Positions 1 through 64,000 of a stretch of 64,000 nt of DNA are shown one piece after another. Both the position numbers and the translations under genes were made by a program. Below the pieces are notes generated by a model, which was given only the letters and a program-made list of their open reading frames with translations, ran no database searches and had not been told where the DNA came from. The DNA comes from an uncultured bacterium (GTDB lineage: Bacteria; SAR324; NAC60-12). How positions within the stretch are numbered: the stretch's first letter is position 1; each line of letters begins with the position of its first letter. The DNA lies in assembly GCA_965662845.1 (NCBI GenBank), contig CBFIJD010000004.1, positions 33,281 to 97,280 on the forward strand. The letters run 5' to 3'.

Positions 1-264
1 GCACCTGCGGGGAAAGTGACGCTCGGCTTCCGCGCCGAGGACGCGACGCTCCGCGAGACCGGCTCGCTGCGTGGACCGATCTACACGATTGAGATGCTCG
101 GCGACGCCACGATGGTCACGCTGCGCATCGCGGGGGCGCTGGTCACGGTCAAAATGCCGAAAGACTTCCGCGCCGAAATTGGAGACCCTGCGGCGATTGC
201 CGTCGCGCCTGAAGACTGTCATTTGTTTGATTTTGAGAGCGGTCAGCGCCTGCCGACCCCATAA
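1..264 (+). CDS. ABC transporter ATP-binding protein, C-terminal TOBE domain (5'-truncated by window edge)
   Basis: Frame is open from base 1. The pattern 'LGFRAED...IEMLGDATMV...HLFDFESGQRL' is the typical MalK/UgpC C-terminus. Lies directly upstream of a binding protein and two permeases. Confidence 0.85.
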   Translation, partial: APAGKVTLGFRAEDATLRETGSLRGPIYTIEMLGDATMVTLRIAGALVTVKMPKDFRAEIGDPAAIAVAPEDCHLFDFESGQRLPTP

Positions 265-290
265 CTGTCAACCCTGTCGATGAGGTTCAT

Positions 291-1508
291 ATGTTGAAGA
301 AATTCCTATCCATCGCCGCCGTCTTCACGTCGCTTGTCGCGGCTCCGCTGAGCGCTACCGCAGACTGTGACTTCCGCCCGAGCAGCGAGCTTCGCATGCT
401 CTCCAACAGCTTTGAGGCGTGGAAAGCTGTCTCTGACGCCATGGCAGCGTGTGGCAACTTTAAGCCCGAGCTGGACACCGAGTTCCGTGAGAAGCAGCCC
501 GAAGCCTTCGCCGCGAACCCGTCGCTGTATCACCTCGGCGGTGTCACGAACTCAACAATTCAGCCGCTGTTGGACGCCGGCACGATCCGCCCCCTCGACG
601 AGTATGTGCAGAAGTACGGGCAACAGCTCACTGCCAACCAGCTCATCAAAATTGACGGCAAGACCATGGCCGTCGCGATGATGGTCAACAACCAGCACCT
701 GATGTATCGCCAGGATATCTTCCAGGCGCTCAACATCCCCGTGCCGACAACCTACTTTGAACTCCTCGCGGCTGCAGACAAAATCAAGGCTTCTGGCAAA
801 GTCGAATACGCGCTGGGTGGAACCTACAAAGCGGGATGGAACCTCGCAGAAGAGTTCGTGAACATGTACCTCGGGCTAGGCGGAGAGTTCTTTGATGGTA
901 ACCAAGCTGCGATCAACAACGCGCAAGGCGTCCGCGCCTTAGAGATGATGCGCAACCTCACGCACTACATGGACCCTGAATATTTGGTCTCCGACTCAAC
1001 CTATGTGCAGCAGCAATTTCAGCAGGGCAAAATCGCGATGGGCGTGTTGTGGGCGACCCGCGCCGCTGCGATGAACGACGCGAAAGAGAGTCAAGTCGTA
1101 GGCAAAGTCAAGATGGCCGCTGCGCCGCTCGCTCTCGCTGGCAACCTGCCCGCTTCGTCCCTCTGGTGGGACGGCATCGTGATCGCGAAGAACATCTCAG
1201 ACCAAGAGGCCGAGGAAGCCTTTCAGTTGGCCATGGAAGGCCTCGACACCGAGATGGTCCAAGCGCACAACGACGCTGCGGTCTGGCTGATTCAAGGGTA
1301 TCGCCCAGGTGAGCTGGCCGCCGGCGCTGCTGCGACTGCCGAAAACGGCGCGCGGCCCTATCCCACCGGCTCGGCGATGGGGCTGATGCACACCGCACTC
1401 GGCAATAACATCGCTGATTTTCTCACAGGCAAAGAGACCGCCGAGCAGACGCTACGTGACATCGAAGCCGCTTACACCGCCGCTGCCCGTGAGAAGGGCT
1501 TGCTCTAA
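291..1508 (+). CDS. Carbohydrate-type (CUT1) ABC transporter substrate-binding protein
   Basis: Signal peptide (MLKKFLSIAAVFTSLVAAPLSATA), GAGG RBS, 405 aa, SBP_bac_1-like motifs (LMYRQDIF, FQQGKIAM); ABC operon context. Confidence 0.85.
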   Translation: MLKKFLSIAAVFTSLVAAPLSATADCDFRPSSELRMLSNSFEAWKAVSDAMAACGNFKPELDTEFREKQPEAFAANPSLYHLGGVTNSTIQPLLDAGTIRPLDEYVQKYGQQLTANQLIKIDGKTMAVAMMVNNQHLMYRQDIFQALNIPVPTTYFELLAAADKIKASGKVEYALGGTYKAGWNLAEEFVNMYLGLGGEFFDGNQAAINNAQGVRALEMMRNLTHYMDPEYLVSDSTYVQQQFQQGKIAMGVLWATRAAAMNDAKESQVVGKVKMAAAPLALAGNLPASSLWWDGIVIAKNISDQEAEEAFQLAMEGLDTEMVQAHNDAAVWLIQGYRPGELAAGAAATAENGARPYPTGSAMGLMHTALGNNIADFLTGKETAEQTLRDIEAAYTAAAREKGLL

Positions 1509-1526
1509 TCTTCGTCGTCAAGCCTC

Positions 1527-2552
1527 GTGAAACTACGCACTTTCCTCTTCTTCGTCGCGCCGTCTCTGCTGCTGATGAGCGCCTTCATCGCGGGGCCACT
1601 CTTCAGCGTGGCGTGGCAGAGCTTTCATGTCACGCAGCCCGTCTTTGAGACGGTCGAAGTTGAGGTCTGTACGCCTGGGTTTTTGCAGCCCATCTGCAAG
1701 ACAGAAGCCCGCACGCAGCCGGTGTTGGACGACGCTGGGAAGATCATTACCGAGACCAAGTTTGTGGGCTGGGAGAGCTATCGGAACCTGCTCCACCCAG
1801 AGGTCGCGCTGACCGCGCTCCAGCAGGGGCAGTGGGACGCGCTGCTCAACCTAGACTTTTACAAAGCGCTGCGGTTCACCCTGACCTTCACTTTGGTGAC
1901 GCTGCCCTTCGTGTTGGTGGTCGGGTTGCTGGTCGCGCTAGCGGTGAACCAGGCGACGCGGGCGCTCCGTGGACCGATCATCTTTGTGTCGCTGCTGCCT
2001 TTCATCATCACGCCGGTGATCGGAGCGCTCTCGATCCGCTGGCTGTTCGTGGGGGACGGCATCCTCACGGCTTTCCTTGAGTGGTGGCTAGCGCGAGACA
2101 TCGCCCTGTTCGCTCAAGGCTGGACGATCGAGCTGCTGATGCTCTTCTACCGCGTGTGGCACGTCGCGCCGTTCGCGTTTGTTGTGTTCTATGCGGGACT
2201 CCAGACTGTTAACCAAGACACGCTGGAGAGCGCGATTGTGGACGGAGCCTCCCGTTGGCAGCGCATGCGCTATGTGATTTTGCCGCATCTCGCGCCGCTG
2301 GTTGTGTTCATCAGCGTCATTCACTTGATGGATTGCTACCGCGTGTTCGAGGAGGTGATTGGGTTCCGCAGCGAAGCGCATGTCATCTCGTTGCAGTGGC
2401 TCACCTTTGACTTGCTTCGCCCCGACGACAGCGGGAACCGACTCATCAGCAGCGCCTCGGCGTCCTCGATGCTGACGATGGTTGGGATTGTGCTGCTGTT
2501 GATTCCACTGCTACGGCGCACTTGGCGCGATCATCACCAGAGTCGAGGTTAA
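1527..2552 (+). CDS. Carbohydrate ABC transporter permease (MalF/UgpA-like)
   Basis: Multiple TM helices and an EAA loop 'LESAIVDGASRWQ'. Confidence 0.9.
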   Translation: MKLRTFLFFVAPSLLLMSAFIAGPLFSVAWQSFHVTQPVFETVEVEVCTPGFLQPICKTEARTQPVLDDAGKIITETKFVGWESYRNLLHPEVALTALQQGQWDALLNLDFYKALRFTLTFTLVTLPFVLVVGLLVALAVNQATRALRGPIIFVSLLPFIITPVIGALSIRWLFVGDGILTAFLEWWLARDIALFAQGWTIELLMLFYRVWHVAPFAFVVFYAGLQTVNQDTLESAIVDGASRWQRMRYVILPHLAPLVVFISVIHLMDCYRVFEEVIGFRSEAHVISLQWLTFDLLRPDDSGNRLISSASASSMLTMVGIVLLLIPLLRRTWRDHHQSRG

Positions 2553-3692
2553 ATGAGCGAAGCGCCCTTGCCTCGTGCCTTGCGTCCACCGGCGACCTTG
2601 CGTTGGTTCTCTGGAAGTTGCTTAGCCTTTTGGTGTGTGATCGCCGCGTTTCCGCTGTTTTGGATCACCATGATGAGCCTGAAGTTGCCGGTAGACGCCT
2701 TCTCAGAGAACCCGCTTGTCGTGCTTTTGGGACCGAGCACGCGTGAAGCTGGGCCCTCCGTCAGCGCAGCAGACCTCTTGCTCGGCGGCGCGTTTATTTG
2801 GGCGCTGCGCCGCTCGTTTCAGCGGCTTCCGCAGGTCGTAGTGTCTACAGGTTTGCATCCGCTCCTTTGTGGGGCGGCTTGGTTGTGCGGTGGACTGTTG
2901 CTAGCGACCTTGCTCCCAAGCATCGCGCGCGGGTTGGACTTCATCCCGCTGCTGAACACTCCTCTGCTCGGCATTACGCTGGAAAATTTTCGGGCGGTTT
3001 GGGTGGAGCAGGAGTTCACCCGTCAGTTTCTGAACTCTCTGCTCGTCACAGGCGGGGTTGTGAGCATCTCGCTGACGGTTGGGACCTTGGCGGGGTATGG
3101 GATCGCGCGGGCGGGGTCGTCGCTGGCGTTTTGGTTGCTGATGGTCGCGCTGGTGTTTCGCGCGCTGCCTCACTCTGTGCTGGTCTCGGGCTACTTACCG
3201 GTGTTTATCAACTCTGCAGAGCTGCTCCGTCCGCTCTTGGGAGACGCCGCGCCGGTGCTGTACGGCAAACCGTGGGCGATCATCATCGTGTTGGCGTCGA
3301 TCAATCAGCCGTTCACCATCTGGATGTTGCGCTCCTTTTTTCAGAACATCCCACGTGAGCTTGACGAAGCCGCTCGTGTGGATGGTTGCTCCCACATCGG
3401 CGCGTTTGTGCGAGTGATCATGCCGGTGATGTGGCCTGGTGTGATTACCGCAGGGCTGTTCAGTTTTTTGCTGGCCTACAACGACTACTTGGTCGCGGCG
3501 TTGCTGCTCGACATTCAGAATCAAACGATGGTCCCCGCCATTTCGGGGTTCTTTAACCGTGAAACCACCGCCACTGACCAAGTCGAAGCCGTGGCTGCGG
3601 CGGTCTCAATCACCGCGCCCTTGTTTTTGCTCGTGATGATGTTTCAGAAGCAACTTGTCTCCGGTCTCACGCAAGGAGCTGTCAAAGGATGA
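2553..3692 (+). CDS. Carbohydrate ABC transporter permease (MalG/UgpE-like)
   Basis: EAA loop 'IPRELDEAARVDGCS' and typical C-terminus 'QKQLVSGLTQGAVKG'. Confidence 0.9.
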   Translation: MSEAPLPRALRPPATLRWFSGSCLAFWCVIAAFPLFWITMMSLKLPVDAFSENPLVVLLGPSTREAGPSVSAADLLLGGAFIWALRRSFQRLPQVVVSTGLHPLLCGAAWLCGGLLLATLLPSIARGLDFIPLLNTPLLGITLENFRAVWVEQEFTRQFLNSLLVTGGVVSISLTVGTLAGYGIARAGSSLAFWLLMVALVFRALPHSVLVSGYLPVFINSAELLRPLLGDAAPVLYGKPWAIIIVLASINQPFTIWMLRSFFQNIPRELDEAARVDGCSHIGAFVRVIMPVMWPGVITAGLFSFLLAYNDYLVAALLLDIQNQTMVPAISGFFNRETTATDQVEAVAAAVSITAPLFLLVMMFQKQLVSGLTQGAVKG

Positions 3693-4618
3693 GTTTAGAA
3701 ATTGTCCGCTTCGCTGAGCTGATCCCCTGTCGTTCGGCGTTCATCGACGCGCACACGCCGGGTTCTGACCGCAAGGAGAACTACACGATCATTGGCGCAG
3801 GGGTCTCTGAGTCTCCCGACCAGCACGTCCACATCGCCCAAACTCCGGGGTTTAATATCGGAGCGGCCGCGCAACCGGCTGGGTGCACCAACTCCTTGCA
3901 CAGCCACCGCACCGCCGAGGTGTTTCTCATCCACAGCGGCACGTGGCGTTTTTTCTGGGGGCTGTACGGTGACAAAGGCTCCGTCACCGTGAGACCCGGC
4001 GACACCATCAGCTTGCCGACGCACATGTTTCGGGGTTTTGAGAACATCACCCCCCCAACCCCTGAAACGCCAGATGGTTACGGGTTCATGTTCGCGGTCT
4101 TGGGGGGCAACGACGCCGGCGGTGGCGTGGTCTGGGCTCCACAGGTGCTCGAGGCCGCACAGAACCATGGGCTGGTGTTGCTGGAGAATGGCCGCCTGCT
4201 CAACACGAAGCTGGGAGAGACGGCCCCTACGGGCCTGCGCCCCCGCAAAGCGCTGGAGGGCGAAGCGCTCGCGGCGTTCGACCGCAACACCATCCGCGAG
4301 GAGGCCAAGGCGATCGCGCGCCGCGCCCACACCACTGAGTGGATTTTGGGAACCAACGCCGCAGCCAAGCTCCGCGAACGCACAGGCTTTAGCATTCAGC
4401 GCTTGACCTCCGAACACACGCTCTCCCCCGAAGCAGGGCGCCCTTGCGTCGTGATCTGCAACGCGGGCTCGGCCAAGGTCGAGAGCGCCCTGTTAGGAGC
4501 CGGCGATGTGCTGTATGCGGAAGCCGACGCAGCGAATGCGATCTCAGCGGCAGCCAACAGCGAAGTTTTTGTGATCACCCCGACCGATGATCCTGCTGGA
4601 GAAACCACCTACTTGTGA
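3689..4618 (+). CDS. Cupin-domain protein (metal-binding N-terminal cupin plus degenerate second cupin)
   Basis: Cupin motif 1 'SLHSHRTAEVFLIHSGTWRFFWG' and motif 2 'PGDTISLPTHMFRGFEN'; ATGA overlap with the upstream permease. Confidence 0.75.
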   Translation: MSLEIVRFAELIPCRSAFIDAHTPGSDRKENYTIIGAGVSESPDQHVHIAQTPGFNIGAAAQPAGCTNSLHSHRTAEVFLIHSGTWRFFWGLYGDKGSVTVRPGDTISLPTHMFRGFENITPPTPETPDGYGFMFAVLGGNDAGGGVVWAPQVLEAAQNHGLVLLENGRLLNTKLGETAPTGLRPRKALEGEALAAFDRNTIREEAKAIARRAHTTEWILGTNAAAKLRERTGFSIQRLTSEHTLSPEAGRPCVVICNAGSAKVESALLGAGDVLYAEADAANAISAAANSEVFVITPTDDPAGETTYL

Positions 4619-5745
4619 GAAGCCCCATGCCCCTAGCCGTCACGCACGTGGGATCGTTGCCCCGTCGCCAACGCACCGTCGATCAGATCTTTGCCCGAGA
4701 ACGCAACGCGCCGTGGGATCGCGCCACGTTTGATCACATCATGGCGGAGGAAGTCACCGAGACCGTGCGACGCCAAACCGAGGCGGGCGTGAGCATCGTC
4801 AGCGACGGCGAGACCTCCAAGATCTCTTACGCGACCTACGTCAAGGATCGCTACACTGGATTTGATGGTGACAGCCCCCGCCAAGCGCCTGCAGACCTCA
4901 AACAGTTCCCCAGCTTCTTGCAGCGCCTCGCCGACAGCGGCGGCACCCCCACCTACTCCCGCCCTTGCTGCGTGGGCCCTGTGGCGCCCAAGGACGACCA
5001 CGATCTACAAGCCGACATCGCGCATCTCCAAGCGGCGATGCAGCGCTCTGGGGTCGTGGAAGGCTTCCTCAACGCCGCGAGTCCGGGCGTGATCGCTCTG
5101 TTCCTGCCCAATCAGCACTACCCAGACCACGAAAGCTACCTGAACGCGCTGGGGGAAGCCCTCCAGCACGAATACCGCGCCATCATCGACGCCGGGTTGC
5201 AGCTGCAAATTGACTGTCCCGACTTGGCGTTGTCGCGCCACATGCTCTTCATGGACAAGTCAGACGCAGACTTCGTGCGCCTCGCAGATCTGCATGTCAG
5301 CGTACTCAACAACGCGCTCGCAGGGCTGCCCAAAGAGCGCATCCGCCTGCACATCTGCTGGGGCAACTACGAAGGTCCCCACACGTGTGACATCGACATG
5401 GAGCGCGTCTTCTCTACGCTGATGCGTACCCACGCGCAGTACCTCCTGTTTGAGAACGCCAACCCGCGTCATGGCCACGAATGGACCGTCTTCGCCGAAC
5501 GCAGAGCGGAGATCCCTGAAGACAAAGTCCTCGTTCCAGGGGTCGTGGACACAACCACCAACTTTGTGGAGCACCCTCGGTTGGTCACACAGCGGCTGCA
5601 GCGCTTCGTGGAGATTGTCGGACGCGAGCGGGTCGTCGCTGGCACCGACTGTGGCTTCGGGACCTTCGCTGGCTTCGGCGCGGTTGATCCTGAAATCGCG
5701 TATGCCAAATTACAAACCCTCGCACAAGGAGCCGCCGATGTCTGA
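4615..5745 (+). CDS. Cobalamin-independent methionine synthase-like catalytic-domain protein (MetE C-half / epoxyalkane:CoM transferase family)
   Basis: THVGSLPR, SDGE, LQIDCPDL and Zn ligands HIC...E...DCG. At 376 aa it is half the size of MetE. Alternative start is ATG 4627. Confidence 0.85.
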   Translation: MRSPMPLAVTHVGSLPRRQRTVDQIFARERNAPWDRATFDHIMAEEVTETVRRQTEAGVSIVSDGETSKISYATYVKDRYTGFDGDSPRQAPADLKQFPSFLQRLADSGGTPTYSRPCCVGPVAPKDDHDLQADIAHLQAAMQRSGVVEGFLNAASPGVIALFLPNQHYPDHESYLNALGEALQHEYRAIIDAGLQLQIDCPDLALSRHMLFMDKSDADFVRLADLHVSVLNNALAGLPKERIRLHICWGNYEGPHTCDIDMERVFSTLMRTHAQYLLFENANPRHGHEWTVFAERRAEIPEDKVLVPGVVDTTTNFVEHPRLVTQRLQRFVEIVGRERVVAGTDCGFGTFAGFGAVDPEIAYAKLQTLAQGAADV

Positions 5746-6430
5746 GCTCATTTTCGCCGCGATGCGGAAGGTCGACACGCCGACCATCTCCAACGCGTTG
5801 GATGTCATTCTGGGAACGCGCGCTGCCGTCGGCTTCACTCGCTTCCCCACGGTCTGCGCTGATCCACAGCTGCCGCCCGTCGTCGGATATGCTCGCACCG
5901 CCAAGATTCGCGCCGCTTCGGCGCCGTTGTGCTCCCCCGCCGAGGTTCGTGAGCTGCGCCTGCAATACTATGAATTTATGGAAGCCGGAAAACCGCCGGT
6001 CGTGACGGTCATTGAAGACACCGACTGGCCGCACTGCGTGGGGGCGTTTTGGGGGGAAGTCAACACCGCGATTCATAAGGGGCTGGGCGTCGCTGGGGTT
6101 GTCACCAACGGGCTGCTGCGCGACCTGGATGAGCTGGAGCCGGAGTTTCAAGTCATCGCTAGCAATGTCGGCCCGAGCCACGCTTTCGTCCACGTCACTG
6201 AGCTGGACAGTACGGTCAACATCCTCGGCATGACCGTGCGCCCCGGCGACATCATCCACGCCGACCGACACGGTGCGGTCGTGATCGCCCCCGAGCACCT
6301 CGCCGCGATGCCCGCTGCGATCCAAGCCATTCACGACAAAGAAGCCCCGATCCTCGCCGCAGCGCGCGCCGAAGGCTTCTCTGCCGCCAAGTTGCGCGAG
6401 CTTTGGCCCGGCGGCTCTCCCAAACCTTAA
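5738..6430 (+). CDS. RraA/HMG-CHA aldolase family protein
   Basis: DTPTISNAL, GAFWGEVNT, GVVTNGLLRDLD, VRPGDIIHADRHG. Start ATG 5738 follows an AAGGAG RBS; the ORF-track start at 5450 overlaps the previous gene. Confidence 0.85.
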   Translation: MSELIFAAMRKVDTPTISNALDVILGTRAAVGFTRFPTVCADPQLPPVVGYARTAKIRAASAPLCSPAEVRELRLQYYEFMEAGKPPVVTVIEDTDWPHCVGAFWGEVNTAIHKGLGVAGVVTNGLLRDLDELEPEFQVIASNVGPSHAFVHVTELDSTVNILGMTVRPGDIIHADRHGAVVIAPEHLAAMPAAIQAIHDKEAPILAAARAEGFSAAKLRELWPGGSPKP

Positions 6431-6441
6431 CCTGAGCAGCA

Positions 6442-6933
6442 ATGTCCACCACAGAAGCGAACAAACAGCTCGTTGACGATATGTACGACGGCCTCAACCA
6501 GAACGTCTTGGGGCTGATGGAAAAATATTGGAAGGCAGACATGGTCTGGGAAGGACCTGCGGGCATCGGCACCAAGCGTGGCATCGACGCATTTGAGAAC
6601 GACTACCGCAGAGCCTTCATTCACGCCTTTCCTGACAAGCACGCCACCGACCTCGTGCGCATCGCCGAAGGAGACTGGGTCGCAGGCACCGGCTTTCAAG
6701 AAGCCACCTTCGCCAATGCGTGGCTGGGGATCCCTCCGACCAATGAGAAAATTCGCGTCCGCTACATGGACTTCTGGCGCGTTGAGAGAGACGCGACCGG
6801 TGACCCCAAGCTCGCCGAGAATTTAGTCCTGATCGACATCTTGGGCGTGCTGGAGCAAGCCGGATATGACGTCCACAAAGTGCTGAAGTTTGTAGGCTCC
6901 AAGCCGCCCGCGTTTTTTGATGAGGTCACATGA
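6442..6933 (+). CDS. SnoaL-like ester cyclase / NTF2-fold protein (single domain)
   Basis: TEANKQLV, HAFPD, WLGIPPT, MDFWRVE...ENLVLID. Confidence 0.8.
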   Translation: MSTTEANKQLVDDMYDGLNQNVLGLMEKYWKADMVWEGPAGIGTKRGIDAFENDYRRAFIHAFPDKHATDLVRIAEGDWVAGTGFQEATFANAWLGIPPTNEKIRVRYMDFWRVERDATGDPKLAENLVLIDILGVLEQAGYDVHKVLKFVGSKPPAFFDEVT

Positions 6934-7970
6934 GCGCGGTCTCCGCACAAAACCAACAAAACAAACACGCCATTTGGGACTACTGGAACCAGCTGGAACA
7001 AGCCGCGCCTGCCGAGGTCGCTGCGCTGACGCGCGCCTATCAGCGAGGCGACGCTGTGTGGCAGGGCTTCGACCCGCTGAACCGCCTCCCCAACGCAGAA
7101 GCCTTCGCCGACACGTTCTGGAATCCGCTCAACGCCTCGCTTCCCGACCTCAAGCGTGAGACGCACATCTTCATGGGCGGAGCGTCCAGCGGAAACGTCG
7201 ATGGCAGACCAGACGGACAACTTTGGGTCGGAGGGACGGGGTTATTCCACGGCACCTTCGAGCGGGACTGGCTCCTCGGCGGCGTCACGATTCCCGCCAA
7301 CGGACAGCGCGTCGCGATACGCTGGGGCGAGTTTCACCGCATGGAAGAGGGCCGCATCGCGGCGACGTACTGCCTGCTCGACCTTGTGGACTTTCTCAGT
7401 CAAATCGGCGTTGAAGTCCTCCCACCAGCGCGAGGCGCCAACGGAGTCTGGCCAGCACCTGCCAGCCAAGACGGGGTCATGCTCGCAGCGCAAGACTCCG
7501 CGAGCACAGACGCCAGCCGCGACTTGATTCGGCGCTTTCTGTTTGAAGGGCTCAACGCCTATGATCAGTCAGACCTCAGCAGCATGGGCGTCGCCGCGTT
7601 CTTTGCTCCCCACGTGCAGTGGTATGGTCCGGGAGGGATTGGGGCGTGTCGCAGTTTACGAGAGTTTGAAGACTTCCATCAGCGACCTTGGCTCACAGCC
7701 TACCCCGATCGGCAAGTGCAAGACCTCGACTCGCTCTTCGCGGAGGGGAATTACAGCGCTTCTTCGGGTTGGAAGGCGGTCGTCGCGACCCACTCCGGCC
7801 CCTATTTGGACTGCCCTGCGACTCACCGGCAAGTCACATTCAACGGCATCGACTTCTGGCGCAGTGAGGGCAGCCATTATGTCGAGAACTGGGTCTTTGT
7901 GGACATGCTCCACCTCTTCCGTCAATTTGGGGTAGATCTGTTGGCGCGCGTCATGCCCTCCCCGTCTTGA
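6930..7970 (+). CDS. Ester cyclase with two SnoaL-like domains
   Basis: Two SnoaL-type repeats (SLPDL...IPANG...EFHRMEEGRI; AYPDR...THSGPYLDCPAT...DFWR...ENWVFVD); ATGA overlap. Confidence 0.8.
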   Translation: MSAVSAQNQQNKHAIWDYWNQLEQAAPAEVAALTRAYQRGDAVWQGFDPLNRLPNAEAFADTFWNPLNASLPDLKRETHIFMGGASSGNVDGRPDGQLWVGGTGLFHGTFERDWLLGGVTIPANGQRVAIRWGEFHRMEEGRIAATYCLLDLVDFLSQIGVEVLPPARGANGVWPAPASQDGVMLAAQDSASTDASRDLIRRFLFEGLNAYDQSDLSSMGVAAFFAPHVQWYGPGGIGACRSLREFEDFHQRPWLTAYPDRQVQDLDSLFAEGNYSASSGWKAVVATHSGPYLDCPATHRQVTFNGIDFWRSEGSHYVENWVFVDMLHLFRQFGVDLLARVMPSPS

Positions 7971-8012
7971 CGCCACGACTCCCGCAACTCTCTCGCTTCC
8001 CACAGGAGACAC

Positions 8013-9290
8013 ATGATTCGTTATCTGAAAGAAGGCATCAGCGCCGAGACGGCGAAAACCAACCACTCCCAAGTCCGCCAGACGGTGGAGCAGATCTTGG
8101 AAGACATTGAGAAGCGTGGCGACGCCGCTGTGCGCGAGCTCGCGCAAAAGTTCGACAAGTGGGAAAAGCCCACCTTCCGCTTGACCGCAGACGAGATCCA
8201 GGCCGCGGTGCAGGCAGTTCCCGAGTCCACCCAAGCAGACATTCGCTTCGCGCAGACGCAGATCCGCAACTTCGCGCAAGTGCAGCGCTCTGCGATCCAA
8301 GACGTGGAGCAAGAGACGCTGCCGGGCGTGATCCTCGGACACAAAAACGTCCCCGTGAACAGCGTGGGTTGCTATGTGCCCGGTGGGAAATATCCCATGG
8401 TCGCCTCAGCGCACATGAGCGTCGTGACCGCCAAAGTGGCTGGCGTCCCGCGGGTGATTGCCTGCGCTCCGCCGTTTCAGGGAGAGCCGCACCCGGCGAT
8501 CATCACCGCGATGCACTTCGGAGGTGCGGATGAAATTTACTGTCTTGGCGGCGTGCAAGCCGTAGGCGCGATGGCGCTTGGAACGGAGTCCATGCAGCCG
8601 GTGGACATGCTCGTGGGGCCTGGGAACGCCTTTGTCGCAGAAGCCAAGCGTCAGCTCTACGGGCGCGTCGGGATCGACCTCTTCGCCGGCCCAACCGAGA
8701 CCTTGATCATCGCCGATGAGAGCTGCGACGCCGAGCTTTGCGCTGCGGATTTGTTAGGGCAAGCCGAACACGGCGTGAACTCGCCGGCGGTGTTGCTGGT
8801 CAACTCCGAGAAGCTGGCTCATGAGACGATGGCAGAAGTCGAACGTCAGCTGAAGGTGCTCCCCACCGGAGAGACAGCAGGAGCCGCGTGGCGCGATTAT
8901 GGACAAGTGATCGTCTGCGACACCGCCGAAGAGATGGTCGCTCAAGCCGACGAGATTGCCTCCGAACACGTCCAAGTCATGACGCGCGACCCGCAATACT
9001 TCCTTGACCACATGACCAACTACGGCGCCTTGTTCCTCGGGCAAGAGACCAACGTGGCCTATGGCGACAAAGTCATCGGCACCAACCACACGCTCCCCAC
9101 GAGCAAAGCCGCGCGCTACACGGGCGGTCTCTGGGTGGGCAAGTTCCTCAAAACTTGCACCTATCAGTGGGTCAAGACGCCAGAAGCCAGCACGCTCATC
9201 GGTGAATACTGCTCTCGGCTTTGCGCGCTAGAGAACTTCGCCGGACACAAAGAACAGGCGGACATCCGCGTCCGTCGCTACAAAAAGTGA
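8013..9290 (+). CDS. Histidinol dehydrogenase homologue (HisD/HpsN-like NAD-dependent 4-electron dehydrogenase), probably catabolic
   Basis: [31 protein letters not shown] and [13 protein letters not shown] (GDK rather than the canonical GDY); AGGAG RBS; no his genes nearby. Confidence 0.85.
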
Positions 9291-9297
9291 GGTTGTT

Positions 9298-10050
9298 TTG
9301 CAGACAGACCATTTGGCGGGGCGCGTTGCGCTCGTGACGGGGGGCGCAGGCGGGATTGGTTCGGCGATTTGTCAGGCGATCGCCGAGGCTGGCGGAAGAG
9401 TCATCGTCACCTATCACCGCAGTGCCGAGCGAGCAGAAGCGCTGCTGCAGGGGCTCGCGGGCGAGGGACACTCTGGCATGCAGGTGCGCGTGGACGACAG
9501 CCCAATGCTGACGCAGGTAGCCAGCGAAGTCTGGGGCACCTACGGCAAACTCGATCTGCTGGTAAACTGTGCCGGTACCACGCGCTTCGTTCCACATGAC
9601 GACCTCAACGCCTTAGACAACGACTTGATCGACGAGATCTTTCGCGTGAACTGGCGCGGCGCCTTCGCGACCATACGCGCGTTTCAGCCTCTGTTAGCGG
9701 AGAGTGACGACGCGCTGATCGTCAACATCTCGTCCATTGCCGCCGTCTCCGGCATGGGGAGCAACGTCGCTTATTGCGCGTCGAAGGCGGCGCTCGACTC
9801 CATGACACGCTCCCTCGCAAGGGCGCTGGCTCCCAACATTCGCGTGGTTTCGTTGTCTCCCGGCGTTGTCGAGACGGAGTTTATTCAGGGGCTCGACCCG
9901 GCTTGGCTCGAGACGCAACGTGCGCGCACGCCGCTCCAGCGCTTTGTCTCACCCGACGAGATCGGCGCGGCGGTCGTGCAGCTCTACACCACGCTCCGGT
10001 CGCTCACCGGCTGCATCCTCCCCATGGACAGCGGACGCCCGCTGGGGTGA
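9298..10050 (+). CDS. SDR family NAD(P)-dependent oxidoreductase
   Basis: TGGAGGIG, NCAG, catalytic S...YCASK; TTG start after GAGGT. Confidence 0.9.
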   Translation: MQTDHLAGRVALVTGGAGGIGSAICQAIAEAGGRVIVTYHRSAERAEALLQGLAGEGHSGMQVRVDDSPMLTQVASEVWGTYGKLDLLVNCAGTTRFVPHDDLNALDNDLIDEIFRVNWRGAFATIRAFQPLLAESDDALIVNISSIAAVSGMGSNVAYCASKAALDSMTRSLARALAPNIRVVSLSPGVVETEFIQGLDPAWLETQRARTPLQRFVSPDEIGAAVVQLYTTLRSLTGCILPMDSGRPLG

Positions 10051-10118
10051 ACCTTCCTCAAGCCCGATAGGTGCGACAATGGCGCGGCAGCAGCCGCACC
10101 GTCTCGCCCACGCTCCAG
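9901..10118. repeat. 218-bp direct repeat, copy 1 (3' end of SDR gene + 3' end of convergent ABC ATPase gene)
   Basis: Identical to 11749-11966 except G9981 versus A11829 (offset 1848). Confidence 0.97.
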
Positions 10119-10244
10119 CTTTTCCTGAGCAGACATCTGCGTATTGGTTTTTCAATCCTTCAACGAGCTTGCGCGTTGTTATCGTCGATGGCTTCTCTCG
10201 GTTCGACTGTGCGGGTGTCCTGAAGGTCATTTTTAAACCAACTA

Positions 10245-10385
10245 TCAATTTTGCCCTGGCTTTGAAATCTGCGTCGCCCGAACCCCTATTTTCTTATGAC
10301 CGAGGTAAGGTGCTACGATTTTTTCTATAAAAATCTGCTCTGTCTTACCCTCAACGATGGCGACAACCTCAATGTAATTCCTCAT
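10245..10385 (-). pseudogene. Truncated DUF4276/TOPRIM-like partner of the AAA ATPase (46 aa)
   Basis: ATG overlaps the ATPase 3' end. Translates MRNYIEVVAIVEGKTEQIFIEKIVAPYLGHKKIGVRATQISKPGQN*, with the TOPRIM-type VEGxTE motif, then stops. Confidence 0.7.
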
Positions 10386-11505
10386 AGACCGGGCCTCCAT
10401 CAATCACATTTTTAGTCCAGAGCTCACCAACAGAATAGTCTTCCAACCAAGTTGTGAAATCCTCTTCCTTCAGTCGCCGGAAGGTGGATGCGCCACTTTC
10501 ACGATTCACAACGATAACATCCTCAATGGCAAATTGATCAATAAGCGCAGGAGACTGGGTAGCCACAATAACCTGAGTTCGTTTGGCTGCAGCCTGAATC
10601 AGCTCCGCCAGCACCACAATCGCGGCTGGATGCAGTCCCAATTCCGGCTCATCAATCACGATCGTAGAAGGCGGACGCGGTTGCAGTAGCGCAGTGGCAA
10701 GGCAGATAAAGCGAATGGAACCGTCTGAAAGGTGATAGGACTGCATCGGAAAATCCGATCCTTTCTGGTTCCAGCTCAGACGGACTTTTTCGGCCTCACC
10801 CAGTTTTTGTACATCCAGCCGGAAATCATCAAAGAAGGGTATGACCAGACGGACAGCATCAACAATACGTTGATAGTAATCAGGTTCAGAATCTTTAAGC
10901 TCCAATAAAAAAGGAGCAATATTCGCAGCATCTCCTCTCAACTTGTGGAAATCTTCCACGATCTCTGAACGCCGCATGGGCGCATTGGCACTGGTGTCAT
11001 GAAAGTGGTAAACCATCCAGTTGGAGATGGATTCATAGACAAAATGTCCAACGCCATGCCATTGGCCATCCATCGATTTTTCGTTGCGCTCATCATACAA
11101 ACGGCTTTCATCTGATGCGCTCCCATAAGAGCGCCAATTTGTAGATACACATTTACGCTGCTCACTGATCAAAAATTTCTCATCCGCTGTTGGTGTCAGC
11201 TCAAACTTATACGAATTGGTCCCTGTTGCATGATCACTGAGCGAAGCAAATTCAAATTCCATATTGATGCTCGGCGTCACTTTTGGACCATTAAAAAGGA
11301 AGTTGTCAGCACCGCCACGTTCGAGAATAAACTTGCTGAAATTTTTCTCTGTCATCGCCATCAGCATGCGGAAAATCTGTACAAAGTTACTCTTTCCCGC
11401 ACCGTTCGCACCGATAATCACATTCAGATCGCCCAGCTTGAATTCGTTGAGGTCTTTGATAGATTTAAACCCCCTTATGGTCAATTTATCTAAAGACCCT
11501 TTCAT
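10369..11505 (-). CDS. ABC-type AAA ATPase (AAA_21/COG4637-like, SMC/OLD-related), putative defence-system ATPase
   Basis: IRGFKSI, Walker A GANGAGKS, signature LSDG, Walker B/D-loop IVIDEPELGLHP, ATQSP; GGAGG RBS at 11513-11517. Confidence 0.85.
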   Translation of the reverse strand: MKGSLDKLTIRGFKSIKDLNEFKLGDLNVIIGANGAGKSNFVQIFRMLMAMTEKNFSKFILERGGADNFLFNGPKVTPSINMEFEFASLSDHATGTNSYKFELTPTADEKFLISEQRKCVSTNWRSYGSASDESRLYDERNEKSMDGQWHGVGHFVYESISNWMVYHFHDTSANAPMRRSEIVEDFHKLRGDAANIAPFLLELKDSEPDYYQRIVDAVRLVIPFFDDFRLDVQKLGEAEKVRLSWNQKGSDFPMQSYHLSDGSIRFICLATALLQPRPPSTIVIDEPELGLHPAAIVVLAELIQAAAKRTQVIVATQSPALIDQFAIEDVIVVNRESGASTFRRLKEEDFTTWLEDYSVGELWTKNVIDGGPVYEELH

Positions 11506-11524
11506 GGAATAACCTCCGAATTAT

Positions 11525-11552
11525 TTCTGTGTATTCCGTGTATTCTGTGGTT
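11525..11552. repeat. 9-bp-period short tandem repeat TTC(T/C)GTGTA x2 + TTCTGTGGTT
   Basis: Read directly: ttctgtgta ttccgtgta ttctgtggtt; 20 bp upstream of the ATPase start. Confidence 0.8.
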
Positions 11553-11599
11553 CATAAAATTCGAGTGTCTTCCAGGTTTGTGCTGACTCGAGCCGTCCT

Positions 11600-11766
11600 T
11601 GGGGCACGTCCAAATCCGCTGTCCTGCGATTTTGTCTCGTTGTCCACGCAAAGTCGATGGAGGCGTCATCCGAGGCGTAGAGCACCACCCGGTGCTGGCG
11701 GTAGATGCGCAAGCAGAGTCGCTGGTTGCCCGTGAGTACGTTGATGGTGCTTGGCTCGAGACGCAA
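11600..11766 (-). pseudogene. Decayed fragment, possibly of a prophage/ICE-type class II glutamine amidotransferase-like gene
   Basis: Translates RLEPSTINVLTGNQRLCLRIYRQHRVVLYASDDASIDFA, then an apparent frameshift. Family assignment is from memory of similar proteins only. Confidence 0.4.
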
Positions 11767-11966
11767 CGTGCGCGCACGCCGCTCCAGCGCTTTGTCTCAC
11801 CCGACGAGATCGGCGCGGCGGTCGTGCAACTCTACACCACGCTCCGGTCGCTCACCGGCTGCATCCTCCCCATGGACAGCGGACGCCCGCTGGGGTGAAC
11901 CTTCCTCAAGCCCGATAGGTGCGACAATGGCGCGGCAGCAGCCGCACCGTCTCGCCCACGCTCCAG
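11749..11966. repeat. 218-bp direct repeat, copy 2
   Basis: Matches 9901-10118 with one mismatch; contains the functional 3' end of the ABC ATPase gene. Confidence 0.97.
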
Positions 11967-12976
11967 TCGCTGCGAGAAGAGACGCTGACCCGCAAGCGCA
12001 GAGCGTTGTCAAAGCGCACAGAGAGGACCTTGCGCTCACCGTGAAAAGAGACGTCCTCCAGCACCGCTACGCGTCTCGCGACCTCGGGAGCGCGGACGAC
12101 TGCGATGTCCTCTAGCCGGCACATCCACAGCTGGTCGCGCATTTGAGGCTCGTGCGCGAAAGCCTCGACGCCTAACGCTTCCCAGACTTGCAGCAGCGGC
12201 AGCAGGTTCGCCTCTCCCACAAACGAGGCGACCCACGCGGTCGCAGGCTCATGATAAACCGCCTCCGGTGTGCCCGCCTGCACCACTTTTCCCGCCGACA
12301 AGAGCACCATCCGATCCGCGAAAGTGTAGGCTTCGGCTTGGTCGTGTGTCACCAAAATCGCGCTGACCTGGGCTTCGCGTAGAATGTCGCGGATGTCCTG
12401 CCGAATCTGCACCCGCAGCCGATAGTCTAAGCTGTTGAAGGGCTCATCTAAGAGCAGCAAACGTGGCGCAGGGGCCAGAGCGCGGGCAATCGCGATGCGC
12501 TGCTGCTCTCCGCCAGAGAGTTGATGCGGCATTTTCTCTTCGGTGCCAGAGAGCTCGACCAGCTCCAGCATCTCCGCCACACGGCGTCTCTGCTCCGCGC
12601 GAGGCCCTCGCAGACCGAAGCTCACATTTTCATACACGTTCAGGTGCGGAAACAGCGCGATGTCTTGGAACACCATGCCCACGCGGCGTTTCTCTGGAGG
12701 AACCATGCGCTGCGGTGTGCTCATCACCTCTCCGCCAAGCGTGATAGTCCCTTGCTGCGGCTGATCCAGCCCAGCGATCAGGTTCAACAGCGTGGACTTC
12801 CCACAACCTGACGGCCCCAAAATCGAGAGCAACTCCTGCGGCTGAAGCTCTAAGCTGACGCCATCCACAGGCCGCACATTGGGGTAATGGCGCACCAAGT
12901 TGTGGCACTGCAGCAAAAACTCAGAGTCGGTCGGTACGTTCGATTTTCGGCGAAAGAAAGGCATAGCGAGGGGCAT
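11906..12976 (-). CDS. ABC transporter ATP-binding protein (FbpC/PotA-like, Fe3+/polyamine class)
   Basis: GPSGCGKS, VFQDIALFPHL, LSGGEQQR, LLLDEPF, VTHDQ. Start is ATG 12976 or 12964. Confidence 0.88.
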   Translation of the reverse strand: MPLAMPFFRRKSNVPTDSEFLLQCHNLVRHYPNVRPVDGVSLELQPQELLSILGPSGCGKSTLLNLIAGLDQPQQGTITLGGEVMSTPQRMVPPEKRRVGMVFQDIALFPHLNVYENVSFGLRGPRAEQRRRVAEMLELVELSGTEEKMPHQLSGGEQQRIAIARALAPAPRLLLLDEPFNSLDYRLRVQIRQDIRDILREAQVSAILVTHDQAEAYTFADRMVLLSAGKVVQAGTPEAVYHEPATAWVASFVGEANLLPLLQVWEALGVEAFAHEPQMRDQLWMCRLEDIAVVRAPEVARRVAVLEDVSFHGERKVLSVRFDNALRLRVSVSSRSDWSVGETVRLLPRHCRTYRA

Positions 12977-13004
12977 CAGAGCGCGGAGCGCGTTGAAGAA
13001 AAAT

Positions 13005-14693
13005 TCAGTTCGGCTCGGCGGAGAGCTTCTGTTGAGAGCGCTTGCGCATTTCACGCGCGAGCTTGAGCGTTTGAGGCGTGATCTCCGTCCCTCCCATCAG
13101 GCGCGCAAGCTCTTGGATCGCCTCTTGCGCAGAGAGTTGCTGAATCGCGGTGAAGGTTTTGTCGTCCACCACGGACTTGCTCACGGCATAGTGCTGCTGC
13201 GAGAACGCGGCGATTTGCGGCAAATGCGTGATGCAGAGCGTTTGCTGGCGCTTGCCGAGAGACGCAAGCTTGAGTCCCACGATCTCGGCGACTCGCCCGC
13301 TGATGCCTGTGTCCACTTCGTCAAAAATCAGCGTCTCGACCGTGTCAGACGTCAGGATTGTCTGAATCGCGAGCATCACCCGTGAGAGTTCCCCCCCTGA
13401 GGCAACTCGGGCGAGCGGGCGCGGTTCTTGGCCGGGATTGACCGAGAGCAGAAACTCCACGCGGTCTGAGCCCAGCGCCGTGATCTCTGCGGCGTTGACC
13501 TGAATTTCGGTGGCAAAGATGGCTTTCTCCATCCCCAGCTCGCGCAGCTCTCTCTGAATCGCGGCATCAAGCTTGAGGGCCGCTTGCTGGCGGTTTTGTG
13601 AGAGCTCTTGGGCGTGGGCTTGCAGCGTTTGGTACAGCGCGGCGATGCGTTGATCGAGCGCTTCCGCGTCTTCTTCTAAGTGCTCTAAGGCGTCGAGTTC
13701 TTGACGCAGAGTTCGCAGCAAATTTGCCAAGTCTGCAGCCGACTCGACACGGTATTTGCGCTGGAGACTCTGCAAATCGCTGAGCCGATCATTGACCCAA
13801 GCCAGCCGCGAGGGATTGTCTTCGATGCGGTCGGCGCGTCTCGCCAGACCTTGGTGCAGCTCCTCGACTTGGACGAGGCAGGCTTCCAAGGTCTCGAGCA
13901 TCTCGCCGCAGGCAGGGTCGAGGCGCGCGGCGTCAAGCATGCTGCGGCGCACGACGCTGAGCACTTCGGTCGCGGAGCCTTCTTCTTCGTAGAGCGCCGC
14001 CTGCATCTGTGCATAGAGCCCCATCAATTGCTCGGCGTGGCTCAGCAGCTGGGCTTCGGCTTCAAGCTCTCGGTCTTCATCGGCTTGGGGGTTCAGCGTT
14101 TCCAGCTCGGTGCACTGCGCTTCGAGCAGTAGCTGGCGTTCGGTTCTCGCGTTCAGCCGCGACGCCCACTCTTTGCGCTCCCGCGTGGCCTTTTGCCACT
14201 GCTGATGACTCTCGCGGACCGTGTGACGGAGCGACGAGAGGCCGGCGAAGGCGTCCAGAAATGCCAGATGCCGCGAGGGGTCGAGCAGGGACTGGTTGTC
14301 GTGTTGCCCGTGAATGTGCAGCAGCTGCGGCCCAATCTGGGAGAGCAGGGTCTGCGTCACCGAGGTGTTGTTGATGAGGCGCTTCTGGCGGCTTTTGTGG
14401 GTGAGCACGCGGCGCACGATCAGCTCGTCTTCCACAGGGATCTCAGCCTGCGCGAGCTGGGCTTGGAGCTGCGGCTGGTTCTGGATGTCAAACACCGCCT
14501 CGACTTGAGCCTGCGCGGCGCCGTGTCGGATCAAGCCGAAGTCCGCTTTGCCCCCCAAGATCAACTGAATCGCGTCGATCATGATGGACTTCCCCGCGCC
14601 GGTTTCGCCGGTCACGATGGAGAAGCCGCTGGAGAAGTCGACCTCCAGCGCTTCAATCGTCGCGAGGTTGGTGATGCGCAGTTGCAGGAGCAT
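13005..14693 (-). CDS. recN: DNA repair protein RecN
   Basis: TGETGAGKS, IHGQHD, VASGGELSR, LIFDEVDTGISG, CITHLPQIA; 562 aa. Confidence 0.96.
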   Translation of the reverse strand: MLLQLRITNLATIEALEVDFSSGFSIVTGETGAGKSIMIDAIQLILGGKADFGLIRHGAAQAQVEAVFDIQNQPQLQAQLAQAEIPVEDELIVRRVLTHKSRQKRLINNTSVTQTLLSQIGPQLLHIHGQHDNQSLLDPSRHLAFLDAFAGLSSLRHTVRESHQQWQKATRERKEWASRLNARTERQLLLEAQCTELETLNPQADEDRELEAEAQLLSHAEQLMGLYAQMQAALYEEEGSATEVLSVVRRSMLDAARLDPACGEMLETLEACLVQVEELHQGLARRADRIEDNPSRLAWVNDRLSDLQSLQRKYRVESAADLANLLRTLRQELDALEHLEEDAEALDQRIAALYQTLQAHAQELSQNRQQAALKLDAAIQRELRELGMEKAIFATEIQVNAAEITALGSDRVEFLLSVNPGQEPRPLARVASGGELSRVMLAIQTILTSDTVETLIFDEVDTGISGRVAEIVGLKLASLGKRQQTLCITHLPQIAAFSQQHYAVSKSVVDDKTFTAIQQLSAQEAIQELARLMGGTEITPQTLKLAREMRKRSQQKLSAEPN

Positions 14694-14711
14694 GGCGAGG
14701 CGGGGGGCGGC

Positions 14712-15809
14712 TCAGTACAAATCGTCGAGCGAGGCGACGACGTTGTCCGCAATCTGACGGAAAGCTTTGATGGCGGGGGTGTCTTTGTCAGGCTGGCTCA
14801 TGATCGGCGCGCCTTGGTCGCCGCCTTCGCGCACGTCGAGTTCGATGGGGATCGCGCCTAGGAAGGGGACTTGGTACTTCTTGCTGGCTTCCCGAGCGCC
14901 GTGTTGGCTGAAAATCGGGGTCTCTGTCCCGCAGTGCGGACACGCGAAGAAGCTCATGTTTTCGACGATGCCGACGATGGGGATGTCGACTTTGGAGAAC
15001 ATCGTGATGGCTTTGTAGGCGTCCACGAGCGCGACGTCCTGTGGCGTCGAGACCACGACCGCGCCGGCGAGTTCACAGAGCTGAGAGATGCTCAGTTGCA
15101 CGTCTCCGGTTCCGGGGGGCATGTCAATGATCATCAAGTCGCCACCGGGCCACTCGGTGTCGCGCAGCAGCTGCTCAATCGCTTGGTGGACCATGGGCCC
15201 GCGCCAGACCATCGCCGCGTCGTCGTCGATCAAGTTCCCAATCGACATCGCCGTCAGCCCCTTGAACTCCAGTGGCCTCAGCGACTGCTCTTTAAGCTCC
15301 GGCTTCACGCCCCGCAGCCCGGTCATAATCGGGAAGCTCGGCCCGTAGATGTCGGCGTCAAAGAAGCTGACAGAGAACCCTTTCTGCTGCAGCGCCAAGG
15401 CTAGGTTTAGCGAGACCGTTGACTTGCCCACGCCGCCTTTGCCGCTCGCGACGGCGATCACCGCGTCATAGTTTTGCAGATAAGCGGTTCGTTGCGGTTG
15501 GCGCGCCCGACGCTGCGCTTCGCCGGTTGGGGGTTGTGAAGTCTGCGCTTCGTCTTCATCCTCGTCGGCCGGCGGCTCTTCTACGATCTCGACAGCCACG
15601 CGGTTGATGGACGGGATGGACTGCACTTCTTCTTCAATCTGGACGGGGAGCACTTGGCGGAGCCGCGACTGCAACGGCAGGACGAGCGTCAGCTTTGCGA
15701 AGTCGTCGTTTACGAGGCAGCTGTGGACAATGTCGGTCTCGGTGAGGGGTTTCCCTTCGACTTCAATGCGCCCAAGCGCGGCGGCAAACTGTTGTTCCAA
15801 AGATTCCAT
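14712..15809 (-). CDS. mrp: Mrp/ApbC/NBP35 family Fe-S cluster carrier ATPase
   Basis: SGKGGVGKST, DADIYGPS, WRGPM, DMPPGTGD, ENMS..CPHC; likely start MESLEQQ. Confidence 0.92.
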   Translation of the reverse strand: MESLEQQFAAALGRIEVEGKPLTETDIVHSCLVNDDFAKLTLVLPLQSRLRQVLPVQIEEEVQSIPSINRVAVEIVEEPPADEDEDEAQTSQPPTGEAQRRARQPQRTAYLQNYDAVIAVASGKGGVGKSTVSLNLALALQQKGFSVSFFDADIYGPSFPIMTGLRGVKPELKEQSLRPLEFKGLTAMSIGNLIDDDAAMVWRGPMVHQAIEQLLRDTEWPGGDLMIIDMPPGTGDVQLSISQLCELAGAVVVSTPQDVALVDAYKAITMFSKVDIPIVGIVENMSFFACPHCGTETPIFSQHGAREASKKYQVPFLGAIPIELDVREGGDQGAPIMSQPDKDTPAIKAFRQIADNVVASLDDLY

Positions 15810-15819
15810 GCGGCGTTCC

Positions 15820-16530
15820 TTAGCTGGGTTGATAGGCGACGTGTACGGTTGAAGCGCCAAACACGAAGTCGTAGTAATCGGCTTGCTGAAATCCCATTTC
15901 GAGCAAGATGCGTTTGAGGGACTCTTGGTCGGGGTAGCGCACCGACGATTGTGGCAGGTATGTGAACATCTCTTGTCCGGACATCAGCCATTGTCCCATG
16001 CGAGGGACGATCGTGAAGAAGTAAAAGCGGCTCAAGTGGTCGATGACCGGCAAACGAACTTTGCCTACATCCAAGCTAACCAAGACCCCCCCGGGTTGCA
16101 AGACGCGCCGAATTTCGCGCAAGCCTTGGCGCAAATCGCTGAGATTGCGCAACCCATAGCCCACCGTGACCGCAGCGAAGTGCCCCGCAGGGAAGGGCAG
16201 CTGCAGCGCGTCGCCGCGAATGTAGGTGATGTCGCCGGTGTTGCGCTCTGCGGCGATGGCGAGCATGTCCCGCGCAAAGTCTACCCCGACGACTTCCACG
16301 TCAGGGTGCTGTTTGCGGATGGCGCGCGCGATGTCTCCCGTCCCACAACACAGATCAAGGCAGCGCTCGCCAGCGCGGAGCCCGGTTTGACGGGCCACAA
16401 AACGCTTCCAATAGCGATGCATCCCGAAGGTAATCAGGTCGTTGAAGCGGTCATAAGCTCGGGCGATCTCGTTGAACTTGGCGTTTACATAAGCAGCTTT
16501 CTGCGCCGCGTCGGGCATTTGGTAGCTCAC
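15820..16530 (-). CDS. ubiE: UbiE/MenG family quinone C-methyltransferase
   Basis: FNEIARAYDRFNDLITFGMHRYWK, DLCCGTGD, GDALQLPF, GYGLRN, RVLQPGG. Confidence 0.88.
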   Translation of the reverse strand: MSYQMPDAAQKAAYVNAKFNEIARAYDRFNDLITFGMHRYWKRFVARQTGLRAGERCLDLCCGTGDIARAIRKQHPDVEVVGVDFARDMLAIAAERNTGDITYIRGDALQLPFPAGHFAAVTVGYGLRNLSDLRQGLREIRRVLQPGGVLVSLDVGKVRLPVIDHLSRFYFFTIVPRMGQWLMSGQEMFTYLPQSSVRYPDQESLKRILLEMGFQQADYYDFVFGASTVHVAYQPS

Positions 16531-17882
16531 GCGACCTCTGGAGTGTGGCGGTTGACGACTTCGTGCATCCAGCGCAGGGACTGCAACGCGAAGTACAGCT
16601 GGTGTCCTTTTTTGCTGAAGAACGGATTCCCACGGACGATCTGATGCTGCGTAGCCGGCTCCCAGCTCAAGGCGGAAGACGTCGCTAGCGCTAGGTGGCA
16701 GAGCCCGTTCTTGTGGCTGTGGCGTTCTCCGGAGATGGGGCCGGCCATACCGGTCTCTGACAAGACCCAGTCAGCTTGCATTTGTAATTGGGCGATCTCT
16801 GCGAGCGAGCGCGCCATCTCTTCTGAGACGTTCGCTTCATCGTCACGGAGCTTACGCCCGAGCAGTCGTTCTTTTTCGTGCTTCCCATACGCGACGAGCC
16901 CCCCCACAAAAAACTCTGACGCGCCCGTCAAGCTCACCCAAACCGCAGACAATCGACCTCCTGTGGTTGTCTCAACTACACCGAAGCGCGCCGCCAAGCC
17001 TTGCGCTGCTCGCCTGCGGAGCAAGCGGAGGAAGGCGCGCGCGGTCGCCTCAAGCTCTTGTTCCAGCTGCCAGCAGTGCTGTTCCCACTCGTTCATCGCG
17101 ACCTGCAAGTCTCGCGAACAGAACAGCTCTCGCTCGCGCATCAGCTGAATCGCGTTCGCTGAGAGGAACCGGTCTAATCGATGCTGCGCTTGAACCGCGC
17201 GACGGATCAGCGTGGAGGAGAGAAACAAAAACGGGCGCAGCTCGACGGGGAGCAGCTCTGGATGCAAAATCGAATGTTTGAGCGTTACGCCTCGCTGCTC
17301 TGGCAACATGGCCAGCGCCTCTGTCGCGTCCGATTCAGGGCGAGGGACGACGAGCAGGTGTGATGGCTCAGCGAGGTCCAGCAGGTCGGTCTCGCCAAAG
17401 ATGTGAGGGAGGAGCATCCGCTCGGCGAGGTCGGCGCCAATCAGGACTTTGACAGCGTTCGGGCTGCGGCTCTCCAGCGAAGACTGCTGCCAGATGTAGC
17501 GTACGTGATCCGCGAGGCGATAGGTCAGCTCTTGTTGGAACTCTAGCGTAGAGATCTGTAGCTCGACGGTAGGCAAGCGTAGGGGATCTGTCAGAGACGT
17601 GGCGTGTGCGACGGGGAAGACCGGCGGGGTGGCGCGGACGTCTGCGAGCAGCCGCTGTAGGAGCGCGAGGCGCAGGTGTTTTTCAGGGATCTGCTGGCGC
17701 TTGGTGGGGTCAGGGTGGTTGCCGTTGGAGAGGATGAAGACGACGCGCGCGATCTCAGGGAACTGGCGCAGCGCGATCTCGGTCACAAGCAGATGATGAA
17801 AGCCCGCAGGGTTCCCCGTGAGTGGAAAGAAGAGCGTGTCGCGCAGATCGTACACCGGCGCATCCGACAGAGCGGGGTTCAT
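16527..17882 (-). CDS. Fusion: NadD-like nucleotidyltransferase + CinA-C/PncC (NMN deamidase) domain
   Basis: N-half: TGNPAGFHH, IGAD, VVPRP, LSSTLIR (NadD-like). C-half: VETTTGG, GAS.FF.GG..AY...K, SETGMAGP (PncC-like). Start taken as ATG 17882. Confidence 0.75.
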   Translation of the reverse strand: MNPALSDAPVYDLRDTLFFPLTGNPAGFHHLLVTEIALRQFPEIARVVFILSNGNHPDPTKRQQIPEKHLRLALLQRLLADVRATPPVFPVAHATSLTDPLRLPTVELQISTLEFQQELTYRLADHVRYIWQQSSLESRSPNAVKVLIGADLAERMLLPHIFGETDLLDLAEPSHLLVVPRPESDATEALAMLPEQRGVTLKHSILHPELLPVELRPFLFLSSTLIRRAVQAQHRLDRFLSANAIQLMRERELFCSRDLQVAMNEWEQHCWQLEQELEATARAFLRLLRRRAAQGLAARFGVVETTTGGRLSAVWVSLTGASEFFVGGLVAYGKHEKERLLGRKLRDDEANVSEEMARSLAEIAQLQMQADWVLSETGMAGPISGERHSHKNGLCHLALATSSALSWEPATQHQIVRGNPFFSKKGHQLYFALQSLRWMHEVVNRHTPEVA

Positions 17883-17904
17883 GTTGTTGCCAACTGAGAG
17901 GAGC

Positions 17905-19458
17905 TTAAGCCGCCGATTCGGCAGCGGTTTCAGACTGCAGCAACAGCAAGTTGAGCATTTTGAGCGTCGCGTTGACGGCGGCCATGACTTGGTCTCCATC
18001 GACGCCGATCGTTTGCATATTGCGCTCGCCCATTTTCCATGTGATCACCGCTTCGGTCAATGCGTCTGTTTGTCCGCTGCGGGGAATGCGCACTTCGTAG
18101 TCGACTAGCTCTGGGCACTGCACTTGGCGGCGCTTGAGCACTTTTTTCAAGGCGTTCATGAAGGCGTCGTAGCCGCCGTTGCCGGAGCCCGTCTCGGTGT
18201 ATTCTTTGCCTTCCCACTCCACGGCAATGGACGCGGTGGATTTGAGATGCAAGCCGCTGCTGACGCTGCAACCGACCAAGCGCAGGCTCTGCTGCACGTT
18301 GTTCTCCAGCACGTCGGTGACGATGAACGGCAAATCAGCCGGAGTAATGGTCTTCTTGGAGTCGCCAAGCGCGACAATGCGGTCGAGGACTTTGCGCAGG
18401 TTCTCGTCAGAGAGCTGTAAGCCGAGCTGTTCGAGGTTCTTCACGAGGGAGGCCTTCCCACTCATTTTGCCAAGGGCGTAGCTGCGCGTTCGACCGAAGC
18501 GTTCGGGCTTGATGGGGTTGTGGTAGAGCCCGCCTTTCTTGTCGCCGTCGGCGTGGATGCCGCTAGTTTGGGTGAAGACGTCGGTCCCGACGATCGGCGC
18601 GTTGGCGGCGAGGCGTTTGCCCGAGAAGGACTCAATCATCTCGCTGATGGGGACTAGGCTGCTCTCGTCGATGTTCAGCGTCGCTCCTGTTTTGTCGCGC
18701 AAGACAACGGCGATCTCTGCGAGGGAGGCGTTCCCAGCGCGTTCGCCGAGGCAGTTCATGGTGCAGTGCAGGTGGCGAATCCCGGCTTTCACCGCGTAGA
18801 GGCAGTTGGCGGTGCCCAGTCCGTAGTCATTGTGTGGGTGGAAGTCGAGCGTGGCCCACGAGAATCGCGTCAGCATGTCGGTCATGCTGTCAAAAACGTC
18901 GGCAGGCGAGAGCACCCCCAGCGTATCTGGCAGCATGATGTGCTCAATGCCCAGCGGCTCAAGCCCAGCCATCATCTCATAGACGTAGTCCGGGCTATCG
19001 CGGTAGCCGTTGGACCAGTCTTCCAAGTAAGCGTTGACGCGCAAGCCGCTTGCTTTGGCGTATGCGACGGTCTGTTCGACGTCGGCCAGATGTTCTGGGA
19101 GCGTTTTACCGAGCTGGTTCCAGCAATGATTTTTGCTACCTTTGGTCAACAAATTCAGGACTTTGCCTCCCGCTCTCACAATCCAGTCCACGCTGCGTTT
19201 GTGGTCACAAAACCCGAGCACTTCGACTTGCTCTAGAAATCCGTGCTCGAACGCCCAATCCGTCACATTGCGCACCGCTTCTTGTTCCCCTGCTGAGATC
19301 CGCGCAGAAGCGATCTCGATGCGGTCGACTCGTACGCGCTGCAGGAGCGCCTTCGCGATGTTCACTTTTTCAGACGGAGTAAAGGAGACGCCTTGGGTTT
19401 GTTCGCCGTCACGCAGCGTGGTGTCCATCAGGCAGATGTGTGCGCCAGCTAAGTTCAT
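17905..19458 (-). CDS. cimA: (R)-citramalate synthase (Leptospira/Bacteroidetes-type LeuA/CimA family)
   Basis: DTTLRDGEQT, IEIASARIS, NLLTKGS, YLEDWSNG, HPHND, GERAGN, GIHADG and a C-terminal LeuA dimer domain. Confidence 0.8.
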   Translation of the reverse strand: MNLAGAHICLMDTTLRDGEQTQGVSFTPSEKVNIAKALLQRVRVDRIEIASARISAGEQEAVRNVTDWAFEHGFLEQVEVLGFCDHKRSVDWIVRAGGKVLNLLTKGSKNHCWNQLGKTLPEHLADVEQTVAYAKASGLRVNAYLEDWSNGYRDSPDYVYEMMAGLEPLGIEHIMLPDTLGVLSPADVFDSMTDMLTRFSWATLDFHPHNDYGLGTANCLYAVKAGIRHLHCTMNCLGERAGNASLAEIAVVLRDKTGATLNIDESSLVPISEMIESFSGKRLAANAPIVGTDVFTQTSGIHADGDKKGGLYHNPIKPERFGRTRSYALGKMSGKASLVKNLEQLGLQLSDENLRKVLDRIVALGDSKKTITPADLPFIVTDVLENNVQQSLRLVGCSVSSGLHLKSTASIAVEWEGKEYTETGSGNGGYDAFMNALKKVLKRRQVQCPELVDYEVRIPRSGQTDALTEAVITWKMGERNMQTIGVDGDQVMAAVNATLKMLNLLLLQSETAAESAA

Positions 19459-19531
19459 GGGGAGGCCATCAGCAACGGGTGAAAAAAGGAAGCGAATGTA
19501 GCAAAGGTCTGACGGCCTTGCAATGCAGGAC

Positions 19532-20521
19532 TTACTCAGCGGGGTATAAGAGCAATTCTTGCCCCATATCGAGGAAGATGAGCTCCTGTTGGTGCGTTTG
19601 CGTCGCTTGCTCTAAAAATGCGACGGACTGACTGAATTGGTCCGCAAATTCGGGGAACGGGCGCAAAGGCTTGTGTATTGAGCGCATGAAGTTGTCCCAG
19701 TGGACTGGGATGAGGCGACTTGCTCCGACCGCCAGAGCCGTCTCGCGGAAGTAAGCTTGTTGGTTCTCGGGGGTTTGTTTGCCCAGCCCCGCAATGCCGA
19801 GGAAGATGACATCAGCGGGCTTGTCCGTCAGCAAGTCCTCCACATAGCCTGAGCTACCATGCACAATCACATTTCCCAAGGGATGCTCGACATAGACCAC
19901 ATAGGTGCCGCCTTCTTTATAGGCGTTCAGTGGGGCCGGAGTGCGCAGCGGCTCGGTAATCTCTTGCCCGATGCCCAGATCTTCCGACATCCGCTCTGGC
20001 ATCGGTGTGTGCTTAGAGCGCAAAAACGTGACACGAAATTTCCCAAATTGCAGGGTGTCGCCGTCCTCAATGATCGTGATTTGTTCTTCTGGAAGATTTT
20101 GCCCCCGTCCAATGAAGGCGGTGGAAGTCGAGCCGACCAGCTGTGCCCCTGTTTGACGGGCCACTTCGGGGGCGTCCATCGCGTGGTCGTGATGGGAGTG
20201 TTGGGCAATCACCGCGGCCAGTCGACTGGCATCGACCAGCGACAGTCCATAGGCAATGTCTGCGGGCTTTGGCGCCAGCTCGCCTAGCATCATCTCGTCG
20301 AGCCCAGGGCGACTAAAGAAGCCATCTGTCAAAATGGCGGTTTCGCCGTCATCCAGCAACACGTTGGTGTTGCCTAAAAAGAACGCATGCAGCCCTTGTG
20401 TCTCGTGACGCGCGGCCTCCGCAGGAGCGAAGTATGGACGAACGCCTTGCAGCCCCTCCGGGTTCTCCCAGAAAGAACAAGAAGCTAACAAGGCCAAGAG
20501 GCTCAGCACGAAGAGTTTCAT
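19532..20521 (-). CDS. MBL-fold metallo-hydrolase, probable lipoprotein
   Basis: Lipobox-like LLASC, HSHHDH, IPVHWD. Confidence 0.85.
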   Translation of the reverse strand: MKLFVLSLLALLASCSFWENPEGLQGVRPYFAPAEAARHETQGLHAFFLGNTNVLLDDGETAILTDGFFSRPGLDEMMLGELAPKPADIAYGLSLVDASRLAAVIAQHSHHDHAMDAPEVARQTGAQLVGSTSTAFIGRGQNLPEEQITIIEDGDTLQFGKFRVTFLRSKHTPMPERMSEDLGIGQEITEPLRTPAPLNAYKEGGTYVVYVEHPLGNVIVHGSSGYVEDLLTDKPADVIFLGIAGLGKQTPENQQAYFRETALAVGASRLIPVHWDNFMRSIHKPLRPFPEFADQFSQSVAFLEQATQTHQQELIFLDMGQELLLYPAE

Positions 20522-20775
20522 TTGTGATCTCCGGTGGAAGTTTGAGATGCAGATCGGGTTTGCTTTTCATGATGACCAACCTCCCTCAAAATTCTATCCG
20601 TCAACGCACGGAGTGCCGCTCCGTTTTGCCGATTTGCCCACCTCTCAGCATCGCCGCATACGCTCCCGCCCACAAATTGAGTCCATCGCGGAAAAACATT
20701 TGCAACTGAACCAGAGAAAACGTACTTTCCTGCCGATCTTTGTCTTTTACTCCCTAAGAAGCTGCGAGGAATCTT

Positions 20776-20883
20776 ATGCACGAATTCAATATCTTAGTCA
20801 CCTTCGGAGCCGTCTCCGCCGTATATCTCATCATTTTTTTTGCCGCCGAGTTCATGTTCATGAAGGAGCCCGAAGAAAAGTAA
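20776..20883 (+). CDS. Small single-pass membrane protein (35 aa; not in ORF track)
   Basis: GAGGA RBS; MHEFNILVTFGAVSAVYLIIFFAAEFMFMKEPEEK*. Confidence 0.6.
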   Translation: MHEFNILVTFGAVSAVYLIIFFAAEFMFMKEPEEK

Positions 20884-20898
20884 TTGTCTTCTCGGCAG

Positions 20899-21521
20899 GT
20901 GTGCTTCTCAGCGCCTGCCAAACCGCCGCCCCCCCGACTTCGCCTACAGATTCCATGCCTCCCACCGCCTACGTCTACACTGGCAGGTTGCTCCTTCAAT
21001 CCAGCCAAGTCTCCCAGACAGGAGACACCGAGCTGTATTTGCAAGAGGGTGGCTTGCGGCTTGTCATTCTTGCGCCCTTGCTCGGAACTCGGCTCTTGGA
21101 AATCCGCGCCAATGAACAGCAAGTGCTCATCCTCGACTATCAAAAACAACGCTTTGAACAAAAACCCAACACCGCAGAATTGCGCGAAGAGTGGCTCGGG
21201 GTCGATTTGTCGCCGCAAGAGCTTCGACTTTTGTTGACAACCCCCAACGCCTTGCTCCAGGAGTCCGAGCGCTGGCAGCTTCCCCAAAGCGCGACCACGG
21301 AGATGGTGCTCCAACGGCAAGACGCCACAGGGGCGGTTCGTTTGACGATACAGGTTCGTAGTTGGCAGGAAGACGCAAACGGGAGGTATCCCTACAGATT
21401 GGAGGTGCAGGATGAGCAGAGCGGGAACCGTCTCGTTCTGGTGGTTCGAGAGCGCGCTCCTCTGCCGACGATCCGGCTGGACTTCACACCGCCAGAGGCG
21501 TTTCCTCCGGCTTCGTCATGA
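20899..21521 (+). CDS. LolB/DUF4292-like outer-membrane lipoprotein (start uncertain)
   Basis: Lipobox LSAC, 'LRLVILAPLLGTRLLEI', 'WLGVDL' and 'YPYRLEV' resemble the LolB fold. The only canonical in-frame start near the lipobox is GTG 20899. Confidence 0.55.
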
Positions 21522-22673
21522 TGGAGTTCGCGGAGAGCGCAGCACCTGACGCTGCTCTAGGTAGGCCACATAGTCCGCCGCCGCGCGCGCGTAAGCGCCG
21601 GGTTCCCCAAGCATTTGCCTCACCTGCTCTAGGTCATCTTGGGTTCGTGAGTAAACAGCGGGGTCGGTCAACAGCGTGCTCAAGTGAGCGGCGAGGTTGG
21701 ACGGCGTCAGGTCATTTTGGAGCAACTCAGGGATGATCTCTCGCTTGGCAAGGATGTTGACGATGCCCAAGTGCTCGACCTCCGCCATTTGTTGAGCGAG
21801 CCAAAAACTCACCGGAGCCACCTTGTAAATCAACACGAACGGCACTCCCGCCAGCCCCGTTTGCAGAGTCGCAGTCCCTGACGCGACCGCAGCGACGGTC
21901 GCCACGTGCACACACAGCTCAAAATTGCCTTCGACCACTTGCACCGGAAATCCTTGTGCCTGTTGACGCGCCTCCTCAAGCTTGAGTCCATGGGCAATGG
22001 GCAACAAAAAGTGCAGGTCTGGGAGCTGCTGATTCAGGAGGGCTGCGGCTTCTAGCAAAACGGGCAGGTGGCGCTCCAGCTCGCTGGGGCGACTCCCTGG
22101 GCCCAAGGCCACAACTCGCTTCTCTCGCGCGATCCCCAACGCATCACGAAACGCCAGCACGTCCGACGGATCGGGGAGCGTCTCTAGCAGAGGATGTCCC
22201 CAAAACTTCGCATCTACCGGGGTGGAAGCATACAGCTCTTCTTCAAAGGGGAACTGCACAATCAGTTTGTCGACAATCGCAGCGATCTTGTGAATGCGGC
22301 CTTTGCGCCACGCCCAGACCTGCGGGCTATTGAAGAACAAGACTGGAATGCCACGAGATTTCGCATACGCCGCGAGTTTCAGGTTGAAGCCCGGATAGTC
22401 GACCAGTAACACCGCGTCTGGTTTTTCTTCATCTAAAGAATCCCGCAGGTTCCAAAGTATGCGATACAGTCGGGGTAAGTGACGCAGCACTTCGACGAGG
22501 CCATGGACTTGTAGCGCGTCCAGCATGTGATACGGGCGCAGGCCTTGCTGCAGCATAAGGTGACCGCCAATGCCATACGTCTCGAGGTTCGGCACCTGTC
22601 GTTGCAGGTGATGGAGCAACGCAGCCCCATGCCGATCGCCAGACGCTTCTCCAGCCACGACGAGCAGTTTCAT
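21516..22673 (-). CDS. lpxB: Lipid-A-disaccharide synthase
   Basis: VAGEASGD, VDYPGFN, SPQVWAWR, GHPL, PGSR, SGTATL. Confidence 0.95.
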   Translation of the reverse strand: MKLLVVAGEASGDRHGAALLHHLQRQVPNLETYGIGGHLMLQQGLRPYHMLDALQVHGLVEVLRHLPRLYRILWNLRDSLDEEKPDAVLLVDYPGFNLKLAAYAKSRGIPVLFFNSPQVWAWRKGRIHKIAAIVDKLIVQFPFEEELYASTPVDAKFWGHPLLETLPDPSDVLAFRDALGIAREKRVVALGPGSRPSELERHLPVLLEAAALLNQQLPDLHFLLPIAHGLKLEEARQQAQGFPVQVVEGNFELCVHVATVAAVASGTATLQTGLAGVPFVLIYKVAPVSFWLAQQMAEVEHLGIVNILAKREIIPELLQNDLTPSNLAAHLSTLLTDPAVYSRTQDDLEQVRQMLGEPGAYARAAADYVAYLEQRQVLRSPRTPS

Positions 22674-22680
22674 AGTTGGC

Positions 22681-23109
22681 TCATAAGTCTCTCTCGTTGA
22701 AGGCTAACCCTACCTGCGCAAAGCCTTCGTTCTTCAGCAGCAGCATCAAGCGGATGAGGAATCCGTGCGCGACTCGCTTGTCCATTTGCAGATACACCGG
22801 TCTGTTGCGCGACAACCCTTCCTCTTCGCGCAAAAAGGCTTCAAAGTCGGCCATGGAATATGTCTGCTCTGCGAAAAAGATGTTCTCTTCCGCATCAATC
22901 GCAACGACGAGGTTGCCTTGACGATTTTCTGGGGTTGCCTGTTTCAATTGGCCTTGAGGCAATTCAATGGGCAACGATTGGGTGATGAGCGGCGCAGAGA
23001 TCATGAAGGCGATGAGGACCACGAGCAGGATGTCGACGAATGGCGTGACATTGATGTCAGAGAGCGGTTCGCTGCGCTGCGAACGCAGGCGTCTAAGCGT
23101 TCTTTTCAT
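22681..23109 (-). CDS. tolR: TolR/ExbD family protein
   Basis: SDINVTPFVDILLVVLIAFMISAP. Confidence 0.85.
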   Translation of the reverse strand: MKRTLRRLRSQRSEPLSDINVTPFVDILLVVLIAFMISAPLITQSLPIELPQGQLKQATPENRQGNLVVAIDAEENIFFAEQTYSMADFEAFLREEEGLSRNRPVYLQMDKRVAHGFLIRLMLLLKNEGFAQVGLAFNERDL

Positions 23110-23785
23110 GTGAGGCTAGCAACTGGAACTGCAACCGTTTGAGAAATTGCAGGGCAAGCCCTTCCATTTCTTCAGAGTTCGCACGACTCAAAGCCCGGAA
23201 CACGTTGTATCCCAGCGCAGCAGGAATCGCGGCGAACAAGCCGGCTCCTGTGGCGACAAGGGCTTCCGAGATGCCGGGCCCAACCACGGTCAATTCCACA
23301 GACTGAAGGTTCGCGATGCTTTGGAAGGTGTTGATGATGCCAATCACGGTCCCAAACAAGCCGATGAATGGGGCCGTCACAGAGATCGTGGCCAACGTCG
23401 TTTGCCCCGCTTGCAGCTTGCGCTCTTCTTGGAGGATGCCGGCCTCAAACGCGCGCTCCAGCAGCTCCAGCAGCTCTTGTCGGTGTTCGGAGGGGTTGTC
23501 GCGATACAGTTTCAAATATTGTTCAATTTCTTGATCCCCAATTACCATCAGCCGCTGTAGCGGGCCTTCTGGCAGCTCCTCTAGCTTGCTGCGAAAACGC
23601 CCCAGAGTCGGTTCGTTGTGGAAGAACTCGCGCAGGGTCGCGTTCGCCGAACGAAAGTTGCGAAAGCGTACCCATTGGCGCAGCAGGATCGCCCAAACGG
23701 CGAGGGAGCATCCAAGCAAAACCAGCAGCACAAGGACCGCGAACGGCCCCGATTGCAAAACTGATGAAAATAAGGAATTGACCAT
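23093..23785 (-). CDS. tolQ: TolQ/ExbB (MotA family) proton channel protein
   Basis: LATISVTAPFIGLFGTVIGII, PGISEALVATGAGLFAAIPA; start ATG 23785. Confidence 0.88.
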   Translation of the reverse strand: MVNSLFSSVLQSGPFAVLVLLVLLGCSLAVWAILLRQWVRFRNFRSANATLREFFHNEPTLGRFRSKLEELPEGPLQRLMVIGDQEIEQYLKLYRDNPSEHRQELLELLERAFEAGILQEERKLQAGQTTLATISVTAPFIGLFGTVIGIINTFQSIANLQSVELTVVGPGISEALVATGAGLFAAIPAALGYNVFRALSRANSEEMEGLALQFLKRLQFQLLASHEKNA

Positions 23786-23796
23786 TGGGAAGGGAA

Positions 23797-24618
23797 TCAG
23801 GGGCGCAAGAGGAAGGTGAACATTACGCGACGATTTTCGCTCCAAGCGCGCTCAGACGACTGGGGGACCGCGGGATACTCTTCGCCAAAGCTGACCGTCT
23901 GTAAGGTGGTTGGATCGGTGACATACACTTTGAGGAGGTCGCGCACTGCGTTGGCTCGGTGGTGCCCTAGCACCAAATTGTATTCTTCGTTGCCTCGCTC
24001 GTCGGCGTGCCCTTCAATTTGCAAGATCATGTCGCCACGGCGCTCTAGCTCGCGCAACACCGACCGAGCCGACTGAATCAGCTGTTCTTGATACTGTGAG
24101 CGAACTTCACTCTTATCGAACTCGAAGTACACGCGCGGCAAGAGCAAGTCGGCGCGCTCGTCTCGAATGGGCGGGATCCCCAAGCGCTGATATTCTTGGA
24201 GTTGTTCATAAATCGCGGCGATCAACTCGCGCTGCTCCTCTTCGTTCATTGTTGAGAACGAGTTCAAGTCTGGCCCTGCGCTGCGGTTCAGGAACTGTGG
24301 TAGCAAAGCCGCCGTCTCGGGCTCACGAACCGTCTCTTCCTCCTCAACACGCTCGCGCTGCTTCGCTTCCAGTTGACGCATCAGGTTCTCCCGCTCTAGT
24401 TGGCGGCGACGATATTCTTCGTCCACGTCAGGTTCCGTGTCTTCGCTTGCGCTAGCGGTTTGCAGTTCACGGGGTGTGCTGGGCACCGAGGGTTCTGTCT
24501 CCGCGGCAGTCTCTGTGCTCTCTTCCGGAGGTTGAGGAGGGAAAAAGTAGTCGGTACATCCTCCAAGCAAAACAAGACTGCTACCAAGTAGAAGGGGCCA
24601 GATTCGATGCATTTGCAA
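23797..24618 (-). CDS. pal: Pal/OmpA-family peptidoglycan-binding lipoprotein with long charged N-terminal extension
   Basis: Lipobox LGGC; VYFEFDKS, IEGHADERG..EYNL.LG..RA, SFGEE.P, ENRR. Confidence 0.8.
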   Translation of the reverse strand: MQMHRIWPLLLGSSLVLLGGCTDYFFPPQPPEESTETAAETEPSVPSTPRELQTASASEDTEPDVDEEYRRRQLERENLMRQLEAKQRERVEEEETVREPETAALLPQFLNRSAGPDLNSFSTMNEEEQRELIAAIYEQLQEYQRLGIPPIRDERADLLLPRVYFEFDKSEVRSQYQEQLIQSARSVLRELERRGDMILQIEGHADERGNEEYNLVLGHHRANAVRDLLKVYVTDPTTLQTVSFGEEYPAVPQSSERAWSENRRVMFTFLLRP

Positions 24619-24974
24619 AACAGTTTTTGAGGTTGGGCGGATGGCCTAAACGATTCCAATCAACTTGGCCGGTTCGACAATATTTATGTTTGAGAAGTTC
24701 ATGCACGTCTTGCACCTAGCGTCCCAAACGAGCTTGAGCGTCCATAGCCATAACGACTTTGTGACAAAGATGCGAGGAAGAATTTCTGACATCCACCTGA
24801 AAATTAGCTATTAAATTTACGAAAAACTACGCATACTCCGCGACTTACTGCGAAGCGCTTCTTGCGTAAGGTGCTTAGGAACCAGAGAATCCGAAGCCGC
24901 TGAGAAGCACTTTCACAGGATTTGCAAACCTTGTCGTTCATCCCCTATTTCCTCAATTCAGGCAGAAGAAAGTT

Positions 24975-26306
24975 ATGCTCACGGACGAAGAACGTAATCA
25001 ACTTCGGGAACTACCTGAGGTTAAAGAACCCCTGCGCATCTTTGAGTTGTTACGCTTAGATATTGAGAAGCTGCGCGTGCAGTTACGAGCGCACGAGAAG
25101 GCGACGCCGACTTCAAAAATGTTGCGACAAGTGGGCCGCCGCTCTTCGGCCAATATTGATCCCAATCGGCACAAAATCTTAGAGATCTCTGGCGCGCGCT
25201 TGGCGGCGAATTGTTCTGTGCAAAATGCCAAGCGGCTCTCCGACTCGCTTGCTGGCGATCCCACCAATTCCAGAGCGCGTGTGGAGCTGGTGGACGAGTT
25301 CCTGCGCAAAGGCACTGATGAGACCCTCCTCTCGCACCGAGATGCGTTTATACTGATCATGCTAGAGGTTGAGGCAAAGCAGGTTAACACCGAGAAGCTG
25401 CAAGTCGCGATGCGGGCGCAGAAAGCCTATTTTGGCAAGCTGGAAGAATTTCTGGACGAGGAATTTCAGATCCAATCTCACAGCGAAGAGTCGGGGGCTG
25501 CCGCAAATCTTGCCCAACTGACGCGCAACCTGCGGTTCATCAAGGAAATGAGCAAAACGCTCCCTTACCAAACGTTCAGCTCCAAAGAGGGCGTAGAGAT
25601 GAACCCCGATTCTTTGATGAAGATGGGGCGAGGAGAAATTGAAAAGGTGTTATCTCCGATCTTGGATGGCATGTCCGCGCTGCCTCTTGCCAAAACGAAT
25701 CGCGACCTGCTGCTCGAAGTTTTAGAAAAGACGGCGAAAATTTCTCCCTTAGCCGGCTATCACAAAAGCCGCATTTTTCGACGCAATGCCCAGATCAAAC
25801 TCATCGCAGCCATGTCCGGTGACAAAGATATGGCTCGCCCCGCCATGGAAGACCTGTCAAACGCCCTCAAATCGATCTCCCAGGCGCTCCCCATGATGAA
25901 AAAGGCCACCCGCAAAGATCTTGGGTCCTGCATCAAAGAATATGCTTTGATCTGCTTGATGGTCTATCAATACGTCCCTCGGCTTGGGGGAACGATCAAT
26001 GCCGACCATGTCAAACGCATGGAGCACGCATCGAAGTTATTGAACAGAATCATTGAAGAGCGAGGGATTTTAGGGCTGCAACGCCGGCTGGATTCGGGCA
26101 TCAACTACATGCGCACCGAGAAGAAGGCGCCGGTCGACAGAGGCCGGAAAACAAAAGCAGAGCGCGAGGAAGAAAAAGATCAGCCAACGCTATTCCGTGG
26201 CGGCGTCCCCAAAGACAAGATGATCAACTCAGATGAAGAGGTCGATCTCAGCAAAGAGTCGACGATTTTCCGAGGAGAGCTGCCAGAAGATGGGGAGTTG
26301 GGTTAA
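24975..26306 (+). CDS. Hypothetical protein (443 aa, helical, charged C-terminal tail)
   Basis: Long ORF with coding-like composition; no motif recognised. Confidence 0.75.
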   Translation: MLTDEERNQLRELPEVKEPLRIFELLRLDIEKLRVQLRAHEKATPTSKMLRQVGRRSSANIDPNRHKILEISGARLAANCSVQNAKRLSDSLAGDPTNSRARVELVDEFLRKGTDETLLSHRDAFILIMLEVEAKQVNTEKLQVAMRAQKAYFGKLEEFLDEEFQIQSHSEESGAAANLAQLTRNLRFIKEMSKTLPYQTFSSKEGVEMNPDSLMKMGRGEIEKVLSPILDGMSALPLAKTNRDLLLEVLEKTAKISPLAGYHKSRIFRRNAQIKLIAAMSGDKDMARPAMEDLSNALKSISQALPMMKKATRKDLGSCIKEYALICLMVYQYVPRLGGTINADHVKRMEHASKLLNRIIEERGILGLQRRLDSGINYMRTEKKAPVDRGRKTKAEREEEKDQPTLFRGGVPKDKMINSDEEVDLSKESTIFRGELPEDGELG

Positions 26307-26386
26307 GGGGCTGAGTTGTTCAGAGGCAGGCGGAGGGCGACGGAGCCAAGAGAATGGCTCCTTGTCTCAACTGTGCGACAGCGGGT

Positions 26387-26767
26387 TCATGGGAAAATTT
26401 TTGCCATCTTCTCGCTGAGGGTCTTCGCGTCGAAGGGCTTCACGACATAATTGTTCACGCCTGCTTTAGCGGCCGCGACAATATTTTCTTGAAGAGCTTC
26501 GGCGGTCACCATCAGCACAGGCAAATGCTTCAGGTCGGGATCCGCGCGGATGGTCTTCAGTAACTCTAGCCCTGTCATCTTCGGCATGTTCCAGTCTGTA
26601 ATTACAAAGTCCACTTGTTCTGACTTCAACTTCTCAAGGGCGGTGGTTCCGTCGTCCGCTTCAATAGTGTTGGTGAATCCCAACTGACGCAGGATGTTCT
26701 TTACGATGCGGCGCATGGTCGAGAAATCGTCGACGACCAAAATGGACATATTCGGATCTGCGGGCAT
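26387..26767 (-). CDS. cheY: Chemotaxis response regulator CheY
   Basis: [38 protein letters not shown]. Confidence 0.95.
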
Positions 26768-26895
26768 AGCGGGATTCCTCTTTCTAGTGGGGTTATGAGT
26801 TGGTCAGAGTTGCCAAATAATGGGCGATAGGGTTAGCGAAAGGCTTCCTGCTTTGCAAGCCGAATTTCCCGCCGCTGAAAGCGTGAATTGCACTC

Positions 26896-27207
26896 TTAGC
26901 GTAGCATTGGAGACGATGTTCCTGTTCGTATGCCGCCCTCAAAAATCCGCTGTTTAGGGCGCTCCAGCGATTCCTGATGCATTCTGTATCTTGGCACTTC
27001 TGGGTCTTCTGGGTTTTGCGCTGCTCGATTCAGGGCCGCATAGTCCAGATTGGGCATCGCAGGCGGTGGAAGCTGGCTCGCTTGCAGGGCTAAGCTACGA
27101 GCGATTCGCCCCACATCCACAGATTGTCTCGCTTCGGGGGCTTGTTGCGCAAAGCTCGTTGCTGGCAATAAAACAACACAAACGCAGAACCATAGATTGC
27201 GCCACAT
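26896..27207 (-). CDS. Hypothetical secreted protein
   Basis: Signal peptide ending ...PATSFA/QQ; GAGG RBS. Confidence 0.6.
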   Translation of the reverse strand: MWRNLWFCVCVVLLPATSFAQQAPEARQSVDVGRIARSLALQASQLPPPAMPNLDYAALNRAAQNPEDPEVPRYRMHQESLERPKQRIFEGGIRTGTSSPMLR

Positions 27208-27252
27208 ACTTGTACCTCTAATTCAGGTGGTAAATGTCGCATCCGTGCGTTT

Positions 27253-27492
27253 TCAATACTCCATGTCACGTTTCATCCTTACTCGCGGGTTAGGCGGAGT
27301 CCGCGGGGGCAGCTGCCGATCACACAGAGCGTGGTCATTATAGTTGACCACCCTTCGCAGAGGAGGCCCGTCGGCCTCATAAATGCAGCTGTCACCTTGC
27401 CCCTGCCATTGCAGAGAGCTACATGCCCCCACCAGCACACACCCTGCGAGGACGGCTGTCAACCACGTTGACCTTCGCCGTTGTATTTTCAT
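27253..27492 (-). CDS. Hypothetical small lipoprotein
   Basis: MKIQRRRSTWLTAVLAGCVLVGAC signal/lipobox. Confidence 0.55.
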   Translation of the reverse strand: MKIQRRRSTWLTAVLAGCVLVGACSSLQWQGQGDSCIYEADGPPLRRVVNYNDHALCDRQLPPRTPPNPRVRMKRDMEY

Positions 27493-27517
27493 TTCAGCAC
27501 CATTTTGGAAACTAGTC

Positions 27518-28174
27518 TTGTCTGTCAATCTTCACATTACTCTCAAGGCGGCCTGCACACTTGACGGCAAGCTCGCGACCCGAACCGGACACTCCCGTTG
27601 GATCACAGGGCCCATCGCCCGTTCGATGGTACATCGTTTGCGTGATGAACATGACGCGATTTTGGTCGGGATCAACACCATCTTGAAAGATGACCCAGAA
27701 CTCACTACCCGTGGGATCCCCAATGGCCGATCCCCAACCCGCGTCATTCTTGACAGCCGAGGAAGACTCCCTGCACAAGCAAAATGCTTGCGAGAGGACG
27801 CTGTCCCTGTCTTTTGGTTTGTCGGGAACGAGGCAGCCCTGGAATTTCAGCCCCCTACCACCGTCGAGCGCATCGTAGCTCCCAGCCCCATACCTGAAAT
27901 CCCTTGGATCTTGGCACAGCTGGAGCAACGGGGAGTCCAATCTTTGCTGGTCGAGGGAGGTAGCAACGTTCATGCTAGTTTCTTGAGACACGCGCAAATC
28001 GATCGTCTCCTACTGTTCATTGCGCCCAAAATCTTAGGCAGCGAAGGCATCTCTTGGTGCGGTCCCCTCGGTCTAGACAACCTAGAGGAAGCCTCTCGCT
28101 GGCGCATCCGCGCCTCTCGTAACCTCGGTGAAGATATATTGATCGAAGCCGACTTTCTAGGACATCCCTCATGA
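27518..28174 (+). CDS. ribD: Stand-alone RibD C-terminal reductase domain (5-amino-6-(5-phosphoribosylamino)uracil reductase)
   Basis: ITLKAACTLDGKLAT..G.SRWITG, DAILVG..T...DDP.LT, LLVEGG, FIAPK; no deaminase domain; coupled to ribBA. Confidence 0.85.
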   Translation: MSVNLHITLKAACTLDGKLATRTGHSRWITGPIARSMVHRLRDEHDAILVGINTILKDDPELTTRGIPNGRSPTRVILDSRGRLPAQAKCLREDAVPVFWFVGNEAALEFQPPTTVERIVAPSPIPEIPWILAQLEQRGVQSLLVEGGSNVHASFLRHAQIDRLLLFIAPKILGSEGISWCGPLGLDNLEEASRWRIRASRNLGEDILIEADFLGHPS

Positions 28175-29409
28175 GTGATTCCGCACTCCGATTTGATCCC
28201 ATTGAAGATGCTATCGCGGACATCAAAGCCGGGAAAATGATCATTTTAGTGGACGATGATGATCGGGAAAATGAAGGCGACCTCGTGTGCGCCGCCGAAA
28301 AAGTTACGCCCGAGATTGTGAACTTCATGGCGACCCACGCGCGCGGCTTGATCTGCCTCGCACTAGACTCCAAACGCACAGAGCAGCTGAACCTCCCGTT
28401 GATGGTCGCTCACAACGAAACTGAGCACGGCACCAACTTCACCGTGAGCATTGAGGCCGCCACAGGGGTGACGACAGGGATCTCGGCGGCAGACCGAGCC
28501 CACACGATCCTGACGGCAATGCAGCCCAGCGCAAGCTCAAATGATCTCGTTCGACCCGGACATATTTTCCCTTTGAGGGCCAACGAAGGGGGGGTCTTGA
28601 AGCGCGCAGGACACACCGAAGGCGCCGTGGATCTGTCTCGACTTGCAGGTTGCCGACCTGGAGGCGTGATCTGCGAGATCATGAACCCTGACGGGACCAT
28701 GGCCCGCTATCCTGAGCTGCGAGAGTTTGCCGACCTGCATGGAATGAGGCTGAGTACCATCGCAGACTTAATCGAATATCGCAAACAGCATGAGTCTTTC
28801 GTGTCCGTTCACGCAGAAGCCACCATGCCGACGGAGTTTGGCTCCTTCAACATTTTCGTGTTTCACAACGAACTCGACGCGAAAGACTACGTGGCCCTCG
28901 TGAAGGGCCAATGGCGCGTTGAGGAGCCGGTGTTAGTCAGAGTGCATTCCCAGTGCTTGACCGGCGATGTTTTTGGATCGCAACGCTGTGATTGTGGCCC
29001 TCAATTACAAGCCGCAATGCGCCTAGTAGAAGCCGAAGGACGCGGCGTCATCTTATACCTTCCTCAAGAGGGTCGCGGGATTGGTTTGCTGAATAAAATC
29101 AAGGCTTACCGGCTGCAAGAAGAAGGCATGGACACGGTGGAAGCGAACCATCATCTGGGGTTCAAAGATGATTTGCGAGATTATGGAATCGGCGCCCAAA
29201 TGTTGCATCAGCTGGGCGTGCGCAAAATGCGGCTGATGACTAACAACCCCCGCAAAATCGTGGGCATCGAAGGGCATGGTCTGGAGGTTGTGGAGCGGGT
29301 TTCCCTCGAGACAGAAAACCATGATCATAACACCGACTACCTCCGCACCAAGCAAGAAAAGCTCGGACATTTGCTGTCGTCCCCACCTTCTAGCACCAAA
29401 ACACCATGA
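28171..29409 (+). CDS. ribBA: Bifunctional DHBP synthase / GTP cyclohydrolase II
   Basis: [57 protein letters not shown]. Confidence 0.97.
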
Positions 29410-30062
29410 AAACTCTGGGGCTCTGGGCGTGTGTTGTCGCCGGGGTTTCTCTCCTGCAGGGATGCTCCACTAGGGGAGAGTGGAAACTTTATCCGATGTA
29501 CCAAACTGTGCCAGAGACGCCGCTCGCGTGGCAACAAACCATCGCGACTAGCTTTCAGCGTGGCCGGCTGTATCTCAACTACGACACCAAGCTGACCGCA
29601 GATGCCCTGTTTCGCAGTGAAAGCTACCGTCAGCAGCTGGTCGATGAAATCGCCAGCGCTCGTCAACTTTCACCTGAAAACACAGCCGACTTCACGCTCC
29701 AACAGAAGCAGGCCTTCGCAAATCGCTTCGAGTTTCTGCTCTTTGTCTATGGCGGCGACAACGACAAAATCAGCATCGGAGAACGCGACTCACTGTGGCA
29801 AATTCGTATGCTTGACGACGATGGAGACCGGATTGCCCCCGTGGAAGTCCGCCGCATCAAACGCACGAACCCCGAGATTGAACTCCTCAAAAAACACCTG
29901 AGGGACGTCGATCGTTGGGTGGAAGTCTATGAGGTGGTGTTCCCCAAACTCAACAAACCCGCCGTCGGTGTCCCCATAGGAACCACCCTGCCCCAACTCA
30001 TTATCAGCGGTGTTCAGGGGCGAGTGGAGCTGAGTTGGCCTGAACCAACCCTCTTTTATTGA
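29406..30062 (+). CDS. Hypothetical lipoprotein
   Basis: Lipobox LLQGC; ATGA overlap with ribBA. Confidence 0.7.
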   Translation: MKTLGLWACVVAGVSLLQGCSTRGEWKLYPMYQTVPETPLAWQQTIATSFQRGRLYLNYDTKLTADALFRSESYRQQLVDEIASARQLSPENTADFTLQQKQAFANRFEFLLFVYGGDNDKISIGERDSLWQIRMLDDDGDRIAPVEVRRIKRTNPEIELLKKHLRDVDRWVEVYEVVFPKLNKPAVGVPIGTTLPQLIISGVQGRVELSWPEPTLFY

Positions 30063-30775
30063 TCCCCCCCCGGTTTCCCCCTGCCTCTCCCCCCTCGAAC
30101 ACAGTTTGTACCTTTTTGAAGATGGATTTCTCTTGACAGAAACCCAACTGCTTCTCCGTTTTTTGACAACTGAAATGGTGTCCTCAAACCCCCTCTGCGC
30201 CCATGCACTGAAGATTCAACGAAGGACTTTTTTCGGAATTTGCAAGTCTTAGATGAGATGAAATTTGGCTCAGAAAAAATCCAACTAGTTTCAGCACGTT
30301 AGAGCTAACACACTGATTTCAAAAAACAAAAAACAGGTTGCTTTCAAAAATCCATTCCCGTATTCTCCTTGCCCTATCGCATTTCAGATCTGAGCGTCGG
30401 AGAATTGAGAGGCTCTGGCGCGCGTTCCTCTCTCTAATTTTTCTGCAGGATGCAGATCCACAAATGAGGCACAATGTCTCGATTCCATCGGACGGAAGCT
30501 CGAATACCAGCTTTATTACGAACTTTTTCGAATCTAGCAGGCTGACGTAGCCACTCTTCGCAAGCGAAAGGTGGTCAGGGCGCTCTATTGCCTAAATCCC
30601 CTGCGCTGACTTCCCGATTCTTAACGTTTAACCCAAAGTCCATTGACGGCATTTCCCGATGCGGACCCCTTCGCCCAGGAGGACGGAGACCGCAGTCCGT
30701 TTGCCCCGCACACTTTCATGGGGGAATGGCGGTGCACTCGGAAAATCCGAATTGGACGTGGATGTTGAGTGAAAG

Positions 30776-32326
30776 ATGGATCTTGACCCAAACCGTTGGC
30801 AACAATGCAAGGCACAGTTGCGGGAACAGCACTTCCCTCAACCGTGTCCGCCATGGCTGGAGCCGCTTCAGCTGACAAAGATCTCTTCAACCAAAGTTAT
30901 CTTTGTCGGCGTCCCCCACCAGATTTATGTCTGTGATATTCGAAACCACCACGAAGAGCTCTTGCGCTCCCTCTTGGAAGAACACTTCCCTGAGTTTGGC
31001 AGCTTCCGCATGCAGCAGTTCGAATATCAAGTTGGCCAAGGAGCTAATCCTGTCCGACCTGTGCAAGAAGAGTTCGGCTTCTTGTCGCCCGAGCCCGTGG
31101 AGGCCGCACCGGCTCTCGAGACGCTCCCAAAGCCACCCGCTGGCGCTCAGCCCTCCACCAAGCGACATACGCCGTCTAAAACGAGCAGCAAGACCTTGGA
31201 CACCGTCGTAGTGGGCAACCACAACCAACTGGCTTTTCGGGCCGCAGAGATGATTGTGAGGGCCCCCGGAGAAGCGTATTCTCCTTTTCTGCTCTATGGA
31301 GCGGAAGGATCCGGCAAAACCTACCTGCTTGAGGCGATTGCTGAGGAGCTGCGTCTCTCCTACCCAGACCTCAACATCGTCTTTCTCTCTGCCGAAGCCT
31401 TCCTGAATGAATTCGTGCGCCACATCCGCACCAAGCAAATGCAGAAATTTCGCGAGCAATATCGACAAGTCGACGTCTTCATCATTGACGATGTGCAAGC
31501 GCTCTCTAGCTCTCCACAATGCCAAACCGAGCTGAAGCACACGCTCAGCACGCTCCGTCAAGAAAACAAACAAATCTTGCTCTCTTGCAACCGCTTGCCA
31601 AGCCAGATTCCAAGTCTCAACAAAACACTGACCTCCAAAATGGAGTCTGGGCTTTCCCTAGATATTCCAAGTCCAGACGAAGAAACCTGCAAACGACTCT
31701 TGGAGCGCAAAGCACGGCAAACAGGGATTCTGCTCTCTCAGAGCGTGTCCGCATATCTCGCGCGTCACCTGCCGCCCAACATCACCCAACTAGAAGCCGC
31801 CTTAACTCGCCTAGGAGCCCACTCTTCTCTGATGGGAGAGGCGATCTCGCTGGAGTTGGTGCAACGTTTGTTAGGACAACGCGCCGCTGTCACAAAGCAG
31901 CAACCAGCGCTGCCAGAGGTGGGCTTCTGTGAGGATCAAGGGGAATTGGAGGATCAAATCATTGAGAAGGTCTGCCACGTCTTGCGGGTCTCTCAAGAAG
32001 AACTGCGCTCCGGTCGCCGAGACAGCCGCGTGGTCAAAGCGAGGCAATTTGTCACCTTCCTCCTCAAAGACCTCTGCGGTCTCTCTCTCTCTCAGATTGG
32101 ATCTAAGCTGGGGCGGAGCCACTCCACCATCCACCACGCGCTACGCAGCGCTGAGAAAAACCAGCGCCAAGACGAACTCTTTGCTCGCCAACTCTCCTCC
32201 CTACAGCGCGAATTTCAGGCACAACTAGACCTCCCTCCGATCCGCACCCAAGCGCCACCACTCCCGTCCTCCTCTCAAGCAGACGCCGCATGGCAGCTTT
32301 CTATGCCACTAGGTGGTCAATCATAG
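30776..32326 (+). CDS. Divergent DnaA-like protein (domains I-IV) with degenerate AAA+ motifs and a C-terminal QLSMPL motif
   Basis: Domain I (W...WLEPL), VVG.HN.LAF.AA, GAEGSGKT, FIIDDVQ, domain IV ARQ...SLSQIG..LGRSHSTIHHA; not flanked by dnaN. Confidence 0.85.
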   Translation: MDLDPNRWQQCKAQLREQHFPQPCPPWLEPLQLTKISSTKVIFVGVPHQIYVCDIRNHHEELLRSLLEEHFPEFGSFRMQQFEYQVGQGANPVRPVQEEFGFLSPEPVEAAPALETLPKPPAGAQPSTKRHTPSKTSSKTLDTVVVGNHNQLAFRAAEMIVRAPGEAYSPFLLYGAEGSGKTYLLEAIAEELRLSYPDLNIVFLSAEAFLNEFVRHIRTKQMQKFREQYRQVDVFIIDDVQALSSSPQCQTELKHTLSTLRQENKQILLSCNRLPSQIPSLNKTLTSKMESGLSLDIPSPDEETCKRLLERKARQTGILLSQSVSAYLARHLPPNITQLEAALTRLGAHSSLMGEAISLELVQRLLGQRAAVTKQQPALPEVGFCEDQGELEDQIIEKVCHVLRVSQEELRSGRRDSRVVKARQFVTFLLKDLCGLSLSQIGSKLGRSHSTIHHALRSAEKNQRQDELFARQLSSLQREFQAQLDLPPIRTQAPPLPSSSQADAAWQLSMPLGGQS

Positions 32327-32521
32327 AGACAGCACTGGCTCAACAAGGTTGGATCACCTCAGAGAGAAGACCGATCGACAGATCAAAGCCCAGCTGGGAA
32401 GACTCGCTTCAGACCGTAGGCGCGCTTGGAGCGGCACATCCCGCAGAAGTTTGGTGAGCGTTTGTTGCGCGAGGAGGGTTCGCTGGAGAAGAGAGAAGGG
32501 AGAGAAACCGAAGAGGGGGAG

Positions 32522-32542
32522 CAGGCAGGAAGGCCCTGCCTG
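32522..32542 (-). terminator. Hairpin just downstream of the 32551-32829 gene
   Basis: CAGGCAGG-AAGGC-CCTGCCTG, followed on the minus strand by a C/T-rich tract rather than poly-U. Confidence 0.55.
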
Positions 32543-32550
32543 TCAGAAAA

Positions 32551-32829
32551 TTACTTGCCAGCTTTTGGTACTGCGGCTTCCATAGTGGACATCATTTCGT
32601 CCAGCATCACCTTCATTTGCTGCATGCTGGCGCGCAATACGTCATACACGTTGCTGACGGCCTGCACCTGCATTTCCTTCATGTCTTTTGCGTAGCTGCT
32701 CATTGGACCAATTTTTTCCATGGCATCGTATGGCATTGCGACCATGTTCTTCTGAACTTCTTCCATGGTTCCCATGCTCTTTTCCATCTGATCTTGCATC
32801 GTGTTGTACATATCTTTGAAAGACGTCAT
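32551..32829 (-). CDS. Small Met-rich amphipathic helical protein (phasin/lipid-body-like?), paralogue of 46460-46783
   Basis: GGAG RBS; 18 Met in 92 aa; ungapped alignment to the 46460-46783 protein. Confidence 0.8.
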   Translation of the reverse strand: MTSFKDMYNTMQDQMEKSMGTMEEVQKNMVAMPYDAMEKIGPMSSYAKDMKEMQVQAVSNVYDVLRASMQQMKVMLDEMMSTMEAAVPKAGK

Positions 32830-32918
32830 TGCTCGACTCCGGATGTGGATTGATTGTGTGCGGTAGATTTTTGGCCTACCAATGAAGAGAGAGCCGCAAG
32901 GCTATCAACTAAAATAAA

Positions 32919-32938
32919 AATTGCAAATGAAATTACAA
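32919..32938. promoter_or_regulatory. Putative operator AATTGCAA-N4-AATTACAA
   Basis: aattgcaa atga aattacaa, ~90 bp upstream of the 32829 start; near-identical motif upstream of the paralogue. Confidence 0.55.
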
Positions 32939-32976
32939 TTCGCACATATTTCATCTAAACCAACCCAGAGTTGTGA

Positions 32977-34548
32977 ATGAATCCTAGACGTTTTTTTCTT
33001 GGTCTCTGCTGCTTTCTGCTCCTCGCCGCGCTCCCCTGCTCGGTATTCGCTCAAAATACGCTGCGTTGGGTCGTCGCAGACCGGATTCAAACGCTTGATC
33101 CACACGCTTTCGCCAACGAAAGTGAGCGCGCGGTTTTGAGCCAGCTCTATGAAACCCTTTTTACGCTTGACGCTGAGCACCAGCCCCAGCCAGAGCTCGT
33201 CGCAGCTTGGGAGCAGCTTTCTCCCAATCGCTGGGAGTTCGTCTTGCACCCAACCGTTCGCTTTCACAACGATCAGAAGTTACAGGCCAGCGACGTCGTG
33301 TTCAGCCTCAAACGCGCGATGCAAGAAGGTTCCACACAACAAGCGCACACTTACTCGCTGCGGGGCATTGAAGCGATCGACGAACTCCGGATTCGCGTCA
33401 CGACCTCTCGCCCCAATCCCTTGCTTTTGCGACAACTCACGCACATTTTTATGGTCTCTGAGCCTTGGATGCGCTCCCAAAGAAGAGCCGACCTCTCTGC
33501 TGGAGCCAGCGGATCCGAAGCGTCGGCGCTGTTGCAAACCAACGGCACCGGCCCCTTTCGCTTGCTTAGTTTAGAACGAGACACCCTCGAACTTGGCCCC
33601 TCGGCAAACTGGTGGCAACCTGTGGAACACCAAGTCGGATCCGTTCAGATCCGCGTAGAGCCCGACGCGCTTCAACAAGTCGAGCTGCTAGAGGATGACG
33701 TCGTCGATTTGCTCACCAATGCCGCCCCTGAACATGTGCCTCGGTTGCAGGCCGACCCCAGCTTGCGGCTAGCCCAACAACCACAAGCGCGGACGTTGTT
33801 CTTGGGATTCAATGTCTTAAAGCGACGCTCCCCAGACGAAACGGCAGCCAACCCCCTCTCCAGCGCTCAGGTGCGACGAGCCCTCGCTCACGCGATTGAC
33901 CGCGCCCAGCTCCAGAGAGAACACTGGCCAGCACAAGGGAACCTCGCGCAAAGCTTTCTGCCCGATGTAGTCCAGAACGCTCCGCCTCCGACCATCGAGC
34001 TGCCCGCTTTTGACCCTGACTTGGCCCGCAAACTGCTGCGTGAGATCGGATACGAGGAAGGCTTTCCTCTCAATCTCGATTGCCCCAACGATCGCTACTT
34101 CAAAACCGAAGAGATTTGTCGCAGCATCATGGAAATGCTCATTCGGGTCGGCATCGACGTCTCCCTCAATTTGCGACCGTCCGCTCGTCACTTTGATTAT
34201 CTGCAGCAAGGCCAATCTGACTTCTTTTTGCTCGGCTGGGGCGTCCCCACTGGCGACGCGCACCACCCGCTGTTCTACTTGTTTCGCTCCGGCGGAACGT
34301 GGAACTTCACGGGGTACGCGCGGGGCCTTGTCGACTCTTTGCTGGAAGCGGCAAACACCGAGACACGTCTCCCGCTTCGCCACGAAATGATCGCCTTGGC
34401 TTGGAAAGTGACCGCAAGCGATTTGCTTTATCTGCCGCTGCTGCACCCTCTACACACTTGGGTAACGCGCAACAACTGGGAGATTCCAGTCGGCAACGAC
34501 GGGGTTCCTCACTTGCGCCAGGCTCGTATTCTTCCCGAAGACTCCTAA
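32977..34548 (+). CDS. ABC transporter substrate-binding protein, family 5 (DppA/OppA-like)
   Basis: Signal peptide, TLDPH, LYETL, V.FHN....A.DVVFSLKR, NGTGPF, VRRALAHAIDR, LDCPNDRY. Confidence 0.9.
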   Translation: MNPRRFFLGLCCFLLLAALPCSVFAQNTLRWVVADRIQTLDPHAFANESERAVLSQLYETLFTLDAEHQPQPELVAAWEQLSPNRWEFVLHPTVRFHNDQKLQASDVVFSLKRAMQEGSTQQAHTYSLRGIEAIDELRIRVTTSRPNPLLLRQLTHIFMVSEPWMRSQRRADLSAGASGSEASALLQTNGTGPFRLLSLERDTLELGPSANWWQPVEHQVGSVQIRVEPDALQQVELLEDDVVDLLTNAAPEHVPRLQADPSLRLAQQPQARTLFLGFNVLKRRSPDETAANPLSSAQVRRALAHAIDRAQLQREHWPAQGNLAQSFLPDVVQNAPPPTIELPAFDPDLARKLLREIGYEEGFPLNLDCPNDRYFKTEEICRSIMEMLIRVGIDVSLNLRPSARHFDYLQQGQSDFFLLGWGVPTGDAHHPLFYLFRSGGTWNFTGYARGLVDSLLEAANTETRLPLRHEMIALAWKVTASDLLYLPLLHPLHTWVTRNNWEIPVGNDGVPHLRQARILPEDS

Positions 34549-34560
34549 CTCAAGCACACC

Positions 34561-36369
34561 ATGGAACCGCAAGCCCCCGCCCAATACGACGAAAGTAAGA
34601 TCATTACGCTCTCCTCCCTAGAGCACATTCGCAAACGCCCTGGAATGTATATTGGACGACTAGGGAATGGTTCTCAGGCTGGCGACGGAATTTACATTTT
34701 GCTCAAAGAGATCATCGACAACGCCGTCGATGAGTTCATCATGGGCCACGGCAAACGCATCGACATCACTCTGAGCGACCGCGAGCTTACCGTACGAGAC
34801 TATGGACGCGGGATTCCGCTCGGGAAGCTCGTCGAGTGTGTCTCTAGCATCAACACAGGCGCCAAGTACAACAACGACGTGTTCCAGTTCAGCGTTGGTC
34901 TGAACGGAGTCGGGACCAAAGCGGTGAATGCGCTTTCGTCTGAATTTGAGATTCGCGCCTATCGGGAGGGCAAATCGGCCGTCGCGTTCTTCAAAGAGGG
35001 CGTGCTGCAAACAGAGCAACAGGAGCTGAGCGCCTCAGAAAAGAATGGCACCTTTGTGCGCTTTCGCCCGGACGAGACGCTCTTCCCACGCTTTCAGTAC
35101 GACCTGCGCATCATTGAAAAGCAGCTCTGGAACTATGCTTATCTCAATCGGGGCCTCGCGCTTTATTTCAACGGCACCAAGTTTAAGTCCGAACGAGGCT
35201 TGGCTGACTTGCTGGAGAAAGAAGTGGGCGAGCAGGCGCTCTATGACGTCGTGCACATCCGGCAAGATCTCCTCGAGTTTGCGATCACGCACACCGACCG
35301 TTACGGCGAGACCAATTTCAGTTTTGTGAATGGCCATTTCACCAGCGATGGCGGCTCGCATTTGAGCGCGTTCCGAGAAGGAATCCTCAAAGGGATCAAC
35401 GAGTTTTACAAAGGCAGTTATCAAGGCCCCGACGTGCGCGAAGGCGCCGTTTGTGCCGTCGCCGTGAAAGTCCAAGAGCCTATTTTTGAGTCGCAAACTA
35501 AAAATAAGTTGGGCAACACGGACTTGCGCTGGATTGTTCCAGCAGTGCGCGACAGCTTTGTGGACGCGCTCTTCAAACACCCTGACGCAGCCGAAGCGCT
35601 CAAGCGCAAAGTTCAGATGAACGAGAAAGTGCGCAAAGAGCTCTCCAACGTCAAAAAAGCCGTCCGAGAAAACGCCAAGAAAACCTCCTTGGCGATTCCC
35701 AACCTCAAAGACTGCAAGTTTCACCGAGGGGACGCCAAGGGCCGTGGCAACGAAAGTTTGATTTTTCTCACAGAAGGGCAGTCCGCCGGCGGAAGCATGA
35801 TCAGCTCTCGCGATGTGTTGACTCAGGCGATTTTTTGCTTGAAGGGCAAGCCGCTGAACTGCTTCGGTCAGGGGAGAGAAGCGCTCTACAAAAATGTTGA
35901 GCTGTACAACATTATGAAAACGCTGGGGATCGAAGACTCGGTCGACGATTTGCGCTATGAAAAAGTGGTCCTCGCCACCGATGCCGACGTCGATGGTCTC
36001 CACATCCGCAACCTACTCATCACATTTTTTCTGCAATATTTTGAAGACTTGGTGCTCCGTGGACATCTCTTCATTTTAGAGACCCCCCTCTTTCGCGTCC
36101 GCAACCAAAAAGAAGTCCGCTATTGCTACAACGACCACGAAAAAGAGGCCGCTGCTCAAGAATTACGCAAAGGCAAACATCTTGAGATCACGCGGTTTAA
36201 GGGCTTAGGCGAAATTTCTCCCAAAGAGTTTGGTCAATTCATTGGCCCCGACATTCGTCTCCTGTCCGTGCGTGTGGAACACATTCATGAAGTGGAAGGT
36301 CTGCTCAGCTTCTATATGGGCAGCAACACCAGCGAACGCAAACAGTACATTATGGAGCATTTGATTTGA
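34561..36369 (+). CDS. parE: DNA topoisomerase IV subunit B (type II topoisomerase B, ParE-like)
   Basis: EHIRKRPGMYIG, EIIDNAVDE, DYGRGIP, GLNGVG, TEGQSA, ATDADVDG.HI, RFKGLGE. Confidence 0.9.
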   Translation: MEPQAPAQYDESKIITLSSLEHIRKRPGMYIGRLGNGSQAGDGIYILLKEIIDNAVDEFIMGHGKRIDITLSDRELTVRDYGRGIPLGKLVECVSSINTGAKYNNDVFQFSVGLNGVGTKAVNALSSEFEIRAYREGKSAVAFFKEGVLQTEQQELSASEKNGTFVRFRPDETLFPRFQYDLRIIEKQLWNYAYLNRGLALYFNGTKFKSERGLADLLEKEVGEQALYDVVHIRQDLLEFAITHTDRYGETNFSFVNGHFTSDGGSHLSAFREGILKGINEFYKGSYQGPDVREGAVCAVAVKVQEPIFESQTKNKLGNTDLRWIVPAVRDSFVDALFKHPDAAEALKRKVQMNEKVRKELSNVKKAVRENAKKTSLAIPNLKDCKFHRGDAKGRGNESLIFLTEGQSAGGSMISSRDVLTQAIFCLKGKPLNCFGQGREALYKNVELYNIMKTLGIEDSVDDLRYEKVVLATDADVDGLHIRNLLITFFLQYFEDLVLRGHLFILETPLFRVRNQKEVRYCYNDHEKEAAAQELRKGKHLEITRFKGLGEISPKEFGQFIGPDIRLLSVRVEHIHEVEGLLSFYMGSNTSERKQYIMEHLI

Positions 36370-36986
36370 GCGCCATCACCGCGTTATGGCAACAGACTGG
36401 CGTCATCCTGGTTCCACTGCTCTTCTGCTCGCTTTTGTCGCTTGGCGTCATTGTGGAGCGCCTGTTCAGCCTGCGCCGTCGCGCTCTCTTCCCTGATGCC
36501 AGCACACACAGCCTCTTCAAGACCTTCCGTGAAACGCCGCCTCACCTCCCGATTGCCGGCGAGTTCCTGCATTTTCCACTGGGACGCATCGTGCATTATG
36601 CAGGCGAACGCACCCTGCTTGCGGCGTTTTTGCAGCGTCTTCAAAGCCAGGCTCGCCGCGAGCAGCATCACCTTCAGCGTGGGCTGGTGTTGCTTGAGGT
36701 GGTCGCAGGGGTCGCGCCGCTGTTGGGGCTACTGGGAACGGCGCTCGGAATGGTGGAGGTCTTTCAAACGCTCAACTTAGAAGGAGCCCAACGCAGCGCC
36801 GTGCTCAGTCAAGGGATCTCTCAGGCGCTCTTCACAACTGTGCTTGGGCTTGTTGTGGCGATTCCGTCGTTCGTGGCGTTTCATCTCTTTCAGCGCCACA
36901 TCGAGGGGTGCTCCCTGCAACTGGACACGGACTTGCAGCGCATCGCAGAAATTGTCGAGAGCCAAGCCGCCACCGGCTCCTCCTAG
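36366..36986 (+). CDS. MotA/TolQ/ExbB proton channel family protein
   Basis: APLLGLLGT.LGM, GISQALFTT..GL.VAIP. Confidence 0.85.
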   Translation: MSAITALWQQTGVILVPLLFCSLLSLGVIVERLFSLRRRALFPDASTHSLFKTFRETPPHLPIAGEFLHFPLGRIVHYAGERTLLAAFLQRLQSQARREQHHLQRGLVLLEVVAGVAPLLGLLGTALGMVEVFQTLNLEGAQRSAVLSQGISQALFTTVLGLVVAIPSFVAFHLFQRHIEGCSLQLDTDLQRIAEIVESQAATGSS

Positions 36987-37078
36987 CTCATGCGACAATC
37001 GCCATTTGACCCCATCGGGGTGCCTCTGCTATATCCATCGGCTTTTTGCCAGACCCTATCATTGTTGGAGTGAAGACT

Positions 37079-39298
37079 ATGAAAGAAGCTTTGCACGCCT
37101 TGCTCACGCAACATGCGCAAAAGAATCTCAAAGAAGAGATTCTGACTTTTGATGCGTATTTGCAGCTCATTCAGCAGGAACCGTGGGTGACGCGGGACAC
37201 CTTCCAGCTTTTGCACGATATGATGCTCTCCTCAGGAGTGGAGCACTCCATCACTCCGGGCAAGCCGATGAAGCACCACTATCAGTTTTTTGAAGATGGC
37301 CAGCGTGTGGGGCCTTTCATTGTCTTTGGACAGCAAAAGGCAAAAGAAAATTTGATTGAGAAGATCAACAACGCGAGCCGTGGACTCGAAGCGTCGAAGC
37401 GGCTTTGGATCTTGCTCGGTCCCCCAGGAGCCGCCAAGTCTCGCTCCATGGAAGGCATCAAGCAGGCGCTGAAGCAATACTCCATGTCAGAAGACGGGAA
37501 GACGCACACGCTGCTGCTGCCAACCGTAGATGAGCGCCTGCGAGATCAAGCCTTGTTTGAAGAGGACGGTGTGTATTATTTGCAGTCTCCGCTGTTTGAG
37601 AAGCCGCTTCAAGTCCTACCTGAAGACACGCGCAAAGCCTTCACACAGGAGCTGACCAACTCCTTCGACCGCGAGGCCATGAAGGCGTGGCTCGACCAAC
37701 ATCCGCACTATGACAACGAGTTTTCCATCTCGATCTCTGGACGGCTCTCTCCCTATAGCGAACACGTGCTCCGAGACTTCATGGAGGCCAAAGGTCTCAA
37801 CCTCGCAGAGTTGCTGCCTTATCTGCGCGTCAAGCGGATGGTCTACGACGCTCAAACCAAGACCGGCATTGGCGCCTACACTCCCCGCGACGAGAAGAGT
37901 CAAGAAGCTGGGTCTTTGGTCGGCAACATTGACTACAGCCTGCTCCCTCGCTTTGGCAGTGAATCTCACCCCTTGGTGCATGACTACAAAGGAGAGCTTT
38001 GCGCTGGCGCCAATGGCCTGGTTGAAATTCATGAAATTTTGAAGCTCTCCGACAAATTCTTGTACGAGCTTCTCTTTGCGACTCAAGACCGCTTCTTCAA
38101 GCCGGAAGGCCAACCACCGATCCCTTTCAATGGCGTGGTCATTGGCCACACCAACTTTCACGAATTCAACATGTTCATGGAGAACGCGTCCTTTGAGGCC
38201 TTGCGCTCCCGAACCACGTTTATCGAGATGCCGCTCTCTGTAGACTTCAAGCAGGAGCAGCTGATTTATGAGTTCACTTACTCCAACGAACGCCGCAGCT
38301 GGAAAAAAGAGAAGCAGCACCTCGCGCACGTCGCCCCACATAGCATCACCTTGCTGAGCCTGATGGCCGTGATGTCTCGCCTCTACGAATCCAAGCAGAA
38401 CCCCAACTTAACCCTGCTGCAAAAAGCGCTGATCTACGCTGGCCGCGCCGACAGCGGCGTCGACAACAACATGGCGCGGATGATCATTGACGAGTTTGAG
38501 TTCATCAAGCCGTCCGAAGGGACGTTTGGGCTAGACCCCCGTTTTGTGCAGAACGTGTTTGAAAACACCGAACACTTCCAAATCAACGAGTTTGCCGCCA
38601 ACCTGCAGCGCTTGCGCCAAGAGAGCGGTGACCAAGCCATGCTGACGTCCATCGCGCTGGAAAACCCCTGCGTCACCCCGTTGGATTTGTATGTGCGCAC
38701 CGAGCACTCCATCAAAGAGGTCTATGCCCAGCAGAAAACCAAGCTGAACCACTACGTCGAGAAGATCTTGCCCCAAGCCAAAAACTGGATCCTTGGGCAA
38801 GTCGCTAGCGACGTCTACAGCGCGATTTTGCGAGACGACTCCGTCTTAGAGACAACTTGGAAAAAGTATGCAGACCATGTGCGCGCTTACGCCCTCAACA
38901 CCAAGGTCAAACACGAGGTGACCCAAACCGACGTGCAGCCCGACGAACGCTTCATGCAGACCATTGAACAATACCTTGGTGTCCCCGACAAAGACGTGTT
39001 TCGCAAAGAGCTCAGCGATGCCATCGCGAGCGTCAGCTATCGCGTGATTCTCGCCGACGAACCCTCCTACCAAAACGCGATTAAAAAGTATGTGTTTGAA
39101 AACGAGTTCAAATCGGGTGAGAACATGAAACTGCTCGGCTGGATCAAAAGCGGCACCAGCACCGCAGTCGTCAATGACAAAGAACAAGCGCGCCTCAATG
39201 AGACCATTCGCTATCTTGTGGAAGTCAAAGGCTACTGTGGAAAGTGCGCGTTCCAAGCGCTCACGATTACGGCAAACGCTTCTAGCATCGTCATCTAA
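37079..39298 (+). CDS. prkA: PrkA/YeaG family AAA+ serine protein kinase
   Basis: LLGPPGAAKS, DEKSQE..SLVG.ID, GELC..ANGLVE..E..K, IIGHTN-like VIGHTN, EALRSR, APH, PDERFM.TIE, GYC..CA; ATG 37079 after GGAG. Confidence 0.88.
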   Translation: MKEALHALLTQHAQKNLKEEILTFDAYLQLIQQEPWVTRDTFQLLHDMMLSSGVEHSITPGKPMKHHYQFFEDGQRVGPFIVFGQQKAKENLIEKINNASRGLEASKRLWILLGPPGAAKSRSMEGIKQALKQYSMSEDGKTHTLLLPTVDERLRDQALFEEDGVYYLQSPLFEKPLQVLPEDTRKAFTQELTNSFDREAMKAWLDQHPHYDNEFSISISGRLSPYSEHVLRDFMEAKGLNLAELLPYLRVKRMVYDAQTKTGIGAYTPRDEKSQEAGSLVGNIDYSLLPRFGSESHPLVHDYKGELCAGANGLVEIHEILKLSDKFLYELLFATQDRFFKPEGQPPIPFNGVVIGHTNFHEFNMFMENASFEALRSRTTFIEMPLSVDFKQEQLIYEFTYSNERRSWKKEKQHLAHVAPHSITLLSLMAVMSRLYESKQNPNLTLLQKALIYAGRADSGVDNNMARMIIDEFEFIKPSEGTFGLDPRFVQNVFENTEHFQINEFAANLQRLRQESGDQAMLTSIALENPCVTPLDLYVRTEHSIKEVYAQQKTKLNHYVEKILPQAKNWILGQVASDVYSAILRDDSVLETTWKKYADHVRAYALNTKVKHEVTQTDVQPDERFMQTIEQYLGVPDKDVFRKELSDAIASVSYRVILADEPSYQNAIKKYVFENEFKSGENMKLLGWIKSGTSTAVVNDKEQARLNETIRYLVEVKGYCGKCAFQALTITANASSIVI

Positions 39299-39310
39299 AC
39301 CACTTCATCA

Positions 39311-39328
39311 GGCGTGGAAAACCACGCC
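39311..39328 (+). terminator. Hairpin after prkA
   Basis: GGCGTGG-AAAA-CCACGCC followed by a C/T-rich tract. Confidence 0.55.
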
Positions 39329-39372
39329 GTCCTCTCTCGTTTGTCTCTCCTTGCCTCTGCCAAAAAACGCAC

Positions 39373-40953
39373 ATGTATAAAGTTCTCATTACGGGTGCTC
39401 TGCACTCTTCTGCCATCGAAAGCCTGCAACAAGAACCCGACCTCGAAATTGACTACTGCCCCGACCTACCCAAAGACGAGATTCTCAACCGCATTCACCA
39501 ATACGAGTGCATCGTCACACGCTCTGAGACCTCTATTCAGAAGGAGCTGATTGACCGGGCGACGAACCTCAAAGTCATTGCCCGCGCCGCAGTCGGCATC
39601 GCCAACATTGACGTCGATTACGCCACAGAGAAGGGCATCCTGGTCATTCACACCCCAGGGAAAAACACCAACTCCGCGGCAGAGCTCACCTTGTCTCTGC
39701 TGCTAGCGGCGATTCGTAATGTGGTCCCTGCCCACCTCAACATGCAAAACGGAGGTTGGGATCGACACCGCTACACAGGCACCGAGCTGCTCCACAAAAC
39801 CATTGGGATTATTGGGCTCGGGAATGTGGGACACCGGGTCGCTCAATTCTGCCGTGCGTTTGATATGCAGGTTTTAGCCTATGACCCCTACATCTCTGAT
39901 GAGGTTTTTGACCGTCACGGCGCTCAGAAAAGCTCTTTAGAGGAGATCTGTGAAAAGGCCGATATTGTCACTCTGCACACTCCCAAGAATAAAGAGACCA
40001 TCGGCATAATTGGAGCAGAGCAAATCGCGAGCATGAAAGAGGGAGTGGTGATCATCAATGCCGCCCGAGGGGGAATCATTGATGAGGCCGCCTTATTGGA
40101 AGGCTTGCGCAGCAACAAGGTGAAAGCCGCAGGAATTGACACATGGGAAACGGAACCTCCACCCGACAATCCCTTTGCCGGCATGCCAAACGTAGTCATG
40201 ACCCCACATATCGGGGCTTCCACCCTTGAGGCCCAAGTTCGGATCGGCGCCTCTGTGGCCTCTCAAGTGCCCCGTGCCTTGCGAGGAGAAGTCGTAGACT
40301 TTCCGGTCAACATGCCACGAGTTCAAATTCTGGAAGGCGACTTGGTCTCTAGCTACACAACGTTGGCCGAGAAGTTAGGGGTCTTCGCGTCACAATACCT
40401 GCTGTTCTCGCCAAGCCACCTTGAGCTGAAATATCGCGGCACGCTCGCCAAGCAGAACGTCGCGCTGTTGAGGCTATGTTTTTTGAAGGGATTGCTGGGG
40501 CGCAAGCACGAGTCCGTGAGTTTTGTGAACGCGGAGCAAATCGCCGAGAGCACGGGCTTGCGCATTGAGGAGGAGAAAGACTTACACTTCACAGATTACG
40601 AAAATGCGCTCAAATGCACACTCTCTTCGCGAGATCAGACCTTCACCATTGGGGGAGTCGTCTTTAGCGGCCCTCACCCGCGCCTGACGCTGGTCAACGG
40701 CTTTGTCTTAGAGATGGAGCCTACCGGAACCATTTTGGCGATCAAAAACAATGATCAGCCAGGAATGGTCGGGGCGCTGGGGGCGTGTTTAGGAGAGAAC
40801 GGTGTGAACATCGACCAGTTTTCACTGGGTCGTGACAAGCGGGGAGGCGAGGCGATGGCCCTGATCCGAGTCGATAATGATCTCCCCGACACCCTCATCG
40901 AGCAGCTACAGAACCTGTCGGGGATCAACTTCGCTCGTAAAATTGTTTTGTAA
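39373..40953 (+). CDS. serA: D-3-phosphoglycerate dehydrogenase (long form with ASB and ACT domains)
   Basis: TRSET, GIIGLGNVG, INAARGGI, TPHIGAST.EAQ, C-terminal NNDQPGMVG ACT domain; 526 aa. Confidence 0.93.
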   Translation: MYKVLITGALHSSAIESLQQEPDLEIDYCPDLPKDEILNRIHQYECIVTRSETSIQKELIDRATNLKVIARAAVGIANIDVDYATEKGILVIHTPGKNTNSAAELTLSLLLAAIRNVVPAHLNMQNGGWDRHRYTGTELLHKTIGIIGLGNVGHRVAQFCRAFDMQVLAYDPYISDEVFDRHGAQKSSLEEICEKADIVTLHTPKNKETIGIIGAEQIASMKEGVVIINAARGGIIDEAALLEGLRSNKVKAAGIDTWETEPPPDNPFAGMPNVVMTPHIGASTLEAQVRIGASVASQVPRALRGEVVDFPVNMPRVQILEGDLVSSYTTLAEKLGVFASQYLLFSPSHLELKYRGTLAKQNVALLRLCFLKGLLGRKHESVSFVNAEQIAESTGLRIEEEKDLHFTDYENALKCTLSSRDQTFTIGGVVFSGPHPRLTLVNGFVLEMEPTGTILAIKNNDQPGMVGALGACLGENGVNIDQFSLGRDKRGGEAMALIRVDNDLPDTLIEQLQNLSGINFARKIVL

Positions 40954-42120
40954 TCAACCGGTAACTTGAGCGCACAGTGCTTCGACTTCTGGCTTGCGCT
41001 CAAGCAAATCCCACCAAGCTTCGGGAATCCCTGCCTCGGGCTTGCTCCCATAAATCGCTCCGGCCAGCGGCCCAAGCAACATCGCGCGGCCACAGGAATC
41101 GCCCCCAATCCAGATGTTTTGGCGGATTGCCTCTGTGAAGGAGTCTGTGTTTGCCAAAATGTGCAAGGCGACCGCAGTCCCACAACGCAAATCACAGTGC
41201 CGTCCCACTTTGCCTGCGAAGGCGTCACAATCGGCTTCTTCAGACTGCAAGGCCTCCTGCCACGTGTCCCGCACTTCTGCGTTGTCTAGCTGCGCAACCT
41301 GCGCGAAGGTCTCCGTTTTGGAGCCGGTTTCCATGGCAGCGCTCAGCAGCTTCGTGGCAGCGAGCCCATAACTTAAGGCCCGTTCGTGCTGGTGCGTGAC
41401 GCGGATCGCCGACTCTGCAATACAGGAGAAGGCCTCGTCTTGCGCGGCTCGCAACAGCAGGGGAGACAATTTGCTGAGAGCGGGCAACTGATCGTCCTCG
41501 ACACCATGGAACGTCTCAAGCTGCTCGCGGACTTGGATGTAGGCGCTCAACCCAAACTCGACGTCGGCGGCTTCTCCCTCCGCCTCTACAATCGCTTCCT
41601 CAATGCGCAGAGGGCGTTCGTCGATCGGCTCCGACTTGTAGATCCGAAAAACCGTTTGCAGCCATCTGCGCTTTCTCTCGGCTGTAATGCCCCGAGGATC
41701 CAACACCTCAATTTGCATGATGCGCTCTTTGACGTCGGCTTCTTTACAGGCAATGCGATCCAGCAGCCATCGGGTCGGGTGATCAATATATCCGACGAAC
41801 TCCCCTCCATATCCAAAGTGCGCTCGGAAAGTGCGCTCATACACTTCTTTGTCGTAATCTCCGCCCCGCTTGCTGAGCGCTCGCAACATCGTGAGGCATT
41901 GCTCGCCGTATTGCGACTGCTGGCCGCGCGCTCGTTTTCCGTGCACAAAAACCCCTACTTTTCCAGTGTAGTCTTCGGGGTTTGGGGCGTGAAACTCTGG
42001 GGTTTGGGGTTCTAGTTCTCGGATGCGCTCCGGCTTGTAGAGCCAGTGAAACCCTAGCGCTGCGGCATCTGCGACGAAGGTTCCTCGCACCGCGTTGATG
42101 GCTCGGTCATTCGTGGACAT
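40954..42120 (-). CDS. ADP-ribosylglycohydrolase family protein
   Basis: GTFVADAAALGFHWLY, SQYGEQ, GYIDHPT, DDQ, AIRVTH, NIWIGGDSCGRA. Confidence 0.8.
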   Translation of the reverse strand: MSTNDRAINAVRGTFVADAAALGFHWLYKPERIRELEPQTPEFHAPNPEDYTGKVGVFVHGKRARGQQSQYGEQCLTMLRALSKRGGDYDKEVYERTFRAHFGYGGEFVGYIDHPTRWLLDRIACKEADVKERIMQIEVLDPRGITAERKRRWLQTVFRIYKSEPIDERPLRIEEAIVEAEGEAADVEFGLSAYIQVREQLETFHGVEDDQLPALSKLSPLLLRAAQDEAFSCIAESAIRVTHQHERALSYGLAATKLLSAAMETGSKTETFAQVAQLDNAEVRDTWQEALQSEEADCDAFAGKVGRHCDLRCGTAVALHILANTDSFTEAIRQNIWIGGDSCGRAMLLGPLAGAIYGSKPEAGIPEAWWDLLERKPEVEALCAQVTG

Positions 42121-42137
42121 GAAACTCTCTCAAAGAT

Positions 42138-42521
42138 TTATGTGCAAGCCTCTGTCGGGCCTTCTGCTTCGCGCCACGCGGTGAAGCCACCCACGATGTC
42201 ACGAACGTTTAAGCCCATTCTTTGCGCCGTTTGCGTAGCGAGCGCAGAGCGCCAGCCTTTGCTGCAATAAAACAGATACTTTTTCTGATCTGCGCCTTCA
42301 AAAATTTTGGAGTGGTAGGGACTTTCAGGGTCAATCCAAAACTCCAACATCCCTCGGGGAACATGCTGGGCTCCTTCAATTTTCCCTTCCCGCTGCAGCT
42401 CTCGTACGTCTCGCAGGTCGATCACTTCATATTCTTTGAAGTGAGCTAACGCGTCCTCTAGCGAGAGTCGTTCAATCTCTTGTTCTGCTTGCGCCAGCAT
42501 TGCTTGGTATCCAATCGCCAT
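42138..42521 (-). CDS. Rhodanese-like domain protein
   Basis: IDLRD.RE...EGKI.GA.H.PRGMLEFWIDPESPYH, FYCSKGWRSA, GGF.AW. Confidence 0.9.
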   Translation of the reverse strand: MAIGYQAMLAQAEQEIERLSLEDALAHFKEYEVIDLRDVRELQREGKIEGAQHVPRGMLEFWIDPESPYHSKIFEGADQKKYLFYCSKGWRSALATQTAQRMGLNVRDIVGGFTAWREAEGPTEACT

Positions 42522-42779
42522 GGTCGTTTCTCAGGTAAAGACTCAAAAAAGATCGCGCCCTCTCTGGGTTAGCGAATTACAAATTTATTGTGTGAAAATG
42601 GATTTATCTTGTTGCAACCTTTTGTTCTCACAGAACGCCGCTAATATTAGAGAGTGATTTCCCTCAGGAGCCTGAAAATAAATACTTTTTTCTAAATCAG
42701 AAAAGGAAGCAAAGCTGCAGGAGAGGAGATTAGCAACGAGCACCTTGCTGCCTTATCGACTCTTAACGAAGGACGCAAC

Positions 42780-42956
42780 ATGGAAGCTTTGTTTGGACTG
42801 CCGCTAGCGATCAGCGCCGCCGTTGGCGCTGCTCTCATTGGCATTTTTGTTTATCGCAAGTATTTCGCGGAGACGCCGCCAGAACCCGTCTACGATTCTC
42901 CGACTGACCGCATCTCTCCCGAAGTCAGCCACGGCAACAGCGAGCCTCACGCCTGA
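42780..42956 (+). CDS. Small single-pass membrane protein (58 aa; not in ORF track)
   Basis: AAGGA RBS; MEALFGLPLAISAAVGAALIGIFVYRKYFAETPPEPVYDSPTDRISPEVSHGNSEPHA*. Confidence 0.6.
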   Translation: MEALFGLPLAISAAVGAALIGIFVYRKYFAETPPEPVYDSPTDRISPEVSHGNSEPHA

Positions 42957-42987
42957 GGGGCCGCGCGGCTTCGATTTCTGGCGGAGG

Positions 42988-43953
42988 TCATCCCCCCATT
43001 GAGGACATAATTGCGCTAGAACCTGTGAAAAAGTCCGTTCGTTTTTGGGCGATGGACTCCCGCACTTTCTCGCGCAATTGCTCCGCGTCTGGTGATTCTA
43101 GCAGCTCTCGGATGGAGACCTCTTGAGGATTGCTCAAACAACCGATCAATTTCCCCGTAGAAGTCAGCCGCAACCGGGAACAGCCCGCACAAAACGGAGC
43201 GCTCTCGTTCGCGATGATGCCAAAGACGCCGCCGGGGACGCGGTAGCGCACCGCAGTAGAATCCGCCGGCGCGTCGCTGTCTGTGAACGTATACTTTTCA
43301 CGAATCGCGCTGAGCATTTCCGCCATGGAGACAAACCGATCAGGAGGCGCAGTCTGTCCGTTGGTGGGATGCTTGTAGAGCGGCCCCATTTTCATCAGCT
43401 CCAAGAAGCGCAGCTCTAGGTGGCGCTCCAGCGCGAAGTCAAGCATGTCCACAAGCTCGTGGTCGTTCTCACCACGCATCACGACCATGTTGACCTTGGT
43501 TGGAATCTTCAACTCCACGGCTTTTTCAATCCCTCGCAAGACCTTCCGTAAGTTGCCGCCACGCGCAAGTCGCTCAAAATTGTCAGGGTCAACGGAGTCT
43601 AGGCTGATGTTCAGAGCGGTCAGACCGGCTTCACGCAGCGCGTCAACTTTGCGCTCTAACAGGTAAGCGTTGGTCGTGACGCTGATGTCCTCGAACCCCA
43701 TGTCAGTGAGCCCACGAATCAATGTGGGCAGCTGCGCAAAGAGTAAGGGTTCCCCGCCCGTAATGCGGATCTTCTCAATGCCAGCGTGCTGTTTGAGCAT
43801 GCCGATGAGGTGCAGGTGCTCTTCACAGCTGAGCTGATTTTTAGAGACGTAGTGTCCACCAACTTTGTCGACACAATAAATGCAGGAAAAGTTGCAGGCG
43901 TCTGTCACAGACACGCGCAACTTGTTGATGTTGCGTCCGAGCGCGTCAATCAT
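42988..43953 (-). CDS. moaA: GTP 3',8-cyclase MoaA (radical SAM)
   Basis: LRVSVTDACNFSCIYC, RITGGEP, NISLDS, FCAGCSRLRLT..G...GCL, terminal GG; ATG 43953 with AGGAG RBS. Confidence 0.93.
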   Translation of the reverse strand: MIDALGRNINKLRVSVTDACNFSCIYCVDKVGGHYVSKNQLSCEEHLHLIGMLKQHAGIEKIRITGGEPLLFAQLPTLIRGLTDMGFEDISVTTNAYLLERKVDALREAGLTALNISLDSVDPDNFERLARGGNLRKVLRGIEKAVELKIPTKVNMVVMRGENDHELVDMLDFALERHLELRFLELMKMGPLYKHPTNGQTAPPDRFVSMAEMLSAIREKYTFTDSDAPADSTAVRYRVPGGVFGIIANESAPFCAGCSRLRLTSTGKLIGCLSNPQEVSIRELLESPDAEQLREKVRESIAQKRTDFFTGSSAIMSSMGG

Positions 43954-43954
43954 A

Positions 43955-44050
43955 GTCTCCTTTCCAAATGCGGGAGGCTTGTGCGTTTCCCCACAAACCC
44001 AACGTTTTCTGATCCATAGCACTCGGCCTTAGGCTCAAAAAATCGGAGAT
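43955..44050 (-). ncRNA. Moco/Tuco (molybdenum/tungsten cofactor) riboswitch-family RNA motif upstream of moaA
   Basis: Minus strand: ATCTCCGA-TTTTTTGAG-CCTAAG...CTATGG-ATCAGAAAA...GGGTTTGTG-GGGAAAC-GCACAAGCC-TCCCGCATTTGGAAAGGAGA. The 3' block resembles the E. coli moaA leader (CCTCCCGTATTTGGAAAGG). P1 (TCTCC/GGAGA) sequesters the RBS. Confidence 0.85.
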
Positions 44051-44133
44051 TGATGGTAATGGGTGAAAAAAATAGGCTTATTTTTGTAACAGGCGTGTGA
44101 CGCGGGCGCAACGTCTGTCGAACAGAAACGAGG

Positions 44134-44766
44134 CTACACCAGCCACGAGACGAAGGAACGACTGGCCTCAGCAATCCAACGAAAGGGGCTCAAGTTGGGC
44201 AGCACAATGCCAATCATCACCAAGACCATGAGCAAGCCGGTGCCATACTGCACATTCCAGAACTCGTACTTGCGACGCGGCGCAGGCGGCAAGAAATTGG
44301 GCCAGACATAGCTCCCATCTAGCGGCCCAATGGGCAGTAGATTGAAGAGACAGAGGTTCATGTTGATCAACGAGAACCAGATCAGCAGCTCGCTCACGGG
44401 GAAGTCCCCAATCGTCGACCAGCCGCTTCGATAGGAGACGCCAATCAAGATTCCCCCCACAATCGCGAGCAACAAATTCATCAAAGGCCCCGCTGCGGCC
44501 ACGTACATATCGGCGTTCCGCACTCGAAAGTTGCGGGGATTGACCGGCACCGGCTTGGCGTATCCGAACCCAATGAAGAGAATCATCAAACTCCCGAACA
44601 AGTCCAAATGCACCAGCGGGTTCACACTCAGGCGCCCCTGCATTTTTGCCGTCGAGTCTCCGCATAAGTAGGCGACGGCCGCGTGGGAGAACTCATGAAA
44701 CGTCAGCGCAAACAATAAGGCGAAGGCCAGCAGAACCATGACCTGTGGGTCTAACTGAAACAGCAT
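44134..44766 (-). CDS. Site-2 protease family (M50) intramembrane Zn-metalloprotease
   Basis: HEFSH, GD.TAK..GRLS.NPL.HLD, AAAGP..N, FNLLPIGPLDG. Confidence 0.92.
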   Translation of the reverse strand: MLFQLDPQVMVLLAFALLFALTFHEFSHAAVAYLCGDSTAKMQGRLSVNPLVHLDLFGSLMILFIGFGYAKPVPVNPRNFRVRNADMYVAAAGPLMNLLLAIVGGILIGVSYRSGWSTIGDFPVSELLIWFSLINMNLCLFNLLPIGPLDGSYVWPNFLPPAPRRKYEFWNVQYGTGLLMVLVMIGIVLPNLSPFRWIAEASRSFVSWLV

Positions 44767-44775
44767 GTTCCTCGA

Positions 44776-45528
44776 TTATTTTCTTCGCAAAAGGATGGTA
44801 GGCAAGTGCAGCTGGTCGCTTTTATAGTCTCCTGTGAGCAGATACATGCCTAGATTCACATAAAATCGTAGCGCCAGCTCGGTGTCTGGGCGGTTGTTGT
44901 TCACGCGGACGGCGCTCTGAGCCAGATTTGACCACGCCAACCGTGGCGAACGATTGAAGATCATGATGTAGCGATCATTTTGCTCCAGCAAGCGAATTGG
45001 GACACCTTCACTCCCTAACAGCATTCGCTTTTCGAGCAGATAGAAGCTGAAGGAGAGCACGTCGCTGCGCCGCAACGGTATCCACTCGGCGTCTCTATAG
45101 ATCTGCAGAGCCCACGCTTCCCACGCTCGCTCACGCTCGGAGCTCAATGTCTCGCAATAATCCATAAAGAGCGTCCCTCCTCGCGCGAAAAAGTCTCGCC
45201 AGCGCCAGCGCTCCTGCGGCGTCACCTCGGGCGGGGTCTCGCAGAGAGGCAGGTGCAAGAAGGGGTAGTCCGTGAGTTGGGTCTGCGTCCACGATAGCCA
45301 CTGTTGGCTGGACGCCATCCGGATCGTCGTTCGGCCTTCAATCGCGCGTTTCACTCTGGGGATCGGTCTTTCTGGAGGCGGGGCATCCGAGAGCACAAGG
45401 GAGCGCCAAGTCAGCTGGTCGCCAGTTACCCAGTCGGATGCTTCATGAGGGAAGTTGCTTTGAGCCGTTGCGAAGGGCACCCCTTGGAGCCCCGCAAGGA
45501 GGAGAGTGAGCAAGAAGAGGCGCAACAA
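44776..45528 (-). CDS. DUF4159-like domain protein (start uncertain)
   Basis: Signal-like N-terminus, YPFL, F..RGG.LFMD, SFYLL, and C-terminal N..MYLLTGDYKSDQLH.P.IL typical of DUF4159. Confidence 0.65.
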   Translation of the reverse strand: MLRLFLLTLLLAGLQGVPFATAQSNFPHEASDWVTGDQLTWRSLVLSDAPPPERPIPRVKRAIEGRTTIRMASSQQWLSWTQTQLTDYPFLHLPLCETPPEVTPQERWRWRDFFARGGTLFMDYCETLSSERERAWEAWALQIYRDAEWIPLRRSDVLSFSFYLLEKRMLLGSEGVPIRLLEQNDRYIMIFNRSPRLAWSNLAQSAVRVNNNRPDTELALRFYVNLGMYLLTGDYKSDQLHLPTILLRRK

Positions 45529-45532
45529 GCGT

Positions 45533-45745
45533 TTAAGACCGTCGCAAGAAGTATTCACCGAACCCAGACCACTTGTCAGACTTGTCGGGCATGCGGTTGG
45601 CGCTGGGCGCGGTCTCCGTTTCTTCGGGCCCATTCAGCAGCCAGTCACGGAAAGATTTCTGTTCTTCATCATCGCGAAAGGTTTGGATCACAGACACCAA
45701 TTTTTCTACGTCCGCAGGGTCTTTAACGGAGTTTGTTTGGCTCAT
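45533..45745 (-). CDS. Small hypothetical protein (70 aa)
   Basis: AGGA RBS; operon-like spacing between neighbours. Confidence 0.55.
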   Translation of the reverse strand: MSQTNSVKDPADVEKLVSVIQTFRDDEEQKSFRDWLLNGPEETETAPSANRMPDKSDKWSGFGEYFLRRS

Positions 45746-45755
45746 TGAGAATGTC

Positions 45756-45947
45756 CTATCGAGAAGAGTTACGTAGTTGCCATTTGCGTCTCAGCTCATC
45801 CCGCAAGAAGCGGTAAACAAAAAACCCGCTCAGACCGGCGAGTGAGGCACCCGCCACCACGGCGACGAGTCCTCCGCCGTAAACCGCAATCGCGATTCCT
45901 AACAACAAAAAAGGGACCAAACAAATGATGATCAGCGCTTCGATCAT
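45756..45947 (-). CDS. Small membrane protein (63 aa, 2 TM)
   Basis: Hydrophobic hairpin followed by a basic tail; 9 bp after the upstream small ORF. Confidence 0.6.
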   Translation of the reverse strand: MIEALIIICLVPFLLLGIAIAVYGGGLVAVVAGASLAGLSGFFVYRFLRDELRRKWQLRNSSR

Positions 45948-45956
45948 GAGGCGACT

Positions 45957-46073
45957 TTAATCTTTGTTGAGGAATTTCTCCTCATACCAATAGACGCCCA
46001 GCCCGAGCGCGATGGGGACAATAAAGACGAAGAAGAAGATGAGGAAGACGAGATAGGCCGATGTGAATGTCAT
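45957..46073 (-). CDS. Small single-pass membrane protein (38 aa; not in ORF track)
   Basis: AAGGA RBS; MTFTSAYLVFLIFFFVFIVPIALGLGVYWYEEKFLNKD*. Confidence 0.65.
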   Translation of the reverse strand: MTFTSAYLVFLIFFFVFIVPIALGLGVYWYEEKFLNKD

Positions 46074-46097
46074 AATTCCTTGTCGTGAGTGAGGTCA

Positions 46098-46127
46098 ATT
46101 GTGTGACACAATGCTGTCATCCTGACA
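46098..46127. promoter_or_regulatory. Tandem palindromes in a divergent promoter region
   Basis: ATTGTGT-G-ACACAAT (46098-46112) and TGTCA-TCC-TGACA (46115-46127). Confidence 0.45.
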
Positions 46128-46175
46128 AAGAACGCAGGGAGTTGCTAGTAAAAAACGTCATTGACAGGGGATTTC

Positions 46176-46463
46176 ATGCACCAAACACAGGATTGGTATG
46201 GCTTGGGGTGGGCAGTTTTTCGGGCGGAGGGACGGGGCATTGGGGAGGAGTATTTGCCTCCTTTAAAAAACACGGAGGCGCAGGCGGAGTGGCTCGCAGG
46301 GTTCCTCGCGGCGCGCATCGACCAACCAGAGACGCCTCACTGGGGAATCTCTCCGCCTCGCTCGGCTCTCACGGAGCTAGAGAGCGCGCTGGCAGACTTC
46401 CCCCAGTGTTTGGAAGCGCTCCGGCAGACCTTTCGGCGCGAAGGCTGGCTGGAGGGAGTTTAA
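46176..46463 (+). CDS. Hypothetical protein (95 aa)
   Basis: AGGGG RBS-like sequence, ATG 46176; coding-like sequence. Confidence 0.6.
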   Translation: MHQTQDWYGLGWAVFRAEGRGIGEEYLPPLKNTEAQAEWLAGFLAARIDQPETPHWGISPPRSALTELESALADFPQCLEALRQTFRREGWLEGV

Positions 46464-46783
46464 GACGCTTGGGGCATCAACCGCTTCAGTGACTCTTCTA
46501 ACTGCGGAGCCATGCTCTCGGCCATCCCGAAAGACTCGGAAGACGCAACACGGAACTGCTCATTCATGGCCCGCATGACCGCATACGTGTCGGCCAACAC
46601 TTTGGTCTGTACTTCGCGGATGATCGGCAGATACATCTGCAAACCTGGAATGTTCTCTAGGCTCTGGTAGCTCAACTCCAAAATCTGCTTGTTTAGCTCC
46701 TCATTTACATCCACGCCTTGATCTGCGTAGTCCTGCATCATTCTGTACACGTTTCGGGTCGTATCAATGATATTTTGCTGCAT
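46460..46783 (-). CDS. Small helical protein, paralogue of 32551-32829
   Basis: GGAG RBS; 22 identities in an 85-residue ungapped alignment counted by hand. Confidence 0.78.
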   Translation of the reverse strand: MQQNIIDTTRNVYRMMQDYADQGVDVNEELNKQILELSYQSLENIPGLQMYLPIIREVQTKVLADTYAVMRAMNEQFRVASSESFGMAESMAPQLEESLKRLMPQAS

Positions 46784-46855
46784 TTGAGTTCTCCAAGAAG
46801 GGGGAAGAAGGGTGCACTGATCTTATGGAAAGAGACGATAATATGATTTTTGTCG

Positions 46856-46875
46856 AATTGCAAGTAAAATTGCAA
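46856..46875. promoter_or_regulatory. Putative operator AATTGCAA-N4-AATTGCAA
   Basis: aattgcaa gtaa aattgcaa, ~73 bp upstream of the 46783 start. Confidence 0.55.
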
Positions 46876-46919
46876 AAAACTCCCATTCCACCTAACTAAA
46901 AGCGCCGATCTGTGAACAT

Positions 46920-47456
46920 TTACAGATAAGGAAGCGCCATCGCCCAGGCCGCCAAGGTCATCCCATCCCAAATTTCCCGCGCCTGCACCATCCCACGAAA
47001 GGCTTCCGCAGACACGCTGGCAACTTCAAACTCTTCTGTCACATCTCCTGCGCGTGGGTTGGGTTGCAATTCGGTAGCGAGGTAGACCGAGCACAGTTCA
47101 TCCACGACGCCATTGCAAGGATTGAAGACCCCGATCGCTGTCAAGTTTTTCGCTTCACAGCCGGTTTCTTCGCGCAGTTCTTCCAGCGCAGTTTGTGTGA
47201 AAGAGCTGCCCACTTTCACACCACCGCAGGGAAACTCCCAGCTCTCGCGATCGTTGAGGTAGCGATACTGCTTCACGAGCATCAGCTTGCCCGCTGGATT
47301 CAGAGGCACAACCATGCTGGAGCCGCGCGTGTGTACGTAATGATATTCTCGCGAGACCCCATCTCCGATTTCAAAATGGCGCAAGCGATATTCCCACCAC
47401 GGGTTCTCTGCCACGAGCTGTTCATCGAGTGTCTTCCAGTGTTTCAGAGTATTCAT
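46920..47456 (-). CDS. NUDIX hydrolase (ADP-ribose pyrophosphatase-like)
   Basis: LVKQYRY, Nudix box EFPCGG......QTALEELREETG. Confidence 0.88.
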   Translation of the reverse strand: MNTLKHWKTLDEQLVAENPWWEYRLRHFEIGDGVSREYHYVHTRGSSMVVPLNPAGKLMLVKQYRYLNDRESWEFPCGGVKVGSSFTQTALEELREETGCEAKNLTAIGVFNPCNGVVDELCSVYLATELQPNPRAGDVTEEFEVASVSAEAFRGMVQAREIWDGMTLAAWAMALPYL

Positions 47457-47582
47457 TGGGGTGCTTTTTATCTGTGTTGCCTAAGATACAATCGCATTGC
47501 GATTGCGTGGAAGGGGTGGTTTGTTAGCGGGATTGTTCTCATCCGCCCGTAACTTCCAGAAGCTTATCACCCCCAGATTTGT

Positions 47583-50500
47583 ATGCTCCTGCGACGTATC
47601 CAAGCCAGCTCAATGAGCCTGAAGTGGAAGGTCCTCTGGCTGACCTCAGGCTTCCTCGCTCTTGGCGTTCTCACGCCCAGTCTCATCATCTCGCTCTACC
47701 TCTACCAGAAAGCGCAAACCGAGCAAGAGACCTTCTGGAAAAATCGCTACCAAGCCGAAGAGGCTCACCTGCGGCAACTCACCGACACGGTGGTCTCTAC
47801 GCTCCAGCAAGAGCACGCCCAGCTCCAACACCCCGAGCGCTTCCGCCAAATAGTAGAAGCCGAACTCCGACCGACGCTTGAGATCGCTTTTGCCCTCGTG
47901 CAGGAGCTCCACACCGAGAATCGCTCCACAGCGGCTTCTTTTTCCCCTGATGAAGCAATCGAGCACAGCGGGGCGATGTCTGTTTTGCGCAAAATGCACG
48001 GCATTCTGGGCAATGAGAATTACCTCTGGATTCACCAGTTTAACCCCCAAGACCTCAGCTCTGGCGTCCTGCTGATGCACCCTCAACTGCGTCACTTAGA
48101 AGGGACTGATCTCAAGACCTTTCGGGCACCGAATGGCTGGTTTTCGCCCGCGCTCGGCAGCAACGTTGGAGAGACCTTTGTAGAGGTGATGAATCACACC
48201 GTCGCGCAACAGGAAGAAGGCTTGGTGCGCTACCTTTGGCCCGTGGAACAACCCAACGGTGAGGTCAAAATGGAAGAGAAATGGAGCCTTGTGCGCATCT
48301 TCCGTCCGTGGAATTGGGTCATCGGTATCGGAATCTTGCGCTCTGACTTGGAGCAAATCATCCAGCGCGCTGCGCTCCAACAAATTCGTGGGCTCCGCTT
48401 TGGAGAAAACCTCCAAGACTACTTTTGGGTGCACTCTTACGACAAAGCTCGTCTCGACAACCCCATCTTGCTCATGCACCCCGCGCTACCAGCCTTAGAA
48501 GGCTCCGACCTCTCAACCTACGCCTATCCAACAGGGCCCCGCAAAGGGCAACTGGTGCTGGCGCGGGATGTCCCCGGAGAGGTGCCCTTCGTCGTGCACA
48601 TGAACCGCCTCGCTAGCGTAGACGGCGAAGGCTTTGTGGAATACGACTGGCCGCACACAGAAGACAACAGCACTTTCGAGCATGTCCCCAAGCTAGGATA
48701 TGTGCGCTTGTTTGAGCCGTGGAACTGGGTCATTGGCACTGGGAGCCATCTCCATGCCTTAGAGACAGAAGCCGCGCAGCACGCAGCGTCCGCCCGCCAA
48801 GAGCTGCAAGTCATCTTGGGAGTGGTGGCCGTGACCGTCCTCGTGCTGCTGCTGATGGGCGTTGGCGCCAGCTGGTTCCTCTCACAGTTTCTGGTTGCGC
48901 CTGTCCGCCGTTTGGAGCGATTTGCACGAGAACTGCGCGCCGATGCGCTCTATCAGCGGGTAGAAATCGAACAACACGATGAGATCGGTGAGCTGGCCGA
49001 AGCGATGAACTCCATGCTCGAACGCATGGACCGCGCGCACATTCAGGAAGAACTCGCCTTGCAGCGGCTGCGAGACACCGACCGACAGCGCGACGAGTTC
49101 TTGTCCATCACCTCCGGCGAGCTGCGGCAACCGCTCGATGGCATCATCGGCTTAGGCGGGATTCTCTTGGCAGGCAGCGCAGGCCCTCTGCCCCCGCTGG
49201 CTGAACGCAATGTCTCGATGATGGTGCACAGCGCCAGACGCCTCACCAATCTGGTGCACAATCTCATCGACTTTAGCCTGCTGAAAAACAAAGAGCTGCG
49301 CCTGCAACCACGGGCTCTGCCTCTGCGCCCGATGGTGCAGCTGGTGTTCAGCCTGAGCAGCCAACTCGCGCACGAGAAAAACCTCGCGCTCATCAACGAC
49401 GTCTCCCCTAGCACCTTCCCCGTGAACGCCGACAAAGAGCGGCTCCAACAAATCTTGCTGAACCTTGTCAGCAACGCGATCAAGTTCACAGCCCAAGGGA
49501 ACGTGCGCGTCTCCGCCGAGCTGCACCAAGGCATGATGGAAATCTTGGTGAGTGACACCGGCGTGGGCATTTCTCCAGAAAAGCAAGCCCTCCTCTTGCG
49601 CTCTTCTCTCGATGACACACGCCAGATCACCGCCTCAGAGGCCAACACCAACAAAGTCCGTGGCATCGGGCTGATTATCACGCGACAACTGGTCGAGCTG
49701 CACGGAGGAGTGCTCTCCGTGGAGTCCACGCTCGGCCAAGGCTCCACTTTCCGTTTCACCCTCCCGTTGGCCAGCGAACACACGGCGCTCCAAACCTTCG
49801 ATAGCAGCCAACAGCCCACCTTGGCTCATGAACAAGAAGTCGCCCGCGTCGTCTCCGCACGTCAGACCCAAGCTGAGTCCTCTGGCGTGAGACCCGCGGC
49901 CATCTCCGCTGAGATCTTAGAACAAGTTGAAAGCAGTGACCTCGCCGCCGCCAGCGCAGAAGCCCGCATTTTGATCCTGGAAGATGACCCCGTGAACCAG
50001 CAGCTCTTAGAGAACTACATGAAGCTGCAACATTACCAAGTGGACAAAGCCTTCAGCGGTGAAGAAGGCCTCCGACAACTGGAAGAAGCCACCCAAGCTG
50101 GCAAGGACTATGACCTCGTTTTGCTCAGCGCCATCCTGCCGCACATGACCGGCTATGACTTCTGTCGCCAACTCCGTGAAGAATTTGGCCCGCACGAGCT
50201 GCCCGTGATTCTGCTGACCTCCGACAGCAAGGTCTCTGATCTCGTGACCGCCTTTGAGGCCGGCGCGAACGACTACCTCACCAAGCCCTTTGTCAAAGAA
50301 GAGCTGCTGGTTCGCGTGATGAACCTCATCCAACTCACCCGCCTGCATCGCTCCCTCCGAGACAGCGAAGCGGACTTGCGCAACCTCAACAGCGAACTAG
50401 AGCAGCTCAACCGCGAATTAGAAGCGCGGGTTCTGAAGCGCACTCAAGAATTGGAGACGGCCTTCCATCAACAAAAAGAGCTCAATATCCAGTTGCAGAG

Positions 50501-51491
50501 CACGCAGGAACAGCTCGTCCTCTCTGAGAAGATGGCCGCCCTTGGGCAGCTCGTGGCTAATGTCGCGCATGAGGTCAACACTCCGCTCGGCGCAATCCGC
50601 TCTTCCTCCGAGGGGCTGTTAGAGACGCTGCCCGAAGTTTTGCAAAAGCTGCCCGAGTTCTTCCGGTTGCTGCCCGCCGAGTTGGTCCCTGTGCTGCAAA
50701 AGCTGTTAGAAGACGCGCTGCACGCCCAGCGCAATCTAAGCTCTCGCGAAGAGCGCAAACTGCGCAAAGAGCTGCGCAAAGAGCTGGAAGCGCGCTATGG
50801 CGAAGAGGCCACATTTCTCGCTGAACACTTGGTGAGTATGGGCCTGCGCGAGTGGGAGCCGTATCAGCTCTTGTGGGAGCACTCCCTGCGCCGAGAGTTG
50901 ATGCAGATGGCGTATCGCCTGTCGCAGTTTCAGCGCAGTGTGCAGCTGATTTTCACCGCAACCGAAAAAGCTGCGAAGGTCGTCTATGCGCTCAAAATCT
51001 ACTCCCGCGCCGGATCACAAACCGAATTGACCCAAGTTCAGTTGGTCGACGGCATCGAAACCGTCCTGACGATCTTTCACAACCAACTGAAGAAAGGCGT
51101 TGAGGTCATCCGCGAATTTGAAGACGTGCCCCCGGTGCAGTGCTTTGAGGACGAACTCAACCAAGTCTGGACCAATCTGATCCAAAACGCGCTACAGGCG
51201 ATGCAATACCAAGGAGAGCTGCGCATTGGCCTGCAGCAGCAGGGGCCAGACCTGCTTATACACATCAGCGACAACGGCCCAGGCATCTCACCCGAAGTGC
51301 AAGCGCGGATCTTTGAGCCCTTTTTCACCACCAAAAAAGCGGGGGAAGGGAGCGGTCTTGGCCTCGACATCGTGCGCAAAATTGTGCGCAAGCATTACGG
51401 AGAGATTTCAGTGCAAAGTGAACCAGGAGCCACGACCTTCACGGTGCGGCTGCCCTTAGATTTGGCCGCCCGCATCGAGAGCGCCAATTGA
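47583..51491 (+). CDS. Hybrid sensor kinase: tandem Cache domains-TM-HAMP-pseudo-HisKA/HATPase-pseudo-REC-HisKA/HATPase
   Basis: Two YxWxH...LLMHP...PWNWVIG repeats; HAMP DEIGELA; SGELRQPL (no His); NLVSNAIKFT; REC DLVLLSAILP (no Asp); VAHEVNTPL; NQVWTNLIQNA; FFTTK..GEGSGLGL. Confidence 0.9.
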   Translation: MLLRRIQASSMSLKWKVLWLTSGFLALGVLTPSLIISLYLYQKAQTEQETFWKNRYQAEEAHLRQLTDTVVSTLQQEHAQLQHPERFRQIVEAELRPTLEIAFALVQELHTENRSTAASFSPDEAIEHSGAMSVLRKMHGILGNENYLWIHQFNPQDLSSGVLLMHPQLRHLEGTDLKTFRAPNGWFSPALGSNVGETFVEVMNHTVAQQEEGLVRYLWPVEQPNGEVKMEEKWSLVRIFRPWNWVIGIGILRSDLEQIIQRAALQQIRGLRFGENLQDYFWVHSYDKARLDNPILLMHPALPALEGSDLSTYAYPTGPRKGQLVLARDVPGEVPFVVHMNRLASVDGEGFVEYDWPHTEDNSTFEHVPKLGYVRLFEPWNWVIGTGSHLHALETEAAQHAASARQELQVILGVVAVTVLVLLLMGVGASWFLSQFLVAPVRRLERFARELRADALYQRVEIEQHDEIGELAEAMNSMLERMDRAHIQEELALQRLRDTDRQRDEFLSITSGELRQPLDGIIGLGGILLAGSAGPLPPLAERNVSMMVHSARRLTNLVHNLIDFSLLKNKELRLQPRALPLRPMVQLVFSLSSQLAHEKNLALINDVSPSTFPVNADKERLQQILLNLVSNAIKFTAQGNVRVSAELHQGMMEILVSDTGVGISPEKQALLLRSSLDDTRQITASEANTNKVRGIGLIITRQLVELHGGVLSVESTLGQGSTFRFTLPLASEHTALQTFDSSQQPTLAHEQEVARVVSARQTQAESSGVRPAAISAEILEQVESSDLAAASAEARILILEDDPVNQQLLENYMKLQHYQVDKAFSGEEGLRQLEEATQAGKDYDLVLLSAILPHMTGYDFCRQLREEFGPHELPVILLTSDSKVSDLVTAFEAGANDYLTKPFVKEELLVRVMNLIQLTRLHRSLRDSEADLRNLNSELEQLNRELEARVLKRTQELETAFHQQKELNIQLQSTQEQLVLSEKMAALGQLVANVAHEVNTPLGAIRSSSEGLLETLPEVLQKLPEFFRLLPAELVPVLQKLLEDALHAQRNLSSREERKLRKELRKELEARYGEEATFLAEHLVSMGLREWEPYQLLWEHSLRRELMQMAYRLSQFQRSVQLIFTATEKAAKVVYALKIYSRAGSQTELTQVQLVDGIETVLTIFHNQLKKGVEVIREFEDVPPVQCFEDELNQVWTNLIQNALQAMQYQGELRIGLQQQGPDLLIHISDNGPGISPEVQARIFEPFFTTKKAGEGSGLGLDIVRKIVRKHYGEISVQSEPGATTFTVRLPLDLAARIESAN

Positions 51492-51551
51492 CTTTGCCGC
51501 GTTTCTGCTGCACGTTGATGCGCTTCTTTATCTCCTCCATGCAAGCCACAC

Positions 51552-53024
51552 ATGAACGCTGCCGAACGCCTGCGACAACTCATCTCTGAACTACGCGCGG
51601 CCTCACCTCACCCTGCCCCCTCTTCTGCACCGCACACCTCCGGATCTCCTTTCGCACAATGCTTACAGCGGCTTGATTTTGAAGCCGAGCAGCCTCGGCC
51701 GCGCGCTTTGGTGATCGAAGGCCCAGCCGGCAGCGGGAAGAGCACGCTGCTGCAGAGGTGGAAGGCGCAACGCTCCGGCCCAGTCTGGTTGGTCAAGGGG
51801 TCCCAGCCGCTCTTAGAATTGGAGACCACTCCTGCCGAGATCTGGATTTGGGAAGACCTTGATGTGTGGCTGCACGCAACGTCACATGCACTGGAGACCG
51901 TGCTCTCCGTGTTGCAGCTGATGCATCAGCGCAGGTCTCTTTTGCTGGCGACCGCGCGCAACGCTGAGTTTTTCCCCAGTGTGCTGTGGGGCGCTGAGCG
52001 CTTCCAGCCGTTGTGCCGCTTGTCCCTCCCTTCGGCATCTGAACGCTTGCAGTGGTTTCAAACCGAATCGAACGCGCTTCAGATGGGCGACGACGCTCAA
52101 CCTTCTCAGTGGGCCGCGCGCACCGCAGGCTGGAGCTGGAGTGACCTGCACGCGTGGCGACAAGATTTCCTGTGGCAAAGAACCCTCGCTCCAGCCCAGT
52201 CACCCGCACAGGTCGCGACCGCTTCCATGCAGCAAATACGGGTCGCTTCTCACCCCGCTCTGCAGACTCAGCCCCTTGAAGAGCTGCCGCGCTTGGTCGG
52301 TGTAGAAGAGTTGCAGCAGCAGCTTTTAGACTGGGCAGATTGGTCGCTGAACGTTCCTCAGTCGCTGCGCGAGAGTGGCGTCCGCTTACCCGCAGGTGTG
52401 TTGCTCGTGGGCGCGCCGGGTTCAGGCAAAACCCAGCTCGTCCGCTGGGTCGCCGCCCAACGTCAGCTGCCGCTACTCTGCCTGCAAGGTGGCGTACTGC
52501 TGAGCGCGTCTCACCCAGCGCCCCTGCTCCAAGACGCTTGCCAACTCGCGCAGCAACAGGCCCCCGCGCTCTTGCTGTGTGATGACTTAGATTTGTGGCT
52601 GCCTGCACGCCATGAAGGAGGCTCCGCCGAGTTGTTGCTGCAATTCTTGACCGAGCTGGAGCGGCTTCACGCTCAACATGGGCTGCTGCTGATCGCGACC
52701 TCAAACCGCCCCGACCGCTTAGATGAAGCGCTGCTGCGTCCCCAACGCCTAGAAGACATTTTAGAGATCCCAGCCTTGCGCAAAGGCGACCGCCATAAGT
52801 TGCTCGCGCATTTTCTACAAGACCTCGCGCTCGCTAGAAATGTGAGCGTGGACCTGCTGGCCGAAGAGACCGACAACTTCAGCGGCGCCGAAATCGAGGC
52901 GCTGTGTCAGCAAGCCGTCCGCTTGGCGCTGCGGCGTGCGGTGAAACAACCCCAAGCGCAAGAGATCCTCCTCACCCGCAACGACTTCCGGTTAGCGCTA
53001 CAGCAGCTGAGCACGGATGGCTAA
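51552..53024 (+). CDS. Two-module AAA+ ATPase (CDC48/FtsH-like clade), degenerate
   Basis: GPAGSGKS and GAPGSGKT Walker A motifs; ATSNRPDRLDEALLRPQR second region of homology; FSGAEIEALC. Confidence 0.75.
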   Translation: MNAAERLRQLISELRAASPHPAPSSAPHTSGSPFAQCLQRLDFEAEQPRPRALVIEGPAGSGKSTLLQRWKAQRSGPVWLVKGSQPLLELETTPAEIWIWEDLDVWLHATSHALETVLSVLQLMHQRRSLLLATARNAEFFPSVLWGAERFQPLCRLSLPSASERLQWFQTESNALQMGDDAQPSQWAARTAGWSWSDLHAWRQDFLWQRTLAPAQSPAQVATASMQQIRVASHPALQTQPLEELPRLVGVEELQQQLLDWADWSLNVPQSLRESGVRLPAGVLLVGAPGSGKTQLVRWVAAQRQLPLLCLQGGVLLSASHPAPLLQDACQLAQQQAPALLLCDDLDLWLPARHEGGSAELLLQFLTELERLHAQHGLLLIATSNRPDRLDEALLRPQRLEDILEIPALRKGDRHKLLAHFLQDLALARNVSVDLLAEETDNFSGAEIEALCQQAVRLALRRAVKQPQAQEILLTRNDFRLALQQLSTDG

Positions 53025-54492
53025 CGGCTCCTCTCGGCTCCTGCAACGTCACTGGCGCCCCACTCTGTTCGCCAAGGTGTTTTTGGCGCTGCTGCTCAAC
53101 GCGCTGCTGCTGCTGCTGCTCATGGGTCTGGGCGTGCGGTGGCAAGTGAAGCAGGAGTTTCATCGCTTCTTACGGCAACAAGAATCCGGGCGACTGAGCT
53201 ATCTGAAACAAGAGCTCGAGACCGCTTACGCGCGCAGAGGCGCATGGGAGTTCTTGCGAGACAACCCGCGAGAGTGGCACGACTTTCTGCAGCGAGCCTT
53301 GCGAACAGCCATCTTGCAAGGAGAACGGCCTCCTAGAGCCCCTAGGAAAGAGCCGAGGCTGCGCTTTCCAAAAGCAGGCCTTCCCCCGATGTCGTGGGCG
53401 CGTGGTCTTGTTCTGCGGGATGCTTCCGGCGCCGTCGTGATCGGCAAGTCGACCCGACAACGCCGCCCGATGCTGGAGCTTCCCATCCTGCAAGCGGGGA
53501 GGGTTGTGGGGCGGCTGGAGTGGTACACCACAACTCGCCCGGCGACCCTGCGCTTCTTAGAGCGAAACCTTGAGCTGTTGTGGTGGCTAGGAGGCGGATT
53601 GTTGGCCTTCTCTACGTTGGTTGCGTGGGGGTTTTCGCGCTATCTGCTCCGGCCCATGCACGCCCTGCAAGCGGGCACGCAAGCGCTGCAACAGCGGCAA
53701 TTTGAGCACCGCATTCGGGTGACGTCACGCGATGAGCTGGGAGCGCTCGCGGTCGCCTTCAACCAGATGGCGGCTCATTTACAAGAGTTTGAGCAGCAGC
53801 GGCAGCAATGGCTGAGCGACACCGCTCATGAGCTGCGCACGCCGCTGGCCATCCTGCAAGGTGAGATCGAGGCGATGCAAGACGGGGTGCGTGCCCTTGA
53901 TGCGGAGCAACTGCGCTCTCTGCATGAGGAGGTGTCTCACTTGCAGCGCATTGTGGAAGATTTGCGGCTGATCAATCATCTGGAGATTGGGCGGCTGTCT
54001 CTGGAACGTCAGCCCACTGACCTCGCCGAGGTACTACGTTCGACCCAGATGATGATCCAGCCTCGCATGCAGGAGGCGGGCATCTTGTGGCAAGCGAACT
54101 CGGCCAACTGGCCCACGTGTTTTGTCCATGTTGATGTGCAGCGCTTGCGGCAGGTGCTGTTAAATTTGCTCGACAACATCCTTCACTATGCCCCACAAAG
54201 CACGGTTCAACTCCAGATGTTTTGTCAGCCGCATTCCGCAGCGATCATCTTAGAAGACACGGGGCCCGGGGTTCCGACCGAAGCGTTGCCGCGCTTGTTT
54301 GACCGCTTTTACCGCGTGGATGCCTCTCGCAATCGGCAACGCGGAGGCACAGGTCTCGGGTTGGCGATCTGTAGAGAGTTGATTGAAAGCCACGGGGGAG
54401 CCATTCGCGCAGAAGCCGTCACCCCTCACGGCCTGCGTCTTCGGATCGAGTTACCGCGTGCTCCGGCAGAGTCTCTGGAGAAGGAGGTGTGA
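53017..54492 (+). CDS. BaeS-like membrane sensor histidine kinase
   Basis: 2 TM, HAMP (RDELGAL), DTAHELRTPL, NLLDN, DTGPG, LFDRFYR, GGTGLGLAI. Confidence 0.92.
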   Translation: MANGSSRLLQRHWRPTLFAKVFLALLLNALLLLLLMGLGVRWQVKQEFHRFLRQQESGRLSYLKQELETAYARRGAWEFLRDNPREWHDFLQRALRTAILQGERPPRAPRKEPRLRFPKAGLPPMSWARGLVLRDASGAVVIGKSTRQRRPMLELPILQAGRVVGRLEWYTTTRPATLRFLERNLELLWWLGGGLLAFSTLVAWGFSRYLLRPMHALQAGTQALQQRQFEHRIRVTSRDELGALAVAFNQMAAHLQEFEQQRQQWLSDTAHELRTPLAILQGEIEAMQDGVRALDAEQLRSLHEEVSHLQRIVEDLRLINHLEIGRLSLERQPTDLAEVLRSTQMMIQPRMQEAGILWQANSANWPTCFVHVDVQRLRQVLLNLLDNILHYAPQSTVQLQMFCQPHSAAIILEDTGPGVPTEALPRLFDRFYRVDASRNRQRGGTGLGLAICRELIESHGGAIRAEAVTPHGLRLRIELPRAPAESLEKEV

Positions 54493-55026
54493 GTGCGAAG
54501 TTTACTGTTGCTGTTGCTGATCTCCCTACACATGCCACCGTGTGGATGGGCCGATGACTTTGCGCTGTTCAGCGTGGATGGCTATCGCCTTCAGTCTTAT
54601 CGGTCTGCGACACCCGCGGCGGTCGAAGGCGGTACCACTCTTTCTGTGGCCGCAGCCCACCTTCTTTGGGCCTCTGACCAAGCGCTGTTTGTCAACGTCC
54701 AACCCGTCTTGTGGCGACACGGAGCATTCATCGTTCGAAAACCACTCTCGGTCATTCCGCACAGCGTCTGGCTTCCGAACGTTGGCTTTGGTGAACTCGA
54801 TCCTCTCTGGGAAGCCTATCTGCAGCACCACATCGCCCATCGGCAGGGCAAAGTGGTCTTTTATTGCACGCCCGATTGCTGGCACTCGTGGAACACCGCC
54901 AAGCGCGTCAAACAGAGCTGGCCTTGGCTCGACGTGTACTGGTTTCGTGATGGAATCGACGCGTGGCAAGAGGCCGGCTTTCCGGTTTCTCAGACCCAGA
55001 CCCCGCTGCCACTGCCCCTCAAATAA
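54493..55026 (+). CDS. Rhodanese-like CXXCW-motif protein (family usually linked to PQQ-dependent catabolism)
   Basis: YR...P....GG, IPHSVWLPNVG.G, FYCTPDCWHSWNTAKR, VYWF.DG.DAW. Confidence 0.75.
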   Translation: MRSLLLLLLISLHMPPCGWADDFALFSVDGYRLQSYRSATPAAVEGGTTLSVAAAHLLWASDQALFVNVQPVLWRHGAFIVRKPLSVIPHSVWLPNVGFGELDPLWEAYLQHHIAHRQGKVVFYCTPDCWHSWNTAKRVKQSWPWLDVYWFRDGIDAWQEAGFPVSQTQTPLPLPLK

Positions 55027-55059
55027 CTGTTTTTTTTCAACCTTTTACAACGCAAGCAC

Positions 55060-56043
55060 ATGGACATTTTTGTTTCGACGGCCCCGTTTGGGATCACGGA
55101 TCCGGCTCCCAGAGAGCTGCTCGACCAATCCGACTTTGCCATCGGCTACAACGAGTTTGGGCGCAAATGCAAACCGGAGGAGCTTGCCGAGATCGCGGTG
55201 GATTGTCCTGTTGTGATCGCAGGCACAGAGAATTTGTTACCGCTGATTGAACGCAGCACGAAGTTGCAGATGATCTCTCGCGTAGGCATTGGCCTCGACA
55301 GTGTCCCGCTGGAGCTGTGTCGCGAGCGCGGCATTCGTGTGAGCTATACTCCCGATGCCGTCACTATGGCGGTCGTAGAGTTGACGCTTGGGTTGATGCT
55401 CGACGCGACGCGGCGCTTTAGCGAAGCCGACCGGCGCATGCGAGAAGGAACTTGGCAACGCATCACGGGGCGCCGCTTGGAGCACTCGATCATCGGCTTG
55501 TTGGGCTTTGGGCGCATCGGTTCGCGTGTCGCTCATTTGTTAGTGCCGTTTCGTCCGGTTGAGGTGCTGGTGCACGACCAACTCGACAAATCCGCAGACA
55601 TTGAGAGACTTCGGCAGCAAGGCTTGAACGTCCGTCAAACGAGCAAAGCCGAGGTGCTGGCACAGGCGCAGATCATCTCGGTGCATGTGCCGCTGTCGCG
55701 CGCGACCAAACACTGGATTGCCCAAGCAGAGCTCTCCACGATGCGTGAAGATGCCGTCCTCATCAACACCGCGCGCGGAGGGATTCTTGATGAGGGCGCT
55801 CTGCTGCAAGCGCTGCGCGAACAACGGATTGCCGGGAGTGCCGTCGATGTGTTTGAGCAAGAGCCTTATTCAGGGCCGCTCCTCGAAATGGAAAATGTGA
55901 TTCTGACTCCTCACCAAGGTTCCTGTTCCATCGATTGTCGGCTGCGAATGGAGCGCGAGTCTGCAGAGGAAGCGTTGCGTTTTTTACGGAATGAGCCCTT
56001 ACAACAAGAAGTCCCTGAGAGCGAATACGAGTACCAGCTGTGA
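55060..56043 (+). CDS. D-isomer-specific 2-hydroxyacid (phosphoglycerate-like) dehydrogenase
   Basis: ISRVGIGLD, GLLGFGRIG, INTARGG, DVFEQEP, LTPH.GS. Confidence 0.9.
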   Translation: MDIFVSTAPFGITDPAPRELLDQSDFAIGYNEFGRKCKPEELAEIAVDCPVVIAGTENLLPLIERSTKLQMISRVGIGLDSVPLELCRERGIRVSYTPDAVTMAVVELTLGLMLDATRRFSEADRRMREGTWQRITGRRLEHSIIGLLGFGRIGSRVAHLLVPFRPVEVLVHDQLDKSADIERLRQQGLNVRQTSKAEVLAQAQIISVHVPLSRATKHWIAQAELSTMREDAVLINTARGGILDEGALLQALREQRIAGSAVDVFEQEPYSGPLLEMENVILTPHQGSCSIDCRLRMERESAEEALRFLRNEPLQQEVPESEYEYQL

Positions 56044-56324
56044 ACGTGTGATGAGCGCCCTCCTCCTGAGACCGCTGCTACCCCTGACGAGTCTGAGGTT
56101 GCGGAGGACGCAGCGCCGGATCACGACTTGCTCGCTTCCTGCACATCCGCTCACACGGACCAAAGCGTGTCTGAACTGAGAGCCCTCGTTGGCGAGACGC
56201 CGTTGCCGGTCTGGTCGCCGTCTGTTGATCAGCCCAAGCGTCGTTTTTACCAAGGGCCACCGCATAACTTCTGTGTTGAAGCTGGACAAGTTCAACGAAT
56301 GTTCGGTTTCTGAGGATGCTCATC

Positions 56325-56732
56325 ATGACGACTTTTCAAAACAGGGCGCGACGCTGGGGATGGGGGTTGGCCTTATTGCTCGCGGCCTGCTCTTCAGGCT
56401 CTCCTGTCGCGACGAACCGCTTCGCCTATCCGACCGACCACCGCCTGCGCGTCCAAGAAGTGTGCTCGCTGCTCTACACCCCGCGCTATGCTCGCTATGT
56501 CGCTCCTTCCTTGGATTCACGTGTAAGAGAAATCTCTCCTCGCGGAGCGAGCCTGGTCGCGAAGTTCGCGGACGGTCGACGCTATGAAATTCCGCTGGAT
56601 TCAGGATTGCCCACACGCACTTACTACTGCGCCTTTGAGTCCAATCCGACGCCTTGCGCGTCCCGTTATCAAGATTGGGATCGACGCTGCGAAACCAAAT
56701 CCCTGCCTCAGGTCGATCGCTACAACTACTGA
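56325..56732 (+). CDS. Hypothetical lipoprotein
   Basis: RARRWGWGLALLLAAC lipobox; GAGGA RBS; four further Cys. Confidence 0.65.
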   Translation: MTTFQNRARRWGWGLALLLAACSSGSPVATNRFAYPTDHRLRVQEVCSLLYTPRYARYVAPSLDSRVREISPRGASLVAKFADGRRYEIPLDSGLPTRTYYCAFESNPTPCASRYQDWDRRCETKSLPQVDRYNY

Positions 56733-56743
56733 AGGAGATCACC

Positions 56744-57355
56744 ATGCACGCCTTGCTTCTTGTAGATCTGCAAAACGACTTCACTCCCAGCGGTGCGCTG
56801 CCAGTTCCCGAAGGCGACACGATTGTTCCGCTGATTAACGAACTACAGCCCCGGTTTGAGTTGGTCGTGGCCACGCAAGACTGGCACCCTGCCGAGCACG
56901 AGAGCTTCGCGGTGCACCACGAGGGGAAGTCTCCAGGAGAGGTCATCCAGCTGCATGGGCTCACGCAGGTGCTCTGGCCCGTCCACTGTGTGCAAGAGAG
57001 CGCGGGCGCCGACTTCATCCCCACCTTAGACCGCAGCCGCGTCGCGCAAATCTTTCGCAAAGGGCAAAACCCACGTGTTGATAGCTATAGCGGCTTTTTT
57101 GACAACGATCGTCAAAGCGCGACCGGCTTAGAGTCGTTTCTGCGAGAGAGGGGGGTTCAGGAGGTGAGCGTCGTTGGGTTAGCGACTGACTATTGCGTCA
57201 AATACACGGCAGCAGACGCCGCTCGTCTCGGTTTTGGGACCACCGTCCTCACGGACGCGACACGAGGGGTCAACTTGCAGAGAGGCGACGTGGAGAAGGC
57301 GCTAGCGGACTTACGCGAACAAGGTGTCCGCACAATCACTAGCGCCGAGCTGTGA
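56744..57355 (+). CDS. pncA: Nicotinamidase/pyrazinamidase
   Basis: VDLQNDF..GAL.V, TQDWHP..H.SF, WPVHCVQ, KG....DSYSGF, GLATDYCV; AAGGAG RBS. Confidence 0.95.
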   Translation: MHALLLVDLQNDFTPSGALPVPEGDTIVPLINELQPRFELVVATQDWHPAEHESFAVHHEGKSPGEVIQLHGLTQVLWPVHCVQESAGADFIPTLDRSRVAQIFRKGQNPRVDSYSGFFDNDRQSATGLESFLRERGVQEVSVVGLATDYCVKYTAADAARLGFGTTVLTDATRGVNLQRGDVEKALADLREQGVRTITSAEL

Positions 57356-57364
57356 GCCGACGGC

Positions 57365-59929
57365 TCAGATCGCACGCAACAGCGCGAGCGGTTTCTGGCG
57401 TAAGGTTTTGAAGCCTGCCAGCGTAGCTGTGGTTACGCTGAGCGCGACGACCGCGATCAAGGTAAACGCGTTGCTCCCCCAATTCACGCTCCAGATATTC
57501 TCAAAGACGACGTAGGAGACGACATAAGAGAAGATCAGGCTCAGCAGCAGACCGGAGGCTGCGGCAAACAGAGCGAGCATGCCGAACTCGGCTTGGATAA
57601 TGCGCATCACTAGGGGGAAACGCGCCCCCAGCGTCTTCAGCAGGTTCATCTCCCACATGCGCCCCTGCACCTCTTGCCGCGCAATCGAATACAGCACGAT
57701 CAGGCCCGCCAAAATCGCTAAGTAGGCCATGAAATTGATCGCGAAGCTCACCTGGTCAATGATCGCGAACACCCGCTCTAAAATGCGCGTCACATCCACC
57801 ACAGAGATGTTTGGATACGCCCGCACGATTGCGTTCTGCAGCGCGATGCGGTCTTCGTTGGGGACATTCCGAATGCTCGCCAAGAACACCTGCGGCGCGT
57901 CTTCCAGCACGCCAGGTTGCAGCGTAATGAAGAAATCGGGCTGAAACGTAGTCCACTTCACCTCTCGGATGTTCGCGACCTCTGTCTCCACGGGAATTCC
58001 CGACACATCGAAGGTCACGCGGTCGCCAACGCGCCAGTCTCGCCAACCCGCAAACTCTTTCTCCAGTGAGATCTTCGCTGGCGCCCCGCTGGCGAAGTCA
58101 TAGCGCTCTCGCAGCGGCGTTCCCATCACGACTTCGTCGGCGAGCTGTTCTGCGCTCAAATACGAGAGATTGTACGTGCGGCTGCGACGACGGCGCTCTC
58201 TCTGCTCATCACGCCCCACGTCGTCTCGGTCACGGCCTTCATAGATTTCTCCATTCACATGAGAGACGCGCGCACGAATCAGCGGCGACACGCGCTCCAA
58301 CTCAAAGCCGGCTTGCGCGACGACTTGTCGCAGGCCATCGACCTGCTCTGGCTGGATATCGAACACAAAAAAGGTGGGGACTTGTCCGTCTTCTGGTCGC
58401 TGCAGTTCTTGTTGCAGGCCTTGCTGAATCTGTGGGATCAGATTGATCAACAGGGTGCCCAAAGACATCGACAAGAAGCAGGAAATCGCGGCGACTCTGT
58501 TACGGTTCAGGCTGCGTAGCGCGATCTTCAGCACCGGTCCACGGCTGTTCGAGAGGCTCCCGCACCAGCGGAACAGCACCCACGCCAGTAAAGAGAGAAC
58601 CCCCAGCGCCCCGAGAAATAACACTAGGAACAGCCCGCCGCGCTTGAGGCCAGCCACCCACACCACTAAGCCACCATACACCAGCAACCCAGGGGCATAG
58701 CTGAGGACGCGCAACTTCCAGTTGGCCGTCCCTTGAAACGTGTGGCTAGTGTCACGCAGCAGCAAAATGGGTTTGACTCCGTGAATGCTGGTGAGCACCG
58801 GCAGGCAGAAAATCAAGCTGCCCAGCGTCCCCAACACCATCGCTACGCCGAGGCTGTTCCATGGGATCTCTTGCGTGAAGCCCTGCGGCAGAAAATCCCC
58901 AACCAACTCGGGCAAAATGGGCAGTGCGATCAGAGAACCGACGCCCGCGACCAACACCGCGATGCCTCCGAGCATCACAATCTGGGATAACAACAGGAGG
59001 TAGGTAGAGTTGCGCGGCGCGCCCAAGCTCATCAAAATGGCGATCTCTTGAAAGCGCCCGTGGAGGTAATCGCGGAACAAATACGCGGCGCCTAATCCGG
59101 CCAAGAAGAGCGCAACTAAGGAGACCAGTCCCAAATAATTATTGAGGTATCCCAACGCGCGCCCCACTTGCTCACTAGCCCGAGCCGGCGTTTGGATGCG
59201 CAGCGTATAAGATTCTTCACCCAGCGCGTCGACCGCCTTTTGCAGCTCTTCCGCCGCGAGGTTTTCGTTACTGCCTGGCGGCAGCTTGTAATACATTCGG
59301 TAAAACACGCGGCTCTTGCCCAGCTCCATCAGCCCTGTGCCGCTGGCTTGCTCGTAGCTCATGTAAATCCGCGAGGCGACACCAAAGGTAGAGAAGCTGG
59401 TCCCCGGATCACGCAAGACCGCGTCCTCTACGGTGAAGACCGTGTTGCCAATCTTTAGGGTGTCGCCAATTTCAAGCCCCAGCGAAGTGAGCAAGTCAGG
59501 ATAAACCCAGATCACCGGCCGGGACAGTTCACGTGCCAGCACATCGGCCCCGATGATTCCTCGCTCCTGCAGCTGCATTTCTCCGTAAAACGGGAAGCCA
59601 TCGTCCACAGCGATGATCTGTGCCAAGCGCGAGTTGGTCTCATTGGCGGCCATCGACACAAAAGAGACCTGCCGTGTGCTGGCCTCTGGTCGCAGCACCT
59701 GCTCCATCGTCTGGAGCTCGACTTCGGTGAAGGGACGCGTGGCATTCACCGCCAGATCTGCTGTGAGAATGCCTTTGGCGTTGCGTCCAAGGTGTTCTTG
59801 GATGGAAGAGTTGAAGGAGTTCAGCGCCAAAAACCCGATCAACCCAATCGCGAGATTCAGCACGAAAAAGGCGCTAAATTTGCGATCGTTGCGGATTTCT
59901 CGCCACGCTAGTTTGACCCAAATTCTCAT
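57365..59929 (-). CDS. ABC transporter permease, double FtsX-type (YbbP-like)
   Basis: LAWRE.R, two FtsX-like TM blocks, PTFFVFDIQPEQ, R.V.W..FQP.FF. Confidence 0.88.
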   Translation of the reverse strand: MRIWVKLAWREIRNDRKFSAFFVLNLAIGLIGFLALNSFNSSIQEHLGRNAKGILTADLAVNATRPFTEVELQTMEQVLRPEASTRQVSFVSMAANETNSRLAQIIAVDDGFPFYGEMQLQERGIIGADVLARELSRPVIWVYPDLLTSLGLEIGDTLKIGNTVFTVEDAVLRDPGTSFSTFGVASRIYMSYEQASGTGLMELGKSRVFYRMYYKLPPGSNENLAAEELQKAVDALGEESYTLRIQTPARASEQVGRALGYLNNYLGLVSLVALFLAGLGAAYLFRDYLHGRFQEIAILMSLGAPRNSTYLLLLSQIVMLGGIAVLVAGVGSLIALPILPELVGDFLPQGFTQEIPWNSLGVAMVLGTLGSLIFCLPVLTSIHGVKPILLLRDTSHTFQGTANWKLRVLSYAPGLLVYGGLVVWVAGLKRGGLFLVLFLGALGVLSLLAWVLFRWCGSLSNSRGPVLKIALRSLNRNRVAAISCFLSMSLGTLLINLIPQIQQGLQQELQRPEDGQVPTFFVFDIQPEQVDGLRQVVAQAGFELERVSPLIRARVSHVNGEIYEGRDRDDVGRDEQRERRRRSRTYNLSYLSAEQLADEVVMGTPLRERYDFASGAPAKISLEKEFAGWRDWRVGDRVTFDVSGIPVETEVANIREVKWTTFQPDFFITLQPGVLEDAPQVFLASIRNVPNEDRIALQNAIVRAYPNISVVDVTRILERVFAIIDQVSFAINFMAYLAILAGLIVLYSIARQEVQGRMWEMNLLKTLGARFPLVMRIIQAEFGMLALFAAASGLLLSLIFSYVVSYVVFENIWSVNWGSNAFTLIAVVALSVTTATLAGFKTLRQKPLALLRAI

Positions 59930-59983
59930 GGTCGGAGAGCTCGTAGAAAGTTAACAAACAATTCGAGAGAGTTTTCTCAAATT

Positions 59984-60139
59984 TCAAGAAATGGCGGGGT
60001 TCTGACTCTTGTGCCGTCTGCAGCGTTCACTGCAATAAATCACGTTTTCCCAGTCGCGGGCCCACTTTCGTCGCCAAGCAAACGGGCGCTCACAGACAGG
60101 GCAGACTTTTGTGGGCAAGTGAGGCTTTCGGTGCGTCAT
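59984..60139 (-). CDS. DUF2256 family small Zn-finger protein
   Basis: K..LP.K.CPVC.RPF.WRRKW...[18 protein letters not shown]. Confidence 0.85.
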
Positions 60140-60304
60140 ATTCTCCGAGAAATTAAGTAGGACAGCAGATTCCGTCACCATCTGCAACGGCTACGCCCAC
60201 ACTTTTTGTGCAGCTGCGAAGTTTTGGTTGAAGTTTAGACCTATTTACGTACATTGACGCTTTTGCGGTCATCGTGACACGATCCACCCCAATCGTTGAG
60301 ATCT

Positions 60305-61609
60305 ATGTCCAATTCAGCCAGCCCAGACACCTTGATGCTTTGGCAGCAGCTCCGCGATAAGCACGTGGCCTGTCGCCAAACCCAACAATGGCTTCATCAA
60401 CTTCAGGAAAACTGGCACCACGCCGTTGAGATGCACACCCAGCGTTCGCTTCCGGTGGAACCCGTCTCGGTCGGCCATGAGTCGCAAGATGCGCAGCTCA
60501 TGCGTGCGATCTTCCAGAGAGCCTACGATGCGATCATGGTTCTCAACGCACAGGGCCGGATTGAGCTTTTCAATCACGCGGCAGAGCAGATGTTCGGCTA
60601 CACTTATGACGATGTGCTGGGTCTCCGCATCGGGCTGTTGGTGCCGGAGTTGTTTGGAGATGAGCAAGACGGCTACGTGGACGAAATTCAGGCATGTGAT
60701 CCAGAGACAGGCAAAGTCTGGGAGACCACGGCTCTGCGCCGAGACGGCCAAGAGTTTCTGGTTGAGTTGGCTTTGAGCGAAGTGACGCTGCCGCAGCGCA
60801 AGGCCTTTGTGTTGATGCTACGAGACATTACCGAGCGCCGTAGCGCCCAAGCACAGCTTCTGCACACCTCCCGCATGGCCTCGGTTGGGGAGACGCTGAA
60901 GATGGTCTCTCATCAGTGGCGGCAGCCGCTCTCCTCGATCACGACCATTGTCAGCAATCTGCTGCTGCGTCAAAAAATGGGGACGGTCTGCCCCACGCGG
61001 TTGGAGAGCGACTTGCAGAAGGTGCTCAATCACGCGCAAGGGCTCGCGCAAACCCTCAAAGACTTTCGCGACTTTGCCGAGAAGCCTATTCAGCCGATCC
61101 GCACGACGCCGAAGGGCTTGCTCGAAGGTCTCTTGCGCAATGTTGAAGCGTCGTTACAAGACGCCTGTGTCACCATCTCCGTAGAGCTGGGAGAGTTCGC
61201 TCACCGGGAAGTGCAGACCTTTCCACAAGATTGCATTCAAGTGCTGCTCCGGTTGCTGCACAATGCGGAGGAAGCCTTGGTGGCTCGCGACATTGCCGAC
61301 CGAAGGATCTGGATGCGCGCCTCAGAGCACAACGGTTTTTTGAGCTTATCCATTGAAGACAACGCGGGCGGGATTGAGGCCGAGCATCTTCCGCATGTTT
61401 TTTTGCCCTACTTCACCACAAAAAAGCAGCTGAACCGCGCAGGCATTGGGCTCTACACCGCGCGAGCCGTCGCTGAGCGCAATTTGCAGGGGAGCCTTGA
61501 GGTGCAAAACGGAGAGCACGGCGCCTGCTTCACGCTGAACCTTCCAAAGAGTTTAGACCTTGAACTACGATCCACAATTTCTTCAACAGCACATCCGCAG
61601 CATTCCTGA
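60305..61609 (+). CDS. Cytoplasmic PAS-domain sensor histidine kinase
   Basis: PAS (DAI...G.I..FN.AAE.MFGY, RRDG..F.VEL, RDITER), SHQWRQPL, EDNAGGI, F.PYFTTK, GIGLY. Confidence 0.88.
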   Translation: MSNSASPDTLMLWQQLRDKHVACRQTQQWLHQLQENWHHAVEMHTQRSLPVEPVSVGHESQDAQLMRAIFQRAYDAIMVLNAQGRIELFNHAAEQMFGYTYDDVLGLRIGLLVPELFGDEQDGYVDEIQACDPETGKVWETTALRRDGQEFLVELALSEVTLPQRKAFVLMLRDITERRSAQAQLLHTSRMASVGETLKMVSHQWRQPLSSITTIVSNLLLRQKMGTVCPTRLESDLQKVLNHAQGLAQTLKDFRDFAEKPIQPIRTTPKGLLEGLLRNVEASLQDACVTISVELGEFAHREVQTFPQDCIQVLLRLLHNAEEALVARDIADRRIWMRASEHNGFLSLSIEDNAGGIEAEHLPHVFLPYFTTKKQLNRAGIGLYTARAVAERNLQGSLEVQNGEHGACFTLNLPKSLDLELRSTISSTAHPQHS

Positions 61610-62096
61610 CTTCCCCAAACCGGGAATCATCTTCCGCGACATCACCACTCTCCTCAAACACGCTGAAGCCTTCCGCGCCACCATCCAACTGCTTGTCCAG
61701 CGCTATCGTGAGGTGCAAGGGCTCCACGCTGTCTGTGGCATTGAGTCTCGCGGTTTTTTAGTCGGGGCGCCCTTGGCTCTGGAGTTGGGACTCAGCTTTG
61801 TGCCGATCCGCAAGCCGGGGAAGCTTCCTGCTGCCGTGGAGCGTGTTGCGTATGACCTAGAGTATGGCACCGATCACCTAGAGATTCATCAGGACGCCCT
61901 CGAAGCCGGCGCAACGGTACTGATTGTCGATGATTTGTTAGCGACTGGAGGAACCGTCGCCGCCACCGGAGAGCTGTTGCAACGCTTGGGCGTGACGGTC
62001 TATGAAGCGGCGTTTGTGATTGAACTGGCAGGCCTGAGAGGCCGAGAACGGTTCTCGTTTCCCACTTACTCCTTGCTGAGCTATGAAGACGATTGA
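61560..62096 (+). CDS. apt: Adenine phosphoribosyltransferase
   Basis: IPDFPKPGIIFRDITTLL, GIESRGF, RKPGKLP, YDLEYG, IVDDLLATGGT. Confidence 0.96.
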   Translation: MNYDPQFLQQHIRSIPDFPKPGIIFRDITTLLKHAEAFRATIQLLVQRYREVQGLHAVCGIESRGFLVGAPLALELGLSFVPIRKPGKLPAAVERVAYDLEYGTDHLEIHQDALEAGATVLIVDDLLATGGTVAATGELLQRLGVTVYEAAFVIELAGLRGRERFSFPTYSLLSYEDD

Positions 62097-62156
62097 CCCC
62101 CATCCCTCTCTCAACGGCGGGACTCCTCGCCAGCCCTCCATCCTCTTAGCGGCACT

Positions 62157-62657
62157 ATGAACGAGCCCCCCCTGAACACAACCTACAAAATCTTAGATTG
62201 GGCGCACGCTCAGCGGCAGGTCAAGGCCTGGCACGCCGAGGGAGGCAAGGTGGGGTTCACCAACGGCTGCTTTGACCTTCTGCACGCAGGGCACGTACGT
62301 TATTTGCAGGACGCGGCCTCCCAAGTCGATCATCTTGTGTTAGGCTTAAACAGCGACGCTTCGGTGCGACGTCTCAAAGGGCCAACTCGCCCCATTGTCC
62401 CTGAAGCCGATCGCGCTTATCTCTTGAGCGCCTTGCAAGCGATCGCCGCCGTGGTGTTGTTTGAAGAAGACACGCCATTTGAACTGATTGCCCACCTAGA
62501 GCCCGACGTGCTCATGAAAGGCGGAGACTACCGCGCTGAGGAAATCGTGGGGTATGAGCTGGTGACGCAAAAGGGCGGCGACGTGCTTATTCTGCCTTTT
62601 GTCGATGGGCGATCAACGACCAACATTGTGAACCGTATATTAGAGAATCACGCATGA
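62157..62657 (+). CDS. rfaE2: D-glycero-beta-D-manno-heptose 1-phosphate adenylyltransferase
   Basis: FTNGCFDLLHAGH, GLNSDASV..LKG..RP, FEEDTP, KGGDY, STT. Confidence 0.93.
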   Translation: MNEPPLNTTYKILDWAHAQRQVKAWHAEGGKVGFTNGCFDLLHAGHVRYLQDAASQVDHLVLGLNSDASVRRLKGPTRPIVPEADRAYLLSALQAIAAVVLFEEDTPFELIAHLEPDVLMKGGDYRAEEIVGYELVTQKGGDVLILPFVDGRSTTNIVNRILENHA

Positions 62658-63592
62658 TCATTGTCACAGGCGGAGCCGGGTTTATTGGGAGCAACTTGAT
62701 TTGGGGACTGAACCAGATCGGCATCGATGACATTTTGGTCGTGGACAATCTGGCAAACGCGGAAAAGCACAAAAACCTTAACGCTCTCCACTACGCAGAT
62801 TTTCTCGACAAGCGAGACTTCCTCACCGCGCTCCCTAAACTGCGCCATGTGCAGACAATTTTCCATCAAGGGGCCTGCTCTTCTACCACAGAGACCGACG
62901 GGGTCTACATGATGGAGAACAACTATCAATACGCCAAAGCGCTCTTTCAGTACTGCTTGGAGAACGGAGTCGACTACCTCTACGCATCCAGCGCCTCCGT
63001 TTATGGCGATGGGAACCACGGCTTCGCCGAAGAACGCAGCTGCGAGGATCCTCTCAATGTCTATGCCTTCTCCAAATTCAGCTTCGACAACTATGTCCGT
63101 CGGCACATCGGCAGCGCGCGCTGTCAGGTCTTGGGGCTGCGCTACTTCAACGTCTATGGCCCGCAAGAGAACCACAAAGGCAAAATGGCGTCGGTGGCTT
63201 ATCACCTCTTCGGCCAACTCAACGCCGAGAAGAAGATGAAGCTCTTTGAAGGGAGCGAACACTTTCGGCGAGACTTCGTCTATGTAGACGACATTGTGCA
63301 GATGAACCTGCACTTTTTCCGCACGCGCGTCAGCGGTATTTTCAACGCAGGGACCGGACAAGCGCGTAGCTTTGCAGACCTTGCGGCCACCGTGCAGACT
63401 TTGGAACCTGAAGGCCAAGTGGAGACCATTCCTTTCCCCGAGCACCTTGTTGGCAAATACCAAACCTTCACAGAAGCGAACGTCGAGCGCCTACGAAAAG
63501 CAGGATACGACCGGCCCATGACGTCCTTGGAAGATGGCGTGAGGCAATATTATGCAATCTGGAAGCGCACAGGCGGCTTCCGCAGAGACTAA
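62654..63592 (+). CDS. rfaD: ADP-L-glycero-D-manno-heptose-6-epimerase
   Basis: IIVTGGAGFIGSN, HQGACSSTTE, YASSA, PLNVY..SK, RYFNVYGP.E.HKG.MASV. Confidence 0.96.
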   Translation: MIIVTGGAGFIGSNLIWGLNQIGIDDILVVDNLANAEKHKNLNALHYADFLDKRDFLTALPKLRHVQTIFHQGACSSTTETDGVYMMENNYQYAKALFQYCLENGVDYLYASSASVYGDGNHGFAEERSCEDPLNVYAFSKFSFDNYVRRHIGSARCQVLGLRYFNVYGPQENHKGKMASVAYHLFGQLNAEKKMKLFEGSEHFRRDFVYVDDIVQMNLHFFRTRVSGIFNAGTGQARSFADLAATVQTLEPEGQVETIPFPEHLVGKYQTFTEANVERLRKAGYDRPMTSLEDGVRQYYAIWKRTGGFRRD

Positions 63593-63599
63593 GGCGGGC

Positions 63600-64000
63600 A
63601 TGTCCGACTTTCCAAAGATACAGGCGATCATTTACGACATGGACGGGCTACTCCTCGACACCGAGGGCTTTTACACCGAAGTGACGCAACAAATTGTAGG
63701 ACGCTACGACAAAACCTTCGATTGGGAGGTCAAATCGCAGTTGATCGGCCGCCCAGCGATAGAGTCTGCGCGCAAACTGGTTGAGCTCTTAGAGTTGCCC
63801 ATCACCCCTGAAGAATACTTGAGGGAGCGCAAAGAGCTACTCAATGACCGCTTTCCGGACGCGACGCCGATGCCCGGCGCTGTGGAGCTGACTCAGCGCA
63901 TGCGCAGCACGGGTGTGCCTCAAGCTGTCGCGACTTCCTCTACTCAACCAGCTTTCGCATTGAAGACACGGCGTCATCAGGAATGGTTTCAGCTGTTTGA
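63600..64000 (+). CDS. HAD-superfamily hydrolase (HDHD1/pseudouridine-5'-phosphatase-like), 3'-truncated by window edge
   Basis: MSDFPKIQAIIYDMDGLLLDTE, PMPGA, AVATSS; frame is open to the window end. Confidence 0.88.
   Translation, partial: MSDFPKIQAIIYDMDGLLLDTEGFYTEVTQQIVGRYDKTFDWEVKSQLIGRPAIESARKLVELLELPITPEEYLRERKELLNDRFPDATPMPGAVELTQRMRSTGVPQAVATSSTQPAFALKTRRHQEWFQLF

Follow-up and report, generated by a model that had tools for sequence, protein, structure and literature searches.

A widely conserved gene set of ocean bacteria, probably for the uptake and breakdown of a small polar compound

The DNA analysed here, a 64,000-nt window from an uncultured SAR324 bacterium, carries 11 genes of a 14-gene catabolic operon, amounting to its 3' two thirds; the first three genes and the start of the ATPase gene are found upstream. 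The operon represents a widely conserved gene set of ocean bacteria, probably serving the uptake and breakdown of a small polar compound; chance does not explain why these genes lie together. What might the compound be? The reading that we favour, tentatively, is that the operon imports and degrades a small, very polar molecule that is methyl-bearing, a ring or ring-derived, and furnished with a carbinol-CH2OH (1,2-diol) unit. The substrate is probably of algal origin, a ring molecule that bears a methyl group; the mycosporine/gadusol core is the leading guess, and one that is rather unlikely to be right.

The eleven genes, all on the + strand, are present at the coordinates first proposed for them, and Pfam and NCBIfam models return the families originally named (Table 1). 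Their crowding was also correctly seen: neighbours overlap by 4, 4, 8 and 4 nt, abut directly at one junction, and are otherwise separated by gaps of 7-42 nt. (A technical note: the RraA-like gene is now started at ATG 5738, which has GGAG before it, in place of the longest-ORF start at 5450.) As an import-and-catabolism operon the set is coherent; the "complete pathway" of the original prediction is not borne out, for the operon starts, on the same strand, 3.8 kb 5' of the window, beyond the part then seen, and roseobacter versions have further genes. GC content drops from about 0.62 to 0.50 directly after the SDR gene. Promoter and terminator scanning yields background counts only inside the operon, which would fit a single transcript but is no evidence for one.

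Table 1. Genes of the operon. Coordinates are window positions, or, where so marked, positions in the locus including upstream DNA (L002 = window position + 12000).
Gene product	Coordinates	Strand	Model match or remark
Tandem SnoaL protein	L002 8199-9236	same strand	upstream of window
Amidohydro_2 protein, lactonase-like	L002 9223-10110	same strand	upstream of window
Second upstream tandem SnoaL protein	L002 10134-11102	same strand	upstream of window
ABC ATPase, 5' part	from L002 11215	same strand	begins 786 nt upstream of window
ABC importer ATPase, 3' end, MalK/UgpC type, TOBE domain	1..264	+	TOBE_2 E 2.6e-8
Periplasmic substrate-binding protein, SBP_bac_1/8, sugar/polyol (CUT1) type	291..1508	+	SBP_bac_1 E 4.9e-20
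ABC permease 1, UgpA/MalF-like	1527..2552	+	BPD_transp_1; top NCBIfam match UgpA, far below cut-off
ABC permease 2, MalG/UgpE-like	2553..3692	+	BPD_transp_1 E 3.7e-19; top NCBIfam match GlcU/MalG, below cut-off
Bicupin metalloenzyme, probable ring- or enediol-cleaving dioxygenase	3689..4618	+	weak Cupin_2 match
Half-size MetE-like Zn enzyme, 376 aa, probable methyl transfer to homocysteine	4615..5745	+	Meth_synt_2 E 1.7e-12
RraA-like protein, probable class II pyruvate aldolase/oxaloacetate-type decarboxylase	5738..6430	+	RraA-like (PF03737) E 4.8e-20
Single-domain SnoaL/NTF2-fold protein	6442..6933	+	SnoaL E 4e-15
Tandem double SnoaL/NTF2-fold protein, 346 aa	6930..7970	+	SnoaL E 2.4e-17 on C-terminal half
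HisD/HpsN-family 4-electron alcohol-to-acid dehydrogenase, third clade, motif G-K-Y-P-M	8013..9290	+	Histidinol_dh E 1.5e-140
SDR, final gene of the operon	9298..10050	+	adh_short_C2 E 3.3e-46

Comparison of neighbourhoods across many genomes bears out the expectation that these genes travel together, and refutes non-co-occurrence. In SAR324-type relatives the MetE-like gene has the same flanking partners in six of the 14 fetched loci; seven SAR324-order loci of lower identity are without the other cluster genes, the MetE-like gene being alone in six of them and joined by a 30% SDR match in one. Loci from other species, 80 in all and mainly of Rhodobacteraceae, mostly show it beside the same partners: tandem SnoaL genes in 65, the cupin in 63, the HisD-like gene in 47, the SDR in 41 and RraA in 26, these counts being confined to flanks of 10 kb on contigs many of which are short. 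A family census of 75 loci, each of 12 kb or more, finds the MetE-like gene in all 75, tandem SnoaL genes in 66 and 59, the cupin in 62, an alpha/beta hydrolase in 58, LacI in 57, the HisD-like gene and the SDR in 46 each, and a BioC/Tam-like SAM methyltransferase in 14. RraA is present in only 24 of them, which counts against the favoured reading. A fully annotated 17-gene version is found on plasmid pTHAF33_a of Ruegeria sp. THAF33. Orthologs of the MetE-like protein (E <= 1e-120) occur in 124 of 301 sampled genomes of the Rhodobacteraceae (the Litoreibacter family), and in the phylum to which the window belongs an ortholog is present in 19 of 72 genomes.

Gene order is shuffled from lineage to lineage, and content varies as well. 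In roseobacters the cluster further includes a LacI regulator (closest to RbsR), an alpha/beta hydrolase (closest to the PcaD enol-lactonase and BioH) and sometimes a SAM methyltransferase; the first two are absent from the SAR324 operon, a further point against the favoured reading. Some Marivita genomes have kept no more of the cluster than the MetE-like gene and the alpha/beta hydrolase gene, which stand in a different context. The core of SnoaL array and MetE-like gene is retained on a haloarchaeal plasmid. In Halobellus limi it consists of four tandem SnoaL genes, one SnoaL gene and the MetE-like gene, and its neighbours are an MBL hydrolase, an oxidoreductase with an aldehyde dehydrogenase, an HpcH/citrate-lyase-type aldolase, two VOC proteins and an ABC importer; these functional replacements point to activities that the pathway needs. 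Different lineages thus employ aldolases of two different families. The shuffled order, the remnant loci of Marivita and the bare SAR324-order loci would suit a mosaic of unrelated functions with no single pathway, in which the MetE-like gene is a spare methionine synthase. That is highly improbable: stop and start codons overlap along the operon, the same families are found together across Bacteria and on the haloarchaeal plasmid, the genome has MetH, and its SnoaL matches (six to PF07366) are all confined to the operon.

The transport genes are those of a CUT1 carbohydrate ABC importer: an SBP_bac_1 binding protein, two MalF/MalG-type permeases and a MalK-type ATPase with TOBE, the full ATPase gene encoding ABC_tran, OB_MalK and TOBE domains. 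(Another technical note: codon 5 of the ATPase gene is an in-frame TAA in this assembly and GAA in public contigs.) The closest solved relatives of the binding protein bind sugars, sorbitol and sulfoquinovosyl-glycerol, all of them being distant (best E 1.3e-16, partial).

The MetE-like protein has residues that suit a probable role in methyl transfer to homocysteine. Six residues of E. coli MetE are matched when the two are aligned (MAFFT): H246, C248 and C346 correspond to H641, C643 and C726, which we take to be zinc ligands, and the invariant S14, E66 and D200 correspond to Ser433, Glu484 and Asp599, which presumably bind homocysteine. (The conserved E280 pairs with E675 and not with the zinc ligand E665, a 10-residue offset that counts against the favoured reading.) These motifs are retained in 71-75 of 75 orthologs. 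The gene is the sole PF01717 match in the genome; a full MetH is also encoded (1687 bits), so that the housekeeping role does not fall to the MetE-like enzyme. The MetE-like genes of Novosphingobium and Halobellus adjoin GcvT-family demethylase-type genes.

The HisD-like protein is closest, among solved structures, to HpsN (8v35, E 4.3e-121; best HisD, 5.5e-83), and the generic HisD model is the one exception to a general rule: every other enzyme match to a characterised family falls far below the curated cut-off. HpsN is defined by the motif G-R-Y-A/S-H, whose final His (His126) binds the sulfonate (PMC11382572); it also has an Asp352-Lys353 loop whose Lys contacts the sulfonate. The first of these is replaced by G-K-Y-P-M in the window and by G-K-F/Y-P-M in 45 of 47 cluster orthologs; the second is retained, as G-D-K, in the window and 45 of the 47, where HisD has G-D-Y. 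Nor is the enzyme the housekeeping, biosynthetic HisD, whose motif is of the G-S-A-P-L type. Litoreibacter arenae has separate HisD-type paralogs (G-L-A-S-Y-P and G-D-Y), and both it and a SAR324 relative also encode, separately, a paralog in which the HpsN motif is intact; a second PF00815 fragment in G000 lies at a contig end. Because the HisD-like enzyme is without HpsN's His, and true HpsN and HisD paralogs coexist with it in other genomes, a sulfonate substrate is unlikely. In its specific form, the sulfonate proposal is that an HpsN-like enzyme oxidizes 2,3-dihydroxypropanesulfonate (DHPS), or sulfolactaldehyde from a sulfo-sugar, to sulfolactate in a C3-sulfonate pathway to which all else is accessory. 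The HpsN structures as best relatives, the retained Lys353 and a weak match of the binding protein to the sulfoquinovosyl-glycerol binder SmoF (E 1.8e-8) speak for it, but besides the lost motif and the separate HpsN paralogs, no match to Xsc reaches its cut-off in a profile search of the genome, and all cluster versions examined are without SuyAB, a sulfite exporter or a desulfonating enzyme; it is very unlikely. The missing His and the absence of Xsc at cut-off likewise tell against the "sulfur-containing" metabolite once proposed for these genes.

The remaining enzymes are a bicupin, a lactonase-like protein, an RraA-like protein and an SDR. The bicupin is modelled with confidence (pLDDT 90.6), and fold and N-terminal metal site agree with those of its top structural matches, the pirin YhhW (Z 18.2) and the quercetinases YxaG and fungal (Z 17); H71, H73 and E77 (H-x-H-x3-E) do not vary among 41 orthologs. 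At Z 16, however, numerous bicupins are level, with dioxygenases, decarboxylases and seed storage proteins within 2 Z units, and the motif-2 His is not conserved; dioxygenase action on an enolic substrate is accordingly conjectural. The Amidohydro_2 enzyme comes closest to L-fucono-1,5-lactonase, at 104 bits where the cut-off is 400; its best solved relative is 4dlf (E 1.5e-16), with a weak match to a PDC-hydrolase-like chain. The RraA-like protein scores low against the HMG/CHA aldolase models (NF006731, 29.5 bits, cut-off 179; TIGR02798, 26.3, cut-off 304.5) and has the Arg-Asp dyad that we take to be catalytic in RraA-like aldolases: G-L-L-R-D here, G-x-x-R-D in 24 of 24 roseobacter orthologs. 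Same-genus relatives have an RraA copy only at 38-44%, on other contigs, which likewise speaks against the favoured reading. The best NCBIfam match of the SDR, below cut-off, is the glucose 1-dehydrogenase subfamily.

If importer, lactonase and SDR all lean toward sugars, why not a sugar? Were the compound a methylated or branched sugar or cyclitol (such as an O-methyl inositol, a methylated hexose or a C7 cyclitol), its oxidative, non-phosphorylative pathway would run through the SDR as 1-dehydrogenase, the lactonase, SnoaL-type dehydratases or isomerases, the cupin as isomerase rather than oxygenase, and an aldolase yielding pyruvate, the MetE-like enzyme removing the O-methyl. The CUT1 importer and the polyol and sugar binders nearest to its binding protein, the RbsR-like LacI of roseobacters, the SDR and lactonase matches and the use of two aldolase families are all in keeping with it. 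Against it, zinc thiolates do not readily take methyl from a plain alkyl methyl ether; a kinase, an enolase- or IlvD-type sugar-acid dehydratase and a glycosidase are lacking from all versions examined; and the Halobellus VOC proteins in the bicupin's place are of dioxygenase type, and this is easier to reconcile with ring cleavage than with sugar isomerisation. We regard the sugar pathway as an unlikely alternative.

Ring cleavage also raises the catabolism of a methoxylated aromatic, a phenolic from lignin or algae that carries a diol on its side chain, by O-demethylation, extradiol-type cleavage, lactone hydrolysis and a CHA-type aldolase, as in the 4,5-cleavage of syringate, gallate and protocatechuate. 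Novosphingobium pentaromativorans has a 48% MetE-like gene and an NTF2 gene next to a GcvT-family aminomethyltransferase, metF, purU and ligAB; Halobellus combines an aminomethyltransferase with VOC proteins and an HpcH-type aldolase; and LigI/LigJ and LigK belong to the Amidohydro_2 and RraA-like families, to which weak model matches add. On the other hand, aromatic acids are not usually served by a sugar-type importer and a LacI regulator, and LigAB, LigC and a GcvT-type gene are lacking from the SAR324 and roseobacter versions. HisD/HpsN enzymes, moreover, use zinc to bind an alcohol with a 2-amino or 2-hydroxy group (PMC11382572), and a benzyl alcohol has neither. An aromatic substrate is decidedly unlikely.

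Where the original prediction counted two SnoaL proteins in the window, only that at 6442-6933 is a single domain; that at 6930-7970 is a tandem of two, both halves of which align with the other five SnoaL domains of the operon. All seven have P-D, T and a late Asp in common, and their fold is that of the SnoaL polyketide cyclases (PF07366); the nearest solved chain to the single-domain protein is a "predicted ester cyclase" (8ysb, E 1.3e-8). That the favoured reading gives the seven domains no concrete role counts against it.

The steps of the favoured pathway, a ring compound degraded after import, are proposed from family chemistry: 1) The CUT1 importer would take up the small, very polar compound. 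2) The SnoaL-fold domains would act on a cyclic enone or enol by acid/base chemistry that needs no cofactor (substituent removal, isomerisation, dehydration or retro-aldol cleavage). 3) The MetE-like zinc enzyme would pass a methyl group to homocysteine thiolate, making methionine. 4) The SDR and HisD-like enzyme would provide the redox steps, the latter converting to COOH a CH2OH that has a carbinol as neighbour and, two atoms away, an anionic group that is probably a carboxylate. 5) The bicupin, with O2, would open the ring or enediol. 6) The Amidohydro_2 enzyme would hydrolyse a lactone or hydrate a product. 7) The RraA-like aldolase would split the resulting 4-hydroxy-2-oxo acid into pyruvate and a second acid. 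A cyclic metabolite, as first suggested, is plausible; the epoxide opening suggested along with it finds no support. The judgement that the combination matches no described pathway stands: literature searches found no gene-for-gene match, and no report naming four of six cluster families together.

Parts of the scheme have known counterparts. The core methionine synthases MesA-D transfer methyl from a non-folate donor to homocysteine (PMC7857596), and share with the MetE-like protein, and with the catalytic half of MetE, the half-size PF01717 barrel devoid of a folate-binding domain. The zinc and homocysteine residues also align with E. coli MetE; unlike MesA-D, the gene is embedded in a catabolic operon with SnoaL-fold partners, in a genome that has MetH, and with no visible corrinoid protein or MesX partner. 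The bicupin shares with quercetin 2,3-dioxygenases and pirins (1y3t, 1juh, 1tq5; rmsd about 3.2 A over about 214 residues) the fold and a single H-x-H-x3-E site in the N-terminal barrel, but identity is only 12-15% and its motif-2 histidine is unconserved. LigI, LigJ and LigK/GalC serve the lower protocatechuate 4,5-cleavage and gallate pathways, where, as proposed here, an Amidohydro_2 hydrolase and an RraA-family aldolase follow oxygenolytic ring cleavage; the cluster differs in having a bicupin instead of LigAB, in its import and upper pathway, and in scores far below the cut-offs.

With HpsN of Cupriavidus pinatubonensis (8v35, 8wwe) the HisD-like enzyme shares the PF00815 fold family and the Asp-Lys pair of the second loop, and its SDR neighbour recalls the hpsNOP/suyAB layout, in which HpsO and HpsP adjoin HpsN (PMC11382572). 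The cluster departs from the DHPS pathway in lacking the His126 motif and desulfonation genes, in importing by a CUT1 ABC system rather than TRAP or MFS, and in adding the MetE-like, bicupin, SnoaL-array and aldolase genes.

There is, finally, the set that builds the fourth ring of anthracyclines: the SnoaL/AknH ester cyclase, a ketoreductase SDR, a methyl esterase and a SAM methyltransferase. The same four families meet here, with SnoaL domains nearest to solved "ester cyclases", the BioC/Tam-like methyltransferase in 14 of 75 loci and the BioH/PcaD-like hydrolase in 58 of 75. Unlike the anthracycline set, they come with an importer and a repressor in a catabolic context, and with no polyketide synthase in the operon or in the roseobacter and haloarchaeal versions examined; ring-opening or hydrolytic chemistry is the more likely business of the SnoaL domains here.

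The eleven plus-strand genes at window positions 1-10050 belong to the families (Pfam/NCBIfam) that the original prediction gave them and are tightly packed: four pairs of neighbours overlap by 4-8 nt, the permease genes abut directly, and the remaining gaps are 7-42 nt (the RraA-like gene opens with an ATG behind a GGAG, 8 bases ahead of the MetE-like stop). The operon was rightly seen but is larger than was seen: reading 12 kb upstream (locus L002, in which positions are those of the window plus 12,000) adds further same-strand genes, and the unit therefore comes to 14 genes with seven SnoaL domains. The 346-residue protein is indeed of the SnoaL family, not as a single domain but as a tandem of two. 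The seven domains form a single paralogous type, aligning on a common P-D, a Thr and a late Asp, and all six PF07366 matches in the genome lie inside the operon. Two large upstream ORFs, neither with a Pfam or NCBIfam match, were not found beside the cluster in the fetched SAR324-type loci and are left out for that reason. Downstream of the operon GC falls from 0.62 to 0.50 and a minus-strand HEC-01A-like ATPase follows; the operon is accordingly taken to end at 10050. A promoter and terminator scan returned background counts only, and no RNA run was listed as containing this stretch. (The window is 33281-97280 of contig C4, in a 3.2 Mb assembly of 129 contigs, 95% complete, whose source according to the run records is a marine plankton metagenome.)

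Coordinates of the operon, its surroundings and loci in other genomes
Feature	Coordinates	Strand	Remark
Tandem-SnoaL gene	L002 8199-9236	same as operon
Amidohydro_2 gene	L002 9223-10110	same as operon
Second tandem-SnoaL gene	L002 10134-11102	same as operon
ABC ATPase start	L002 11215	same as operon
ABC ATPase as assembled (M-A-D-I-stop)	L002 11215-11229		772-786 nt upstream of window position 1
Large ORF	L002 4844-6307	minus	no Pfam/NCBIfam match
Large ORF	L002 6480-8042	plus	no Pfam/NCBIfam match
Substrate-binding protein	window 291-1508	plus
RraA-like start	window 5738	plus
HEC-01A-like ATPase	window 10369-11777	minus	ATPase of 378 residues; span includes the overlapping 91-residue ORF
91-residue ORF	window 11502-11777
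PhnT2/PotA-like ABC ATPase	window 11906-13054	minus	past the islet; ordinary, outside operon
recN	window 13005-14693	minus	TIGR00634, 510 bits, above cut-off; ordinary, outside operon
MetE-like/NTF2 locus on pLA3	L108 12001-19898
MetE-like gene in Marivita	L081, L079 (~9992-11839)
Paralog with true HpsN motif	L122 (G077:C7:296800-298200)		in a cluster carrier
Paralog with true HpsN motif	L124 (G005:C339:21850-23200)		in a cluster carrier

In the assembly the fifth codon of the importer ATPase gene is an in-frame TAA, a position held by Gln, Glu or Lys in relatives; three public runs, of which two may stem from the source sample, have contigs that read GAA (Glu, with G for T). The TAA reflects strain variation or a mistake in the assembly, and it is poor evidence for a dead importer. 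The HEC-01A-like ATPase that follows the operon directly, in an islet of 50-52% GC, is a full-length match to that PADLOC candidate defence protein (E 3.4e-141); the 91-residue ORF that overlaps it upstream matched nothing.

Is the gene set conserved as a set? The prediction had proposed a neighbourhood search, and the genes do co-occur, in SAR324 relatives and in loci that are mostly from Rhodobacteraceae. With the MetE-like protein as query, a 76-78% identical ortholog was found in 8/8 same-genus genomes, and matches at E <= 1e-100 in 19 of 72 genomes of the phylum and 17 of 35 of the family (about half, the window's own genome excluded). Importer, SnoaL and cupin genes surround the MetE-like gene in six of 14 fetched SAR324-type loci; in a seventh, cut by a contig end, cupin and SDR are the sole neighbours. 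The other seven, with one 57% homolog and six 36-41% homologs from another family, are without the rest of the cluster: the MetE-like gene stands alone in six and is accompanied by a 30% SDR match in one. The HisD-like gene lies on the cluster's contig in genomes G005 and G007 (85-86% identical). Within the genus RraA has matches of 38-44% only, on other contigs.

A wider scan, of one genome per species, found 585 relatives. In the best 80 loci, tblastn with the window proteins found tandem SnoaL in at least 65, cupin in at least 63, HisD-like in at least 47, SDR in at least 41, ATPase in at least 36 and RraA in at least 26, all of them lower bounds, as no flank exceeded 10 kb and the contigs were often short. 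An unsupervised family census of the 75 loci of 12 kb or more adds two genes absent from the SAR324 operon, a PcaD/BioH-like alpha/beta hydrolase (58/75) and a LacI regulator (57/75), together with a BioC/Tam-like SAM methyltransferase in 14. Plasmid pTHAF33_a of Ruegeria sp. THAF33 has an annotated 17-gene version in full layout, including a divergent Amidohydro_2 and tandem-SnoaL pair; other cultured carriers include Marinovum algicola DG 898, Litoreibacter arenae DSM 19593 and Octadecabacter arcticus 238. In the Litoreibacter family 124 of 301 sampled genomes have a MetE-like ortholog at E <= 1e-120; a large protein database holds at least 8000 matches at E <= 1e-20, and among the best 120 those from other DNA are all 69-78% identical to the query. 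In two Marivita loci the alpha/beta hydrolase gene is the sole cluster member still next to the MetE-like gene, and the surroundings (amidohydrolase, inositol-monophosphatase-family and RimK genes) are unrelated; the two genes may therefore act as a unit of their own.

The best solved relatives of the HisD-like enzyme are chains of HpsN, the (R)-DHPS 3-dehydrogenase (E 4.3e-121), ahead of HisD (5.5e-83). HpsN is defined, in the portion of PMC11382572 available, by G-R-Y-A/S-H, in which the last residue, His126, binds the sulfonate and Lys353 makes a second contact; HisD carries G-S-A-P-L instead. Aligned residue by residue with HpsN, the window enzyme differs in reading G-K-Y-P-M and keeps the Lys, and G-K-F/Y-P-M and G-D-K recur in 45 of 47 orthologs from the clusters. 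Three paralogs occur in Litoreibacter arenae (cluster type, G-R-Y-A-H type and HisD type), and a SAR324 relative carries, elsewhere in its genome, one that reads G-R-Y-S-H; the motif difference and these separate paralogs together place the HisD-like enzyme in a third clade. The window's own genome has the cluster copy and, at the end of contig C32, a short PF00815 fragment only. Loci with the true HpsN motif in two cluster carriers are listed in the table; the available text on AGeNNT (PMC5445326) holds nothing on HisD paralogs. We infer as substrate a primary alcohol that has a hydroxy (or amino) group at C2 and an anionic group other than sulfonate, most simply a carboxylate. D-cysteinolate was considered and rejected: the enzymes that oxidise it keep the binding residues of HpsN, as far as the excerpted PMC12814064 describes them, and they and the HisD-like enzyme are, judged by these residues, different clades.

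An alignment set the MetE-like protein against the C-terminal half of E. coli MetE together with four bacterial and archaeal members of the family. Its invariant columns S14, E66, D200, H246, C248 and C346 correspond to E. coli S433, E484, D599, H641, C643 and C726, which we take to serve homocysteine binding and zinc ligation; the conserved E280 is probably the fourth ligand, E665, even though MAFFT places it 10 residues off. These motifs are kept in 71-75 of 75 orthologs. The gene is the sole PF01717 match in a genome that also has a full MetH. A sequence search of solved structures gave one distant, uncharacterised match only, for this protein as for the RraA-like protein, which keeps the Arg-Asp dyad and scores far under the LigK cut-offs. 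A "Mes-like" gene of P. inhibens may not be an ortholog; its mutant has no lag-phase phenotype in the accessible part of PMC12366255.

The cupin gave an unusable single-sequence fold (pLDDT 34), and its model was taken instead from a 41-row alignment (pLDDT 90.6): it is a bicupin, with H71, H73 and E77 invariant and the motif-2 His not. Its structural matches are pirin YhhW (Z 18.2), quercetinases (Z 17) and then many bicupins (Z 16); solved structures gave no sequence match at E <= 0.1, and an Atlas search gave unnamed cupin clusters only. The nearest relative of the Amidohydro_2 enzyme is L-fucono-1,5-lactonase.

Deeper variants show other partners. In Halobellus limi, a plasmid combines a MetE-like gene (41%) with four tandem-SnoaL genes and one SnoaL gene. 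Next to them are genes for an ABC importer and an IclR regulator and for a set of further proteins: MBL hydrolase, oxidoreductase plus aldehyde dehydrogenase, GcvT-family aminomethyltransferase, HpcH/citrate-lyase-type aldolase and two VOC proteins. On plasmid pLA3 of Novosphingobium pentaromativorans US6-1 the MetE-like gene (48%) overlaps one for an NTF2 protein of 133 residues. Beside the pair lie metF, purU and ligAB as well as genes for an alpha/beta hydrolase, a GcvT-family aminomethyltransferase and an IclR regulator, a hint that MetE-like and NTF2 proteins together handle methyl groups in loci for aromatic O-demethylation. Read as non-orthologous replacements, these neighbours point to the activities that may be needed: alcohol-to-acid oxidation, a hydrolase, a ring-cleaving metalloenzyme, a pyruvate aldolase and methyl handling.

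What, then, would the operon break down? The best-supported account, to which we give not quite an even chance, is that a polar ring compound bearing a methyl group is imported and degraded, with pyruvate at the end of the pathway. The most specific candidate, reached by chemical reasoning only and improbable as it stands, is a route mineralising mycosporine-like amino acids and gadusol (the mycosporine/4-deoxygadusol core), compounds that serve algae, corals and saltern cyanobacteria as sunscreens and osmolytes. Its steps would be these: 1) SnoaL domains would free the cyclohexenimine ring of its varied amino-acid substituents and so yield 4-deoxygadusol. 2) The MetE-like enzyme would move the enol-ether methyl to homocysteine, making methionine and leaving a cyclic reductone; a reading as ascorbate catabolism would leave this enzyme unexplained. 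3) The bicupin would cleave the cyclic reductone of the mycosporine route in the manner of acireductone or quercetin dioxygenases, acireductone-type cleavage giving -OOC-CH2-C(OH)(CH2OH)-CH2-CO-COO-, the left part of which, -OOC-CH2-C(OH)-CH2OH, would be a carboxylate mimic of DHPS. 4) The HisD-like enzyme would oxidise the C5 hydroxymethyl to 4-carboxy-4-hydroxy-2-oxoadipate, a substrate of RraA-family aldolases. 5) The RraA-like aldolase would split it into pyruvate and oxaloacetate. If true, the mycosporine route would account together for the methyl, hydroxymethyl, ring, lactone/enol and aldolase features, and for occurrence in alga-, coral- and saltern-associated microbes. Conversion of shinorine and porphyra-334 to mycosporine-glycine and 4-deoxygadusol by bacteria is reported, with the enzymes left unnamed, in the part of the review available (PMC3083659).

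The literature searched (main texts, with subscription journals barely covered) gave no pathway matching the family combination or mycosporine catabolism, and no paper naming four of the six cluster families. A cluster this common (124/301, 17/35) implies a compound abundant in the sea and salterns, for which bacterial consumption genes are not known. Naming it would add a term to marine carbon flow. The HisD/HpsN family would gain a third defined specificity, tandem SnoaL proteins a catalytic role beyond antibiotic biosynthesis, and the MetE-like enzymes a new, methyl-harvesting kind. Core methionine synthases with non-folate methyl donors exist, but none is described with SnoaL partners in the available portion of PMC7857596, and in that the enzyme of this operon differs from them.

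Follow-up and report, generated by a model that had tools for sequence, protein, structure and literature searches.

A 218-bp duplication around a decayed prophage defence arm in a SAR324 genome: a putative young insertion with long target duplication

Described insertions with duplicated targets

The layout known as insertion with long target duplication is not new: it has been observed repeatedly and was reportedly described by Nobusato et al. in 2000 (Gene 259:99, as cited by Furuta). In the accessible text of Furuta, Abe and Kobayashi (2010, PMC2853133) such inserts are shorter than 20 kb and a unique host sequence of 30-423 bp is duplicated around them; the first criterion given there for the restriction-modification subset is that both the R and the M gene lie in the insert. 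The class has been applied to other DNAs too (PMC3457768). The locus considered here, which lies in a stretch of 64,000 nt (the window), has several features of the class, namely a 218-bp duplication of unique sequence, an insert of 1630 bp, no integrase or transposase and a repeat that is not a tRNA. As far as the same text of PMC2853133 goes, a low-GC foreign insert with no mobility gene, a repeat extending over stop codons and a competence gene in the host (here ComEC) are further shared traits, and with repeats of up to 423 bp in the class a duplication of 218 bp is not unusual. However, in contrast to the restriction-modification subset as presented there, the cargo contains no restriction-modification system and no nuclease, HEC-01A being its only whole gene. 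A cargo without a nuclease does not fit the idea of a cargo-made break, unless HEC-01B was lost after arrival. This locus also differs from the class in that the donor can be traced past the junction, where it shows microhomology.

Other known routes resemble the locus less closely. In the parts of PMC13626634 and PMC6379469 available, the prophage e14 in Escherichia coli icd (with its icdC remnant) likewise has prophage-derived DNA flanked by a long duplicated 3' gene end and can be lost by recombination, but it uses its own site-specific recombination and has kept its ends, whereas here there is no recombinase or att end. A prophage or island integrated site-specifically in this manner was rejected, as both ends of the insert lie inside phage genes (GATase and sbcD), far from the recombinase end of the donor prophage G090. 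An insertion sequence or composite transposon was likewise rejected, there being no transposase among the insert ORFs scanned and no inverted repeat of at least 25 nt that pairs the two insert ends. Homology-facilitated illegitimate recombination, as described in the accessible portions of PMC2884548 and PMC5361080, also lets competent bacteria acquire foreign DNA, which is joined illegitimately at a short match, but the host DNA beside a homologous anchor is replaced in the process, whereas the present locus shows a duplication of host DNA and two joins between foreign and host sequence. The reading we favour, with a probability of roughly 0.55, is that the locus is a young insertion with long target duplication, carrying a prophage relic that is itself old.

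The repeat, its target genes and the junctions

The direct repeat comprises positions 9901..10118 and 11749..11966 (neither copy is assigned a strand), which are identical at 217 of 218 nt, and the bases immediately outside differ at both sides. Among the four direct-repeat families in the window only this pair is both long and near-perfect, and the 3.2-Mb genome contains the sequence in these two copies only. The single mismatch, G9981/A11829, occupies the third position of codon 228 (CAG/CAA) of a short-chain dehydrogenase (SDR), so that the earlier note was right to describe a 218-bp duplication with one synonymous difference. The left copy consists of 150 bp of the SDR end, a 7-bp gap and 61 bp of the end of an ABC-transporter ATPase gene. 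The SDR gene (9298..10050, + strand; Pfam adh_short_C2, E 3e-46) can be aligned to relatives up to residue 250, and the ATPase gene (11906..12967, - strand; Pfam ABC_tran) is 68-70% identical to its ortholog in eight of eight same-genus genomes. Both align with relatives through their final residues, which agrees with the proposal that the SDR was kept whole at the left and the ATPase at the right. A catabolic cluster ends with the SDR, of which the 3' 150 bp lie inside the left repeat, and the ATPase closes what we take to be a conserved cimA-nadD-ubiE-mrp-recN-ABC run.

The insert has a GC content of 47%, while its flanks stand at about 60%. Inspection of Pfam matches and ORFs found no recombinase, integrase or transposase in or beside it, and no transposase among the insert ORFs scanned; the sole PF07508 recombinase of the genome sits on another contig. 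No tRNA occurs on the contig of the repeat. The suggestions that the insert lacks a recombinase and that its site is no tRNA att site thus both stand. The comparison with relatives that had been proposed placed the insertion site at a lineage-specific synteny break: in all eight same-genus genomes another gene follows the ABC ATPase, the SDR-ABC adjacency is absent, and no single-copy site was found among them. A search of metagenome contigs for the 218-bp repeat gave no match.

In the public run X1, which may be the source sample of the assembly, Logan contigs represent the left and the right flank, the repeat and the insert, the last with 30 nt of repeat on either side, and both junctions therefore exist outside the source assembly. 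The 218-nt repeat forms a separate contig at a depth of 58, compared with 28-30 in the flanks. The insert lies below its flanks both in X1 (16 against 28-30) and in run X2 (20 against 26-27), where the final 25 nt before the right repeat have no contig cover. Contigs of X2 and X3 alike end at a branch at 11723/11724. It is highly improbable that an assembler merged the chromosome with a separate circle of repeat plus insert, or otherwise made a chimera. The X1 contig graph, a loop of repeat, insert and repeat, would be the same for a chromosomal insertion and a free circle, and the reduced insert depth and the gap in X2 would suit an artefact, but both X1 junctions come from another assembler, the repeat is twice as deep as the flanks, pieces of the insert are present in sample X3 also and the insert lacks any gene for replication. 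Nor would a chimera be expected to hit a donor-host microhomology at the right junction (see below) and to spare both genes. The reduced depth of the insert in X1 and X2 does no more than hint at an empty site, and a rough GC-bias fit, itself unproven, would allow for about 70% carriers in X1. Insert alleles with two differences in X2, and with four in 162 nt in X3, are already present in the population, and 'young' is therefore only relative; the flanks are polymorphic as well. Run X4 covers small flank pieces only, at a depth of 2-3, and the absence of insert cover there is thus uninformative.

The insert and its donor prophage family

Donor sequence accounts for 1626 of the 1630 insert bases, in six collinear scraps on the same strand from the variable defence arm of one prophage family, in the order GATase, GGCT, HEC-01A, 5' HEC-01B, pglZ and sbcD twice. 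The earlier view of at least three unrelated pieces is therefore not tenable. Scrap 1 (11603..11748, - strand) is what remains of a GATase gene (donor Pfam GATase_6), a pseudogene fragment that has lost 1 nt and has six residues absent from all 74 family sequences. It continues into a short in-frame mini-repeat, of which it includes the 5' half and which loci L158 and L159 place inside GATase, and positions 11603-11763 are contiguous with L158 (143/162 nt, 88%). Scrap 2 (11563..11602, - strand) holds the 3' half of the mini-repeat and the start of the GGCT gene, matching L083 at 37 of 40 nt (donor Pfam GGACT). A spacer with a GGAGG ribosome-binding site (11506..11562, - strand), found between pglX and HEC-01A in L021, precedes HEC-01A (10369..11505, - strand) and a HEC-01B 5' remnant of 45 codons (10250..10385, - strand; DUF4276, TOPRIM-like), whose Pfam DUF4276 match is weak while the corresponding L021 protein matches HEC-01B at E 1e-71. 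The remaining ~550 bp of HEC-01B are deleted and the remnant is joined to pglZ codon 2, at the start of scrap 4 (10218..10249, - strand), which covers codons 2-12 of BREX pglZ (29/32 nt to L021 pglZ; donor PADLOC PglZ) and overlaps the sbcD scrap by about 6 nt at the deletion joint. That sbcD pseudogene fragment, scrap 5 (10130..10221, - strand), matches L199 and L201 at 84 of 93 nt and carries a 1-nt insertion and, by codon tally, five non-synonymous changes (donor Pfam Metallophos and SbcD_C). Scrap 6 (10119..10129, - strand) is 11 nt of sbcD, gene nt 788-798, an exact and single match in all three of the closest sbcD loci (L199-L201), with a chance of about 2e-4; this match ruled out an 'IQEKLE'-like stretch of sbcD as the source of the last 10 nt.

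A host origin of the insert pieces was rejected, as the 88 genomes of the phylum held no real match and two matches of 21-24 nt were judged to be chance. The GATase scrap had no match in the right frame among longer proteins, its matches being in viral contigs, where HEC-01A was sought and not found; plasmid and phage collections returned only distant AAA-DUF4276 pairs or chance matches. A hairpin at the left repeat boundary was no better than shuffles (z -0.23), as at the other junctions, and promoter and terminator scans gave chance levels.

No single record holds all the donor genes together, and the ancestor was pieced from three kinds of record. The insert agrees in order and strand with all of them: G090, L186 and L199 with GATase-GGCT-defence-sbcD, L104 with GATase-GGCT-brxA-brxB-brxC-pglX, its PglX being 75% identical to that of L021, and L021 itself with pglX-HEC-01A-HEC-01B-pglZ. 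These records suggest a large-serine-recombinase prophage family with a right arm of the form amidoligase-GATase-GGCT-[variable defence slot]-sbcD-sbcC, one member of which would have carried BREX with an embedded HEC-01 pair. The accessible text of PMC9122126 describes P2/P4-type prophage defence hotspots, which likewise have fixed flanks and changing defence cargo, but the phage family is another, the flanks here are GGCT and sbcD-sbcC, and the window keeps only scraps of them. This locus points to a prophage family whose variable defence slot lies between GGCT and sbcD, and of which our literature search found no account. About 12-19 kb of the arm would have been cut to 1.63 kb through five deletions, several at short repeats, and the insert is a clear record of prophage defence DNA whittled down to one gene.

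Age of the repeat and the manner of joining

The scraps appear from their sequence to have decayed like pseudogenes, with ~7% neutral-looking substitutions: 13 in 189 nt (11 non-synonymous, 2 synonymous) together with two frameshifts, as reckoned against the nearest records found, from which the true donor may differ. At this rate about 15 differences would be expected between the repeat copies, and the probability of one or fewer is 5e-6. The repeat is thus too uniform for the age of the scraps, and an old relic was probably captured at the site recently. The proposed genome search for other repeat-flanked inserts did find eight more two-copy repeat pairs around cargo, 88-98% identical; a 267-bp pair has decayed to 88%, which indicates that repeats in this genome are not kept alike. 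Of the recent mosaic integration put forward in the earlier note, the part that concerns a duplication-generating insertion with no recombinase fits, with 1 of 218 nt differing, but the cargo is old and of single origin, a deletion-collapsed prophage defence arm.

The first 15 nt of the right repeat (11749..11763, - strand) resemble the donor GATase directly upstream of scrap 1. They match L159, a relative and the best of 74 sequences, at 12 of 15 nt in what is one observation, and 59 of the 74 family sequences at 11 of 15; the proportion of host positions matching as well is 3e-5 and 2.4e-4, respectively. The left junction (10118/10119) has no detectable microhomology. To judge by these letters, the microhomology favours an illegitimate join, either in a circle or by a break-repair route, which give an identical product and are inseparable by sequence.

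In the circle route, a 218-bp host piece and the relic would first have formed a small circle, perhaps out of broken DNA from a kin strain, which a single RecA crossover would then have inserted into the chromosome (insertion-duplication). We regard this as unlikely, although it yields exactly the product observed, the flanks are polymorphic in the population, ComEC is present and the one differing base leaves the SDR protein unchanged, as expected of another strain's working allele. Ordinary mutation would also yield a synonymous change in roughly a quarter of cases, and the circle needs the same two illegitimate joins and therefore an extra step. No circle, including the 1848-bp one expected from excision, was seen in the assembled contigs, which could not reveal it in any case. 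Decidedly unlikely, too, is the ancient entry of a whole prophage or large fragment that, in the manner of e14 in icd, made a longer duplication and then collapsed in place; the final deletions would have cut into the duplicated host sequence, and gene conversion would have kept the copies alike. The right-junction microhomology would fit a deletion end equally, the interior is clearly shaped by deletion, the population has diverged insert alleles, another, larger BREX piece in the host genome is 89-93% like the slot of the same prophage family, and e14 offers a precedent in its duplicated icd 3' end (PMC13626634 and PMC6379469, as far as accessible). However, conversion must have erased the ~15 expected differences up to both junctions in a genome where the 267-bp pair stands at 88%, an easily excised cassette must have persisted through all the decay, the insert retains neither an att end nor a recombinase nor any scrap of a structural gene, and the site is at a lineage-specific synteny break.

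Under the favoured reading of a recent capture, the arm would have decayed at an earlier location, its phage and BREX genes becoming pseudogenes while HEC-01 remained under selection; HEC-01B would have been lost late, leaving an orphan ATPase that may now be drifting. A piece of the relic might then have entered the cell, or already been there, and been joined illegitimately to the chromosome at two points, while a break was repaired or replication switched template. The join at 10118/10119 would have been blunt, and the other would have re-entered the host 218 bp earlier at the imperfect 12/15-nt match, so that the stretch between the two host points was duplicated. A duplication over both stop codons could survive because neither gene was hurt. 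Repeats of this length are long enough for RecA, and the cassette can therefore be lost or amplified. The insert would thus be a scar, neither an active mobile element nor a working defence system, and the locus probably has no important role today. Ku had no match in the host genome, and a source copy of the relic was not found elsewhere in it (95% complete).

A donor that can be traced, one join at a microhomology and another that is blunt, and a cargo that now has no nuclease argue for a host route. It is suggested tentatively, as a doubtful generalisation, that insertions with long target duplication arise by a general route of repair or capture in which the host needs no enzyme from the cargo, with re-entry behind a break at an imperfect 10-15-nt match. 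If so, this locus is a case with the donor readable past the junction, showing that match, and the nine repeat pairs of this genome, which range in age, are repeated products of the same route. Our literature search found no paper that joins 'long target duplication' with 'microhomology'.

The retained ATPase

HEC-01A encodes an ABC-type ATPase (AAA_21) of 378 aa (PADLOC HEC-01A, E 3e-141), 89-92% identical to its closest relatives. Its Walker A, signature and Walker B motifs are intact, its stop codon is read through by 3 aa, and 1 of 173 conserved columns is changed, the median among 119 relatives also being 1; the difference in conservation from the scraps is significant (Fisher p 1e-6). 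HEC-01A is thus predicted to be intact and its nuclease partner lost, there being no full-length HEC-01B downstream. In the part of Payne et al. (bioRxiv 10.1101/2024.01.29.577857) available, the HEC-01 prototype gave no protection in assays, and even a complete pair is a candidate defence system only, as yet unproven. As in that system, an intact HEC-01A is followed here by the start of HEC-01B, and the closest donor pair is also embedded in another defence system, but the embedding system is Hma there and BREX in the donor, and HEC-01B is cut after 45 codons. Against the favoured reading, just 2 of 41 related loci have HEC-01A beside pglX or pglZ. Of the BREX genes brxC, pglX and pglZ the insert holds only 32 nt of pglZ, and a different BREX subtype is present on contig C28 of the host genome.

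The duplicated host junction

The direct repeat at 9901-10118 and 11749-11966 is identical at 217 of 218 nt, and the bases flanking its two copies are unlike on both sides. In each copy, the final 150 bp of a short-chain dehydrogenase (SDR) gene (9298-10050, + strand) are separated by 7 bp from the final 61 bp of a convergent ABC ATPase gene (11906-12967, - strand). Since the repeat covers both 3' gene ends, the SDR is whole at the left copy and the ABC ATPase at the right one; both genes align with relatives to their ends, and the sole mismatch is CAG/CAA in SDR codon 228. This bears out the earlier note, which had described a near-identical duplication that keeps both genes whole. The window belongs to contig C4 of the host genome (3.2 Mb in 129 contigs, 95% complete); a search of that genome returned neither a second copy of the 1630-bp insert (10119-11748, 47% GC) nor a third copy of the repeat.

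We conclude that duplication and insert are real and that the locus probably belongs to the known layout called insertion with long target duplication. As defined by Furuta, Abe and Kobayashi (2010, PMC2853133), this class has an insert below 20 kb, a duplication above 30 bp and no mobile-element genes; repeats reach 423 bp, often lie over start or stop codons and are found mostly in competent species, and these authors suggest a double-strand break. The structural features of the class are present at the locus and its restriction-modification (RM) cargo is not, and the accessible part of PMC3457768 uses the term for DNAs other than RM. The locus is neither an e14-type integration nor a BREX or whole HEC-01 system.

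Four of five listed public sequencing runs were compared with the window, all as assembled contigs; runs X1 and X2 are from one sample, which may be the source of the assembly. In X1 the locus is split into contigs: the flanks have depths of 30 (left) and 28 (right), the insert 16, and the repeat, which forms a separate contig of 218 nt, 58. Because its insert contig carries 30 nt of the repeat at each end, both junctions exist outside the window's assembly; an arrangement created by assembly is graded very improbable. The junctions that the earlier note proposed to map are thus present, while the same contig graph does not tell chromosomes with the insert from chromosomes lacking it or from circles. 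The X2 insert contig (depth 20, flanks 26-27) ends at 11723, 25 nt before the right junction, and differs from the window at two sites, both non-synonymous. A 162-nt piece of run X3, with four differences, ends at the same base (11723/11724), where a variant or longer allele may branch.

Composition of the insert and its donors

The insert had been taken for at least three unrelated pieces; instead, 1626 of its 1630 nt are assigned to six same-strand scraps of prophage-arm genes, with five deletions. The only whole gene encodes an AAA_21 ATPase with HEC-01A as its best PADLOC match (E 3e-141), part of a candidate defence system that, in the available text of its own source paper (bioRxiv 10.1101/2024.01.29.577857), showed no defence. 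L021, the closest genomic locus (89% aa), has the order pglX, HEC-01A, HEC-01B (the nuclease partner), pglZ, and window 10249-11553 matches it at 84% identity, the spacer behind pglX included. As 10218-10249 matches pglZ codons 2-12 (29/32 nt) directly after the HEC-01B start, about 550 bp of HEC-01B has been deleted. The spacer before HEC-01A (11520-11555) has a short 9-nt tandem motif in common with loci L021 and L058; motifs of this type occur in cassette genes of anaerobic bacteria.

The region 11563-11748 matches the amidoligase-GATase-GGCT operon of viral contigs. Its match to locus L158 runs for 162 contiguous nt (88%), a short in-frame mini-repeat included; beyond it the window continues with the second half of that mini-repeat as it stands in GGCT. 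The region 10130-10221 is sbcD, matching locus L199 at 84/93 nt with an insertion of 1 nt. In all three of the closest loci, the final 11 nt of the insert match sbcD 280 nt further along. The mini-repeat, of about 75 bp, is dispersed, being inserted in frame in prophage GATase and GGCT genes and also elsewhere in these elements; ten copies were found in the element loci scanned (sites at window 11563-11636, L158:2013, L159:10265 and 10504, L083:3278, L096 and L144).

A large-serine-recombinase prophage family (L104, L174-L186, L194-L201, IMG/VR and metagenome contigs, and the record G090) has a variable defence slot, with amidoligase-GATase-GGCT on one side and sbcD-sbcC on the other. The cargo observed there is two BREX subtypes, a type III RM with SIR2-HerA, or a C5 methylase with an SNF2 helicase and HATPase. 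G090 has the same gene order over about 15 kb, with the type III RM and SIR2-HerA cargo and also tail, terminase and large serine recombinase genes; L104 has the order GATase-GGCT-brxA-brxB-brxC-pglX, its PglX being 75% identical to that of L021. GGCT is present at 88 of 98 GATase loci, amidoligase at 80 and a pglX match within 10 kb at 11, and two of three sbcD loci on viral contigs share contigs with GATase loci and lie some 12 kb downstream of them, in the same orientation. No single record among the donor loci holds all parts together, and only 2 of 41 HEC-01A loci have pglX or pglZ beside the gene; the ancestor of 12-19 kb is therefore reconstructed. A search of literature containing few subscription papers found no description of amidoligase-GGCT prophages as defence hotspots; the variable slot is a possible source of new defence genes.

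Decay, junctions and the route of insertion

When each codon is compared with the closer of two donors, 189 nt of the GATase and sbcD scraps hold 11 non-synonymous changes and 2 synonymous ones (6.9%), with one frameshift in each scrap. Six residues of the GATase scrap are absent from all 74 distinct family sequences. Of 173 columns that are conserved in 95% of 119 relatives, HEC-01A is changed at only one, which equals the median (Fisher p 1e-6 against the scraps), and its dN/dS to L021 is 0.06. It shows a slight recent relaxation (a lost stop codon, P256S, Y119C and, in the X2 allele, G73S). The intact HEC-01A, a little-changed HEC-01B remnant and the rotted scraps suggest that HEC-01 was kept while its neighbours decayed and that HEC-01B was lost late.

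At the scrap rate about 15 differences between the repeat copies are expected, against one observed (P 5e-6), and other two-copy repeat pairs in the genome have decayed to 88-98% (one 267-bp pair to 88%), so that the duplication is probably much younger than the relic. Gene conversion could be hiding the age of the repeat. A relic that decayed in place while conversion kept the repeats alike is nevertheless decidedly unlikely, since it needs conversion stronger than other repeats in the genome show.

The right repeat opens with 15 nt that look like the donor sequence lying immediately upstream of the GATase scrap: 59 of 74 family sequences agree at 11/15, and L159, a locus that has the mini-repeat and a rare codon in common with the window, agrees at 12/15. 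Host positions match as well at frequencies of 2.4e-4 (11/15) and 3e-5 (12/15), and over the 15 nt before this stretch 70 of the 74 agree at only 5-6/15. The left junction has no comparable match; internal joints share from about 6 nt (pglZ to sbcD) down to 0-1 nt (HEC-01B to pglZ). "Long target duplication" together with "microhomology" was not found in the literature searched, which contains few subscription papers.

On the observed anatomy, donor order, decay contrast and microhomology, we favour at slightly better than even odds (roughly 0.55) a relic that had already collapsed and was then attached by two illegitimate joins. One join would be blunt and the other would use an imperfect match lying 218 bp back from it, both being made in the course of break repair or template switching; the place where the relic aged, the succession of events and the enzymes we infer. 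A circle intermediate would give the same sequence, and we consider it unlikely. The host has ComEC and a single serine recombinase, on another contig, and a search of its genome gave no match to Ku. The value of the locus is that it offers a traceable example of an insertion route still unsolved and points to the prophage defence slot.

Related arrangements in the host genome

A search of the genome for further foreign inserts between long repeats was advised in the earlier note. Repeat pairs picked from two genome scans gave eight further two-copy direct repeats (36-267 bp, 88-98% identity) around single genes or islands 0.7-16 kb long, and several of the repeats overlap the start or stop of a gene: C2:14338-15575, C12:14500-16060, C36:21467-23922, C47:3030-3994, C28:14060-30475, C44:2453-11845, C49:14237-16736 and C3:127564-130444. 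The cargo includes a Uma2 gene and what are presumably a type II RM-like pair, a Fic-like gene and catabolic blocks. These pairs have the appearance of older insertions of this type. Among low-GC segments, 7 of 75 have a flanking repeat, the window insert counted.

In all eight same-genus genomes the ABC ATPase is followed not by the SDR but by a second convergent ABC ATPase, which we take to be part of a molybdate-transport-like operon. Comparison with related genomes, which the earlier note had advised, therefore gave a different synteny and in none an empty site. The SDR-ABC junction (window 10050-11906 against L066-L073) is a synteny break; the host's best match to the operon ATPase is only 41%, and the host has about 56% GC against about 45% in the matching regions.

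A second BREX piece (C28:35670-42701, with C111) holds a brxA-like gene, brxB, brxC, a Bro-N gene and a 5' pglX cut by the contig end. Its start lies 140 bp past a host stop codon, and its identity to the same prophage family's slot is 89-93%. At that start the assembly branches to a convergent gene for an AMP-binding enzyme, which suggests either filled and empty alleles or a further duplicated end. A complete, distant AAA_21 and DUF4276 pair (22% to HEC-01A) lies at C83:2448-4192, and genes 73-80% like those in or beside the prophage arm are found at C78:2418-4059, C77:1802-2771, C34:7474-8072 and on C90.
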